Below are positions 1 to 64,000 of a stretch of DNA of 64,000 nt, piece by piece. The notes under the pieces were generated by a model. That model saw nothing but the letters and a program-made list of their open reading frames with translations. It was not told where the DNA came from and ran no database searches. The translations under genes were made by a program, and so were the position numbers. How positions within the stretch are numbered: the stretch's first letter is position 1; every line of letters starts with the position of its first letter. Source of the stretch: Mizuhopecten yessoensis (Eukaryota); assembly GCF_002113885.1 (NCBI RefSeq), contig NW_018408013.1, positions 859,690-923,689 of the forward strand, read 5' to 3'.

Positions 1-183
1 TGCTAATTAGTGGATTTAATTAGTTGAGATGGTTCACATTAAAGTTAGTTTTAATAATAAGTAATTTAAACACAGTAATTAACGAATTCCATATAGTTTT
101 TCCTATTTTCACATATTGGGTTGTTTTCACATATTGGCACGCTACAGACGTAAATATCCGGCAATGAATACTAGAAACATCAC

Positions 184-1055
184 CTTTGAAAATGTTGCTT
201 TCACCAGATTATCCGGAAGAGCATTTCTGAAAAAGAAATCATGAGAATAAGAATATTGATCGCGGGAGCATTTTGCGTTAGTCTGATACAGTGTTATTCC
301 AAATAATGTATCTATCATGATGAGCTGTTAAGTATTACAGAAAACGCTACTTCCGACGGTCAGCGTATCAGTGTGTGAGAGTATTGCTAGCGTAACAAAA
401 CCCATATTATATAATAAGTATATTGTCTGGCACTATCACTGTCATTGTGGATAAAGTTCCGGTATATGTACTGGTGACGTACCGGGGTATATCATACTAT
501 ATTTATTGCGGTACATGTATGATATATAACAATATGAAACCAAATTTAAATCGACTCCAACAAGTCATTTAGCATAATATAATACATTTCAATTATAAAT
601 TGATTTTGAATTTACCTCATCATATCCAAAACGGAATCTAGTTGGCTCATGCTATTAGAAATTCTTCCCGGTTGTTCTGCTGCTTCCTTGCCAATAGAAA
701 TAACAACAATGCCGACGGTGCCAGTGATGACAGCACACACTGTGGTTACAAGGTAGTAGATTAAAGCCTTCAGTCCGATACTGCCTGAAGTCTTCATCGA
801 TAACGAGGCCAGGGACGAGACAATACTGGAGACAACAAGAGGCACAGACACCATCCGTAGAGTGTTGAGCATAATGTCCCCGGGGAACTTGAGGTAAAAA
901 TGATTTCTTCTGTCCACAAGTGACCCCGTTGTTCTCAAAACACAACCGAGTACGATTCCAAATAGCATTGACATAAGTATAAGTATAACAAGCAGGTTTC
1001 TCCGTATAAATTTCGCTACAGCATTACCAGTTCTGTGTCTATTTAATGTCGCCAT
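184..1055 (-). CDS. SLC1A/EAAT-family amino-acid transporter, paralogue A (5' part only; gene continues past the left edge)
   Basis: Coding exon 1055-616 (MATLNRH...FPGDIMLNTLRMVSVPLVVSSIVSSLASL...LDMM); the ATG directly follows an AG acceptor. Exon 226-184 (43 nt, RNALPDNLVKATFSK) has AG/GT borders and matching phase. The FPG..ML..L.M...PL..SS and PDN motifs are typical of SLC1. Confidence 0.9.
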
Positions 1056-4000
1056 CTAGGATATCAAAAAAAACATTTTTTTAATTAAATCGACCAGCAA
1101 AATTGATGTTTCTGTAAAGTAGTCTTTACTTGGATATTTCATGTGAATCTACCCTACTTTACACTTGTATATTCGTTCTTTTGACCTTTAATAGCAGTGT
1201 GAAGAGGTACTTCACCAAATAAAAATGTTTAGAGTTACTTCCCTTGTCATGTTGTTCATTTCCTGTTTGCGGACTATGTATTTGCAGCTAGTTAATAGCA
1301 GTAATAGTAAATTGAAAATGAGAGATTGCAAATTCCTACATGTGTAACCTAATAACAATAGAAACACAAGTCTACAACTGAAGCAGTAATGGAAAACGAA
1401 CATAACTGGTAAGGCCATAAACTAAGACAACACTCAACACCATACATGCTCACGGTCATTTTGTTTTTTTAGCATGAAGGTGAATATGTTCTATATATCC
1501 TCGTTAAAGAGAAATGTCTAAGTAGTTATGTGATTTATTGCCTTTCTATTCTCCTGTCATATAATTCGATGGTTTGCGGAAAAGGAAAATGCTATTGTTT
1601 CACACATAAATCATCGATAGAAGGATTATATTAACAGTTATTACTAGAAAGAAATACCAATATATATATAAAATACCGTATTGAAACAAAATGGTTTGTA
1701 TGGATTAAAACGAAGGAAGGAAAACAGATGTGTTTGTCGAGGAAACATAAGTGATGTTTTTGGGTCAATTGTGATAGAGATTTCATCTGGATTTACTAAC
1801 TACAACCATTGTCGACGCTGCTGCTACCAAAGTCTAACGATAGTACTAGAACACATGAAAGTATTAATGCAAAGTTAGTCAGCGATCTGTGAAATATCAA
1901 TAATATCGGGAAAATCACCGTATTCGAAGTTAAATATCAATTTATAACATTTTGTTCACATTTATTTTAAGAAATCTAAACTCGTGATCCCGGAATCTAT
2001 TATAATACTTGAACTGAGAAAAGTATATGTGATACACAGTTATTGTGTCCAAAAAGCAAAGTGCTGATAATAACAAGCATTACTACACAATACATACCTC
2101 ATACACTCCTGTACTCCGTCTCAGTTTATGATGACTGTTGCTATTGAAGAACGTATCGCCTAAAGAAAGTTCATAATGTAAAAATATCTTTTAAACGTAT
2201 ATTCATAAAGAAACCCCTGCTTTGGAAGAAGGCTCACATAAAATCTGTAGACCGTACAAATATGTGTGTCTGCCTTGGTTGACCTAACATTAAACACATT
2301 CAACGCCATTCAAAAAGAAAGTTTTCCGTGTTTATACCATTAGTGTGAGAAACTGATTATCATAGATAAATGTATTTGATAAAAATACCTGTTAAATCTA
2401 GGTATAGAAATTTAACGACAAGGCATTTCAATAATAAACATTGAAAAACAAGATTAAGTGTATGTATAATGGTGGCGTAGACAAGTCATGGCCGTTAACT
2501 TGTTGTAAAGGTCGACATCAAAATATGTAGCTACATGTACATGTGTCCATTTAAATGGACTGCTCGGACAGTTGATTTTGTAAAACATTGTCTGAAAGGA
2601 CATTAATATAGAGTATACGGATTTTTAAAGGTTTGGTAGGTACATACGATAGGTCAGAATCCGAATGTATTTTTGATGTAGTGGGCGTTTTATGAGCAAA
2701 AATCATATACACACATTTTGCAGTAAACTATACATACAGTCTATTATCCTTTCTTCTGTAACGTCGGCAATATAGCAACACTTTCCAGTTCTTGTACAAA
2801 CAGCTGTAGAATCGTAACGCAATAAAATGTTGTGTTTACAATTCTTTTCGCTATACGTAAAAACACGTTTAAAATAGTGTAGACATGTATTTGCATTGTT
2901 TTCATTTCATTATAACCATATTTTTATCCCGACAAAATTGAGCTGATTGTTAATATATTTTGGTTCTGTGTGTTGATGTAACCTCTTGTTATCGGTTTCT
3001 GCGCACTTCAGAAGCAGCTGCGAGTTCGTCTCATATCAGTAGAAAACTGTTGAAATTACTGATGACTGTCATAGACATGTGTAAGATCTACTAATGGAAC
3101 ACAAAACACACAAAAAAACAAAAAACACATAAATCTGTATTTTTAAAAATTTAGATATTTCTTTTCTATAAATTACCTGCCAGTAGTAGCCGTCATATAT
3201 TTCCGTTTCTGGAAATTGATTCAATGTTCAAAGAAAGACAACTCAAATACACTTAAACGAAATTCTTCGCGGTGACCTGCGCCAACAAATGCTTCGTTGT
3301 GTATTTCAAGTATGATCTTTGATTGTCAAATTAATTTTCGAAACAATTTTTTTCAAAATTGCACATTTTTTATTGATTTTGAATATGTCAACTTAAACGA
3401 ATTCATGCAACTAAATATAAATATAAATCATTAGTTTTATTTAGTTTTAAAAGAATATGTTATTATTTTATTTTTGTGAAGTCTTATATTGCTTTTATTT
3501 GTCATTCCTTTTCCATTTAAAATTGCTGAAATTTTTAAGTTCACGGCAAAACAAGATTTATATTTCTTTGCAAATAGTGTTTACAGATATACGAATGTCT
3601 CATACGCTTTATGAAAGTCGGGTGAAAAATGGCGAGGTGATGTGGCCTCATTTGCATACGACAATCTCGTACGTTTGCCAGACTACAAAAAAGACTGGGT
3701 CATGAATGAAAGATATCACTTTTATGTCCGTCATAGATTCATTTTGAGCACGATAAAAGGTGTATTAAGAAAAACTGCGCATGTCTGCCTGTTTTTTGAT
3801 CAGTTATAAATTCTTACGTTTTTGGAACAAACTTCCGTTATATTTTTGTTAGTTGCAGACGATGGCTAAACGTCTTAAATTCCTCGTGTAGTATCAAGCT
3901 TTTCACGTAGTAACGAGAAACAGTTGATAAAATTTCTGCGCTGAAATATATAACGCTCGGAAACCTATGACTAGACGACACTTGATTGTCAATTAGATGT

Positions 4001-6541
4001 TTGTTAACTCCTTTATTTATAGTGATTATTTTTGCACAGTTCTGGCGAATGTCTTTATACAATATGCTTTAGCATAAGAAATAATGGATCAAAACCTAGT
4101 ATCAATTGAATTTAAAGAGAACCATTTGCAATTATCGTTAAGCATATTTATATCACAGAAAAAATGAGTACGCTTTAAAATATTCATACTAAAAAATAGT
4201 CATATGTCTTTTACAGAACATGGTTTCCCTTGTTTCATAGTTTTTATATTCTAACCAATCAAGACCATATCCGCTTGGATAGTTTAGATAGTATGTTTTG
4301 ACAATTTGGACACAAGCACCCTACAGCTACACATCAAAATACAACGTTTATCAAGTTTTGTTTAATTTGTTTTATATTATTTAGTTTGAGTAAACAAAGA
4401 AACGTTTTGTATACAGATAGACGATTCTTCCAAACACCATCCATACCAATATGGATCAATTTTTACATACACATGTACTAAAACCTATCGACAAAGCATT
4501 TCGCATAGGAATCTACTTGCGTTACATATCAAATATCAAAATATGTTATACGCATATTCTACATATTTATAGAAATAATGCATGCATGCATGCTGGTACC
4601 TTAAACATGTAAAATGCTTAGATATGTAGATCTTCTTCAATTTCAAACTCTGTTCTATCTCAGCTATCAAACCAAGTATTATGCTGAGGAACTTATATAC
4701 TGTATTCATTTTAGTTTTTAGCAAACAACAATACTCGTTTATGCTGCTATTGGTTAGTTGTTCGACACTACACCGTATCTTCTGTCGTGCTGGTAACAAA
4801 CAATGAATTCGATCATAAATGCGGTAAAGTTTGAACCCTCCTGCTGTTGCGTACCACAAAAAATTAAAGAATTAAAAGACGTCACAGGTGTATGATTGAT
4901 TAATAAATTAAATAAACTTGATATCGATCACAACGTACAATAACACATCGACAAAGTAAATAACAAATTTGAAATAATTATATAGCAATAAATAAACACA
5001 AGTTTACCTCTTAAACTCGCAGTGTGTTACCAAGGAATAACTCGTTGTCTTTATAATGTTAATTGTTAGAGAACTGTGCTCGTGCTTTCGACATGGTATT
5101 CCAGTGAGGAAATATAGTCTGCATAAGAGCTGCGCTATCACAAGGAGACAAAAGACACCCACATACCGCCTCCAGCACAAATGAACAAATTTGAAGGCAT
5201 AAATATCGTCTATTAATGATTTCAAGAAATTAAAATCAATTTGATTTCATTTAAGAAAATGATAAAAAGAGAAAAACTGAAAAAAAAACGATAAAAAGGG
5301 ATAAATCTTAAAAAAATATAAGAAGAGAAATTCCTGTCGGTGATGTGAAACTTATTTATAAACCGTATGAATGATACAACCATGTTTGAATAGCATTTGA
5401 ACTAATCAGAAGTATTTCAATTGTGGCTTAATCTAACTCGGCTTCACTTAAATCTGAAATCTGAATCTTAACATTAAAGTGTGTAATTGACTGTAAATAA
5501 ACAACAAACCCTTGTTCTTGCTTCGCTTTCGTGTAGTTTATCTCAAACTTTCGGTGGAAACTCAAGGTTACATCTAATTCATCCGTCATAAACAGAATAC
5601 GGACAATAATTCCGGATACTTCTCTGGTGGTCACAAAATATATATAACATATATATAACATCCCCCCGCTCAAAAAAATGAACCCCAGTGAAATTTAAAC
5701 AACCACCAAGGAAGTATCCAGACATACAAAACAACAGAGTAGTTAATGAAAAAAAAAATGGAAAAGGAATTATATACCTAGACCATACAAGGTGTAACTG
5801 TTCTAGAACTACATTAAGGCAATAAATTATGCATATAAACATACAGAAAATGTCCAACAATGGCAACATTCATAGAAAGCTTTGACTTATAAAGAATGAA
5901 TGATTAGACTACCAGTTTAGGGTCCAGTTTCATGTTTGAGAACGGGCTGTCTTTTATAAAAAAAATCTTGGAGTCAGTTTTGATGTAAGAGCTTCTCAAT
6001 ATTTTTAAGATTTTAAATATACTACGTATGAACATTCTGTGTTTTTTTGTACGTCTTATTTACTACTTGGCCGCAGTTAAGACGAGTCATTGACTCAGTT
6101 TTTTCATCAAGTATAATTGACCATTATTATAATTGAGATTATTAGTACTGTTTATATGTATCTAAGATGTGTTAAATACTCTATTTATCCTCTATAACGG
6201 GACGGGTCACAAATAACTCCCTACAATGTTCAAATGTTTTATAATAACCAACACAATTTCAATCTGCAACGTCATCAAAATAACGAAATACATCACCATC
6301 CGTCGAGATATTAATAGGTATGTATTAACCACAACTCATCTCAGTTCATAAGAGAACTACTTAATGAGGAACCTCCTCAACAGCAATGTGTCGCCCCTGT
6401 TCATAAGCTTGTTGATCCCCGACATAAGGTAAGATGTATAAAATAAAATATGTTTTCTTATTTGTTTTGTTATTTTCAACAACATATAACTTGCATTGTT
6501 AAAATACTACAAACATAACCAGCTATATAAAAGCAAGGTAC

Positions 6542-6893
6542 GGAGGCACGGTAGTCTAGTGGTAGGACGCCGGGCTCGTGACCGAAAGGTTGCGGGTTCT
6601 AGTCACGGCACGGCACTCTGTTGTATCTTTGAGCAAGATCATTTTAAAACTCCGCTTGTTCCAGTTTACTCAGCTGTAAATGAGTACGTGGTTGGGCAGT
6701 GCTAGAATTGTAGAATGCTACCTTTGAGCGCCGAAAGGCAACACTGGCTGTACGCTTCCCAGGGAGTTGAGAAAGATATTGGCTGGTTGCAAAGGCCCTA
6801 TAACCACGGATAATAATTTGTGAACTGTTTTAAGACGACCTACGAACTAAGATACAGCGGTATATAAAAACCTCCAATTATTATTATCATTAT
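6542..6893 (+). mobile_element. tRNA-derived CORE-type SINE with L2-like tail
   Basis: A box tagtctagtgg and B box ggttctagtca; CORE-like segment ctttgagcaag...cagctgtaaatgagtac; ends gcggtatataaaaacc..ttattattatcatt. Confidence 0.7.
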
Positions 6894-7309
6894 CAAAGCA
6901 AATTAACAACATCATTAAGAGCCTATCTAACGATGAAAAAAAGCACTTATTGAAAACATATCAAGCAATGCATATTGAACAAAACAGCATTGTAAAAGAG
7001 ACATTTTAAACATATTATTTGAATTTGCATTCGTGAACTACCGGTAATATAATTACTAAGTTTAAATTAAACTGTAGTGTCTAGTAGCACCCCGTTAAAT
7101 ATAGCGAAATAAAAACTTGCAAGGTAATATAAACCGGAACGCTGAAATTCAGAGGAGAAAAAATATTTTAAAAAAATATAAAAATAAAGGAGGATCATAC
7201 ATGGTGATGGTGTGGATATGATTGTTTGTTCTATTTATTTCGTATATCATTTATAGTGTAAATCACAGTGCATTGAATATTGATAAAAAAAACAATTGGT
7301 TTGGTGTGG

Positions 7310-7765
7310 TTTAGAATATTTCTGTTTGACGTCCTATCAACAGCTAAGGTCATTTAAGTATGTGCCTCCATGTGTGTTGTGCTTGCTTGTGCGTGAGCTT
7401 CTTGTGATAGTGCGGGTCTAATGCCGACTTTATAGCGCTATCTCACTGAAATACCATGCCGAGGGTACCCAGCATAGCATTCCGCCCGGTCACATTATAC
7501 TGACAATGGGTGAACCAGTTTTTGCAATTAACTTTAACGTAAACCAGGGAAAACAACTACCATTTAAAGATATTTCCCAACCTTTGGACAGAACCTGTGC
7601 CTTCCTAACCTGGGCGAACGTTCAACCTATTATTAAAGCCAAAATTGAGGTGTTGCCAAGCAAAGGAGCTAGGAAATAAAAGTAGTTAGAAGAAGAATGA
7701 AATAAAGAACATGCAGTGGGTAACAGTAGGTATATTCGTTTCTCGATCCTCGACCTGCAGGGGTG
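7310..7765 (-). mobile_element. Interspersed SINE (Meta-domain-like), copy 1
   Basis: Colinear with 49271-49886 (tgtgatag...ctcactgaaataccatgccg...ggtcacattatactgac...gaggtgttgccaagcaa...cctgcagggg). Fragments also at ~5090-5178, 8177-8250, 17790-17965, 41636-41733. Confidence 0.7.
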
Positions 7766-10289
7766 AAAACCATTGGTATACAAACTCATGCATTAATAAG
7801 ATCATGCGAAACAATGTCAATTTTAATTTTAATTTGCATATATTGTTTGTGAACATTGAGATGAAGACGTAGAATGCTGAAAGTTGAATAGTATCATTGT
7901 TATTCACTTGGACCTCCACTGTGCAAGGAAATATTTAGAGTTTATGAGGAAAAGGTCTGTGACGACACTTCAGTAAGTGGAACACGCCACCTCGTTCCCT
8001 AACAAGCTCAGCTATAACTAGTAATTCAATACCTTCGTGTAACAGCAGTTGTATTCCTGTCTCATTAAACATCATTAAATTGTAATTTTTGACTTGTACA
8101 TTTGTCCGACTCACGGTAAACGTTTAATTTTTCACGGTAAAACGTTTATTTTCCAAAATTCTGCAGGGGCTCGAACATTAGTCGCCTCCTACAATACATG
8201 AATTGGGTAACAATAATTATGTTCTTTTCTCGATCCCCGAACTGCAGAGGTTAAATGGTATAACTCTAAAGTACTTAAGGGGTAATTCTCAAATTTGATA
8301 TTTAGGTTCCCCTTGGTCTCTTTGATTTGACAGCAAATAATTGTTATCTGTGTTTCACAGAAACCGAGAAAAACATAAATCTTTACTCAAATTTTATATG
8401 TAGGTTTCCCTGGATTGTGCATGTTTAGTTTTGAAATTGATTGGACAGGTGGTCATTTTGGATTTTGACATTGAATTTGATGTATTTCTGGGGTTTTTCA
8501 GAAAGCACAAGAGGGGATTTTCTCAAATTTTAAATGTATGTTTCCTTTTTTCGCTTGTTAAAAAATACCCCCTGATAATTCATCTCTTATTGCCAGCGCC
8601 TCTAATATGTAAGACTTACAAATGTTTAAGCATTTTGCATATAGTTCTGCAATTATTGTACAATAACATTTGCCGTAGTGGAAAATAACGCACTAGATTG
8701 ATGTTTTAGGTTTTAAACATTGGAATTAGTATTGGTAATTGTAACCCGTGAGGGTTCGAGGAAAGGAGAGGCCTGCTGTATACGTATGCATGATCGTAAG
8801 AGGAGACTAATGTGGACCATACGTAATCGGGGAGGGTTTGGTTTAAATTTTGATTTATTCAAAGAAATACAAATTGTAGAACAGAATACGCTAAACAAAA
8901 ACAAGTGTCGTGACACTTATGTAAATGTGTTACCTGCTTAATAATCAACTCTAGCTACAGGAATGAAGTGATATGAACAACAGAACGAATACGGGAATAG
9001 GGGAGGGGGTAATGGAATAGGGGAGGGGGTAATGGATTGATATGCAGTGGCAACCACGAATGAATAATATAGCAATATACATGTGATCATCTATATTGCA
9101 TTGAGTATGTGGACCACTATTCTGTATAATATAACTAGTCTATGTTGTAGTAGATGATATTTTCAGCAATGCTGTAAATGGACACTCGATGACTGTTAGA
9201 AAATTACCACTGAATAACAATTGAAAAATTGAGTATGTCAAAAAGCACCGCTATGATTTATCAAAAACGTTGCAGTTTCATACTAGCTTTCACACATATC
9301 AAATATAAGTCCATAAAACACTTTCTAACCTCGTTCTTGGCACGTCTTGCTCTTTAAAGGTTACAAATCATTTTATCAATCTATCATAATCATGGCCAGT
9401 TAGTGACATACTATGGTATAAAATGGTTGAAACGAGGATGGTTTCTTCCTTGTCTTCTATTTCATTGGATTGATTCCAGTACCGAAATGTTACAATGGAG
9501 TAGGGCAAAATATTGACTACGTAGCTTGTTCACAATCTCATTGATGTGTGGACAGCCGGGTTTTAACCTATTCAAAAATAGAAATGAAGTCACGAACCCA
9601 GCAAAATTGTGGTCTTCTGTGACAAATGGATAAGGACCTGAAACTCAAACATATTCTGTTTGATAACCAGAACACATGATCTTACTCCCTTTGCACTTTT
9701 GCAACAGTCTCCTTGTAAATAATTCCTTTGTTCATGTCTTGTCATATAGTGTTATCGAATTTGAGTGAACATTCTAGTTTTGCTGACATTTAGGAATTCT
9801 CTTGTTGTGTTCTGTACGATATGATTTAAATACACTTTGACAGGCTGGAATTTAATCCGTTTGTGTTTAAAATATTTCCCTCCAATATAAGCCCAAAACC
9901 GTTGACATTGACGCCATTGAAACGCTGCCTGTCATCCGCAGTATGCATGTTTGATAAATAGAACATGGATTTTGTTTAGAGAAACTACGCGATTAATGTC
10001 TTTATATTTTACAACATGGTTTGCAGTACGCAGCCTCGTTCGTAACGTGCATACATGAACCACCTGGCAAAGCTGAACAATGCCTATGACCAACTGATAA
10101 ATCGATACCACCCATACGGCATTATCTGATGACACGGAAAGCACGCCTTTTTGTGTGGACGGTTACATCAACAAGTAAGCGTGTACTTTATATTGTGTTT
10201 CCATTGAGTTTGCGGCGTATGTCGAGCCTTCGAGTTTGGTCAACTCAAGAAACGTTATTGAAGCGGTATAATAAGACAACCTAAAGGTA

Positions 10290-10740
10290 GGTTAATATGC
10301 TACAATACATACCATTAAGACAGCGGTGTAATGAGAAAACTAAAGGTGGTTTATTTACAGCTAAACTAACGTCATTGATGAGTTTATCCGCTAGTACACT
10401 TAACGCAAACAAATGATAAGCTAAGGTGAGGATATACATGACGTTGCTCAGAAGATTAGATAAATATTTAGACAAAGATGTCAAACTGCTTTTTGTAAAC
10501 GCATATATTCCTCCTATAATAGATTATAGTTTAACTATTTGGGGACATTGTAGCAAAACATATCCTGAGAGAATTAACAAAGTAATGAACAGAGGAGCAT
10601 AAACCAATGCTTACACCATCCCAGGACATGTTTCGTGAATTGAATCAGCTATCTTTCCGAAAGAGAGTAAAATATATGACAGCTGTTTTATTAAACAAAA
10701 TTAGAAACAATCTAGCTCCTCAATATTTGTCAGAGTTTTC
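10290..10740 (+). mobile_element. Degraded CR1/L2 LINE ORF2 C-terminal relic
   Basis: Translates as KLLFVNAYIPPIIDYSLTIWGHCSKT and LFRELNQLS-like / KIRNNLAPQYL segments, with disruptions. Confidence 0.7.
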
Positions 10741-13700
10741 CGCACTATGTGCGGACGGTGTGTGCACGATGTATGCACGATGTGCGCACGCTATTTTTGA
10801 TGCGTTGTGCGGGCACACTACTATAGTACCTGTAAAGTGATGATACGTTCAATGTAAGTCTAAATACATGTATAATATCTTAAAAAGTAAAAGGTTATAG
10901 TAAAAAGCTACATACGTTATATTATCAATCTGTTGTTTTTAAATACTCAATGATATATCCAACAACTGGTGTTTTGAATTTGTACAGTGAGACGTTATCT
11001 ATTTTGTTATTTTTAATACTGTTAGCAGTAGATGTTAAATGACCAGGTGTTACAGATACAGCGAGCAACACATGCCGGTCTAAAATAACAATACAATTGG
11101 CGATTATTAACGACTCCACGATCACTTATCATCACATGCATTTCCTACCATTCACATGAGATGGCATGGCGGTAAACAAAGTTTTAGACATCGAAAAACA
11201 AAACAAAAACAAACAAATACAAAGCACAACACGCATTCATCACACAAACCTGCACATGATATTAGCCTGGCGCCGTAGGACACGCAGTTGGTGTCTTATG
11301 TTTTGACGCAAAGCCGTTATGGCGATAAATAAGGTATTTTTGATAATATTGTTTATATGTTTTTGATACAAATATCAATTTATATGCTTCATGTTTTTGT
11401 TCACAATAACCAATAATCAAATTTGGCCAAGCCTTCCGAAACGTATTATCTGCATGAAGTACACTTCAGTGAAATATCAATGTGGTTGGTCCTTCATTTT
11501 TCTATATCCGTTCCAGGAGACGTGCATGCTAAAAAAATCCAAATGGCTAGAGAAAGAAATTTAAGTGAAAGAGGTCAAACATTTGTGAAATTTATACGGA
11601 GCAACCTGCTTGTTATACTTATGTTCCTGTCAATGTTATTCGGAATCGGACTCGGCTGTGTAATAAGAACAGCATGGTCACCATGGGACAGAAAAAAACA
11701 TCTTCTATCTCAAGTTTCCCGGGGACATTATGCTCAACACTCTACGGATGGTGTCTGTGCCTCTTGTTGTCTCCAGTATTATCTCGTCCCTGGCCTCGTT
11801 ATCGATGAAGACTTCCAGTAGTATCGGACTGAGGGCACTAGTGTACTATCTGGTAACCACAGTGTGTGCTGTCATCACTGGCACTGTTGGGATTGATATT
11901 ATTTCTATGGGCAAAGAAACAAAACAATCCATAACCCTTGGTGATGGCATGAACCAACTAGATTCACTTCTGGATATGATAAGGTAATATGAGTATATAA
12001 TTTAAAAGAGCGTTTGTAATAAATCGTTGGTTTGATAATTATTGACATATTACTTGACCAAGAGTTTTTCTGTAATACACGCATATTCACACTCTGTGTA
12101 TATAAATGTCATTTAACGCTCATATCAGATATGTCGCTTATTGTCATAAAAGTTACGTCAGGGCTATGCAGCTACAACATATTCATATTAATTTTATAAT
12201 GTTATGTACTTTCGGACTAGCCACTTTACATTTTCATAAAACAAAAATGTAGGAAGCACTGGATGTGTCTCTGTGATTTCTTTTGGGTCATGATATTGAT
12301 AAACATAAAAAATGACATTGCAAATACAACAATAAAAACTTTTTTTCAAAGAGAATACATGTTTAACTGAAGGCATATTTAAGCTTCAAAATATTATACA
12401 AAATCTACATCATAATTGTTCAAACGTTGTGTCCATGCGACGAATAAAATCACCGTGATTGATTTTATTTTGATATATCTAGTGAAAGAAGTTCTTAAAG
12501 ATGACGTCACAGAATGCTCCTAATTAGAAATAAGTTGAAAAACAGTTTTATTCTTTTTTCAGGAATGCTTTTCCGGATAATATTGTAGAAGCAACACTGT
12601 CAAAGGTAAAATGTCAAGAATTCTAGAACAGAAAAATAGCATATATTTCGCTGCTTTAAACATATTTATCAAAAGAAAGTAAAGAGAAAGAAAAGTAAAA
12701 GAAATTGTGGGATTCCATTATTTTGATATTTTCTGTCGCTGATATGTCACCCTCATTTCAGAAACAATCAGTGTTCTCTACAAGCAATATGGAAATCGTC
12801 AATGGTAGTGGATCTTTCGGTTTTAACAACACAGAGGATATTATTGGAAGAAATATGCCAGGTAAGAACATTTCTACACACTTGATTGTGTTCCTCAGAT
12901 AATGTTTGTTCTTTCGACCGTTAACTCCTATACACCTTCAATGTAATCAGTCTGATTCATTATTTTTCGTTCTTTTTGAAAAACCAAGTAGGACAGTGTG
13001 AATAAAATTTGATAAACTGTTTTAGCTATAATCTTTGTTAATCTGAAAGGGCTTTCTATGGTAGCTCTTTCCTGCCAATGCATTGCAATTCCTGATTTGT
13101 TGTCGCTAATAAGTATGAATTAAATTAGTTATGAACATTTATTTAGGGTCAGTGTATCCACAGTAATAGTCATACCGGTAATAATTAAACTTCCTTGGAA
13201 GCTAAGCAATGACGAATTTAATATTGCACAACAAATGATGTAAGTCCGAAGTGTTTCTTTCTGAATTTGCTGCCTGACAAAACTGGTAACAGTAGAACGT
13301 TTGAGAGTGTTCTCACCAAAGTGATCGTTCTGTCATTTGTTAAACCAGTTTGTTTAAAATGTATTTTAAATCGAACGATACAGTAAAATAATTTTGTTTT
13401 AGTGTTTTAACTTAACCTTTAGGATTGAAATGAATATTTTTATTAGTTAATGAGGTCATGCAACACACTACCGTTTAAATACATTCTCAAAGATGCGCTG
13501 GCCTTAAATATAAATATATATAATACCACAGGCATGACTATATAAAGGACAACTAATTGATTTGATCCTACTTTTAAATTCCAGTTGACGTCCCGATCGT
13601 TACATCTGTTCCCGGTACCAACATGCTGGGATTAATTGTAGTGTCCGTCTTCCTCGGATGTGTTCTGTCCAGTATGGAGGACAAAGCCAAACCTCTCGTG

Positions 13701-15080
13701 GACTTCTTCCAATGTCTATACCAGGCCATGATGCGGTTAATCTTAATATTTATATGGTAATGCTGATATTAATTTAAAGTATTATTTTCCAACCTCCTTT
13801 AACGTAAATATCAATTTATCTACATTTTTACACTTATTTTTTATCGAATCACATTTTTTGTTCTTAAACATTCTTAGCAAAAAACATACTACTTCAAAAC
13901 GGTTTGACAATATGTGTTGATGCATAACGAGACATATTTAAACAATACCATATCAATGTTACTTCATTAATTTAGATCACATATCGGGCAGAAATAATAT
14001 AAAAAGGCATTGCATCCTTAATAGATAATTCGATGTTGCCGTGAGTACGCTGAAACGATTATTTGAGCACAGTGTAAATAGAATTTTTGTTTTAGTCCGG
14101 GTGTAATGGCCTTATAGGCAAATTAAATACGTTAACATTCAATATGCAAGAACATTTGCTGAAGCGTCTCATACATTCTGATACTAATGCACCATATGCC
14201 AGTAGAACCATTTAGCATTTTACGGGCAATATAATTTAAACAACACACATGAAAGGTTACGTCTGCGGTTTTCACGGAGTGAACAACATATATGCAGTTG
14301 AAAGTTGTAAAAATATGCCCTAGACACTTGCCAGAGTGAGTGTTGTTCTATTGATAATACACAGTCAAAGAAAATACAGTGTATATGGACATCTTAGACA
14401 TTCTGATTGATGATTTTGCGAATACGTCTAGTATGTAGGCGAAATTATAAGACGCAGACATGCAAAAATGGATAATTGACTTCGACTGTCATATATGGTG
14501 TCCTCTGTAAAATAGCAAACCTTCTCCGACTTCTGATAATAGATATCGAAGAGGGGAAAGCTAACCTTTTCATCCTATTCCTATAAATGTGATTGATGAA
14601 CGGTTCTGTTTTCCACTGGTTTCATACTTTTTATTTGTGGTGTTACATCGAAACGACTTTCGACTTCATCAATTATTTATTCATTACACATAAATTCCTA
14701 TTATTTTTAATTTCAAGGTTTGCCCCCGTAGGATTGATGTTCATAATAGCTGCTGCTGTCGTACAGATCGAGAGGCCGACGGAAGCCCTCCTCGAGTTTG
14801 CTGTCTTCATACCTACAGTTATATTTTGTCTTCTGTTGCATGGGTTTGGTACCGTACCGCTCATGTTTTTCTTGGTGACCAGAAAAAATCCTTATATATT
14901 CATAAAGAATATGTCCAAGGCGCTGCTGACAGCCTTTGGATCGACTTCAAGGTATGCATTACAAATAAGATATTAACTTTATTCTATCGAATATGAAATT
15001 TATCATTCAAACATTTCATCGTTTTATAAGCAAGCTTATTCATTTGACCGCTTTATCTGATGTTACAAGACAAAGAGAAT

Positions 15081-15285
15081 GGGCCACAGTGGCCAAATGG
15101 TTAAGGCATCTAACATTCTGTTACCATTAGCCCTCCACCACTGGGTCGCGGGTTCGAGACCTACGTGGGGCAGTCACCAGGTACTGGCTTTAATCGGTAG
15201 TTTTTCTCCGGGAACTCCGGTTTTCCTCCACCACCATAACCTGGCACGTCCTTAATTGACCATAGACGTGAAACACACAAAAAAA
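15081..15285 (+). mobile_element. tRNA-derived V-domain SINE in paralogue B intron 5
   Basis: A box tggccaaatgg, B box ggttcgagacc, V-like domain ttttctccgggaactccggttttcctccacc; a similar copy lies at 60191-60479. Confidence 0.75.
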
Positions 15286-17282
15286 TGAAACCAGATCAAG
15301 ACGATAATGATAACAAATTCACTTCTGACTATCGTAGTATTATGAAGTTATTTTGTGATATATTTGATAGAATAATAGGGTAATATCCCTTAATTCTTTT
15401 TAAACAATAACAAACATCACAATATCACGTTGTTTGTTGATATAAAATAAGTGTCTACTATAAACTGTGTGTTATGGTTTGTGTCTGTCCTAGTGCGGCT
15501 GCTCTCCCCTTCACGATGGACAACCTGATAAAGAAGAGTAAGGTCAACAGCCGTGTTGTCAATTTCATTGCTCCGATAGGGGCAACCATCAACATGGACG
15601 GTACTGCGCTGTATATTCCGATGATGGCTGTTTTTATTTCCCATCGTATTGGATTGGTTTTGGAACCTGCACGCTATGTTGTGATCGGGTAAGTCCATAA
15701 GTTCTGCTGTCAAGGTCGAATAATATCTTAATTTTTGAATGACAAATATAAGTGGCTGAGAAAATTTGCAACTCTTTATATGTGCTGGTGTCATTAATGT
15801 TTACACCGACATAGGACATAAATCCAAGAATAAAACTTGGTGTTTTTAAGTATGACCTGCCTAAAGTATACAGACAATTGATTTGTTAAATCTGTATAGG
15901 TTACAGATAATGCACTTAGTGAGATATACATTTTCATAAAATTGTTTGATACTCACATTTAAGGAGTGAACTTGATACTTAAGGTACGTTTCGAGGTGTT
16001 GAGAATCAATACGCCGAATTTGCCATTCCGGATGGTTATTTCTATAACCTGAATGATAATTTCGCTAGCGTATTGTTGGATTTATAATGCAAACAATTTG
16101 TAAAAAATCAAAATCGTACACATTCTCTTTTCACCATTTTCCTGCATTGCATTTGGTTTGATGAATTAGAAAATGTTTTAATGTCCAGAAATCGCTAATG
16201 CACATACAATGTTGTGTTACAAAATATCTTGATTGATTAATCATAACTCAAATATAATAGACACCTCTGCTCGAAACATTATACTAGTAGTCAACTTTAA
16301 GTAATGTCTGTTACTTCTTAGTTAGTTTTTTATGGTTGACAGAATAGGACAAGATATGTCACCCATAAACCACGAGGAGCGAATTTTATTTGCAGAAATC
16401 TGTGAGTCCATATGATCTGGATCCCTAAGTTGAAAAGCAATTTCGGTAGTCATGTGTTTCATGTACTTTTCTTGATCCTTCGACATAGTGTTAATTATAT
16501 AAGAACATAAAATCAATAATTCACAGGCAAATCATTGAGAAAAGACCTATCTTTAGGAAGGGAACGTATGTGTATGTTACAGTTTTAAGCAATCAATATG
16601 TCAGAAGTTAAGTCACAATTTGTCAAAAAGGTTAAATGAAGATTACACTTTCACAGTTCGGTTGTGAAATGAAATAAACAAAGTGCGCATTGATTTGTTA
16701 TTTAACAAAAACCGAGTTTAACATTAAAACCTTGATTCATCTTAACTTTAACGTTGCTACATGCGTAGAAAAGAAATTTAAATGCTTTTTTTGGTTTAAC
16801 AAATCGTAAACAGGACGGTGTAGTTATACCAGCGATTGATAGAATCTGTATGAATACATTAATTAAGCAACATGATACTTATTTGTTTACCGACAAAGAT
16901 CACATTGCTAACTATAGCCCTGAACTCGGGTTATGGGATTGGTAGGTCTATGGTGATAGCTTGAATTATAGCTTTCAAAACCGTAAGTAAGTAACAGGAG
17001 CATAACCTTGAAACACACAAAACTGTCCCCATATTTGTCATATCTTATGCTAGAATATCAGCCATAGGAGTATCCTTATGGGCAGCAGCCATTCCAGGCA
17101 CGGATGGTCGTGACCGTGGCGGCCATGGCGGTAGGACTTCCTGTAGAACAAGTCCTCCTCACTGCTCCGTTTGATTGGATTTTGTAAGTAATGTAATTTT
17201 GCTTCATAATTTATATATGTTTCCTTTGTATTTCAATAACGATTTGTTAAGAAAGTACATCTACTCCTGTTTACGTATGTAG

Positions 17283-17486
17283 TGTCTGTCTCATCAACTG
17301 ACATGTTTACATATGTCTGTCTCATCAACTGACATGTTTACATATGTCTCATCAACTGACATGTTTACATATGTCTGTCTCTTCAACTGACATGTTTACA
17401 AATGTCTGTCTCATCAACTGACATGTTTCCATATGTCTGTCTCTCAACTGACTTGTTTAAATATGTCTCTCTGATCAACTGACATG
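17283..17486. repeat. 31-bp minisatellite, about 7 copies
   Basis: Unit tgtctgtctcatcaactgacatgtttacata. Confidence 0.9.
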
Positions 17487-20309
17487 CACATTCTCCATTT
17501 TGGGGATATCATTAACGATGGACATTTTTTCTTCATTAAAGCCATTGTGTACGGTGAAATGGAATTTAATTGCATTACAAATATCGAGAGTGAAAAGGTA
17601 GGGAAAGGGCTGTCTAACAACATAACACATAAATAACGCAAAACAATTAACAGTCACGGGACGAAAAGGTCAAAGAACAGTTTAAAAACAAGCTTAACAG
17701 TGAAATACATACTTTGGAAATGATAAAACATAACAAACTTTTTCATGATTAGCAGTTTGTATGAACTATTTACAAAGAACAAAAAGGTATCACAAGCCCT
17801 GCCTCGAGCACGCATACACACAAGCCCTGCCTTGGGCACGCAGGCACACAAACCCTGCCTCGGGCACGCACGCACGCACACACACAAGCACGCATAAATT
17901 GCACACATGGAGGCACGTCCGTCAATGTCCTTAATAGGATGCTAAACAAAATAACACCAAACCATGTATCCTAAGGACGACGAACATATAAAGTAATGAA
18001 CATAGAATATAACTATGCCATATTCGGATGAAACACACCTCGAGATGGAACTCTTCAGCACCTTTCACAATATATGAGTAAACTTCAACGTTAGACTCGT
18101 AATGGCCTTTTTGTGTGTACCAGGTATTCGAAACATTGTACAAGTGGACGTAACGTTGAGTCAGCGTGGAGGGTGGGGGGAAACGTCACGGTGGAAAGTG
18201 GTGATCGTTTGCCCGCACGTGACGTGCAAAGTAGACAATTGTGATAGCATAGGAATATAACTACAGCAATCTAAGTATGTGATTCGGGAGTCGTAGTTCC
18301 TGAAGGAAAAAGACTCTCGCTTCCTTCTTAATTGTCGCGTGTGCACAACACAAAGGAAACTGCTTCATTATATTAAGATATTACGTTGAATATATGTTTG
18401 TAAAATATGAAGCGCAGATATAAATATTTAATCTCCGATCTTTATAATAAAGTTTGATGGGAATAAAAACAAAGGTTTATCGAATTTAAATAATAAAATC
18501 TTTTACGTTAATCGTGAATCCAACATATGCTAACAAAGTGGTTTTGTTTATGTTGAGAACTTACATACCGTGCCCTATTATCATAATGTTACATGTTTTT
18601 ATTCACTGGCATGTTACAAACTAAGAAAGTGTCCATAAACTTCACTCTCTTTCATGGTTTCCGTACCATATTACACTATGGCACATACAAATATAATTCC
18701 ATCTGTTTTGTGTTGAAAGTCACCACACTGTGACATATTTAGGAAAGTGAAGAATTTAATCAATTGATTTTGTCAAACATTGAATGACTCAATATAATAG
18801 ATTTAGCTAAAATAGAATTTAAAGACTTTGCCAAGATTATTTGCACTCAAACGGTGGAAGAGGTGTTAGTGAGTGTAAGGGAGGACAACTCTGGGTAGAG
18901 ATTGCCAGTTCTCTATATCGCTATGAGATGTATCTCCCTTCCCGTATCATAACTTTCAACATGTTAATATAGTAATATCCATAATTGATAAAGCTGTGAT
19001 ATTCATACCACGGAAGAGAAATTATATAGGCCGTTAACCTTTGAGTAAGCAATCCTTCTTATATAATAAAACTTACGCAGGTCCAGGGAAATAGCAAGTT
19101 GGCTTTATCCGACTGCATGATTGTAAGATGCAAGTAATTCGGTGGCCATGCAGAATGAGGGGTGGTTTCTTCCTTGTTTTCTGTTCAGGGAGCTTTGAAG
19201 TAACTAAGAATGTGTATCGCAAAAGGCGACTAATATGGCCCTCCTGCATAATCGCAAATTTCCTCTGTTTTAAACAAAATATTTCAAATTCTGTATTGCA
19301 ATTTATCTGAGTGGTCCTTGTGCCTTTTAAACCCGTTATATTGTTTCAAATTTACACCTTAGATATCTATTAGATAGCGGTTGTCTTAACTGATATAGAT
19401 GTAAACACCATTCTAGAACAAAATATAGCCAATCACTATAAAAAAATACTGTATCTTCATTTTTTCTTTTTTTATCAAAAAGGCACGTGATGACTGCTTT
19501 TCATTTTATTACGTTGTCTTTGTACTTTTTTTAAGTTATGCATGTCTACAAAAATAAAAATAACGGGGTTTTTTGAGCGAAAAAAAATCATGTACGATGT
19601 AAAAGCGTCCTAATAACATGGGAATGTTGATGGCTTTCAACGAATGATAAAGTATCTGTATAAATATATAAAGGATGCTTATTTTTTGTTGTCCAAACAT
19701 TGAACCTTTTTCTTTATGCAATGAACGATTTCGGGTAATGATCAACGTTTCGGGAGATTCTTTTGGAGCCGGCATCGTCGACCATTTGAGTTCTTCCATG
19801 CTGACAAATGACAAACCAGAAGTGAAGAGTACATCATCAGAATGTCCTGGAGATGCCGAGGAGGAACACACTTTTGTTTGATATGGACATGTTTTCTTCA
19901 AAGACTTGGCGTAAGATTAAAAAAAAAAAAGTTCCATGAGAGAGGTTTATCACATGTCAACTTGTGGCGTGATTCTACCTATGGATGCTTGGGTGAATAT
20001 TTCAAGTATCGGTACAGTAAAATATATACAGATGTAATAATTGTATTTGGCATCTCGCAATGTTGAAAGTAAATTACAAGTATCATTATATTGTGTTATT
20101 CATGTAATAGGTTACCGTTTCACAGATCGTCCTGTTATGATACCCCTTTATCATTCATAGCACATGTTTTCTTTTAATAAACAATGAGAACAAATACGAC
20201 GTGTAAACAAAACCATAATTCGAACTAAAAATTGATTAAACTAGGACGAATTATGAAAAAAATGATATGGAGACCCTTGAAAAATAACAGAGATAATTAG
20301 ACTATGTGT

Positions 20310-21030
20310 TTTGAAGGGTTAGTGTCGTCCGAAAACTCAGGTAGTGATAACAAAAATACCTCAATGATCAGAATAGCTTTAAATTTTGCTCAGGAAGCTG
20401 GAATATTATTTAGCTTGGCTTTGGAATGCTTGCAATTTCTATGTCTAATTTTGAGTCTGATATCATTAGTCATTCAATCATTAGGTCTTATAGTTACTGT
20501 TTTATGTGGCACGAATAGGTCTATAGCAGTCCAGAATTATATCAGTTAAAAGAGAGTTCATATTTTCAATAACAATAACAAATTCAGAGAGACACTAGCG
20601 ATGGCCAAACATTATTTACATTAAATTTGAGGATCCGTAAACAAACAAATGTGTAATTCCAATATCAAGTAGAATGAAATGACCCGCCGCCTCCCTTACC
20701 CCAGACCATATACGGATTATGCAATAGAGCTAACGATTTCCCTTTATAATAAACTTGGCGTTACCTGTTGAGAGTAGAACAATCCTACATAACTTTCACG
20801 AACTCGGGGGTCAGTGACTCGGAAGTGATTGGATGGTTCAGATTATTAATATTATAAAGGTTATTGAAGTAGAAATATAAAGTCATATAACCATTAAATT
20901 TTAATATTAAAAATAATAAATTGATAGCATAAAAATAGGATAAAGAAATAAACTATAGTAGGTACTGTAAACATAGTATAGTTCATCAGGTTCAGTAGAT
21001 AAAAGAAACTACCATTGATGCAAAATAACA
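20310..21030 (-). mobile_element. Older, internally deleted copy of the same LINE family
   Basis: 20366-20570 aligns with 30640-30850, then jumps to attcagagagacact (= 31708-31722) and continues into sequence absent from the young copy. Outer limits are approximate. Confidence 0.75.
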
Positions 21031-22255
21031 AAAAAAAAACACATCAAACACTAATTCACTAGCCCTGCTTTTTGTATAGGGCTGTAAATATAACTCCCTT
21101 TTTACTAATAAAACCTTGCGGCATATATATGAATGTATGAATTCTTTAGACAGACAGACGGACAGTTGACGTGAATTTTTATAGAATATACCTACTATAA
21201 ATGACTTATTAAGAATAGCGAAAATACATTCACCACACTGAAAAATAGCTTTGTTGACATTGAGTAGGATGACCTCATCCGTGACCTCAGATTAACATGT
21301 TTTCTTAGTACATGCAGTCATACGTGCAACACCTCAAGGTAAAGTTGGACAGTTATTCGTTATGCGTTATTCGAAAAACAAATATCTTTCTAACTTTACT
21401 TTCCGGAAAGGGGGGGGGGGGAACACTTACAGGACAGCAAGGGTCCTGCTGTTTGACTGAATATATTACCCCTATTTAAGAACATAGAAAAGAAAAATCA
21501 GCATAGACCATGCATCTTGAGAAATAGATAATGCATCTTGGGCTTTGAGAAATAGATAATGGCGTTCTTTACATAAGAACAGGAGATATAGCTATATTTA
21601 TCTATGCCACCTGTGATTTCAAATCTTTAAAACCAGTTAAGCAATTGCATTATTGTAAGTTAAACATTAAGAAAAATTCATGATTGTTTGGTATTCTATC
21701 TGAAAAATGATCTGGTGTCCACTGTTTACCAAATTCTTGCCTTTTGAGGGTAATACAATGTACTTTTGACAGTTAAGCCCCACTGTTCTTCTTTTAGTGA
21801 CAGCGACCTTGACTTTGACCTGAATAAATTGTGAAACCTCCTTTGCACATCTACATACCACAGTGTATCACCATGTGAAGTGTTTGAAATATCGGCCTTT
21901 TGGAGTCCGAGATAATCTCCGGATATGAAAGTGCTGACGAATAGACAGACTGACGGGCAACGTAATTACCATTGGGCATCTTTGATGCCGGTCCCTAATG
22001 CAAGAAGGTTTGTAGAAGTTCATATTGACAATTGTTTGTCAAAAGTGTGAAAAACATCAACACCCTCTGTTTATACAAACATGAGTCCCCTTTGTCTAAA
22101 GATGCTCTGGAACAAAATTGGTTAAAATCCTTTAATTATTACAAAAGGAGAAACAGTTTCCTTCTCCTCCAAAACTATGTGGCCAAATTCACCGGAAGTG
22201 CTCAGATATGATAACTTCCCCCTGTTGTTGTGCATACAAGTATTTTTTCAACCCC

Positions 22256-22836
22256 TTTTTGTGTCGCCTGCGAAAAGCTGGTGACACAAAGGTATTGCTA
22301 TGTCGGCGTCGGCTAACTTGAGTTTCCTTGGGCCGATCAAACTCAAACTTCATGCAGAGCTTCCTTACCAAAAGTGCTTGCTTGGGATTGCTTTTCAGGT
22401 CCGAAGGTCAAAGGTCAAGGTCACTGTTACTATCAATAGAAACCTCACTAAAACTGTATACTGGACGGCTTCGATCTACCACTTGACCCATCGTGTATAC
22501 CTCTGAAATGCCGTCTTACTCCAAATGTTATTGACAACACTAGCTGTGTAACACCATAATCCAAGTTTATTCATTTATTTATGGGAAACCATCCGACAAA
22601 TCATACAAATTAAACTTGGAATTGAGACAATGAGTATCCATAGCAAGTTCCTTAAAACTCAGAGTATTCTTCCCAGAATAACAGATTATATAACAAAATG
22701 ATGCCATCCAAAAACATAATCTATGATTATTGCTTACTTTTAACTTTATTTCTTGAAATGAAAAGTGTATCTATTTCTTCGTAATCTCCCAGCTTCCTGC
22801 GCAGGCGACACATCCACTTCCGTGGAATTCTTGTTT
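22256..22836 (+). mobile_element. Non-autonomous Helentron/HINE-like element
   Basis: T-run then subterminal IR gtgtcgcctgcg (22261-22272), paired with cgcaggcgacac (22800-22811); 3' mini-hairpin ttccgtggaa; internal ggtcaaaggtcaaggtcac core. Related satellite-bearing pieces at ~21420-22240 and ~22840-23330. Confidence 0.65.
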
Positions 22837-24096
22837 AATGAGTAATGACCCTTTTTTGAAAATACTTGTCCTAAAAATGTCTCCTAATCTACTGTGCCAA
22901 TTTCAATGTAAGTTTTCAGATATGGTAATTCCCCCTGACGTTGTGCATCTAAGTAGTACTTTTTCATTCTTACCTTTTAAGAGGAGTTATGGCCCTTTGT
23001 TGAAAAAAATCTTTGTTTGCATTCTAAACTACTACATCGATTTCAATGAAAGTTTACAGTTATGGTAATTACCCCTTGATGTCGCACATCAGAATATTAT
23101 TCTTTTCGTTTCTATCCTTTTTAAGGAGTTGTGGCCCTTTGTTTAAAATCTTTGTCCTGACAACTCTTCCTTAACTACCAGGACGATTTCAGCAAAACTG
23201 GTTCATCTGGGCTAACAACATTGGTTTTGGCATTGGGAGGGAGTACAGGAAGTATGTCACAGTCAGTGACCTACATAATTCAATGAGAAATCATTACTGG
23301 TGGGAGTCTATGGATTGCTTTGCAATGCTTTGCCTTTTTTAGCCTTTAGCTTACAGTTTTGGTTTATATAGAAGCGCGGGTATAAGATAGTCTTTGGCTT
23401 ACAGTTCTCGTTTTTACAATAATGATAACACTCTATCTCAGAATTTATATGACAATTTCATGACTGCAGACTTCTTGTTGAACGAATTTTCAGGTCGCCA
23501 TCATAATCTGAATGTAAATTACCTTATTTTTGTGTAATATGAGATGTTTGAACATCAGTGCGTCATGTGATTCCGTTGACACTACCCCATGTCTCTATTT
23601 GAGTACATGACATTACTTAAGTTTGACTCAGATTTACATAACGGGTTTCATTGAAAAATAAACAAGATTAATTTTAGGCTGTTATCTCGAGGAGAATACA
23701 AACCAAGTGTACGATATCATGCCATTTGCAGAAGAAAAGACTATATCTGACACGAACTCAGTAATATATTTTGAAAATACTTCAGACTTAGTGTCATGTA
23801 TGTTTATAATTCTTCAACATTTTAACAATTGAAACGATATAAAATAACAAAATATGGCTCCTTTTATGTTCAATGCATTATCAACATAAGGTAGAAGCCC
23901 ATATTTTAACATTAAAAGAGGTTGTAGTTATGAGTATTTCAGTACTTTTGACTAATGTAGTACATATTCAATTAAGAAATAAAAACCCAAGTATGCACAA
24001 AACAGTTCGTCGAACTAAAAAGTTGACGAAATTAGGGCAAATCCTATTTAAATCATTACTTGGAGAACCATTACACTGTACATAGAGAAAAGACCA

Positions 24097-24339
24097 GGGC
24101 CCCTATTCACGAAACCGTTCTCGTGCTCAAGCATGGATTGTGTAACTCACGTGAATCATGTCAAACGATCAAAAAGTCAAATGTAAACATTGAAAACAAT
24201 ATTGGGTTTAAGTCTCTTCAAAAGTTTTCAAGTCATTTACAAAATAAGATTCCATTGTTAATGTATAACTGGAGCAAAATAATAGGTTTGAGCACAACTG
24301 CATGCTCGAGCATCAGAACGGTATCATGAATACGGGCCG
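24097..24339. mobile_element. MITE with GGCCC-type termini (PIF/Harbinger-like); inverted, deleted copy at 42759-42917
   Basis: Imperfect ~35-bp TIRs ggcccctattcacgaaaccgttct / agaacggtatcatgaatacgggcc. Internal aatcatgtcaaac..aaaaagtcaaatgtaaacat is reverse-complemented in the second copy. Confidence 0.7.
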
Positions 24340-25429
24340 AGGTGTTTAAAGACATAAAACATCTTCTGCTTCAATGACCAACTCACTCTATAAATCTATG
24401 TTAAATATAAATAAGGTTAGGTAATAACGGAACCGACACCACAAATGCGCTTATAAGCATGATCAAAAGCATGTCCGATATTCAACAATCACACTGAAAT
24501 CCTGACGGCAAATAAAAATTTCGCTTGTCCTCTTCAACTTGCTTTTCTCGAGATCATATGTTGATCCGCCAGCTTCCAACATCTAAAAAAGGAAATCCTG
24601 ATAATCGGAGCAAGTCCGTGCAAATCGAATCAACTACGACATGTAAACGCCCTAAGTAGTAGAAGCAGGGATTAAACTTGTTTAAAAGGAGAAAGTTCAT
24701 GATCGAAATCTCCAGACTCATCACACAGCTTAGTGTTAAACAGATCATGTTGTTTATGTTAACAGTCAAAATAAAGTGTTATTAATTCTGTTTGTCTGGC
24801 ACACCTGAAAACATTGAGTACAATATTGAATTTAACAATTAGGATATTGTTTCGTTTAAAGTTTTAAATGTACCATAACTTATTTTTAACTATATATGAC
24901 AACAGAGACAGATCATACTCGTACCAATGTGTTTTTATGGATACTTAGCAGGTTAGGGAGTATCAGTCTTTTAACAACATACCAGGACTTAAAAAAAACT
25001 AACTATTAAGAGTGGTTATATTTTCTGAGTTACAGTTTAAGCCAACAACTGTAATGTCCTCTTGAAGTACTTACATGTGTACATAGGCTGATGACTGTCA
25101 CCAGCTGAGTACGAACAATACCTGTCGCTCGTTCACCTGTTTTGTTTGTCCATGCCTCAACTGTCTTACCAGCTAATTCGTCAACCACAACAAGCATCGT
25201 GCACAATGAGTTCGACCTTGACCTTTCTTTGTCTTATCGTTTTTGTATCGGTACGTTTGCTATCAAATGGTAAAAAAAAATACTTTATTTAATAACATTT
25301 GTTTTGTGAACGCTATATAAACTGAAATTTGTTTTAATTTTGCCAATTTTAATTTGAACATACTCTTTCTTTATAAAAAGTAGGTGTAATACTCTAGTAT
25401 CTCAATTCTTGGGAAGATATTTTTCCTGA

Positions 25430-25720
25430 AAGATATAGCGTGTATAAAATACTAAGGATGAAATTGTGATAATGATGGAGTTCCTGGTTGACACAATATT
25501 TATGTATTTGAGTGGCAGGATTTTCAGAAGAACTGTGCCCTTTTTATGGCCGACTTGTTTTTGCTTTTATACGACGCTAGATTTATAAATGAGCTTAACA
25601 GGACTTGTAGCAAAACCCTAGCCAAGTCCTTCGCTTTCACATATCAGTAATATTAATTATGTGACCAAGTCAATTGTACACACCCTCATGAGCTTGAAAT
25701 GACCTAAAAGACTAACAGGT
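25430..25720 (+). mobile_element. Penelope-like retroelement RT relic
   Basis: MMEFLVD, NCA.FMADLFLLLYDARF, LAKSFAFTY resemble the PLE RT signature NCAPLLADLFLYSYE...LAKSFNFTFRYIDD. A second probable piece lies near 38985-39060 (YLDL...RLYDK). Confidence 0.65.
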
Positions 25721-26754
25721 ACGGCTTACTGCTACGTTGTATATAGTATGGCACTTATGTTAAAGCAGTCTTCTAAAATAACGAAAACAATATATAAACT
25801 CGGCCAACTTCATAGTGCAGGGAAACATTAAGTAAAGTAAACAAGTAAAGTGACCGATGAACAAATGAAAGTGTCAATTGTACGGTTTCAAATTATGAAT
25901 ATTGTTAATAACTAATTATCCCATAAATGTCTTTAAAGTTTAGACATGATGCTTTCTTTGGACCCCGATACTGTTACTCAAGAAATGTTATAACTGATTT
26001 CTGACTTTAAAAAATAAGGATATCTATACATCGGTTTTTCACTTTTGCCCCTCTAATTAATGAGTTAATACATAATAGGTTTTCAAGACAGGTTCAAAAT
26101 TTGTGGCCATTTTACGTTTGCGTGATTAAAGCTATTTTATGAATGAAAGTTATTAAATTATTATTCAAAACATCACGCTGATTGTGTAAATTGACAAATC
26201 AAGCAAGTATCAAAACATATGACTACAATATGTTATGTCATTTAATTAGCGCGTGATTTGTGACATTGTTTACTCCAGAAGTGGAACTATGGGAAAGAGT
26301 CATGAGCATCTTCTACTCGTCAGGTTTCTAGGGATTCGAAACTGCTACACAAATAATTAACTCGTATGAAACGAGATGCATTCATGAAATTCTGTATCCG
26401 TTTACGGAATATTTACATGACGTCTTTCGCTCGTTTTGTAAAACGTGTTTAATTTTCAAATTAATAAATCTTTTTTTGCACTGTTAGGTTTGAATTGTTA
26501 CTGAACTTTGCATGATCAAAGAAGAGCATGTTTTGCTATAGAATACAAACTGATTGTAGATTGACGGCTGTCGGTACATCCATCGGAGCAGCCTGAATAC
26601 CTAGCGGTATGGTGGTAATGTCCCTTGCTGTGATGGCCGCAGGGCTTCCCTTAGAGCAGTTACTTGTTCTAGCGCCAATTGAATGGGTATTGTAAGTCAT
26701 ATTTACTTTATCATATGACTGTCTATGTGTTAATTACAAATAAAAGAATATTTA

Positions 26755-29511
26755 TCCACAGCGTCAAAACAAGAACATTTGTGAATAAGATTAACTACAG
26801 CGTCAAAATACAGTATGAGCAACAACAAAATATACCACAGCATCAATATACGAGAACAAAATACAGCACAATGTCAACATACATTGCTTTTCAATGTCAA
26901 ACTATACTACAGCGTAAAAAGCACAACGATAAATAAATATCACAGCGTCATCACACAGGGACAAACTTTACCACAGCGTGAAAACACAACGATAAATAGA
27001 TATTACAGCGTCGTCACACTAGGACAAAATATACCACAGCGTGAAAACAACAATAAATAGATATCACAGCGTCATCACACAAGGTCAAACTTTACCACAG
27101 CGTGAAAACACAAAGATAAATAGATATTACAGCGTCATCACACAAGGACAAAATATACCACAGCGTGAAAACAACAATAAATAGATATCACAGCGTCATC
27201 ACACAAGGACAAACTTTACCACAGCGTGAAAATACAAAGATAAATAGATATTACAGCGTCGTCACACTAGGACAAAATATACCACAGCGTGAAAACACGA
27301 CGATAAATAAATATCAAAACGTCATCAAACAAGGACAAACTATACCACAGCGTGAAAACACAATGATAAATAGATATCATAGTCATCACACAAGGACAAC
27401 ATATACCACAGCGTGACAACACAATGAAACATAGATATCACAGCGTCATCACACAAGGACAAAATATACCACAGCGTGAAAACACAATGATAAATAGATA
27501 TCACAGCGTCATCACACAAGGACAAACTATACCACAGCGTGAAAACACAATGCTAAATAGATATCACAGTCATCACACAAGGACAACATATACCACAGCT
27601 TGACAACACAACGATAAATAGATATCACAGCGTCATCACACAAGGACAACATATACCACAGCGTGACAACACAACGATAAATAGATATCACAGCGTCATC
27701 ACGCAAGGACAAACTTTACCACAGCGTGACAACACAACGATAAATAAATATCACAGTCATCACACAAGGACAACATATCCCACAGCTTGACAACACAACG
27801 ATAAATAGATATCACAGCGTCATCCTCACAAGGACAAACTTTACCACAGCGTGACAACACCATGATAAATAGATATCACAGCGTCATCACACAAGGACAT
27901 CATATACCACTGCGTGACAACACAACGACAAATAGATATCACAGCGTCATCCTCACAAGGACAAACTTTACCACAGCGTGACAACACCATGATAAATAGA
28001 TATCACAGCGTCATCACACAAGGACAACATATCCCACAGCGTGACAACACAACGATAAATAGATATAACAGCGTCATCACACAAGGACAAACTTTACCAC
28101 ACCGTGCAAACACAACGATAAATAAATATCACAGCGTCATCCCGCAAGGACAAACTTTACCACAGCGTGACAACACAATGATAAATAGATATCACAGCGT
28201 CATCACACAAGGACAAAATATACCACAGCGTAAAAACACGACGATAAATAAATATCAAAACGTCAGCACACAAGGCCAAACTATACCACAGCGTAAAAAC
28301 ACAACGATAAATAGATAGCACAGCGTCATCACACAAGGACAAACTTTACCACAGCGTGACAACACAATGATAAATAAATATCACAGTCATCACACAAGGA
28401 CAACATATACCACAGCTTAAAAACACGACGATAAAGAGATATCACAGCGCCACCACACAAGGACAAACTGTACCACAGCGTGAAAACACAACGATAAATA
28501 GATATCACAGCGTCATCACACAAGGACAAAATATACCACAGCGTGAAAACACGACGATAAATAAATATCACAGCGTCATCACACAGGGACAAACCTTACC
28601 AAACCGTGCAAACACAACGATAAATAAATATCACAGCGTCATCACACAAGGCCAAACTATACCACAGCGTAAAAACACAACGATAAATAAATATCACAGC
28701 GTCATCACACAAGGACAAACTATACCACAGCGTAAAAACACAACGATAAATAGATAGCACAGCGTCATCACACAAGGACAAACTTTACCACAGCGTGACA
28801 ACACAATGATAAATAAATATCACAGTCATCACACAAGGACAACATATACCACAGCGTGAAAACACAACGATAAATAAATATCACAGCGTCATCCCACAAA
28901 GATAAACTATACCACAACGTAAAAACACAATCATGAATTAATATCACAGCGTCATCCCACAAGGACATAGTATTCCACAACGTAAAAACACAACGATAAA
29001 TAGATATCACAGCGTCATAACACAAGGTCAAACTTTACCATAGCGTGAAAACACAATCATAAATTAATATCACAACGTCATCCCACAAGGACAAAGTATT
29101 CCACAACGTAAAAACACAATGATAAGTAGATATCACAACGTCATCTCACAAGGACAAACTTCACCACAGCGTGAAAACACAACGATAAATAGATATCACA
29201 GCGACATAACACAAGAACAAAGTATTCCACAACGTGGAAACACAATACATGGACAAACTATACCACAGCGTGAAAACACAACGATAAATAGATATCACAG
29301 CGACATAACACAAGAACAAAGTATTCCACAACGTGGAAACACAATGATAAATAGATATCACAACGTTATCACGCAAGGACAAACTATACCACAGTGTGAA
29401 AACACAATGATAAATAAATATCACAGTCATCACACAAGGACAAATTATACCACAGCGTGAAAACACAATGATAAATAGATATCACAGCGTCATCACACAA
29501 GGACAAACTAT
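26755..29511. repeat. 63-bp minisatellite, about 40 copies, in the intron of relic D
   Basis: Unit ataccacagcgtgaaaacacaacgataaatagatatcacagcgtcatcacacaaggacaaact; the left edge is degenerate. Confidence 0.95.
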
Positions 29512-29814
29512 ACATGTACAACAACGTTAAAACATGAATATGAAAAACTCGTTTGAACATGAGTAAAACATTTATCAAAACTTGTACACACCGTTAGAAA
29601 ATTCTTCACAATATCTCCGTAACTAATAAATATCACTGGCTCAACTTGTCAGTGCCGAATATACCACAGGGGCACATAAAAGGGTCAGACTGAACGAACG
29701 ATGGCTGAATATATCAAAGCGACTACACTTGTTGACATAATATACCAGTTCAAATACATATGAACAAACCCTATAACAGTTTTAATACATGTAACAGAGG
29801 TAATATTTTTGTTC

Positions 29815-29945
29815 AATGCCTCCGCTAGGAGTCGAACCCTGCACCTCTGGTTTACTAGTCTTACGCTCTACCGAATGAGCGAAAGAGAAATTTTCCCTAA
29901 CCGAGTCGGAAGGCAGCGGCTTGTATTTCACATGGGTGACATACT
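29815..29945 (-). mobile_element. tRNA(Thr)-like repeat head (SINE-like); degenerate copies at ~30085-30190 and ~31790-31895
   Basis: Reverse strand reads tcgctcattcggtagagcg...ctagtaa...ggttcgactcc (A box, AGT anticodon-like loop, B box). Confidence 0.55.
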
Positions 29946-30232
29946 CCCCCTCAAGGAAAGAACTCGTCCCGCGTGTTCTACGGGTCATAGCGATTCTTGT
30001 GAAAGTATCGATGATCATATGTCATTTGTCAATATTTCACGGGTCCGTTCGTGGGCGCCAATGTGACAGAAGTCATTTTTTTAATGGCTTCACTAAGAGT
30101 CGAACCCGGGACCTCTACCGAATGAACTGAAGAGAAAATCTCCTTAGTGTAGTCGGTAGAAAGCGGCTAGTATTCCACCAGGGTGACATATACAAGAACT
30201 AACTATACTGTAGTATAAACAGAACAACATGN

Positions 30233-31722
30233 AATGGGGAAACCCCTTTTATGAATTTTGGAGGGATACTATCAGGGCCTGAAGGTTTATTAGTATTGAG
30301 TAGATCGAGCTGATCAAGAATGTCCTGTTCGGTTATGTCTATTGTTGAGAAGCTATGTCGGGGTCGGGGGCAATCAGGAGGTAAATCGTCAGCATTCTTT
30401 TCAGTTACGGAAATCGAAGTGAAATAATCGTTAAAAGATTCCGCCTTATCTATGGGGTGGATTTTCAGTTCGCCGTTGATAATCAATGGAGAGTCATTTT
30501 CGTTTTTGTTTTTGAGATTCATAACCGATTTTGCAATACGCCACCATTTTCCGGGGGGTATGGTTTTATCAATTAAAGAAGATTGAAGTTTAGATAAATA
30601 TTTTTCTTTAGCTTCCCGGACTAAGGATATAACTTCATTCCGAATAGATCTAAATTTTGCCCAGGAAGATGGAGTATTATGTAGCTTAGCTTTGGAATGC
30701 TGGCGATTTCTTTGTCTAATTTTGAGTCTGATACCATTAGTCATCCAAATTTTATCATTAGGTCTTATTGTTACTGTTTTATGGGGCACGAATAGGTCGA
30801 TAGCAGTTAGGATTTTATCAGTTAAGAGAGAGTTCATATTTTCAATATCACCTTGTAATAAAAGATTCCAGTCAATGGACTTAAGATACTCATTTGCCCC
30901 GTCAAAGTCAGTGTTATTGAAGTATAATAAAGTCTTTTTATATGCATGTTTCTTTAAAGTTTTAAATTTCAGATCAGCGCTTACTGGACAGTGATCACTA
31001 CAAGAGGGAGGATGTACTATTGTATTTTTAATAAAGTTAACATTGTTTGTTAGTATAGTGTCAAGTGATGTTGAGGTCTGGGAAGTAATCCTGGTAGGTT
31101 CAGTAACAGTGTTTTCTAACCCATATTTCAACAAAATTCTATGTAGATGTGAGTTTGGATTTAGATGTAACATGTCTTGATTTATATCACCTACCAGGAC
31201 TACTTCCCTTTGCAGATCAATAATATTATTTAGGTTAATATCTAGCCTGTCCCAGTAGCCAACGAGAGAGTTAGGGGGTCTATATATACAGCCAAGAAAA
31301 ATAGGTTTATTATGGGTAGTTACTTCAGTCCATATTAATTCAAGATCATCTGTATCAAGGTCAGGTCCACGTTTAATATTAATATTATGTTTAGTATAAA
31401 TCAGAACTCCGCCACCATAATTATCTCTATCCTTTCTAAAAATATTACCAAAGTTTTTCAAAGATACAGCACTATCAGGAATTGAATTATCAAGATGAGT
31501 TTCAGAGACGCACAGTATATCGTATTCGGAAAATTCAGCATCAAGAATATGAGTTTTGTTCCTTAACGAACAAATATTGATATGACAAATAGAAATAAAA
31601 TCTAGGTGGATGTGGGAGTTGGGTGGACCGGGGTTCGGGTGAATATCACCGCATATGGATAGTATTAATAATAAAATAAAAATGTAGTGCAAATTCAGAG
31701 AGAATAGATTCAGAGAGACACT
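30233..31722 (-). mobile_element. Young CR1/L2-group non-LTR retrotransposon fragment (APE endonuclease up to the pre-RT region)
   Basis: Uninterrupted ~496-codon frame with HINICSL, CVSETHL, RKDR..GGGV, IYRPP, GDIN, EPTRIT, LD, SDH and KPSGPDSIP. It is cut at the assembly n at 30232. Confidence 0.92.
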
Positions 31723-32369
31723 ATATGTCATTTGTCAATATTTCACGGGTCCCTTCGTGGGCGCCAATGTGACAGAAGTCATTTTTTTAATGCCTTCACT
31801 AGGAGTCGAACCCGGGACCTCTACCGAATGAACTGAAGAGAAAATCTCCTTAGTGTAGTCGGTAGAAAGCGGCTAGTATTCCACCAGGGTGACATATACA
31901 AGAACTAACTATACTGTAGAATAAACAGAACAACATGACCATAATGACAACCATGTACCATTACACAATCATAACACGCAAAGCTAGACAATGATGAGAT
32001 AAACCAAGGCATAAATTAATAAAGACAGGGAGTTGAAAGTCTGCATTTTTAAGGGAAACAAACAGATTAACAAAAGCAACATTCTTGGAAGGTAAGCGTT
32101 TTATATACTGCTGAGAATATACTTTCAATATTATTCAACGCATTCCTTTCGAGCTCCTATCGCTGTTTGTTTTATGTTTCCATCTCATGTATCGGTGTGC
32201 TATAAAAGCACTATTATTCTTTTATTTTGCATGCTATTATATTTTCATATAGCAAGAACATAAAAGGAAACAAATCATTTATTTTGTTCCGAAGTCTGTA
32301 CTTTTGGATATTGTGTACAGCATTCATAGCGGTCCTCGGCAAGCTTGGGCAAATCAAAACCAAAAAACA

Positions 32370-32780
32370 GACTTTTTCATCCGCGGAAGATCTTTAAATG
32401 CTGTGTTGATTATTTCATGGTATTATTAATGCTATAAAATGATGGAATACTTATGAAAACGATCAATAAATCAAAGAAAAAATGTAAAAAATTAACGAAA
32501 AGGCGAGTTTTTTCAGTGAGCATCATGAACTATATCAATCTCAGATTACTACGCTTTTTGGACCGAATAATTTCTTCACAAAAAAAACAACAGTACTTAA
32601 TCTCCTTCCGCGAAAGATCTTTAGATAATGTGTTCATTATTTCATGATATGGTCAATGCTATAATATGGTACAGTATATCTGTATAAGCCAAAAGAAAAT
32701 ATGCAAAGATCTTTAACAGTGGCGTTTTTAATCAGTGAAATTTCCAAACTATATTTGGTTCAAATTACTACGCCTCGTAT
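32370..32780. repeat. Degenerate ~225-bp tandem duplication
   Basis: tccgcg.aagatcttta...ttatttcatg...aatgctataa and tcagtga...aactatat...attactacgc each occur twice, about 225 bp apart. Confidence 0.65.
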
Positions 32781-35768
32781 TCAAATAATCTAAAGTGTGT
32801 GTGTGTAATAGTGTTTCCCCCTTGTCCATAATTGCGTAGTTTCATTCTCGCGACTTGTTGAACGACTGTTTGATAACTGTCCTTGATAAAGTAGGCTTCG
32901 TTTTTTCTTTGTCTCAATAGAATGTGAAAGAAAATGTTGACTTATACCAAAAAAGCCGTCAGCAACTGTGCCTTACGAGTTTATAGATAGCTTCCCAATG
33001 CGACAGCAGCTGTGCCTAACGAGTTTGTAGACAGCTTCCCAATACAGTCTCTAGATAATGGCCCGATTAGTATAATGCAAGTGCTTCGTGAATAATGAAT
33101 ATTAAACATCAAAATTTAAAACCGTATATACATATTATTCATATTAACCAGAAACTGAATAATTATATACATGTAGGTCTTTAACCTTCGTTAAAATATC
33201 GAGAAAAGGAGAGATACACAAGGGACTTGCATAAAACCGTGATTACACGCACTGGAAATAAATCTCGTTGGTGTTTTTTTTGTATAATTAATCATGATAA
33301 TAACAAATTGTAATAATCATATCATAATTATCTTATTTTTTTATTTAATCGTAAATTAACTTTCCCATAATCTTACGCGACAATTTTGCAGGGTTGTCTG
33401 GTCAAGGTCACTGTTACTATTTTTAAAAAGATCATTGCCTGCGCTGTAGCCCTTTCATTCCTTGAAGGATTTCCATCGATTTAAAACACTAATTAAGGAC
33501 CATAATATCAGACAAGTTTCAATTATTTTAGCAATCCTCTGCTTGTTATATATATTTTTATTGAAAATTATGATTAAGAGATGGACTAGTATGATCCTTA
33601 CTCAACAACATGTTCTTTATTATTTACTGCCATTCTGTACTGATATACCACCTCCTTTATTCCATTATTTGAATGCTTTATACACAAAATCCCTGAGTGC
33701 CCTCGGCACTTTGATTAACTTAACGGCGCAAAACAAATATAATATCATATTAAACATATATTTTTTCCAGTGAACGGTTTCGGACAGTGGTCAATGTCAG
33801 TGGGGTGCAGGCATCGGCAATCACCTGTGTCGCTCCGTGCTCGCTGGGGAACCACACAAACACATAAATATCAGCGAAGGGGAAGAGGAACAGCTTGTAT
33901 GAAATGATAAAAGAATATGATGTCTGTATAATAAATACAAAACCAATTAAAACAATGGCTACTATATATCTAAAAATGTTAGCGATGACATTTGTTAATT
34001 ATCTTATATGAGATAATACTATACTAATACTATTTAGTATCCATATGTGGTAAAGTGCCTTAGAGTAATTTTACATAATATATACGGCGCAATATAAACG
34101 TTGTATATTATTATTATTATATGCACATTAATTTTAAATAGTTGATGGTGACTTAAGCAACAGATGTTCTTTTATTGCTATAAATAAAGTTCACTTTGAC
34201 ATGCCAAGGTAATTATACTTTTAACATGTATGTGTAATGTTAATATATACTAGCCGCCACAGAATGCATAATGCCTTCTGTAGCTTATAACCGTTCGTAT
34301 GATTTTTGTCGAAAACGACTGAAAGCTGTAATTAATCCTTTGATTTGAAACCTCGGTTGCTGTCTACCATTTTAACTGAAAGAAAAATTATCAATTTAAA
34401 TAACATCACTCGCCTTCGGCAGTTAAATGAACATTTGCACAACATGTGGTTAAAAATTTATCTTAAACACTTGACAAAAATGCATAGGATAAGCACAGGA
34501 CAGAATGGAAAATTTGGAACACAACATCATCAACTATAACAGCATCTGTTCCTGACACCATAATAACTTTTATTAGATCAGGAATGGTAGAAGTTGAGAA
34601 ATTCGTAAACTGGCAAATGTGAATTTACAGCACGTCTAAGTCCTTTGGATATAAGTGAGCCAGCAAAAACAAAACATCTTGCTAATGTGGTGATATTTTA
34701 CACTAAGTTCGTTAATATTTGTTAATATCACTAGAGAAGAACTATTAAATTTTGTCTCTTTTTCATAATTAAATCTAGTCCCTTGGGGGACCACAACCTT
34801 CATTTATACCAGATTGAATTGCCTTGGCCAATGGATTTTCTAACCAATTGAGGTCGAAATCGCTTCATCTGAATTTAAGAAGTTATCTATCAAATTATAG
34901 CTCTGTTTTCCCTTACCAGATCAGGTGCGATATTTGGTATCGGAACGCATCATCTCGTATATTAGTAGACTTAATAAGTATTTAGAGTTTTGGTTATACT
35001 AATATAAAAATGGAATAATGAAAATTATCACACGTGAAGGATTATATAATAATTGTAAAACACTCAAGGTTTTATGATTTTGAGGACAATGTGTTGATCG
35101 ATGAATACTTTTAAGATTTATATGTAGGACATAGTGGTATGGAATTACAGTACTGAATGAATGTAGGTATACACTGAATAACAGTGCTGTAATGTATCTA
35201 CAGTTTCAACACCAATACACATCAAACATTAAATGGCAATATGATGCAGTCATTTGTTAAATCATACAAGGTCAACTACGATGATATAAAATTAATAAAG
35301 TGAATTCTTCTAAAATTCTTTAAATATTTATAGATAATTATCCTAATGCATATACAATATTACCTCAAATAAAGTTGAAACCGTTGAGTATATACACTTT
35401 AACCCCTTCATAGAAACAGCAATAGAAAAATTGAATACTGTTTCAGATATGAATATTCATGTTTATTTAAACAGCGAAACAGCAGCAAACATACCAAATA
35501 CAGTGATTACAGATTCCAATTAAATATTGTTCCCTTTTTTACACAGAAATATTAATATGTTAATTACATCAAAAAATCATAGTTTGATGCAAATAACTAA
35601 AAATACAAATAAATAGAAGATACAATGTTGCTATAGCTTTCAGATGATACTGCTTATTTTCATATGAACTGAGCATTTATTCGAGCTGTATTGTATACTT
35701 ATGTCAATAATTCAATATGAGTGCATGCAACATTTGAACTGCACTGTAACGACAATGACCATCAGGTA

Positions 35769-38700
35769 TCACACCAGACCCTCTGTTTCTCCGAGGCTAA
35801 TAGACCTGCTTCTGTCCTTGGCGTCAGTCTCCTGCTTGCTGTCTGTCTCGCTGTTTAGAACTTTAGAAGACAAATGATTGACTATTCCGGCCCCGAGTGA
35901 ATCGCCGTTAACATTGACGACAGCTCGGAACCTTTCACTGTAGTAACAAACCATAATGATAATAATTTGTTAAACCATATTCACGAAAACGTCACCTGTT
36001 TCGGGTTTGTATTGACAATTATTCTATTTAATCTCATACTTATTCATATATCGCCCTTTGATGCCATATAGTTTAAGTTGGTGTAAGCAGAAGCAAATGA
36101 AGTATCTAAAAACCATGTGTATAAAAAATAATTATGAATCCCAACCAATATCAGAGGCGATTATGACATGTTATCCTTTGTTTACACATATCGCCNACTT
36201 AAATTAAATAGAAAAAAAATCATATGACAATTATATCAATACACAACAGAATCAAGGAGCCTAAACGAAAAGCTTAAACCGTTAATACTAAAATAATGAA
36301 CATTTTGCTCATCCAGCCAGTTATGTATAATATATATACGATTGCTTACATAATCCAGTCTACGGGGGCAACAAGAAGTATTTGATCTCCAGGTAGACCT
36401 ACTGCCATGCTTGCGATCGTCATTGTAATTATTCCAATTCCAGGTGCGCTGGCCGCTCCTATCGAAACGGCAACAGCAGTAACACTGGAACGATAGCAAT
36501 GTACATTTTACGACTTTTACCAAATTATATTGATAAAACCTGACTTCTAAGCACACATGTCATAAACACTGTTGATCTTACAGTACATTGCATCTATTCA
36601 TTGCAAACTTTAAAGGGTCATGACCATTCAGGGTAAGTTGATTAAAAACACAAATATGCAAGTATAACAAGCCGGTCAAGCAGGTTGATTTCATCACGGA
36701 GCGAGTGTTTTATGTGTCCGAATATTACAAATAAATGGGTTTGATTGATTTACATTAAATTGAATTGGTTTAATGATTCAGCATGTTAATCGAATGTACA
36801 TGTTTTACAGCGATGGCTTGCTTACCCAATTATGAAGTAGTTTCCGAAATCTAACGTCAAGCCGAGCCGCTGGGAAAAGAATATTGTTAACATAGGAATA
36901 TATAGGGCACATCCGTCCATATTGATAATGGCACCTATTGGAGTGATGAAGTTGACAACTCGACTATCAACGGTATTCTTGTTGACCAGACAGTCCATTG
37001 TTACGGGGAGTGTCACAGCGCTATAATCATAACATAGTTATAATTTCTTTAAGGTAGTAACATGATTTATAAAATACACACTCTACTAATTGATTATTAA
37101 CTAACGATTGCTTCTCTTGATTTTGAAATTCATAAATTCGGGGCTTTTAACCACCTCTTCTTCTGTTTAACAGTAGTTTATACCAAATTGGATTTCCAGT
37201 TTATTGGCCCATAGGATCAGCGATGAGTACTGTACGAAAGAGCTATTTGATGCATGTAATTCATTTTTGGCATACTGTATATATTACAAAATTTAAAAAA
37301 TGAAGGAGCATGTGTGTGTGACGTTCATCGCACAAACGAAAAAGTATTGAGTGGAATAGATTAGTTATCTCTATAATACGTGTTGATTATTTTTTTCTAT
37401 ACTGAAGAACATGTTTCAAATGTAATCATATCATCGGCTTTGTATCACAAACAATGGCCGTTGGCTGATTTCTGATAACCGTGTTTACATAGATAATGCT
37501 GAAATCCTTGCGCGAAGTTGTGTTCCTGCCTTACCTGGAGGACGTACCAAACGCTGTCAGCAAAGCTTTAGACATGTTACGGACGAATGTATATGGATTC
37601 CTTCTTGTCACCAGTAAGTATAACAATGGTAAGGTTCCAAATCCATGCAGCAACAAGGACAGTACTACAGTAGGGAAAAAGACTGCCAATTCCTGGAGGA
37701 CGACCAGGGGCCTCTCTGTCTGTACTACCGTGGAGGCTATAAGGAAAATCAGTCCCACGGGAATAAACCTGCAACACATACACATGTTTATGCAATGAGT
37801 TGATGATGTATAACAACTGACTTTAGAAATGAAGTGCTCCTACAACCTGTGATAGATCAATCCCTATCAAAAATGATATCATTAGATCTGCGTTGGGAAC
37901 ACCTCCTTGCTTTGAAATGCTAAATGGCTATTGACATGTACTGATATCAAATATATGTCAATTCGTATTTATGAAAGTGAATGTTATACAAGAAGTATCA
38001 GTTTACTGTTATCTTCTAAGATACGCATCATGTGTGCATGGTGGAATTGCATTCGTATATATTGCCATGTAAAGGGATGCATAATTTCATTTCAAAACAA
38101 TTGTCTCCAATAAGATTTTCTGTATTTACTTACCAAATAAATATAGCAATCATTCGCATCACCACCTGGTACATACACCGGAAGAGGTCAGTCATTGGTT
38201 TGGCCTTTTCCTCCATAATAGACAGGATACAGCCGATAAGAATGGAGAAGACAATCAGGCCAAGCATGTTTGTCCCAGGGACAGATATCAGTCCGGGGAC
38301 TTCGATTGTCAAAGACCTACCTACTAGGAGGGGGGGGGGGGGAATAAAGAAATCCGAAATGTCAACAAAAATCGAAACTAATCCGAACTCAAAGTCGCTA
38401 TAACTACGGTAAAATATGAACAGGGGAAATACTTGCATTGAGAATAACATTAAGTCCATTTCTACTTGTAGCATTCAGCTTAAAGGCATTTCATCCTATT
38501 TAAGGAAACGATATGTATGAAATATTAGTTTTGCAGTGTTGGTAAATACTCTACCGACTTTGACGACAGCAGTGTTCCATGCAAGCTATTTTCCCAGACA
38601 TATTTCATGACTTGATTGGACACAATTAGGTACAACAATACAAAATCTTATCCAAAATATCATCTTGCTACCAAATGCCTTGCTACACTTCTTAGAAACA

Positions 38701-40957
38701 TTTAATTATAGTTATAGCCTCATTACCTCACACTCCAGAAATAATATAAACGGTATGTATTTTTTTAAGAACTTAAATCAGAAAATTACTGGGGGTTTTT
38801 CACTATTAAAACTAACATGCTTTTACACTAATGAGACAACAAGAGACACCGAAATGTCAACAAAAAAGTCATTCGAACTCAAACCCACCAAAATGTGAAC
38901 AAACAAGTACAAAGAGAACAAGACCAGGTGTTCCGGAAGGTGTGCCGCTCTTTGCTTTAGCCTTCGCTTAGTGCTCTTCATCTTTTATCTTGATCTTTAT
39001 TGAAAATTTGATCAACAGGAGCTACCAGGCTGTATGATAAGAGTGGTAATTTCTATTCTCCGGCCTTGAACTTTGTTTTCTTTATAGCTGCGGCATCATT
39101 GCCTCTGTTTACATGCCCAATTGTTGTGGTATTCAATAGGTTATTTCGTTTATAAGGATTTTTGTGTCGACTCATGACTGATAAATAACAAATCACGATT
39201 ATGAGAGGTGCATGTTGATGAGGAGTATGGACAAGTGTGATTGTCGCCTTCGTGGTTTCCTTGGATATATTCTATGCCCTGAAGTGATATGAAGGGCGAT
39301 GTGTTTGAGTTTGCTCACCGTTGTGTCCGTGTCTGTCGTTATCACTACCCCAATTCGCGATTTGTAGTCGGGATATTACTGGGAATGTGACTTTGGTTAA
39401 CATGGCAGATGTTGTCAGAAGACGACAAGCTATTCGAAACACCTTGTCTCATATATCATATATATATATCGCACTTTATTTTGTTGACTTACATGTAATG
39501 TAAGATTATTGGATATAATTCTAGTAATGTGTATGATTTATATCAACACATACCTGAGGTATTTACAAAAATATGATATCCGCCTTCTGAGTTATTAAAA
39601 CCTGGAAAAGATTCGACGCCAATTTCCCGGATTTCTTCTTTCACCACCGTTTGCTTCTACGATAAATTTTGCAATGGTAAAGATGACATCAAATTTCAAA
39701 CCGTAACACATAAATATGTTCAGTACGCACAAGTAACTATTGACTACCAATTTTCACAATTATCAATACAAAACGTGAGTTGCCATAACATCGGTTAACT
39801 GGTCATAAACAAAAACGGAATATGAAAAATTAAAATCAAATGGCATCAAATAAACTAAACAGCTGCGCAGAATCACTTTAGCGTTGAAATTTCAACTTTC
39901 ACAAAATAGAATGAAAGCGAGTGCGAAAGAAATGGGGTGATTAGTCCAAAAGAAAATGAAATCAACTGTACCTTATACAAAACAAAAATGCAATGTATTA
40001 ACTTAATGATGGCAAAAGAATATTATATATAAGATGCAGAAAGATAATAAAAACATCAAAAAAATAAAATGGTGATCCCCACAGACAAATTGACGTCAAC
40101 ATCAGATGGAAACTGAATTTCGGAAGCGCCAACTATTATCCTCTACTACGTGTTTCAATGACAATTCATTCCAAATGAAGTGGACCACTACAATATTTAT
40201 AAATATATAAAACAATGAAATTACACGAAAAGATATACCTTTGAAAGTATTGCCTCCACAATGTTGTCCGGAAAAGTATTTCTAAATGGGGAAAAGAAAA
40301 AGAAAAAAACCGTCACAAGCAAGTCATTTGTTGCTTAAGGTCCTCGCAACAGCCAAGATCATATGAGGATGGGTGCTTCGAGCAACAACACCGGAAAGCA
40401 AATCGAATGAAGCAGTAGCTACTATTAATAGTTAAATTAACTTACATTTATCATTTTCACTTCTATAATACATGCTTAAAACATCCACAAATAATTAAAT
40501 AATAAGCATAAATAATTATATCAAACCTTATTATGTCCAAAAATGAGTCCAAATGGTTTATTGCATTAACTGATTTGTCGAATACGTCTACCGTATTGCG
40601 TCCAGGATGAACTATCACGGCCACAACGATACCAGTGACGACAGCACAAAGAGTGGTTGTCAAGTAGTAGACCAACGCCCTCAGTCCGATACTACCGGAA
40701 GTCTTCATCGATAACGAGGCCAGGGAAGAGACAATACCCGAGACAATGAGTGGCACAGACACCATCCGTAGTGTACTGAACATAATTTCTCCAGGGAACC
40801 TCAAATAGGCGATTTTTCTTTTCTCTAATGGCGACCACGATGTTCTTATTACACAACCAAGCCCAATCCCAACGAACATTGACAATATCATGCATTTTAT
40901 CAGCAGATTGTGTCTTATGAAGTTACACGTCAGCTTGGCACATCGTCCTCGCGACAT
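35769..40957 (-). CDS. SLC1A/EAAT-family amino-acid transporter, paralogue C (intact, 499 aa)
   Basis: Exons 40957-40527, 40281-40239, 39656-39554, 38323-38134, 37768-37535, 37020-36826, 36484-36350, 35937-35769 total 1500 nt. All introns are GT-AG, phases are consistent, and there are no internal stops. Motifs: HPG, FPDN, AFGTSSSAVTLP, NMDGCALY, SIGAA, DWIIERFRAVVNVNGD. Confidence 0.93.
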
Positions 40958-43900
40958 CAGGAAAAGTCTTGTGTGAAACCTTAAAAAAATCATAATATCA
41001 TACCATCGTGTTAAATTGCAGACTATCACTTTCTTATATGCATTTTTATTGAGTCTAAAGCAGCAACGAACTCTCTTTTTTCAATAAGTGAAAAACTCAT
41101 GAAGATTAATATGTGCCTGTGCATGTATGTACGCCATGAATATTAGATTGGTAGAATAAAAGAATAGATCACAGCAATAAGGAAAATGTACGAAACCAAT
41201 CGTATTTTCCTGGCATAGATTGCTAGAAAATGTTTCCCCCTCTTAAAGCAATAAGTTAAATGGTCGTCTGGTGGCACAGCCGTTATAGCATGCATACTCA
41301 CTGATAACAGTACATCGTATTTTTCTCATTGTGCGTAAACTAAAGGATTGACAAATGGCTGACATAAAGAGGAACTAACCTTACCCACAGAAAAGGATCC
41401 ACACCCGACAGGGGTATATGGGGTTAACCTTTTAACTCCTTAAGTAGGGTTGCTATACACCACCTCTTAGCTGAGGGAAATCACCGATGCTTAACTGAAG
41501 GGTTGGCGGATGCCTGCGTTTCGATGAATCTACGACTTTGCCAAATAGGTACAACCATACCGGAAAGATCGAGGAAAAGGGTAAGAATATCTCTTTTTTA
41601 CCAGGTCATGTAACAAGTGTAAAGTGTATAACCATGGACGTGGTATTTCAGTGAGGTAGCACTCTAACAGTCGGCATTTTATACGTACTATCGCAAGGAG
41701 GCTAAATTCACCAACATAGCGCATCCAGCACACACGCTTACATTACATGTGTGGAGGCAGTCCTTATTTCTTATTTTCTTTATATGAATCCTCTTGATCA
41801 ATTTTGACAAGCGTCGTATAGGTTTTCCTTTCTCTCCCTTTACAAAATTCAGTTTAATTGTTTTGGTCAATAAGAAAAGTAAGATGGACTTCATGGTCTC
41901 AAGCTAGCGAAAAACATTTCAACTTCTTGTCTTACACAAGAAACAGGTGAGCGAAAAAGACCCGATCGCCATTTTGTTGTCAAGTCATATCCGATCATTT
42001 CATGTAATATAATCAAAACAGTTGACAAATTATTACCAAAGCCAATTACTATTATAACAAAATAGGATATTGGGCAAGTATTGTCAATGCAAATCTGTAA
42101 TCCTTTGTTAAATCGGGTAGGAAATAAGTCAGTTATAAATAGCATGCAATACATTCTTGTATGAAAGTATAACTTACCTTGATAGCGTGTCAAACAAACC
42201 GGTCGATGACAGTTGAGCACCTACGCATCTGTACCAATGTCTAAAGTGATGGTGTATCCATACGGGCGAGTACTTTTATAATATTTTAATTGCATGCTTT
42301 CATATATATAAATAATTTACCTTTCAATTAAAGCGGTATTTCAAATTAATCTATTTCAAATTAAGCGATATATAGCAACAAAGACAAAGAAGGCATGTGG
42401 ACGGGGATTCTTTTTTATTTCAAATTAACCGGTATTTCACTTTATCCGAGTTCAAATTAAGTGGGTTCGACTGTATATATATTATACTACCTTGTAAATT
42501 GATTGTATGTGTTCTTTTAAGGCAAATGTTTGATTGTAAAGCGTTTTATTTGGTTCAATACCAGATGCTGGTACCAGTCGGATTGTTTGGTTGATAGAAT
42601 AGTTACAGTAAAGGATGCAGGATTTAAACATATAAGACAATGATGTGTGTTAACCAATAACAATATAGCCATTCTGTCACTGAGTTCACACACTCACAAG
42701 GAGAGTTGACGTGTGGAGTATTACTCGTCTGTTTAGAATATAGAGTATTTTGCAAAAGACTCGTATTCATGAAACCATTCTCAAGCTCAACGGTTTTAAA
42801 TGTTTACATTTGACTTTTTGATTGTTTGACATGATTTAAGCGAGTTAATTACGAGAAAGTTGGTTTGAGCACAGAATCCATTCTTGAGCGTGAAAACGGT
42901 TTCATGAATACGGGCCCAGTTTTGTTTGTTATGTTCGTTATTCAATCAGGTGAATTAATTGGAAATCGTTTTTTAAGCATGTATACTCACTGATAACGGG
43001 AGATTGTATTTTACCATTGTGCGTAAACTAAAGGATTAATTGATTTAATTGGAAATCGTTTTTGAAGCTTTGAAGTTAACTTGTGAGGAGGCCATTGCGA
43101 CGAGCTGTTACAACAGCTCGTCCGTACGACACGTACATCGGCAGCGTACCGTGCGACAATTTCACTGTCAAAGTGTAATTTGTCAATCAAAAAAAAAATT
43201 TAAAAAAAAATCATTTTTACCTTCAAAGTCTTTATCCCTGCCTTTTACAACAAGCAATGTTCATGGAGCTCCAGATTTTGAACATTTATTGATTTCACTA
43301 TATAAATTTTCCATATAACTAACTTAAGATTCATTCCCTAATTACTGGACGCATTTCAAACAAAGAGGGCGTTCTTATTCTCTTATTAAGCTTTTAGTAG
43401 TTTATAGATTCGCTACAGTTATATGTTTTATTTCTTTTGTGTGTGTTTTATTTGTTTTGTGTATGTTTAATGTATTTTACTTAAAAGCATGTCAATAGAT
43501 TATTGTTTTTCGATACACCTTCATTATTTGATTACGTTTCTGGATTATGTTTTATGACGTCTGTGATATAAACCATGTGATGTGATTTTGATGTATGTTG
43601 ATATATTCTATTTCTGTACGTTTTGTTTACATTTTGTGATCATTATAATCTTTTGTTTTCTGTAATTACACTTTAGTTACATTTATTATAAATCCTATTT
43701 TGCGTTAATCTTATGTCCATTATAATTTTTATGATATGCCATTATTTGTATGTGTAGCATAGTGCTGTAATTTCCTGTATCAATTGATGTATAATAGTAG
43801 TGATTTATTTTCTGTCTATAACATGCTGTTAAATCTAACTTTACTGTTGTTTTTAAAATTGTACCTATGTTTGTAGAAAAAAAACATAACTTATGTTTTA

Positions 43901-44555
43901 TGTTTGCTACATACGGCAATAAATAACGTTTCTTTAATCTATAGATCATCTTGTACGGGTCACACGGAGGCTGGCGGTCAAAATCACTCTCACGTTTTCA
44001 TAACTTTATCCACACAAATAATATTCTATTGTATAAAGGGGAGTAACTCTGACAAAGGGAAGACAGAAACACTCCTAACAAAACTAAAGTTACTACTCGG
44101 TAATTTGATTCGTGGTAGGCCTAGCTATGTTGGTTCAAGTATTGTATTAAGTTGTTATATGATATATCTATGGTCTAGCTGGTGTTTTTTGTCGTAGACG
44201 AGACTTCATCATGTGATCATAACAGTTGTATATTGTGTCACATGATAACAACATGGCGTTGGGAGTAGAATCGTTACGATGGCTTATTGTATGCAGTGTT
44301 CTGCTAGGTGAGTAGTTGACTGTTCTGTTCCGTGTCCTGAGATTCCTACTATTTAGGAACACATTTTGTGGAGTATAATACCTAGTATCATCTAACCAGT
44401 TGGTGTAAATATAAAAAGGACGATATTCTACAGCGCTTAAGTGTGGTTACCTGGGCCGTTTTCGTTTAATGAAACGATCCAGGACGTTAAACTGAACGAC
44501 CGGTTGTTCCGCATTTATAAACGACAAGCCCATGGTAATGTACAGTATTTACACT

Positions 44556-44680
44556 AAAAACCACACAGCCGTATAGGAAGCACACTTAAAATATCAAATG
44601 TGTAGACAATCTTTTATACTAATTAAGTTGGTACACATTTGATATTTTAAGTGTGCTTCCTATACGGCTGTGCGGTTTTT
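44556..44680. repeat. Near-perfect hairpin (49-bp arms, 27-nt spacer)
   Basis: 44556-44604 is the reverse complement of 44632-44680 with one mismatch. Confidence 0.9.
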
Positions 44681-45095
44681 CACATATATGGACGTACGTG
44701 CTCAATCACCTCATAATTGTCAAAAAAGGAGCAAAAACGTATTTTCAGGACGAAAAATTATAACATAACGATGAATGTACTTGAAGCTAATCGATGATGT
44801 TATATTTTTTAATTGATAAGTCATTCCGTCTGCCTTATTGTTGAATGAAATTTGTATTCGTATTAATATTTTCAACTAACTATTAAAATTCAACGTTTGA
44901 AAAAAAAGCCGGTATTCCAGCCTAGCCTCCGAAATAATCATCTGAGACATATATATTTATGTAACTCCCGTTCCCATTATTTTTGATAAAACTCGTTCAA
45001 TATGGTCATTTGGTTAATTTTTATTCTACAGAGTTGTCTTAAAATACGCCAAAATCGTAACCAAAATGAGCCTGGGAACAATTATTTTTCTGTTG

Positions 45096-45154
45096 GTTGC
45101 CATGGTGCCGCGGATAAACATTGATGATCACGTGATCAAACATGATCCGCCCCT
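45096..45154 (+). promoter_or_regulatory. Candidate ACP5 promoter module: X-box-like site, CLEAR/E-box palindrome, GC box
   Basis: gttgccatggtgcc (45096-45109), tgatcacgtgatca (45125-45138) and ccgcccct (45147-45154), about 370 bp upstream of the proposed ATG. Confidence 0.5.
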
Positions 45155-45506
45155 CATTAATATTCATGTGGAAAAGTGGCTCTCATTTCTCCATTTCAAT
45201 TTCTTTATTTCCAACTGCAACAGATAACATATAGGAGTAACAATATACATGTACATACAAGTAAATATTACAATCCACATGTGCTACACGAAAATGGTTA
45301 TATCGTTTAACCGGTTTGTCATATTTACCCTATATATTTGGGAATACTTCCCCATGTTTAGTTATTATTTCCATAAATCAAAATTAATTTCCTTTTACTA
45401 CAGTTAAATCTTCTTTGTTTACTTAAATTCCTCAAATATTCGCTAATATTTGCCTTTTCTCATTTACATTTCCCTAAATCTGTTAATGTCCTGCTTGGGC
45501 GACAGC

Positions 45507-48500
45507 ATGTTTCCTTCAAGGTAAGACTGGCAGCGTTTACCAAAACTACACTCGTAGGCCGCAGACTCTGATAGAGGCTCATTACGGATATCATAATACG
45601 TGCAGATTGCTAGCATTGATTTTAACTAGACAAAATATGATATTTATTTCCTTCACCTGAGTTTTTTAATCAATGGTTAGTTTATAACCTACCGTCATCA
45701 GATGGTAGGCTCATCAAATCGACAGTTGTGCATGTTTCATTTTGAGACTGATCGGGAAAAACAAGATGGTCGCCAGGCACCCAACTTTGATTTGAACTTC
45801 AAATTTGTTATCGCTATTTTTGAAGAAGAATTTGACAGATCTTTCTCATGTTTAGGTTTCCCTTGGTCCATAGATGTGCATGCTTAATTTTGTAACCCCT
45901 CTGATAGGGAAATTCAAGATGGTCACAAAGCAGCCATCTTGGACTTTGAGAGTTAAAGTTTGTTATCACTATTTTTGAAGAAGCACTCGACAGATCCTCT
46001 TGGTCCATAGCTATGCATATTGCATTATTAGACTGAATGGGAGACAACAGATTGCCATAAGGTTGCCATCTTGATTTCAAAATTTAAATTTGTCGTTGCT
46101 ATTTCTCAAGAAGTAATGACAGATATTTTTTCTCATTTGATATGAAGGTTTTTAGTGTTCTATTTTTGTGCATGCTTCATTTAGGGACTAATAAAAAGAC
46201 GAAATGGCCGTCAGACAGCCATCTTGGATTTTGATAGTTCAAGTTTGTTATATGTATCGCTATTTTTTTCATTAAGTATTTGACAGACCTTTCTCAAATT
46301 TCATACGCAACCAGGCAAGAAATAAACAATGAACTCACTTTGAAAGAAATCTTTCAAACCCCTAAGCTGTATGAAAGGTTTAATCAAACGGTACCAGTAA
46401 CTGTTGCCAATAGTATAAACCCAACAAATAATATGAGAAAAGAAGCGAAAAAAAGGGAACAGATCAAACAGCAAGTTTTGAAATAAATAAATGAAATACC
46501 AGTTGAGCTATAAAGGCCCCTATGCCTATTGTTTTTTTGTTGTCTGTCTTCTTCTCCTGCTTTTTATACGCCCGTCAAATTTGACGGAAGTATTGTGGTA
46601 TGGGATCGTCCGTCTGTCCGGCGTAAACTTTTGTTTGTCCGGCAATCTCCTCCTACATTTTTCGACCGAACTCTTTGAAACTTGGTTTACATTATAATCA
46701 TGAAATGAAGTTGTGTCTCCCTTAAAGAATTTTGATTCGACCATTTTTTTCAAACGTTATTGCCCTTTGTTCATTTCAGTATTTGATTTTTTGTCCGGAG
46801 ATCTCCTACATTTTTTGACGGATAATCATGACATGTTGTTGTGTTTCCTTGATCAGTGCAAGGGAAATTATATTTTCTGTTAAAAACAATCAGTTCGGCA
46901 TATTTGGGTGGTTGTTGTTTGGGAGCATTAGCGAGTCTTTATACAATATTTCATACATAATTTAGGGATATAATCATTATGTCATATCCGGTGCGTATAG
47001 TTGACAAATGGATCTGATTTGTATCATACAAGAATTCATTATTATTGATAGACTTACAGAGCTAGAGTGTTGTGTTGAAAAGAGAAGTCCCAGCATTCTT
47101 TCACATAGAATTAAATGTAAAATTGATAATCACACGTTATGTATTTATTCATCATTGCGGAAAATAAATTACCCTGGCATGTTGCTATAAATTTATTATT
47201 AGACATCCGTTAATGTAAACTTTATTAATTTTACATCCATTGTGAAACAAGTTATTTCAACTTATAGAAAACCCACGTGGTTGGGCAGGTGACCCCATAC
47301 CTTTTCACATCCGATCGGGGAATCGAACCCCGGCCGCCTTGGTGAAAGGCATGTGCGCTATCCACTGCACCACCCGACCACCAGACATCTGTTATTCCGT
47401 AAGATGAAAATAATGTTGGAGTGATGTGAAATATATGTTTTGTAGTATTCTGTTAATTACCCTTTACGTACTGTCATCCAGTGACCCTCCATGAAAGCTG
47501 CGCCGTCAACAGCACGAGGCTCCTGGTGCTCGGGGACTGGGGAGGGGTGGACGTAGTGCCATATAAGACCATTGTAGAGGTCAGCGTGGCCAAACAGATG
47601 GGCATTGTAGCTGACCAGTATGCACCCCAGAATATTCTTGCCCTAGGGGACAACTTCTACTTTGATGGGGTGAAGGACGTCACTGACAAACGCTTCAAAG
47701 TAGGTAAACGTTTCCTTCTAAGTAGATAGATATATCTGATAATACAGGTGCAGTTGTCATCCAAATGTAGTTTAGTCTATTTTTCAAGGAAAGTAATATT
47801 TTTTCTTCAAAGTATGTAAATTCAGCCTTCAATATTTGATAATTCGTTTGCTCTGCATCCTTCCATTGCATTGCATCGAGAAGGCAAATGTTGTTGTGAG
47901 ACTATAACAACATTTGCTATTGTAACGTCGTCAATCTCTTTTGTGACGTCATCAAGTTTATTGTTGTCAAGAATTAATTTGCTGTTCAAAATATCTTGAT
48001 AAAGCGTAACTACTCAATCGAAATGTTAACATGAATAATGAATATTTCAGCATATATTGTTATGGCCCTGAAACACACTTTTGTATTGCTGACAAAGTTA
48101 CGTAATGCCGGGCTTTATTAAGTTTGTCATCAATAGCAATGTGTATTACAGGACCATAACAACATGTACTAAAACATTCATTGCTCAATTACAAGATGTT
48201 ACTCTGTATGCTAGTGTTATCTACAACATGTTTAATTTCTGNGAAAAAATGATAACACTGTTACTTTGTATATATTTGATACAATAAATGATAACACTGT
48301 TACTTTGTATATATCTGATACAATAAATGATAACACTGTTACTTTGTATATATCTGATACAATAAATGATAACACTGTTACTTTGTATATATCTGATACA
48401 ATAAATGATAATACTGTTACGTTGTATATATCTGATACAATAAATGATAACACTGTTACTTTGTATACAAACGAAACAGTAAATGATAACACTGTTACTT

Positions 48501-51500
48501 TCTTTTTAAACGAGACAGTAAATGATAACACTGTTATTGTTTTCAAGATAATTCAGTCAGTGATAACACTGTTGCTTTATATATAGACGATACAGTAAAT
48601 GATAACAGTGTATATAGATGATCTATTTTTTGTTAAAGGAAACGTTTGAAGATGTGTACACTAGCCCGTCACTGAAGATACCATGGCATGTTATCGCCGG
48701 AAATCACGATCACCATGGAAACGTGTCTGCCCAAATCGCTTATTCAAATGTTGACAAACGATGGTATGATATAATATTTCATTTATATTGAAAATATTCC
48801 TGTTTTTGGTTCAGAAAAAAACGGTAGTATAATCTCTAAATGATCAAGCCTCAAATACATTAGCTCATGTTCCTATATATTAAGTTTGATTTGTGAAAAT
48901 GGAATGATCTCCGATTAATGAGCGGGAGAAATAAATGAATGAAATATTTTCAATGGACATATTCTATAAATATTTATTCATTTTCGTAACACAGGCATTT
49001 TCCTAACTACTACTACAAAATGTCGATGTCTGTTCCCGGGGGAGCAACGATGGATATCATCATGATAGACACAGTCCTGCTCTGTGGGAACACAGGCATG
49101 GACGAGGAGGGTGCTCAGCCCAAGGGACCGAGCAATGTCAAAGTGGCAGACGATCAATGGGCGTGGATAAGTAGCATGCTTCAATTGAGCACGTGAGTGG
49201 AAGAATTAATGTTTTTACAAACCTCGGACACATATTTTGTGTAAGGTTGCAGCTAGCAAATACCCTTACCTTGTTTAATGTCCTATTAACAGCTCAGGTC
49301 ATTTAAGGACGTGCCTCCGTGTGCGTAGTGTATACGTGCTTGCGTGTGTGTATGAAGGAGACATGGTATGTTGGTGTGCTTGCCTCCTTGTGATAGCGTG
49401 GATCTGATGCCGACGTCATAGTGCTATCTCACTGAAATACCATGCCGAAAAAACCCAGCACAGCATTTCGCCCGGTCACATTATACTGACAGCGGGTGAA
49501 CCAGTTGTTGCCATTCCCCAAAATGCTGAACGTTAAGCAGGGAATACTAACTACCATTTTAAGGACTTTGGTATGTCCCGGCCTGGGGACAGAACCCATT
49601 GCCTTCCTCGCCTGGGCGAACGCTCAACATTCCAGTCAAAAGTGAGGTGTTGCCAAGCAAGGCGTTAGGAAATAAAAGGTAGTTAGAAGTAGAAAGAAAG
49701 ATAAAGATCCCAAATATTGCAATGGGCGCAGCAGATTTATTGTGGTCGCGTTTGTGTCCCCAAATAGAGGACACCAAAGCAAATCCCCAATTCGACAGGG
49801 GGTTCCCACATTAGTCGCTTCCTACGATACATGCAGTGGGTAACAGCAGGTGTATTCTTTTCCCAATCTCCCACCTGCAGGGGTGATCACTGTCGTGTAA
49901 AATGTGACATTTGATTGGTGTTATACATCACTGTCGTGTAAAATATGACATTTGATTGATGTAATACAGCACTGTCGTGTAGTAAGTGGTATATACCTGA
50001 TGTTATATTTCACTCTGTCTTTTTATGGATGACAAATTATGCATGCATTGTTTGATCATTGGATTGGACCCTCCCTTTTTAACAATTTTAACACTCCACT
50101 TTCATTGCTATAACCGTATTGCAATACATATCTAATTGTTGCTTGTATTGTTCCTATATGTTTACGTTAGTTGTACGACTGTATCACCTACCTTATGTCC
50201 TATTCAGAGCTGATTTCCTACTAGTGGCAGGCCACTATCCGGTGTATTCCATAGCAGAGCATGGACCAACAGACTGTTTGGTGAAACAACTTTTACCACT
50301 TCTGCAGAAATATCGAGTAACAGCCTACCTCAGTGGCCACGACCACAACTTACAGGTAGGTACACAACGTACCAACATACAGGTAGGTACATAACGTACC
50401 AACATACAGGTAGGGACACAATGGATCAACATACATGTAGGTACACAACGTACCAACATCCAGCTACGTACACAACGTACCAACATACCGGTAAGTACAC
50501 AACGTAACAACATACAGGTCGGTACACAACGTACCAACATACAAGTAGGAACACAATGGATCAACATACATGTAGGTACACAAAAAGTACCAACATACAG
50601 GTAGGTACATAATGTACTGGCATACAGGTAGGTACACAACGTATCAACATACAGGTAGGAACACAACGTACCAACATACAGGGAGGTACACAACGTACCA
50701 ACATACCGGTAGGTACATAACGTCCCAACATACAGGTAGGTACACAACGTACCAACATACAGGTAGGTACACAACGTACCAACATACAGGTAAGTACACA
50801 ACGTAACAACATACAGGTAGGTACACAACGTACCAACATACAGGTAGGTACACAACGTACCAACATACAGGTAGGTACACAATGTACCAACATACAGATA
50901 GGAACACAACGTACCAACATACAGGTAGGTACACAACGTACCAACATACAGGTAGGTACACAATGTACCAACTTACAGGTAGGTACAAAACGTATCAACA
51001 TACAGGTAGGTACACAACGTACCGGCAAACAGGTAGGTACACAATGTACCAACATACAGGTAGGTACACAATGTACCAACTTACAGGTAGGTTCCCAATG
51101 TACCAACAACATGTACACTTTTGTTTGATTTTGTTTAACGTCCTATTAACAGCTAAGGTCATTTAAGGACGGGGTAGGTACACAATGTACCGGCATACAG
51201 GTAGGTACACAACTAACAATATTGATTATTAATTTTATAATGATTGATTGTTAATTTAAAGAACATTCTTCTGACTACATTTTAACAAAGTAACAATCAG
51301 TTACTGATGGTCAAATATACTATATTCGGAAGAACATTTACATACCAATGATCATAAATTATCTCCCTTTACAGCACCTAGAGATGGTAACCCCCGGACT
51401 TACCACCGACATGTTCGTGGTCGGTGCTGCCAACTTCGTGGATACAAGTACCGAGCACAGTCAGTCCGTCCCAAAAGGCTCATCCAAGTTCATGTGGGCC

Positions 51501-51623
51501 AAACCACTAGACCTTGGTGGATTCGCTTACATTGAAACTGTCAAAAACAACATGACCTTCACTTTTGTAGATGGTCGAGGTCAATCAATTTATCAAAAAG
51601 TTCTCTTTCCAAGAAAAAAATGA
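45507..51623 (+). CDS. ACP5: Tartrate-resistant acid phosphatase type 5 (purple acid phosphatase)
   Basis: Probable exon 1 at 45507-45520 (lower confidence), then 47446-47699, 48639-48763, 48995-49192, 50208-50355, 51375-51623. Metal-binding motifs GDWG, GDNFY, GNHD, GHYP and GHDH are all present. About 328 aa if one extra base near 47480 is removed. Confidence 0.92.
45680..46900 (+). mobile_element. Helentron/HINE-like elements with ~150-bp internal repeats in ACP5 intron 1
   Basis: Hairpin head cctaccgtcatcagatggtagg, recurring caagatgg...gccatcttgga...tttgttatcgctattt units (45680-46310), and a second head tttttatacgcccgtc...gacgg plus gtcc microsatellite at 46560. Related sequence at 8270-8560. 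Confidence 0.55.
47267..47382 (-). mobile_element. tRNA(Glu)-like SINE head, truncated
   Basis: Reverse strand reads tggtgcagtgg...gcctttcaccaaggc...ggttcgattcccc, followed by gtgggttttct (start of a V-like domain). No proper acceptor stem. Confidence 0.55.
48247..48610. repeat. 39-bp minisatellite, about 9 copies, ACP5 intron 2
   Basis: Unit aaatgataacactgttactttgtatatatctgatacaat; begins next to an assembly n at 48242. Confidence 0.9.
49271..49886 (-). mobile_element. Interspersed SINE (Meta-domain-like), copy 2, in ACP5 intron 4
   Basis: Aligns with 7310-7765. Its 3' tail (reverse complement ggcacgtccttaaatgacc..gctgttaataggac) is shared with the V-type SINEs. Confidence 0.7.
50346..51212. 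repeat. 27-bp minisatellite, about 30 copies, spanning the ACP5 exon 5 donor; interrupted by a SINE tail at 51121-51170
   Basis: Unit caacatacaggtaggtacacaacgtac. Confidence 0.95.
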
Positions 51624-51748
51624 TGACCATCAGTAATACTGACCATTATAAAAAGGGAGTTGTTTGTAATGTGTTCACGAATTACGGGGATTCTTTTTAA
51701 TCTGTTAACGAATTACGAAACATATAGTAATTGAATACCTGTTTTAGA

Positions 51749-52225
51749 GTGATTTTTATATGAATTATATTTGCATGATGAAGCTGTCTATTGTGATAAG
51801 GTTGTATTCACTGGATTCGTATAACTCCATGAAAATTGCCATTGAATTATAAAAAAATATATACAAATGAAGAACACCCGAATAAGGAAGTGTAAGAGTA
51901 ACCTAGTATCCGTGGTTTCAGGTGTTCATTGTCCTATATATAGGCCTATTTATTATCTATGCAATTAATAACACACAAGTGCCATTCAATATTTATTTCT
52001 GATGATTTTTATATAAAATTATATTTGCATGCTATTTTTGCTGGACTTGTATATTGTGATAAGGTTGTATGCAATGGATTGAATTATAAAATATACAAAT
52101 TAAGAACACCCGAGTTAGGAGGTGTAAGGGAGAGTTTCCGTGGTTACCGGTGTACATGGTCCTATTATTTATTTCCACGTCAGTGCCATTCAATATTGAT
52201 TTCTGATGATTTTTATGTAACACTG
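51749..52225. repeat. Degenerate ~210-250-bp tandem duplication downstream of the ACP5 stop codon
   Basis: tgatttttatat..attatatttgcatg...tattgtgataaggttgtat...aagaacacccga...ccgtggtt occurs twice, with the start of a third copy. Confidence 0.7.
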
Positions 52226-52260
52226 TGATAGAAATACCTACTTATATACCGGTACTTGTC

Positions 52261-52550
52261 ATTTAACATTCCATGTCAATCGTGTGACAGTTATTTAGCA
52301 TTCCATGTCAATCGTGTAACAGTTATTTAACACTCCATGTCAATCGTGTGACAGTTATTTAACATTCCATGTCAATCGTGTGACAGTTATTTAACATTCC
52401 ATGTCAATCGTGTGACAGTTATTTAACATTCCATGTCAATCGTGTGACAGTTATTTAACATTCCATGTCAATCGTGTGACAGTTATTTAACATTCCATGT
52501 CAATCGTGTGACAGTTATTTAACATTCCATGTCAATCGTGTGACAGTTAT
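52261..52550. repeat. 32-bp minisatellite, 9 copies
   Basis: Unit atttaacattccatgtcaatcgtgtgacagtt, almost invariant. Confidence 0.95.
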
Positions 52551-53497
52551 GCAAAATTTTTAAACATATGCAAATAATGCAGACATCCTCGTCGGTAATG
52601 TATTTTTCAAAACTTTACATTTGAATATGATTTATTATAGTAAATGTATTTTGGTTTGAAGCTATGCAATGTATTTTACCTGTAATTTATTTTTAATTGA
52701 TATTTCAAATTGAATTTGATATGAGTGATCCTTTTGCTGCCATGTTGCTTCTTTTTCATAAATATGTAGTTTGGCCAACGTTAAACAACAAATAGAAACA
52801 AAATTATAAAAAAAAAGATGTTATGTAACCACGTAGTTTTATTTTCTAAGTTAAACATTTAAACCAAATTTTGTGTACTTATATCATTTTTATCAATAAG
52901 CATCAAACGTTGCGTCCGTTGAAGTATATGTATAAAGAAACATATTGAGTGGAAGGTCCGGTTTACTATTATAGTTGCAATCACATTGACTGCATATGTA
53001 ACTTGTAACGATAGTAAACTATAATTGTATATTTTATGTATGTAAGAACACTGTGATAGCTGGAACCACACTTCAGTTTAACTATCGTTACATCTAATGT
53101 TGTCTATTCCACTGAAGTTTCTTTCTCAATTTTGAAAATTAAGAAGGTATACATAAGCAACCGATTCTCGCAATTCTTGCTACATTTTACTCTTATTAGT
53201 TATCAGAGACAAAATATAGAACTTTTTAAACCATGAAAATATATAACTGTTATGAAAATAGAACAAACGTTATGGTATTTTGATGTTGTAAACATAATTA
53301 TCATTTTAAATAGCAAAAAGATAAATGTAAATATTCGAATAGTGTTGAACGCTTACATTCCTATATATTGTCTAGAATGAAATACATTGTAGTTAGCTAT
53401 ATATACGGAAAACAATATTTGTACGAAGTAAGAGGATTATAATCATAATGAATGAGGTGTTGTGGTATCATAGCACGTGTCCTCCTGTTTTCCTCCG

Positions 53498-53516
53498 TGG
53501 CCAGTAGATGGCGCCC
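53498..53516 (+). promoter_or_regulatory. CTCF-like binding motif
   Basis: tggccagtagatggcgccc closely fits the CCASYAGRKGGCRS consensus and stands out in an AT-rich intergenic region. Confidence 0.45.
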
Positions 53517-54569
53517 GTATTTATCTGCGATACCGGCTGGTGGAAGGGTGAGATAGGTGATTTGTACAATGTATTTCTATTTTAATACGTCATGTCTATT
53601 TAAGTCATGTTGAGCAAATCAATTAAGTATTGATTTTTCAATATATTTTTAAAAATTGTTAGGAAAATAAAAGTAGTTTACATAGTAAAAAGTCTTTTTG
53701 TTTTTGCTTTACGTTCTGAACCAGAATTGCATCAAGGGGCGGTTCTAGCTGCAATTGCCATCACATTTTGCTTACAATATATTCGTTTTCGCTATATTTT
53801 CCCCTTGAAAGCTGATATAACACTCCAAGGAAAGGGGACAGAAATGTTCAACTAACTCAAAAATAATTCAACCGCACCATGGATTTGTAAACAACCCGAG
53901 ATTTGCATTTAAATAAGGTACCGATCGCATGGTCGTAAATATTATCATGCATTCCTGTTTCTTGTCATAAAACTATGAAATTTACAAAGATGAACTTTGG
54001 AAAAATAATTACGTTTGCATTTTTAAGAATTAGTTTATGACATATTGATACAGTTTTAATACTGAAAACAGATTTAATCACATCGAAACGTCAGCAAAAG
54101 GGCCAACAGGGACTCAAATTCGTCACAGAATCACAACAATTGTAACAGAGGAGACACCAAAGACAAATAATAATTATGCTTCTTATCTGACTAAGCCTGG
54201 CAGTGTCTTCCGTTTAGTGTTTATTATATTGACGTCCTGCATCATAAGTCCGTCTAGAAAATAGTCCATCGTGCTGTAGCAATGAAAGAAAAAAATCATG
54301 ACAGATGACCGAGGAATCAACTCCGCCTCCATTTGTATGTTATCTGTATGGACACATTAAGTAAAAAAAAATGTATTTAGAAACAAAATGCACACAAACA
54401 CGCGATTTCATCTAAAAGCAGTTCATTAGGTTATATTGGTCTGCAAACACAAGTAAATACACCTTCCTTTGCAATACAGTTGTCAATAATTGATATTGTA
54501 CAAAATGGTCATATCTGTCGCGTCGGATTCGTAGAATAACATTATGAAATAATATAACATATGTTTAAT

Positions 54570-56075
54570 TACTTTTGCATACCTCCACTATCAGCAGCAT
54601 GAGTCATATCAGCGTCACCACGAAAGAGGAATACCTCTAGCCACCGAGCACTGTTCCATCCGGAGTACATAGCATACCAGACCATGTCCTGTTCGTTGTG
54701 CCAGAAATGGACCACAACTGCAGGGAATGGAGGCTCTGCCTGGAACAACAGTGGTTGCATTTGTCTGCACCTCGACCCAGTGAAAAAAACTCACCAGTAA
54801 ACATCCTTTGTGCCCTTGTAGGCAGTCTCCTTCGAGTTAACTGCATAACACAGTGTTAGATAGAGTATTGAACTCAAAGTAAACCAATGCCTTGGAAGAT
54901 GCCAAAAAAGTTCCAATAATGCATCGAACACCAGTCATAGGAGTGTTGAGGAGTTTGTAGAGTGTCAGACTGAGGTACCTCGGGAACAATTTGAGAGCAC
55001 TGTCGTCTCAAGTGGAAGCTGTGTACTTATGCTGGTCGAAGGAACAGACGTACAGACGCGAAAACATGTGGCCCTTGTGACATGCAACATTGATAATGGT
55101 GAGGCAAAGCTGACATTTCTAAAAGACATCCGGTTACCAAATGGAGTAGCACAGACAGTTTACGATACAACGAAGGAGTACCTGGTGGAATCTAGATTGT
55201 CTTTGACGACACTGACATCGTTTGCCAGTGATGACCCCTTTCTTACGCTTGGAAGGAAGGGTTGTGTTTTTGTATGACAAGAATGACAGCCAACTCTCAC
55301 CATCATGCATTACATGAACCACTGTCTGCAACTGGCAGTATCAAAGGCAATCAAGGCAATCCCGCATATTGAAAAATACAGGCGAGATTCTGGTGGGTCT
55401 TTTAAAATACTACCATTACATCAAGAGTCCGAACAGAGCTTTAAATGCCATATGCATGCAGATCCTCCTGAGAGATATAGGTGAGCTTGAGACCTATATG
55501 TGCACTTAATATTGAAGAAGACCCCACACATCGGGTGGCTGAGCCATGAGAGTGCCCTGCAGACTGTTTGCAAGCTGTACATACCAATCGCAAGGGAACT
55601 GGAAAATGCTGTCACATCAGGTCTAGAAAATACTCTGGGAGACAGATCAGGGACACCAGCAGAATCTCTTAGGAAGGTGATGCAGTCCTTAAGGAAGGTC
55701 TACTTTCTCCATCTTCTGTGTGATGTTTGCGCTATGTGGCCTCTCTCACCAGGGTGTCCGATAAGGTTACGGACCGCTCCGTGATAACGCCCAATATGTA
55801 GCCCACTATCACCAACCGTCAGAACCTGAAACGGAGACCAGGACCTTGCCTGTCCAAGATGACCAGCGTCACAGAGGCATTGGACTAGACAGCGACTGAT
55901 GATGTTGATGTTATACGAGAGAGTTTCATCAACGCGTTAGTGGAGAACACTGGGGCAGGATTGAGAATACGGAACTGGTGCCAGCCCTAGCTGTCCTGAA
56001 CCTTTCATGGGTCTCGGGGGACGCCTGGATTAGCCATCTGACGCTATTAGTGCCCTTTTCGAAGCCAATCTCCAT
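54570..56075 (+). mobile_element. Degraded hAT (ZNF862-like) DNA transposase
   Basis: LMLVEGTDV (DESTD-like), FLKDIRLPNGVAQTV, FASDD (SDGA-like), HYMNHCLQLAV (HCxxHxLxLA-like), GWLSHESAL (RWLS-like); several frameshifts. Confidence 0.8.
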
Positions 56076-56079
56076 GCCT

Positions 56080-57090
56080 TTAAAACTCTTACACTGTGGG
56101 AAACATTACCTATTTCCAACCTAATATTAATCAACCTAAGCAGAACTAGTGCAAAAATATCCTTATACTAAATAAGATATTTGTTTAGTATCATATGAAT
56201 ACCAGCAGATTTAGTTCAGTTGTAAAGAGTGGAGTTCCTAAAGGAACAATTCCTGGTCCACCATTTTTCTTCTAGTATATATTAATGATCTACATCTTAC
56301 CATAGACGACAGCAGAGCAAATATTTTTGCTGATGATGCGACAAGATCCTGTCATTCAAAGTCAGTTATAGAGACTGGAAATGAATTAAGCAATGCTTGT
56401 ACTGTTAAACACGATTGGTGCATGAGAATAAATATAAGTAAGCTCAAAGCTACGCTCATTTCAAGAGAATCACCTAATCAAACAAGGCCTTAAGGTTACA
56501 GCCAGTTGTATAGAATATGTAAAACCTCCTAAGATGTTAGGTTCGGTATCCAAGACGATTTTGTCATGGTCAACCCAAATTTACTATGTAACTTAAAAAA
56601 TAAATAAATTCACCTTTGAGTTAAAAAAAATGTCTTAAATGAGATACTCCGATTCTTTTCTATAAGGCATATATATACATGTACAACCTCATTTAGATTA
56701 TTGCTGCACAGTCTGGGTAATGCTGTATCCTTTCATCTTAATAAACTACACAAAAAAGCAAATAGCTCGCATTTATCCTGACTAGGCTATCCCAATGATA
56801 TAACATAGGATGAAATGTTCAATAAACTCAAAATTATACCAATTATTGTAGAATACATTTCCAGAAAGCAATGTTTATGTATAAACAATAAATAAACTGA
56901 CACCTGACTATTCAACTAATCAATTTAAGTAATGATCCAACATTCACAATTACGACTCGAGATCATTGTTTTTATTATGAGGCCTTTTTCAGAATTACAT
57001 AAGCGTACTTTCAATAACCCTGATCAGTCGTTTGCAGTTCCATCCCTGTAGATGTTAGATCGGCTAAATCACCTAAGAACTTTATTTCTT
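56080..57090 (+). mobile_element. Degraded CR1/L2 LINE reverse transcriptase relic
   Basis: SGVPKGTIPGP (GVPQGSILGP-like), INDL, IFADD and DYCCTVW motifs, interrupted by stops and frameshifts. Confidence 0.8.
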
Positions 57091-57403
57091 TTTGTTTCCT
57101 GGGGATCGATTTGGTGTAGCAATCTGGCTTGTGAAATTACGTAAAGTACTAATGGAATTATTCCAAAAGAGAAACAAATAAGTCTATATAAAAATATGTG
57201 GGTTGGTTATGTGTATAACTACGGTATCAAAGAGTTAAATCACCGTTGCATTGACGCTTGTACACTATTTACTAGCAACTAAGTCCTACAAACGTTTTAG
57301 TGATCAGATGATATCCTCCGATGCAGAATGCGGAAGCCGTGATGAAAACGAATACGAAGTTAATGACGATTCAAACTTGTAACTGAATTTCCATTGTCCA
57401 AAT

Positions 57404-60400
57404 ATGTTTGGTAGAAAGAAAGAAGCAGTTGATCCTCCTAAAAGGAAAGGAGCCGATTTAATGAACCAGGTAAGAGCCTAAGACAATTTTTTTTTTCAGA
57501 CGTCAACAAGTAGCTGCTTCAGCATATGACCATGATGACACATAGTCATACAATTACTACGGTATACATCTGAACATGCATAGTGGAGTAAATAAATGCA
57601 ATACTTGAATATAATTTTGCCCCTCTTAATCAGTATCCACAGTCAAAGAATGCCATATAGCGACATAAATGGTAGACAAATAAGTGTGGTCGTCAATACC
57701 TAATTCAGTAATTGGTTGCTATGAAGCACCGGCAAATCTTGCTATGTAGTGAAATAGATGTGCCCGAAATCATTGCGACCATAGGTAACTTATATGCTTA
57801 CTTTTGCCTTATAAACTTTAAGTCATGTTATACTATAGCCAGATTTGCCTTTGCTCCATTAACGTGACGCTACCACAATTGGTACAATTTTGACAGTTTT
57901 TTTAGTGATCTTTAAAAATTCAGATCTTGTATCTGGAATGTTTCTTGATTCTTGACAAAGACTACCTATGGAGGTTCATTTTCAGGAAAAGATTTATATC
58001 TAAGTAATTTATTTTTGAAAATAGATCGCTAAACTCGGAGTGAGATTTCGTCCGTTTTTCGGCCGTAAATAATACCCAAATTGGTACACCATATCACAGG
58101 CTATGGAAATTGTTTATATTTCTACAAGTTGATGTGCCGATTACAACAAAATATATTGCTTTTATAGATACCACACTGAACTATAATTGTATATATTTAC
58201 TTTTATATTATCCGAATATAAGGACCAGAAATCAACATTTAAACATGCTTATATTTAACCCCTTGAAAATCCTCCAAAGTTTCGTCGACGTACGTCTTTT
58301 TTACTGGTTTTCCGATATGTTTACTTTCAAGTCATCGTGTACTCTTAAAATGTTCCTGAAAACAAAACTATTCGGCAGAAATGCTGTTAAATGTCTATTT
58401 TGTTATACTGTTAATGGAAAATGCTCAAATTTAATTTTAAAGTACTATTCGAACAATTTTCTGACCGTGTACCAATTTGGGTAGTGTACCAATTGTGGTA
58501 GCGTGACGTTACCCGATTGATCAAGTTAGAGACCTAGCTATTCATCTTCTTCTACTTCCAATAATATGCATATATACCGCCTCTGGTGTATTGTTGCAGA
58601 TGAGATGTGACAAAATGATTACCTGGTATACATGTATGTATGGGTTGATGTATATCAGAAGTGTGAAAAATGTATCCAACTAGTGTTCAGTACATTAATT
58701 TCTTAACGGGTTATGAAACACAAAATTACCTACATGTACCAGGTCCAGTACACTGCCGATTGAGCTATATAGCTATAAAGACCTATATAGCTATATACAC
58801 CTATAAATTATAGCTGTATTGAGCTATATTTCCTCAGATTTCAAATTTAATTAAATTGAAGCAAAGTCGCATAAAACAATAAGGTTAATGGTAATGTTGA
58901 CTACAAAAAGCATACATTTAGATGTTTATTTTCATTTTTCATAAATGTAAAATTTCCGATTTCTTTATATTATTATTTTTTAAAAAGAATACTTATATTT
59001 AATGTCTTTTGTTATCAACCTAATGATACAATCTTCTTTTAAATGCAACTTTGTTCCGTTTTCCTTAAAAAAGAAAATCACTTGAAAATAGCTCAAAAGA
59101 CCTATTTCAGATAGGTCAATAGAGCTATTATAGGTCTTTACAGCTATATAGCTCAATCGGCAGAGTGTACTGGACCTGATGTACATGCCAATGCATCAAT
59201 TTCTGAAAACAGTATTTCCAATTGATGGTAAAATTTTGTAGAAGTTCTATCATTTCATCAAGAAAAAACTATATTCAAACCAAAACGCTGTAGGACCTAG
59301 GCCTGGACACAATTTGTTAAAATGTTAAAGGTTTTTTGTTTTTGTTTACTGTATACAGTCTGTTGTGGTAGTGCCAAGGGGCAAGGGGGCACAACAACTA
59401 GGTGGTGTCCTGTGTGTGCTTGATTACGAGAGACTGTCCAGTACTATAGCAGACTACATATACTAGACATTTGTAGTGACATCATCTAATAAATACGTAC
59501 TGCATATGTGAAGCATGAGAGAATCGTTAAGATAGTATAATATGAGATAATGACTGGTGTCTAAAATTACTTGATACCAATCATAAAAAACATAGTCTTA
59601 CAGTGTAATATCATTTATGCTGGTGAATTTGAAATTCTCCTCCTTAAAATTTCTGAGCTGATTTTGGCTGTCATTTTACTATGACATTATCAAGAATCAT
59701 ATTAAGCTTATCCATAACCTTGATATTATCAGAAAAAGTTACCTGGTATTCACTATACATATATGCTCCTTGCTTTAAAAATCTGCTCTAGTCTGTTTTT
59801 AGGGAAGGGGATGTCACCATATGAGTTTCGTTAAAGCATGTGACTTGGCTTCAACCACATTACAACTGTTAAGACAGCTCGCTATGTACAGGTTCTTTAT
59901 CATAGTGGCCATTATAGGTGTATTAACATTTATGATAATCATTATGATACCATCATGATCACAACATCTGAGTTTAGTTGAGGCACTTGTGAGACATTTT
60001 TGCATATTCCTGTACATGTATACCAGGTAATACTTTTGTGTTTCAAAAATGATTTAAGAAGACTTTATATAGTACAAAATATATTATCACAGCTTACATT
60101 GTGTCCAATGTAATATCTATTCCCATCTCCTTTTCCGTTTATGAGATCATTTATGAAAACTCCAGAACCACTTTTCACTTTACGGCTTTTGGGTCTGTGG
60201 TGGACAAGTGGTTAAGGCGTCTGACATTCTGCTACCACTAGCTCTCCACCACTAGGTTGGGGAGAGGCCAAGTGGTTAAGATGTCTTACATTATATCTGC
60301 TATCACTAGCTCTCCACCACTGGGTCGCGGGTTCGAGACCTACGTGGGACAGTCGCCAGGTACTGGCCGTAGGTTGGTGGTTTTTCTCCGGGAATTCCGG

Positions 60401-62517
60401 CTTTTCTCCACCACCAAAACCTGGCACGTCCTTAAATGACCATAGCTGTTAATAGGACATAAAACACAAACAAACAAACTTAACACTCTATAGTCTCATG
60501 ATCACAGACAATGTATTGATCAATGCCTATACATCTTTATCCTATAAAATAATGTCTATTCTCATTCAAATGTGTGCACTGGTTTATGACCATTGACCTA
60601 TTTCACTGGTTAGTTGTCTGTCTGACTTTATGTGGCTATAATGTCCAAATGTAGCTGATCACTGTATGTATGATGACTGAGGCATCAATCACATCTCCCA
60701 GTGACAGCTGTATGGAAGTGGAATGGTCTACATCCAGAGGGACATTTCTGATTTCAGACCAGAAACAGAACTGCCTAGTTCTTGTACCTCTGGTATGCAC
60801 AAGTATTGTCTTTTAACTCATTCACCCCTGAAATTTCATAATGAACTATTCCAACCTTTGAATTGGAAGAGTTCAAATGTGTCTTCAGAGGTGAATGAGT
60901 TAACTCAAATTGTAGTACCATATATAGTTAATCACAGTTTATATGATGCTGTCATACTATTTCAAAAGTACATCATTATACATACAAAGTTTTAAACAGG
61001 ATTACCCAGTCATCTTAGATTTCACATTCATGAGACCAAGTGCTGTACCTGAGGTTTAAATCACTAACATTCCAGAAAGCTGGAAATCAAAAGTGTTCTG
61101 TAATGTTGATCTAGAGTAGTGGTACAGTAATTAAAGCTTGTGCAGATCAATGTCTACTGATTTGGCTGGGTGAATTCAGACCCTAGAATTAATGCTGTCA
61201 GGAGTTTTCTTCCGTTTTCCGTCAACACTAGTACTCGATCAACTGAATATAACAGCACACATTATATTGATACGGAATTTGCAATTGGTGTTTGTTGATC
61301 TTTGAATAATGTATCAGTAAATATTCAGGAAATAGGTTGAAACTAAGGGGTGTCAGAATACGCCCAGAGTGTATCACGATATATTGCAATACAGAAGGAA
61401 TGTATTGCGATACGTATCCCGATATATTGTCATAGGAAGGATGTGCTCAATTTTATAATAAGTTGTTGTCAGAATGATATCAAACTTAATCATAAATAAT
61501 ATGGATTACATAGATTTAAGATTTTTGTCAAATCATCCATCGATTACAAAATTTGAACTGTTAAAAGCCTGCTTTTAGCTAAATAGGCATATCTGTTAGA
61601 ATATTTGCAGTAATTTGCAAGGTTAAAACACCAAGCAGATACATAAAACATGCTTTTGAACAATATTGCGATACAGCAATATATCATCTCTGTATTGTGG
61701 TACGATACGATATACCCGTGTATTGCAGTATACCTGTTTTACAATATATTTTGACATCCCTATAGAAACTATTTTTTTTTCAATTGCCAGCTTGGATTTG
61801 CTGGCAATATGGGTGGGCATGGAATGGATGATGACGATGATGCAGCATTAGAAGCAGAGTTACTTGCCCTTCAAGGCGAGGGGCCACCTAAGCCTAGGAC
61901 AAAAGACAAGAAAGGTTGGTGCTCATTGCAAAATCTTATTTGCCCTTTAAATGATTTTATTTCCTTAATAGGCTTCACTAGAAAATTAATGACATTTGTG
62001 TACATGTGGCGTTCATATATTTTGTTTAATATGTCCACTACATGAACCCAAACCTCATTGAAGTTGCAGTCATAGCACTATGAACATAAGTGATGTTACA
62101 TGATTTTGTTATAATTACCATTTTAACTGTTTTTCACAGAACATGGGACTACCAAGACAAAATCCATAAATTTTGTTTTGAGAATTTGGCTAAAGTTTTA
62201 TTTGTGGATTTGAAGAAAAAACAGAAATGGCCTCCATGAAAGCTATAGGTCCATGTCCCAAGACCAGATGCCAATGAATAGCATTCTGGCTTAAGTATAC
62301 CAAAGACTGATGTGGGTCAATTCTCAAATCAGATGCAACAAGGTAGCAGGCTAGGTCAGCAACCAGATGAACTTTCTTGCTAAGAGTTGTGTACTGTTGT
62401 TTGTTAAGAAAAAACCCAAACTAACTTACCAAGTTGTGATTTTAGATTGTGTTTACAAGTTTATGTAATGAAATATTTCCACATGGAAAGCAAAGGTCGA
62501 CCATGTATGTATGTATG

Positions 62518-62549
<32 letters not shown>

Positions 62550-63624
62550 TATGTATATGTATATGTATGTTTGTATGTTTGAACATTACCCCCAAAGTGT
62601 TTACATGAGTGCCTGTAAGGATCATTTATAAACGATTTCAGAAGGTCGGGGCGTAAAAATTATACAGGGATAATTTTATCTCAATATCAAGAATTTACAA
62701 AGGACCTTCTGAATTATCATTTGTAAATGATCCTTACCGACACCCATGTAAACATTTTGAGGGTAATTATGAATCATCATTTATGTCTTACTGTATTTTT
62801 TTTCTCATTATGTTTTTTTCATGGATCATGTGTTGTGTTTTGAACAGGCAAAGATCTTGTGAGTCTACAAGATATTGGTAAGATGGCTGATGACTGTATG
62901 AAGGATATCAATAGTGAGGAAGAGATGTCTGATACAGAAGATCCCGATTTATTGGTAGGTTACATCAGTCTGTCCCATAACTAAGTAAACCTAATACGTC
63001 AGTTATGATAGTGTCTGCTCTGCTGTAGTGCAATCTAAAAAATAATGTATCCACAAAGAAATGTTAACTCATTCACTCCTGAAATTTCATAATGAACTAT
63101 TCCAACCATTGAATTGGAAGAGTAAAAATGTGTCTTCAGGGGTGAATGAGTTAAGGAAAAATCCTGCCTTGCTAGCACGCTAGCATTTCAAACAATTTGG
63201 TATAACCCTGGGACTTGCTCACTAGGTCAGCAACTTCGGGCATGGTCAGTGGGCAGATGGATGACAGCTGCAGTTTGCATGTTACAATATGCGTAGCCTG
63301 TGTACATACACTGTAATTGCATAATTCTGTTTAAACACTGAAAGAAAATCTATTGAAATTATCAGTTTCTTTCTAAGAATTTCAAAATAAATATTTGGAA
63401 GCCTTTTTTGTAATTTTAAGGCAGAGCTTCAAGATCTTGAGGCTGAGGATGATGATGACGATGAACAAGAAACCCCTTCTTCACAGAGTGCATCTGTGCC
63501 ACAGCAGAGCGTCGACATGCTTTCTGTAGTTCAGGAACGTCTGTCCCTGTACCAACAGGCACAGCAGGCTGCCAAGGAGGCAGGCGACAGCTCCAAACAG
63601 AGACGCCTGGAAAGGGGCATTAAG
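57404..63624 (+). CDS. CC2D1: Coiled-coil and C2 domain-containing protein 1 (CC2D1A/B, Lgd homologue), first four coding exons; continues past the right edge
   Basis: Exons 57404-57469 (MFGRKKEAVDPPKRKGADLMNQ), 61791-61914 (DDDAALEAELLAL), 62848-62954 (DDCMKD...EDPDLL), 63421-63624 (ERLSLYQQAQQAAKEAGDSSKQRRLERGIK, first DM14 repeat). Splice phases are consistent. Confidence 0.88.
57860..58511. mobile_element. MITE with 27-bp TIRs
   Basis: taacgtgacgctaccacaattggtaca (57860-57886) versus its reverse complement at 58485-58511, one mismatch. A nested 17-bp IR sits at 58073-58089 / 58467-58483. Confidence 0.8.
58740..59178. mobile_element. MITE with ~50-bp TIRs (CAGG...CCTG) and 6-bp TSD
   Basis: TIRs at 58740-58787 and 59129-59178; flanked by atgtac at 58734-58739 and 59179-59184. 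Confidence 0.85.
60191..60479 (+). mobile_element. tRNA-derived V-domain SINE with duplicated head, CC2D1 intron 1
   Basis: Two successive caagtggttaag...cactagctctccaccact heads, then B box, V-like domain and a (caaa)n tail. Confidence 0.75.
60813..60903. mobile_element. 91-bp TTAA-flanked mini-MITE, copy 1
   Basis: ttaa-ctcattcacccctgaa ... ttcagaggtgaatgag-ttaa; a same-length near-identical copy lies at 63064-63154. Confidence 0.8.
61345..61762. mobile_element. hAT-type MITE
   Basis: Ends aaggggtgtcagaata / tattttgacatcccta; 8-bp TSD ttgaaact / tagaaact; subterminal tatcg/cgata repeats. Confidence 0.7.
62503..62578. repeat. (ATGT)n/(ATATGT)n microsatellite
   Basis: Directly visible in the sequence. 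Confidence 0.9.
62585..62767. repeat. Foldback inverted repeat (~63-bp imperfect arms)
   Basis: attacccccaaagtgtttacatg...gtaaggatcattt...ttcagaaggtc pairs with gaccttctgaa...aaatgatccttac...catgtaaacattttgagggtaat. Confidence 0.75.
63064..63154. mobile_element. 91-bp TTAA-flanked mini-MITE, copy 2
   Basis: Same TIRs, TTAA flanks and interior as 60813-60903. Confidence 0.8.
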
Positions 63625-63635
63625 GTAATACTAGG

Positions 63636-64000
63636 GACAGTTCAAAATAGGGCACATTGACAGGGGCATAAATGTTATGTACTGTCATGGACAACTCAAA
63701 ATAGGGCACATTGACAGGGGCAGGCATGTTATGTACTGTCATTCACAACTCAAAATAGGGCACATTGACAGGGGGATAGGTGTTGGGGACTTTCATGGAC
63801 AACTCAAAATAGGGCAAATTGACAGGGGCATACATGTTATGTACTGTAATGGATAACTCAAAATAGGGCACGTTGGCAGGGGCATACATGTGGTTTACTG
63901 TCATGGACAACTCAAAATGGGGCACATTGACAGGGGCATACAGGTTATGTACTGTAATGGACAACTCAAAATAGGGCACATTGACAGGGGCATACATGTT
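63636..64000. repeat. 54-bp minisatellite, about 7 copies to the window end, CC2D1 intron 4
   Basis: Unit ggacaactcaaaatagggcacattgacaggggcatacatgttatgtactgtcat. Confidence 0.92.

What the first reader, a model, noticed from the sequence alone, without database searches (positions are those of the whole stretch)
35769..37020. Expanded SLC1 subfamily with a rewired substrate and ion-coupling site
Seen: intact paralogue C reads NMDGCALYIP (TM7), SIGAASAPGIG (HP2) and DWIIERFRAVVNVNGD (TM8). B has NMDGTALYIP and ERFRVMINVSGD; D has ERFRTVVNVS. Known: EAATs have NMDGTALYE and DRFRT. In human EAAT3 numbering, E374 is the proton carrier needed for K+ counter-transport (Q in ASCT and GltPh), D444 binds the substrate amino group, and R447 binds the side-chain carboxylate. 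Here E374 is I (B, C), D444 is E (B, C, D), the NMDGT Thr is C in C, and T448 varies (A/V/T). R447, N451, D455 and NMDG are kept. Inference: a lineage-specific Na+-coupled, H+/K+-independent carrier or exchanger for an anionic substrate other than ordinary L-glutamate, for example a sulfonate/osmolyte, D-amino acid or dicarboxylate.
Basis: partly seen in the sequence, partly recalled or inferred. Interest (0 to 1): 0.75.

Follow-up and report, generated by a model that had tools for sequence, protein, structure and literature searches.

The report
Scallop-only glutamate-transporter relatives, coupling residues replaced
An intact gene in the Yesso scallop belongs to a scallop-only branch of the glutamate-transporter family in which the residues that normally carry the proton and hold potassium and the substrate's amino group have been replaced, so it probably moves a different acidic molecule in a different way, but nobody has tested it.

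Summary
Paralogue C is an intact minus-strand SLC1 (PF00375) gene with 8 coding exons (40957 to 35772, stop at 35771-35769, about 499 codons). The stated coordinates cover only its last three exons. C reads NMDGCALYIP, SIGAASAPGIG and ERFRAVVNVNGD. In alignments to solved EAATs the Ile falls on E374, the Glu on D444 and the Ala on T448. N366/M367/D368, Y373, R447, N451, D455 and the TM3 YYxTTT motif are kept.

Neighbours B and D are broken in this assembly. The genome (Mizuhopecten yessoensis) also has 4 canonical ALYEA/DRFRT genes. The ALYIP/ERFR type sits in one array of six loci on one contig.

In 1.84 billion representative proteins the type occurs only in four scallop species. It forms a clade with 100/100 support on a long stem. 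Position 374 is I or V in all members, and position 444 is E, A or G.

C differs at only 1 of 68 universally invariant columns, namely T448A, so it is not decaying. Three RNA runs showed no reads on its exons.

The function is inferred, not shown. The best guess is a Na+-dependent, H+/K+-independent carrier or exchanger for an acidic substrate. The closest precedent is the mosquito dicarboxylate transporter CuqDCT.

The parts
40527..40957 (-). C, coding exon 1 (ATG 40957-40955; TM1-TM3 including the YYLTTT motif), donor AG|gt
   Evidence: Pfam SDF E 6.9e-20. 68% identical to the N-terminus of the A. irradians orthologue P0156, with the same start.
40239..40281 (-). C, coding exon 2 (43 nt, RNTFPDNIVEAILSK)
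   Evidence: Acceptor tttag|, donor AAG|gt. The phase fits exon 1.
39554..39656 (-). C, coding exon 3 (103 nt, variable extracellular loop with NNS and NTS sequons)
   Evidence: tblastn with P0156 gave a weak match, E 4.1. This is the least certain exon.
38134..38323 (-). C, coding exon 4 (TM4). The acceptor is at 38323 or 38320; both keep the frame.
   Evidence: Pfam SDF E 1.6e-09.
37535..37768 (-). C, coding exon 5 (234 nt, TM5-TM6 and the start of HP1)
   Evidence: Pfam E 1.7e-14. This exon is absent from the database model P0002 and from isoforms P0157 and P0004 of other scallops.
36826..37020 (-). C, coding exon 6 (HP1 and TM7, NMDGCALYIP)
   Evidence: Pfam E 1.8e-17.
36350..36484 (-). 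C, coding exon 7 (HP2, SIGAASAPGIG)
   Evidence: Pfam E 1.2e-06.
35769..35937 (-). C, coding exon 8 (TM8 ERFRAVVNVNGD, C-terminus ...ETEGLV, TGA at 35771-35769)
   Evidence: The C-terminal LV is shared with 9 other clade members.
11543..19878 (+). B: same type (NMDGTALYIP, ERFRVMINVSGD). In this assembly it has a frame change in exon 1, at an A7 run near 11690, and another inside the HP2 exon (17055-17184). No loop exon was found.
26561..33839 (+). D: fragment of two 3' exons only. The HP2 exon (26561-26692) has an in-frame stop and the TM8 exon (33757-33839) has a frame change. A 63-bp minisatellite lies between them.
184..1055 (-). A: exon 1 and the small second exon only. The rest of the gene lies beyond the left edge of the window.
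   Evidence: An ERFRT TM8 exon at G000:C4686:851018-851158 (-) probably belongs to A.

Best explanation
Paralogue C is an intact gene of a scallop-restricted (Pectinidae), fast-evolving offshoot of the animal EAAT branch of the SLC1 family. It arose by tandem duplication.

The protein keeps the SLC1 architecture. It keeps the sodium-site residues: N366/M367/D368, N451, D455 and the TM3 YYxTTT motif. It also keeps the ligands for the two carboxylates of an acidic substrate: the HP1 Ser that I equate with S333, plus N451 and R447.

Three residues of the canonical cycle are gone. The proton carrier E374 is Ile. The Asp that holds both the substrate amino group and the counter-transported K+ (D444) is Glu. 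T448 is Ala.

C therefore cannot run the canonical cycle of 3 Na+/H+/glutamate in and K+ out. Most likely it is a Na+-dependent, H+- and K+-independent carrier or exchanger for an acidic compound bound differently from L-glutamate. Relatives with AQFR or GRCR in TM8 are the better candidates for dicarboxylates.

Shown here: gene structure, residues, clade, restriction to scallops, and conservation. Inferred: everything about ions, substrate and direction of transport.
For: Gene model: 8 exons, all GT-AG, phases fit, 1497 or 1494 nt. It is colinear with the 496-aa A. irradians orthologue P0156, which aligns end to end with solved EAAT1-3 (E 1e-95 to 1e-104).

Residue equivalences.

Clade:
- A profile of 4 ALYIP TM7 exons, searched against 1.84 billion representatives, gave P0001-P0004 at 111-137 bits, an unrelated P0005 at 105, then 78 and below.
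- 12 of the 120 proteins listed (the query P0001 and 11 others at 55% identity or more) all come from four scallop species. The next best hit is 46% identical.
- In the tree of 30 rows the 11 divergent rows are monophyletic at 100/100 on a stem of 1.62. C groups with P0199, P0205 and P0156 at 99/96.

Constraint:
- C differs at 1 of 68 columns invariant in the 26 other eukaryote rows, and that change is T448A. Other clade members differ at 0-3 of 47-73.
- The C-terminal LV is kept in 10 of 10 complete C-termini.
- A second haplotype in run X1 has 1 synonymous change in the 195-nt TM7 exon, against 12 listed substitutions and 1 insertion in 392 nt of flanking intron. Fisher p is 0.07 to 0.026 depending on what is counted.

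Mechanistic basis:
- Passages of PMC10160106: E374 is the proton carrier and pairs with R447 and G415. K+ is coordinated by D444 and T448. Any D444 mutation, including Glu, abolishes transport currents, and T448A cuts uptake by 80%.
- Abstract and Results of PMC3737229: mosquito CuqDCT, with D444N/T448A, transports dicarboxylates and lacks the K+-induced reverse current.
Against: No function was measured.

No RNA support: 0 reads on any C exon in X10, X13 and X15, with about 19, 18 and 24 in 100 of each run read and tissues unknown. X10 laid no read at all, so it is no test. X1 contigs cross exon-intron borders, so they look like DNA.

The only database model of C (P0002, 233 aa) is fragmentary. 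No clade cluster has a transcriptome-assembly source.

Two neighbours, B and D, are broken.

In EAAC1, D444E binds acidic amino acids but does not transport them (abstract of PMC2151622). A Glu at 444 could therefore mean a non-transporting protein unless other changes compensate.

Neither Glu nor Gln sits at 374 to hydrogen-bond G415. By the model in PMC10160106, closure of HP2 might then be impaired.

T370C and T448A are private to this species' copy.
Confidence: 0.5

Rival explanations
1. C is a silent duplicate on its way to becoming a pseudogene, like its neighbours B and D. Its odd pocket residues reflect relaxed constraint, not a new function.
For: B has two frame changes and D is a two-exon fragment with a stop. 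No RNA reads fell on C exons in three runs. T370C and T448A are private to this copy, while its three orthologues keep Thr at both. The database model is fragmentary.
Against: The frame is open over 8 exons and about 499 codons, with all splice sites intact. Only 1 of 68 universally invariant columns is changed, which is within the 0-3 range of its relatives. C's end branch of 0.33 is no longer than those of P0156 (0.32) or P0199 (0.24). The C-terminal LV and the stop position are kept. The exon varies less than its introns in a second haplotype.
Confidence: 0.2
2. The clade no longer transports. The proteins act as substrate- or Na+-gated anion channels or as sensors, using the uncoupled anion pathway of EAATs.
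For: D444E in EAAC1 binds L-aspartate with high apparent affinity but gives no transport, and binding modulates the anion conductance (abstract of PMC2151622). Loss of E374 removes the hydrogen bond to G415 that the EAAT3 structures link to closing HP2 for translocation (PMC10160106).
Against: The sodium-site and carboxylate-binding residues stay under tight conservation across four species. That fits a working transport domain at least as well. A bacterial homologue in the same search (P0019) also has Val at the 374 position in an otherwise canonical pocket, though its function is unknown. Nothing here tests conductance.
Confidence: 0.15
3. Despite the substitutions, C is an ordinary glutamate/aspartate transporter.
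For: R447, N451, the HP1 Ser that I equate with S333, Y373 and NMD are kept. Glu at 444 still offers a carboxylate.
Against: In EAAT3/EAAC1, D444E abolishes transport, T448A cuts uptake by 80%, and changes at E374 abolish K+ coupling (passages of PMC10160106; abstract of PMC2151622). The same genome keeps 4 canonical ALYEA/DRFRT genes for that role.
Confidence: 0.05

Closest known systems
Animal EAATs (SLC1A1-3, 6, 7; solved EAAT1, EAAT2, EAAT3)
   Same: Same Pfam family. The orthologue P0156 aligns colinearly at E 1e-95 to 1e-104. Shared features are NMDG, Y373, R447, N451, D455, TM3 YYxTTT, the HP1 and HP2 hairpins and a glycosylated TM3-TM4 loop.
   Different: E374 is Ile (Val in three orthologues), A375 is Pro or Ser, D444 is Glu (Ala or Gly in some relatives), T448 is Ala in C, Q413 is Gly, Asn or Ala, S334 is Ala, and FIAQ becomes F(I/F)S(Q/H). 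The C-terminus ends in LV instead of the xKM, xRM or xRL type endings of the canonical rows.
Mosquito dicarboxylate transporters CuqDCT/AeaDCT (PMC3737229)
   Same: An EAAT-derived, lineage-restricted paralogue in which D444 and T448 are altered while D440, R447, N451 and D455 are kept. C shares the exact T448A change. CuqDCT shows that such changes can switch an EAAT to dicarboxylates and remove K+ counter-transport.
   Different: CuqDCT has the neutral Asn at 444, while C has Glu. The paper does not report a change at E374, whereas the scallop clade has lost it in all 11 members examined. The scallop type was found only in scallops, so the origin is independent. No mosquito sequence was put in my tree.
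ASCT1/2 (SLC1A4/5) neutral amino-acid exchangers
   Same: SLC1 members without H+/K+ coupling and lacking Glu at position 374. ASCT1 and ASCT2 chains match C's exons.
   Different: From recall, not from a call: ASCTs have Gln at 374, replace R447 by Cys or Thr, and keep D444. C keeps R447, has Ile at 374 and Glu at 444.
Archaeal GltPh/GltTk and bacterial DctA
   Same: Both are K+-independent SLC1 carriers. DctA has Ser and Ala at positions 444 and 448 (abstract of PMC3737229). Archaeal homologues lack Glu at 374 (PMC10160106). One bacterial homologue from the search (P0019) reads ALYVS like the C-type orthologues.
   Different: Archaeal homologues have Gln at 374, which hydrogen-bonds G415. 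Ile or Val cannot do this. The scallop clade nests among animal EAATs, not with prokaryotes.

Membership tests
SLC1 / Pfam PF00375 (sodium:dicarboxylate symporter family) | Match to the family HMM above the gathering score | tested here: met
   5 of 6 open stretches of C score 28.3-71.9 bits against a cut-off of 27.9. Together they cover profile positions 2-365 of 387. The TM8 exon has no Pfam hit but matches EAAT1 TM8 at E 7.8e-07.
SLC1 / Pfam PF00375 (sodium:dicarboxylate symporter family) | NMDG unwound segment in TM7, serine-rich HP1, HP2 hairpin, TM8 N..GD | tested here: met
   NMDG, GTSS-S-AVTLP, SIGAASAPGIG and NVNGD are present in C.
SLC1 / Pfam PF00375 (sodium:dicarboxylate symporter family) | Sodium-site residues (N366, D368, N451, D455, TM3 Thr pair) | tested here: met
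   all are present in C. Their assignment to the Na1 and Na3 sites is partly recalled and partly from passages of PMC10160106.
EAAT-type H+/K+-coupled glutamate transporters | Glu at position 374 (proton carrier, YE motif) | tested here: not met
   Ile in C. Ile or Val in all 11 clade members examined.
EAAT-type H+/K+-coupled glutamate transporters | Asp at 444 and Thr at 448 (substrate amino group and K+ ligands) | tested here: not met
   Glu and Ala in C. Across the clade position 444 is E, A or G.
EAAT-type H+/K+-coupled glutamate transporters | Arg at 447 and Tyr at 373 | tested here: met
EAAT-type H+/K+-coupled glutamate transporters | Glutamate uptake coupled to 3 Na+, 1 H+ and counter-transport of 1 K+ | not testable with these tools
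   Needs expression and flux or current measurements.
Eukaryotic SLC1 dicarboxylate transporters (CuqDCT/AeaDCT type) | Neutral residue at 444 together with Ala at 448 | tested here: not met
   C has Ala at 448 but Glu at 444. Relatives P0152, P0153 and P0003 (Ala) and P0154 (Gly) have a neutral 444 but keep Thr 448.
Eukaryotic SLC1 dicarboxylate transporters (CuqDCT/AeaDCT type) | Preference for succinate, malate or alpha-ketoglutarate over glutamate | not testable with these tools
   Defined by oocyte assays in PMC3737229.
ASCT-type neutral amino-acid exchangers | Arg 447 replaced, Gln at 374 (recalled) | tested here: not met
   C keeps Arg and has Ile. The defining residues themselves are from recall.

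The most novel reading that the evidence does not exclude
Scallops have evolved a third solution at the SLC1 coupling switch: a hydrophobic Ile or Val at position 374, neither the Glu of H+/K+-coupled EAATs nor the Gln of archaeal and ASCT-type carriers. They have also lost Asp 444. This would be a second, independent conversion of an animal glutamate transporter into a carrier for another anion. Candidates are dicarboxylates such as succinate, imino-dicarboxylic opines, or D-aspartate, all prominent in bivalve metabolism by my recall. Subfunctionalised paralogues (ERFR, AQFR, GRCR) would differ in how they handle the alpha-substituent.
Probability: 0.3. Interest if true: 0.7.

Novelty: new variant of a known kind. 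Interest (0 to 1): 0.5.

Why it matters
Structures and mutants tie the EAAT coupling mechanism to three residues: E374, D444 and T448. Natural proteins that have replaced all three, yet stay conserved across four scallop species, are ready-made experiments on two questions. First, can an SLC1 transport domain close HP2 and translocate without Glu or Gln at 374? Second, how is substrate choice reset?

A 2013 paper stated that D444 and T448 are conserved in all eukaryotic SLC1 proteins except two mosquito transporters. The scallop clade is a second exception, with three different replacements at 444.

If the substrates turn out to be dicarboxylates or opines, this would also bear on bivalve anaerobic and osmolyte physiology.

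On the practical side, the gene is mis-annotated as a 233-aa fragment. Its relatives are named 'excitatory amino acid transporter 1-like' or '3-like', which probably overstates what they do.

Tried and rejected
1. RNA evidence. The look-up of sequencing runs found no RNA holder. Read laying on X1, X10, X13 and X15 gave no read on any exon and no joint. The few reads of X13 and X15 (3 and 4) lie only partly on intronic repeats. This leaves expression and splicing unproven. It does not show silence.

2. Gene conversion as the source of YIP in C. The DNA alignment of the TM7 exons shows 66-68% identity between C and B or Z, with no long identical tract. I therefore rejected it as an explanation. 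YIP may be ancestral and YVS derived in the other three species.

3. General decay of C. This was rejected by the invariant-column count. The first count (5 of 68) was an artefact: the variable loop exon was misplaced onto TM3 by mafft --addfragments. I dropped that fragment and recounted.

4. Literature on a scallop SLC1 clade. Searches found nothing. PMC6410316 (passages) concerns SLC16 and SLC22 only. The preprint 10.64898/2026.09.05.749567 (passages) never mentions molluscs. PMC12752514 was a false hit on a Science article number.

5. Structure prediction was not run. The tools return no coordinates, so a pocket model could not be inspected, and the fold is not in doubt.

7. Intactness of A, Y and Z and the whole-genome copy number were not settled.

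8. The spliced protein of C was never joined or sent to any search.

Fig. S1 and Table S1 of PMC3737229 (the full SLC1 alignment) might qualify its statement that D444 and T448 are otherwise conserved in eukaryotes.
Full report
WHAT IS THERE

The window is G000:C4686:859690-923689 of a 988-Mb assembly. A protein encoded on the same 934,720-base contig is named for Mizuhopecten yessoensis, the Yesso scallop.

A motif scan and a comparison of open stretches show four copies of an SLC1 (PF00375) gene in the window.
- A: minus strand, only its first two exons (184-1055).
- B: plus strand, 11543-19878.
- D: plus strand, two 3' exons at 26561-26692 and 33757-33839.
- C: minus strand, 35769-40957.

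THE GENE MODEL OF C

I read the exon borders from the sequence and checked them against the 496-aa Argopecten irradians orthologue P0156 by tblastn.

There are eight coding exons: 40957-40527, 40281-40239, 39656-39554, 38323 (or 38320)-38134, 37768-37535, 37020-36826, 36484-36350 and 35937-35772. The stop codon TGA is at 35771-35769. All introns are GT-AG and all phases fit. The lengths sum to 1497 or 1494 nt.

The loop exon (39656-39554) rests on a weak match (E 4.1) plus splice sites and phase, so it is the least certain part.

The finding's coordinates cover only the last three exons. The only database protein for this gene, P0002 (233 aa), omits four of the eight exons and part of the first. 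No full-length model appeared among the 120 proteins listed.

They were searched and aligned apart.

THE OBSERVATION

It is confirmed. Five of the six long open stretches pass the Pfam gathering score.

Alignments to solved structures give these equivalences:
- NMDGCALYIP falls on NMDGTALYEA.
- SIGAASAPGIG falls on SIGAAGVPQAG (405-415 of EAAT3).
- ERFRAVVNVNGD falls on DRFRTMVNVLGD (444-455).

So E374 is Ile, T370 is Cys, D444 is Glu and T448 is Ala. N366, M367, D368, Y373, R447, N451 and D455 are kept, as is the TM3 YYLTTT motif.

The number 374 follows from the listed ungapped range for an EAAT3 chain. The alignments actually printed for TM7 are to EAAT1 and EAAT2.

THE NEIGHBOURS

In this assembly B has a frame change at an A7 run in exon 1 and another inside the HP2 exon. 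D has an in-frame stop in its HP2 exon and a frame change in its TM8 exon, and no other exons were found. Whether B's changes are real or assembly errors could not be checked.

THE FAMILY IN THIS GENOME

PF00375 gives 74 exon-level matches. The TM7 exon of C finds 17 places. They fall into three groups.
- Six are ALYIP type: C, B, and two further genes on the same contig at about 812-818 kb (Z) and 823-830 kb (Y), plus two small contigs that repeat Y and Z.
- Four are canonical ALYEA genes with DR(F/I)RT in TM8, on contigs C4290, C5546, C4683 and C4470.
- Seven belong to a third, much more divergent set in which NMDG itself has decayed. Five of the seven were read.

ERFR-type TM8 exons occur only on C4686 (Z, Y, one at 851 kb that probably belongs to A, then B, D and C) and on one small contig. 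The subfamily is therefore one array of six loci within about 89 kb. At least two of the six are broken.

DISTRIBUTION

A profile of four ALYIP TM7 exons (alignment A1) was scored against 1.84 billion representative proteins. 2298 proteins reached E 0.001. Only P0001-P0004 scored 111-137 bits. P0005 (105 bits) is a different type with a canonical DRFRT. The next score was 78 bits.

I then searched with the full-length P0001. The query and 11 further proteins at 55-68% identity are all named for Ylistrum balloti, Pecten maximus, Argopecten irradians or M. yessoensis. The next best hit is a canonical scallop EAAT at 46%.

In a maximum-likelihood tree of 30 rows (525 of 781 columns; the rows are a choice from the hits; P0002 stands for C) the results were:
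- The 11 divergent scallop rows form one group at 100/100 on a stem of 1.62 changes per column.
- There is a C-type subclade (C, P0199, P0205, P0156) at 99/96 and a B/Z-type subclade at 100/98.
- The group sits among molluscan EAATs. Its sister is unresolved.

Canonical and divergent genes share the same 'longest contig' value in Y. balloti and in P. maximus. That fits an origin by local duplication but does not prove it.

RESIDUES ACROSS THE CLADE

- Position 374 is Ile in all 7 B/Z-type rows and in C. It is Val in the three C-type orthologues. It is never Glu or Gln.
- Position 444 is Glu in 6 of the 10 rows that reach TM8, Ala in 3 (AQFRT) and Gly in 1 (GRCRT).
- T370 is T, I, V or C.
- T448 is Thr everywhere except in C (Ala) and in the broken B (Val).
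- R447, N451, D455 and NMD are kept in all rows that reach them.

The Cys at 370 and the Ala at 448 are thus private to the M. yessoensis copy of C.

IS C UNDER CONSTRAINT?

- Orthologue pairs of the divergent clade are 68-81% identical, against 87-91% for canonical scallop EAATs between the same species. The clade evolves two to three times faster but is far from free.
- C differs at 1 of 68 columns that are invariant in the 26 other eukaryote rows. That one change is T448A. Its relatives differ at 0-3 of 47-73 (the loop exon was dropped after it misaligned).
- All 10 complete C-termini of the clade end in LV, C included. The canonical rows end differently.
- A second haplotype in run X1 covers the TM7 exon and its flanks. 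It has one synonymous change in 195 exon bases, against 12 listed substitutions and one insertion in 392 intron bases. Fisher p is 0.07, 0.04 or 0.026 depending on whether the insertion and two unlisted differences are counted. This is weak evidence.

Evidence against a live gene:
- No reads fell on any C exon in three RNA runs, read to about a fifth each. One of them laid nothing at all, so it is no test.
- No transcriptome-derived proteins appear among the clade's clusters.

HOW IT PROBABLY WORKS

Passages of PMC10160106 state the following.
- E374 is the proton carrier. It pairs with R447 in the apo state, and when protonated it bonds to the carbonyl of G415 to close HP2.
- K+ sits where the substrate amino group sits, held by D444, T448 and hairpin carbonyls.
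- Mutation of D444 to any residue, Glu included, abolishes transport currents, and T448A alone cuts uptake by 80%.
- Archaeal homologues, which have Gln at 374, do not couple to K+.

The abstract of PMC2151622 adds that D444E still binds acidic amino acids but unproductively. It also says that a carboxylate side chain at 444 keeps succinate out.

The abstract and Results of PMC3737229 show that a mosquito EAAT paralogue with D444N/T448A prefers succinate, malate and alpha-ketoglutarate. It lacks the K+-induced reverse current, and N428D restores EAAT-like behaviour.

On this basis C cannot run the canonical cycle. It keeps what is needed to bind Na+ and a substrate with two anionic groups.

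I therefore favour a Na+-dependent, H+/K+-independent carrier or exchanger for an acidic compound. The AQFR and GRCR relatives are the likeliest dicarboxylate carriers. All of this is inference. The rivals are a silent, decaying copy (0.2), a non-transporting channel or sensor (0.15) and an ordinary glutamate transporter (0.05).

COMPARISON WITH WHAT IS KNOWN

C is a member of SLC1 and descends from animal EAATs. It fails three defining residues of the H+/K+-coupled EAAT type. It does not meet the ASCT pattern (residues recalled) or the CuqDCT pattern (it has Ala 448 but Glu 444).

It is best called a new variant of a known kind: a second eukaryotic lineage, after two mosquitoes, with natural changes at D444 and T448. 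It appears to be the first noted in which E374 is replaced by a hydrophobic residue across a conserved clade.

The sequences are in public databases under EAAT-like names. Four literature searches found no description of the clade. The scan's own notes held nothing on it.

VERDICT

Interest is moderate (0.5): this is a clean natural experiment for SLC1 coupling, with a precedent, and so far without evidence of function or expression.

Noticed in passing
G000:C4019 (about 405-498 kb), C76491, C2474, C4866; loci L031-L037: A third, very divergent SLC1-like set in the same genome. It gives seven TM7-exon matches at 26-35% identity to C. NMDG is replaced by forms such as NADG, SSNG, SANG and GRTG, and the position matching E374 is again Ile.
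   Followed up: partly
window 37535-37768 (-); proteins P0157, P0004, P0002: The 234-nt exon for TM5-TM6 is in frame when skipped. Skipped forms are annotated as isoform X2 in Pecten maximus and Argopecten irradians and appear in the database model of C. They would lack two helices of the scaffold.
   Followed up: no
window 35772-35790 (-) and the C-termini of P0156, P0199, P0205, P0001, P0151-P0154, P0003: All complete clade members end in an acidic stretch followed by x-L-V, while the canonical EAATs in the set end in K-M, R-M, R-L or Y-L. This looks like a clade-specific C-terminal sorting or PDZ-type motif.
   Followed up: partly
window 26898-29513: A 63-bp minisatellite of about 41 copies (86% matches) lies between the two remaining exons of pseudogene D. 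It explains the strong AT and GC skew seen at 26-30 kb in the composition profile.
   Followed up: partly
window 37148-37328, 38777-38957, 40225-40405: Three intronic stretches of C have summed contig depths of 88-154 in run X1, against 0-13 elsewhere. They also attract partial RNA reads. They are probably dispersed repeats.
   Followed up: no
G000:C81431:1080-1454, C68247, C2530, C78777: Small contigs repeat single exons of C, Y and Z at or near identity. They are probably unmerged haplotypes, so exon counts for the family overstate the gene number.
   Followed up: no
protein P0005: A 458-aa database protein carries two TM7-TM8 stretches with NMDGGAVFAA or NMDGGAVYAA and DRFRT. It looks like a fused or mis-joined model of tandem SLC1 genes from an organism I did not identify.
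   Followed up: no
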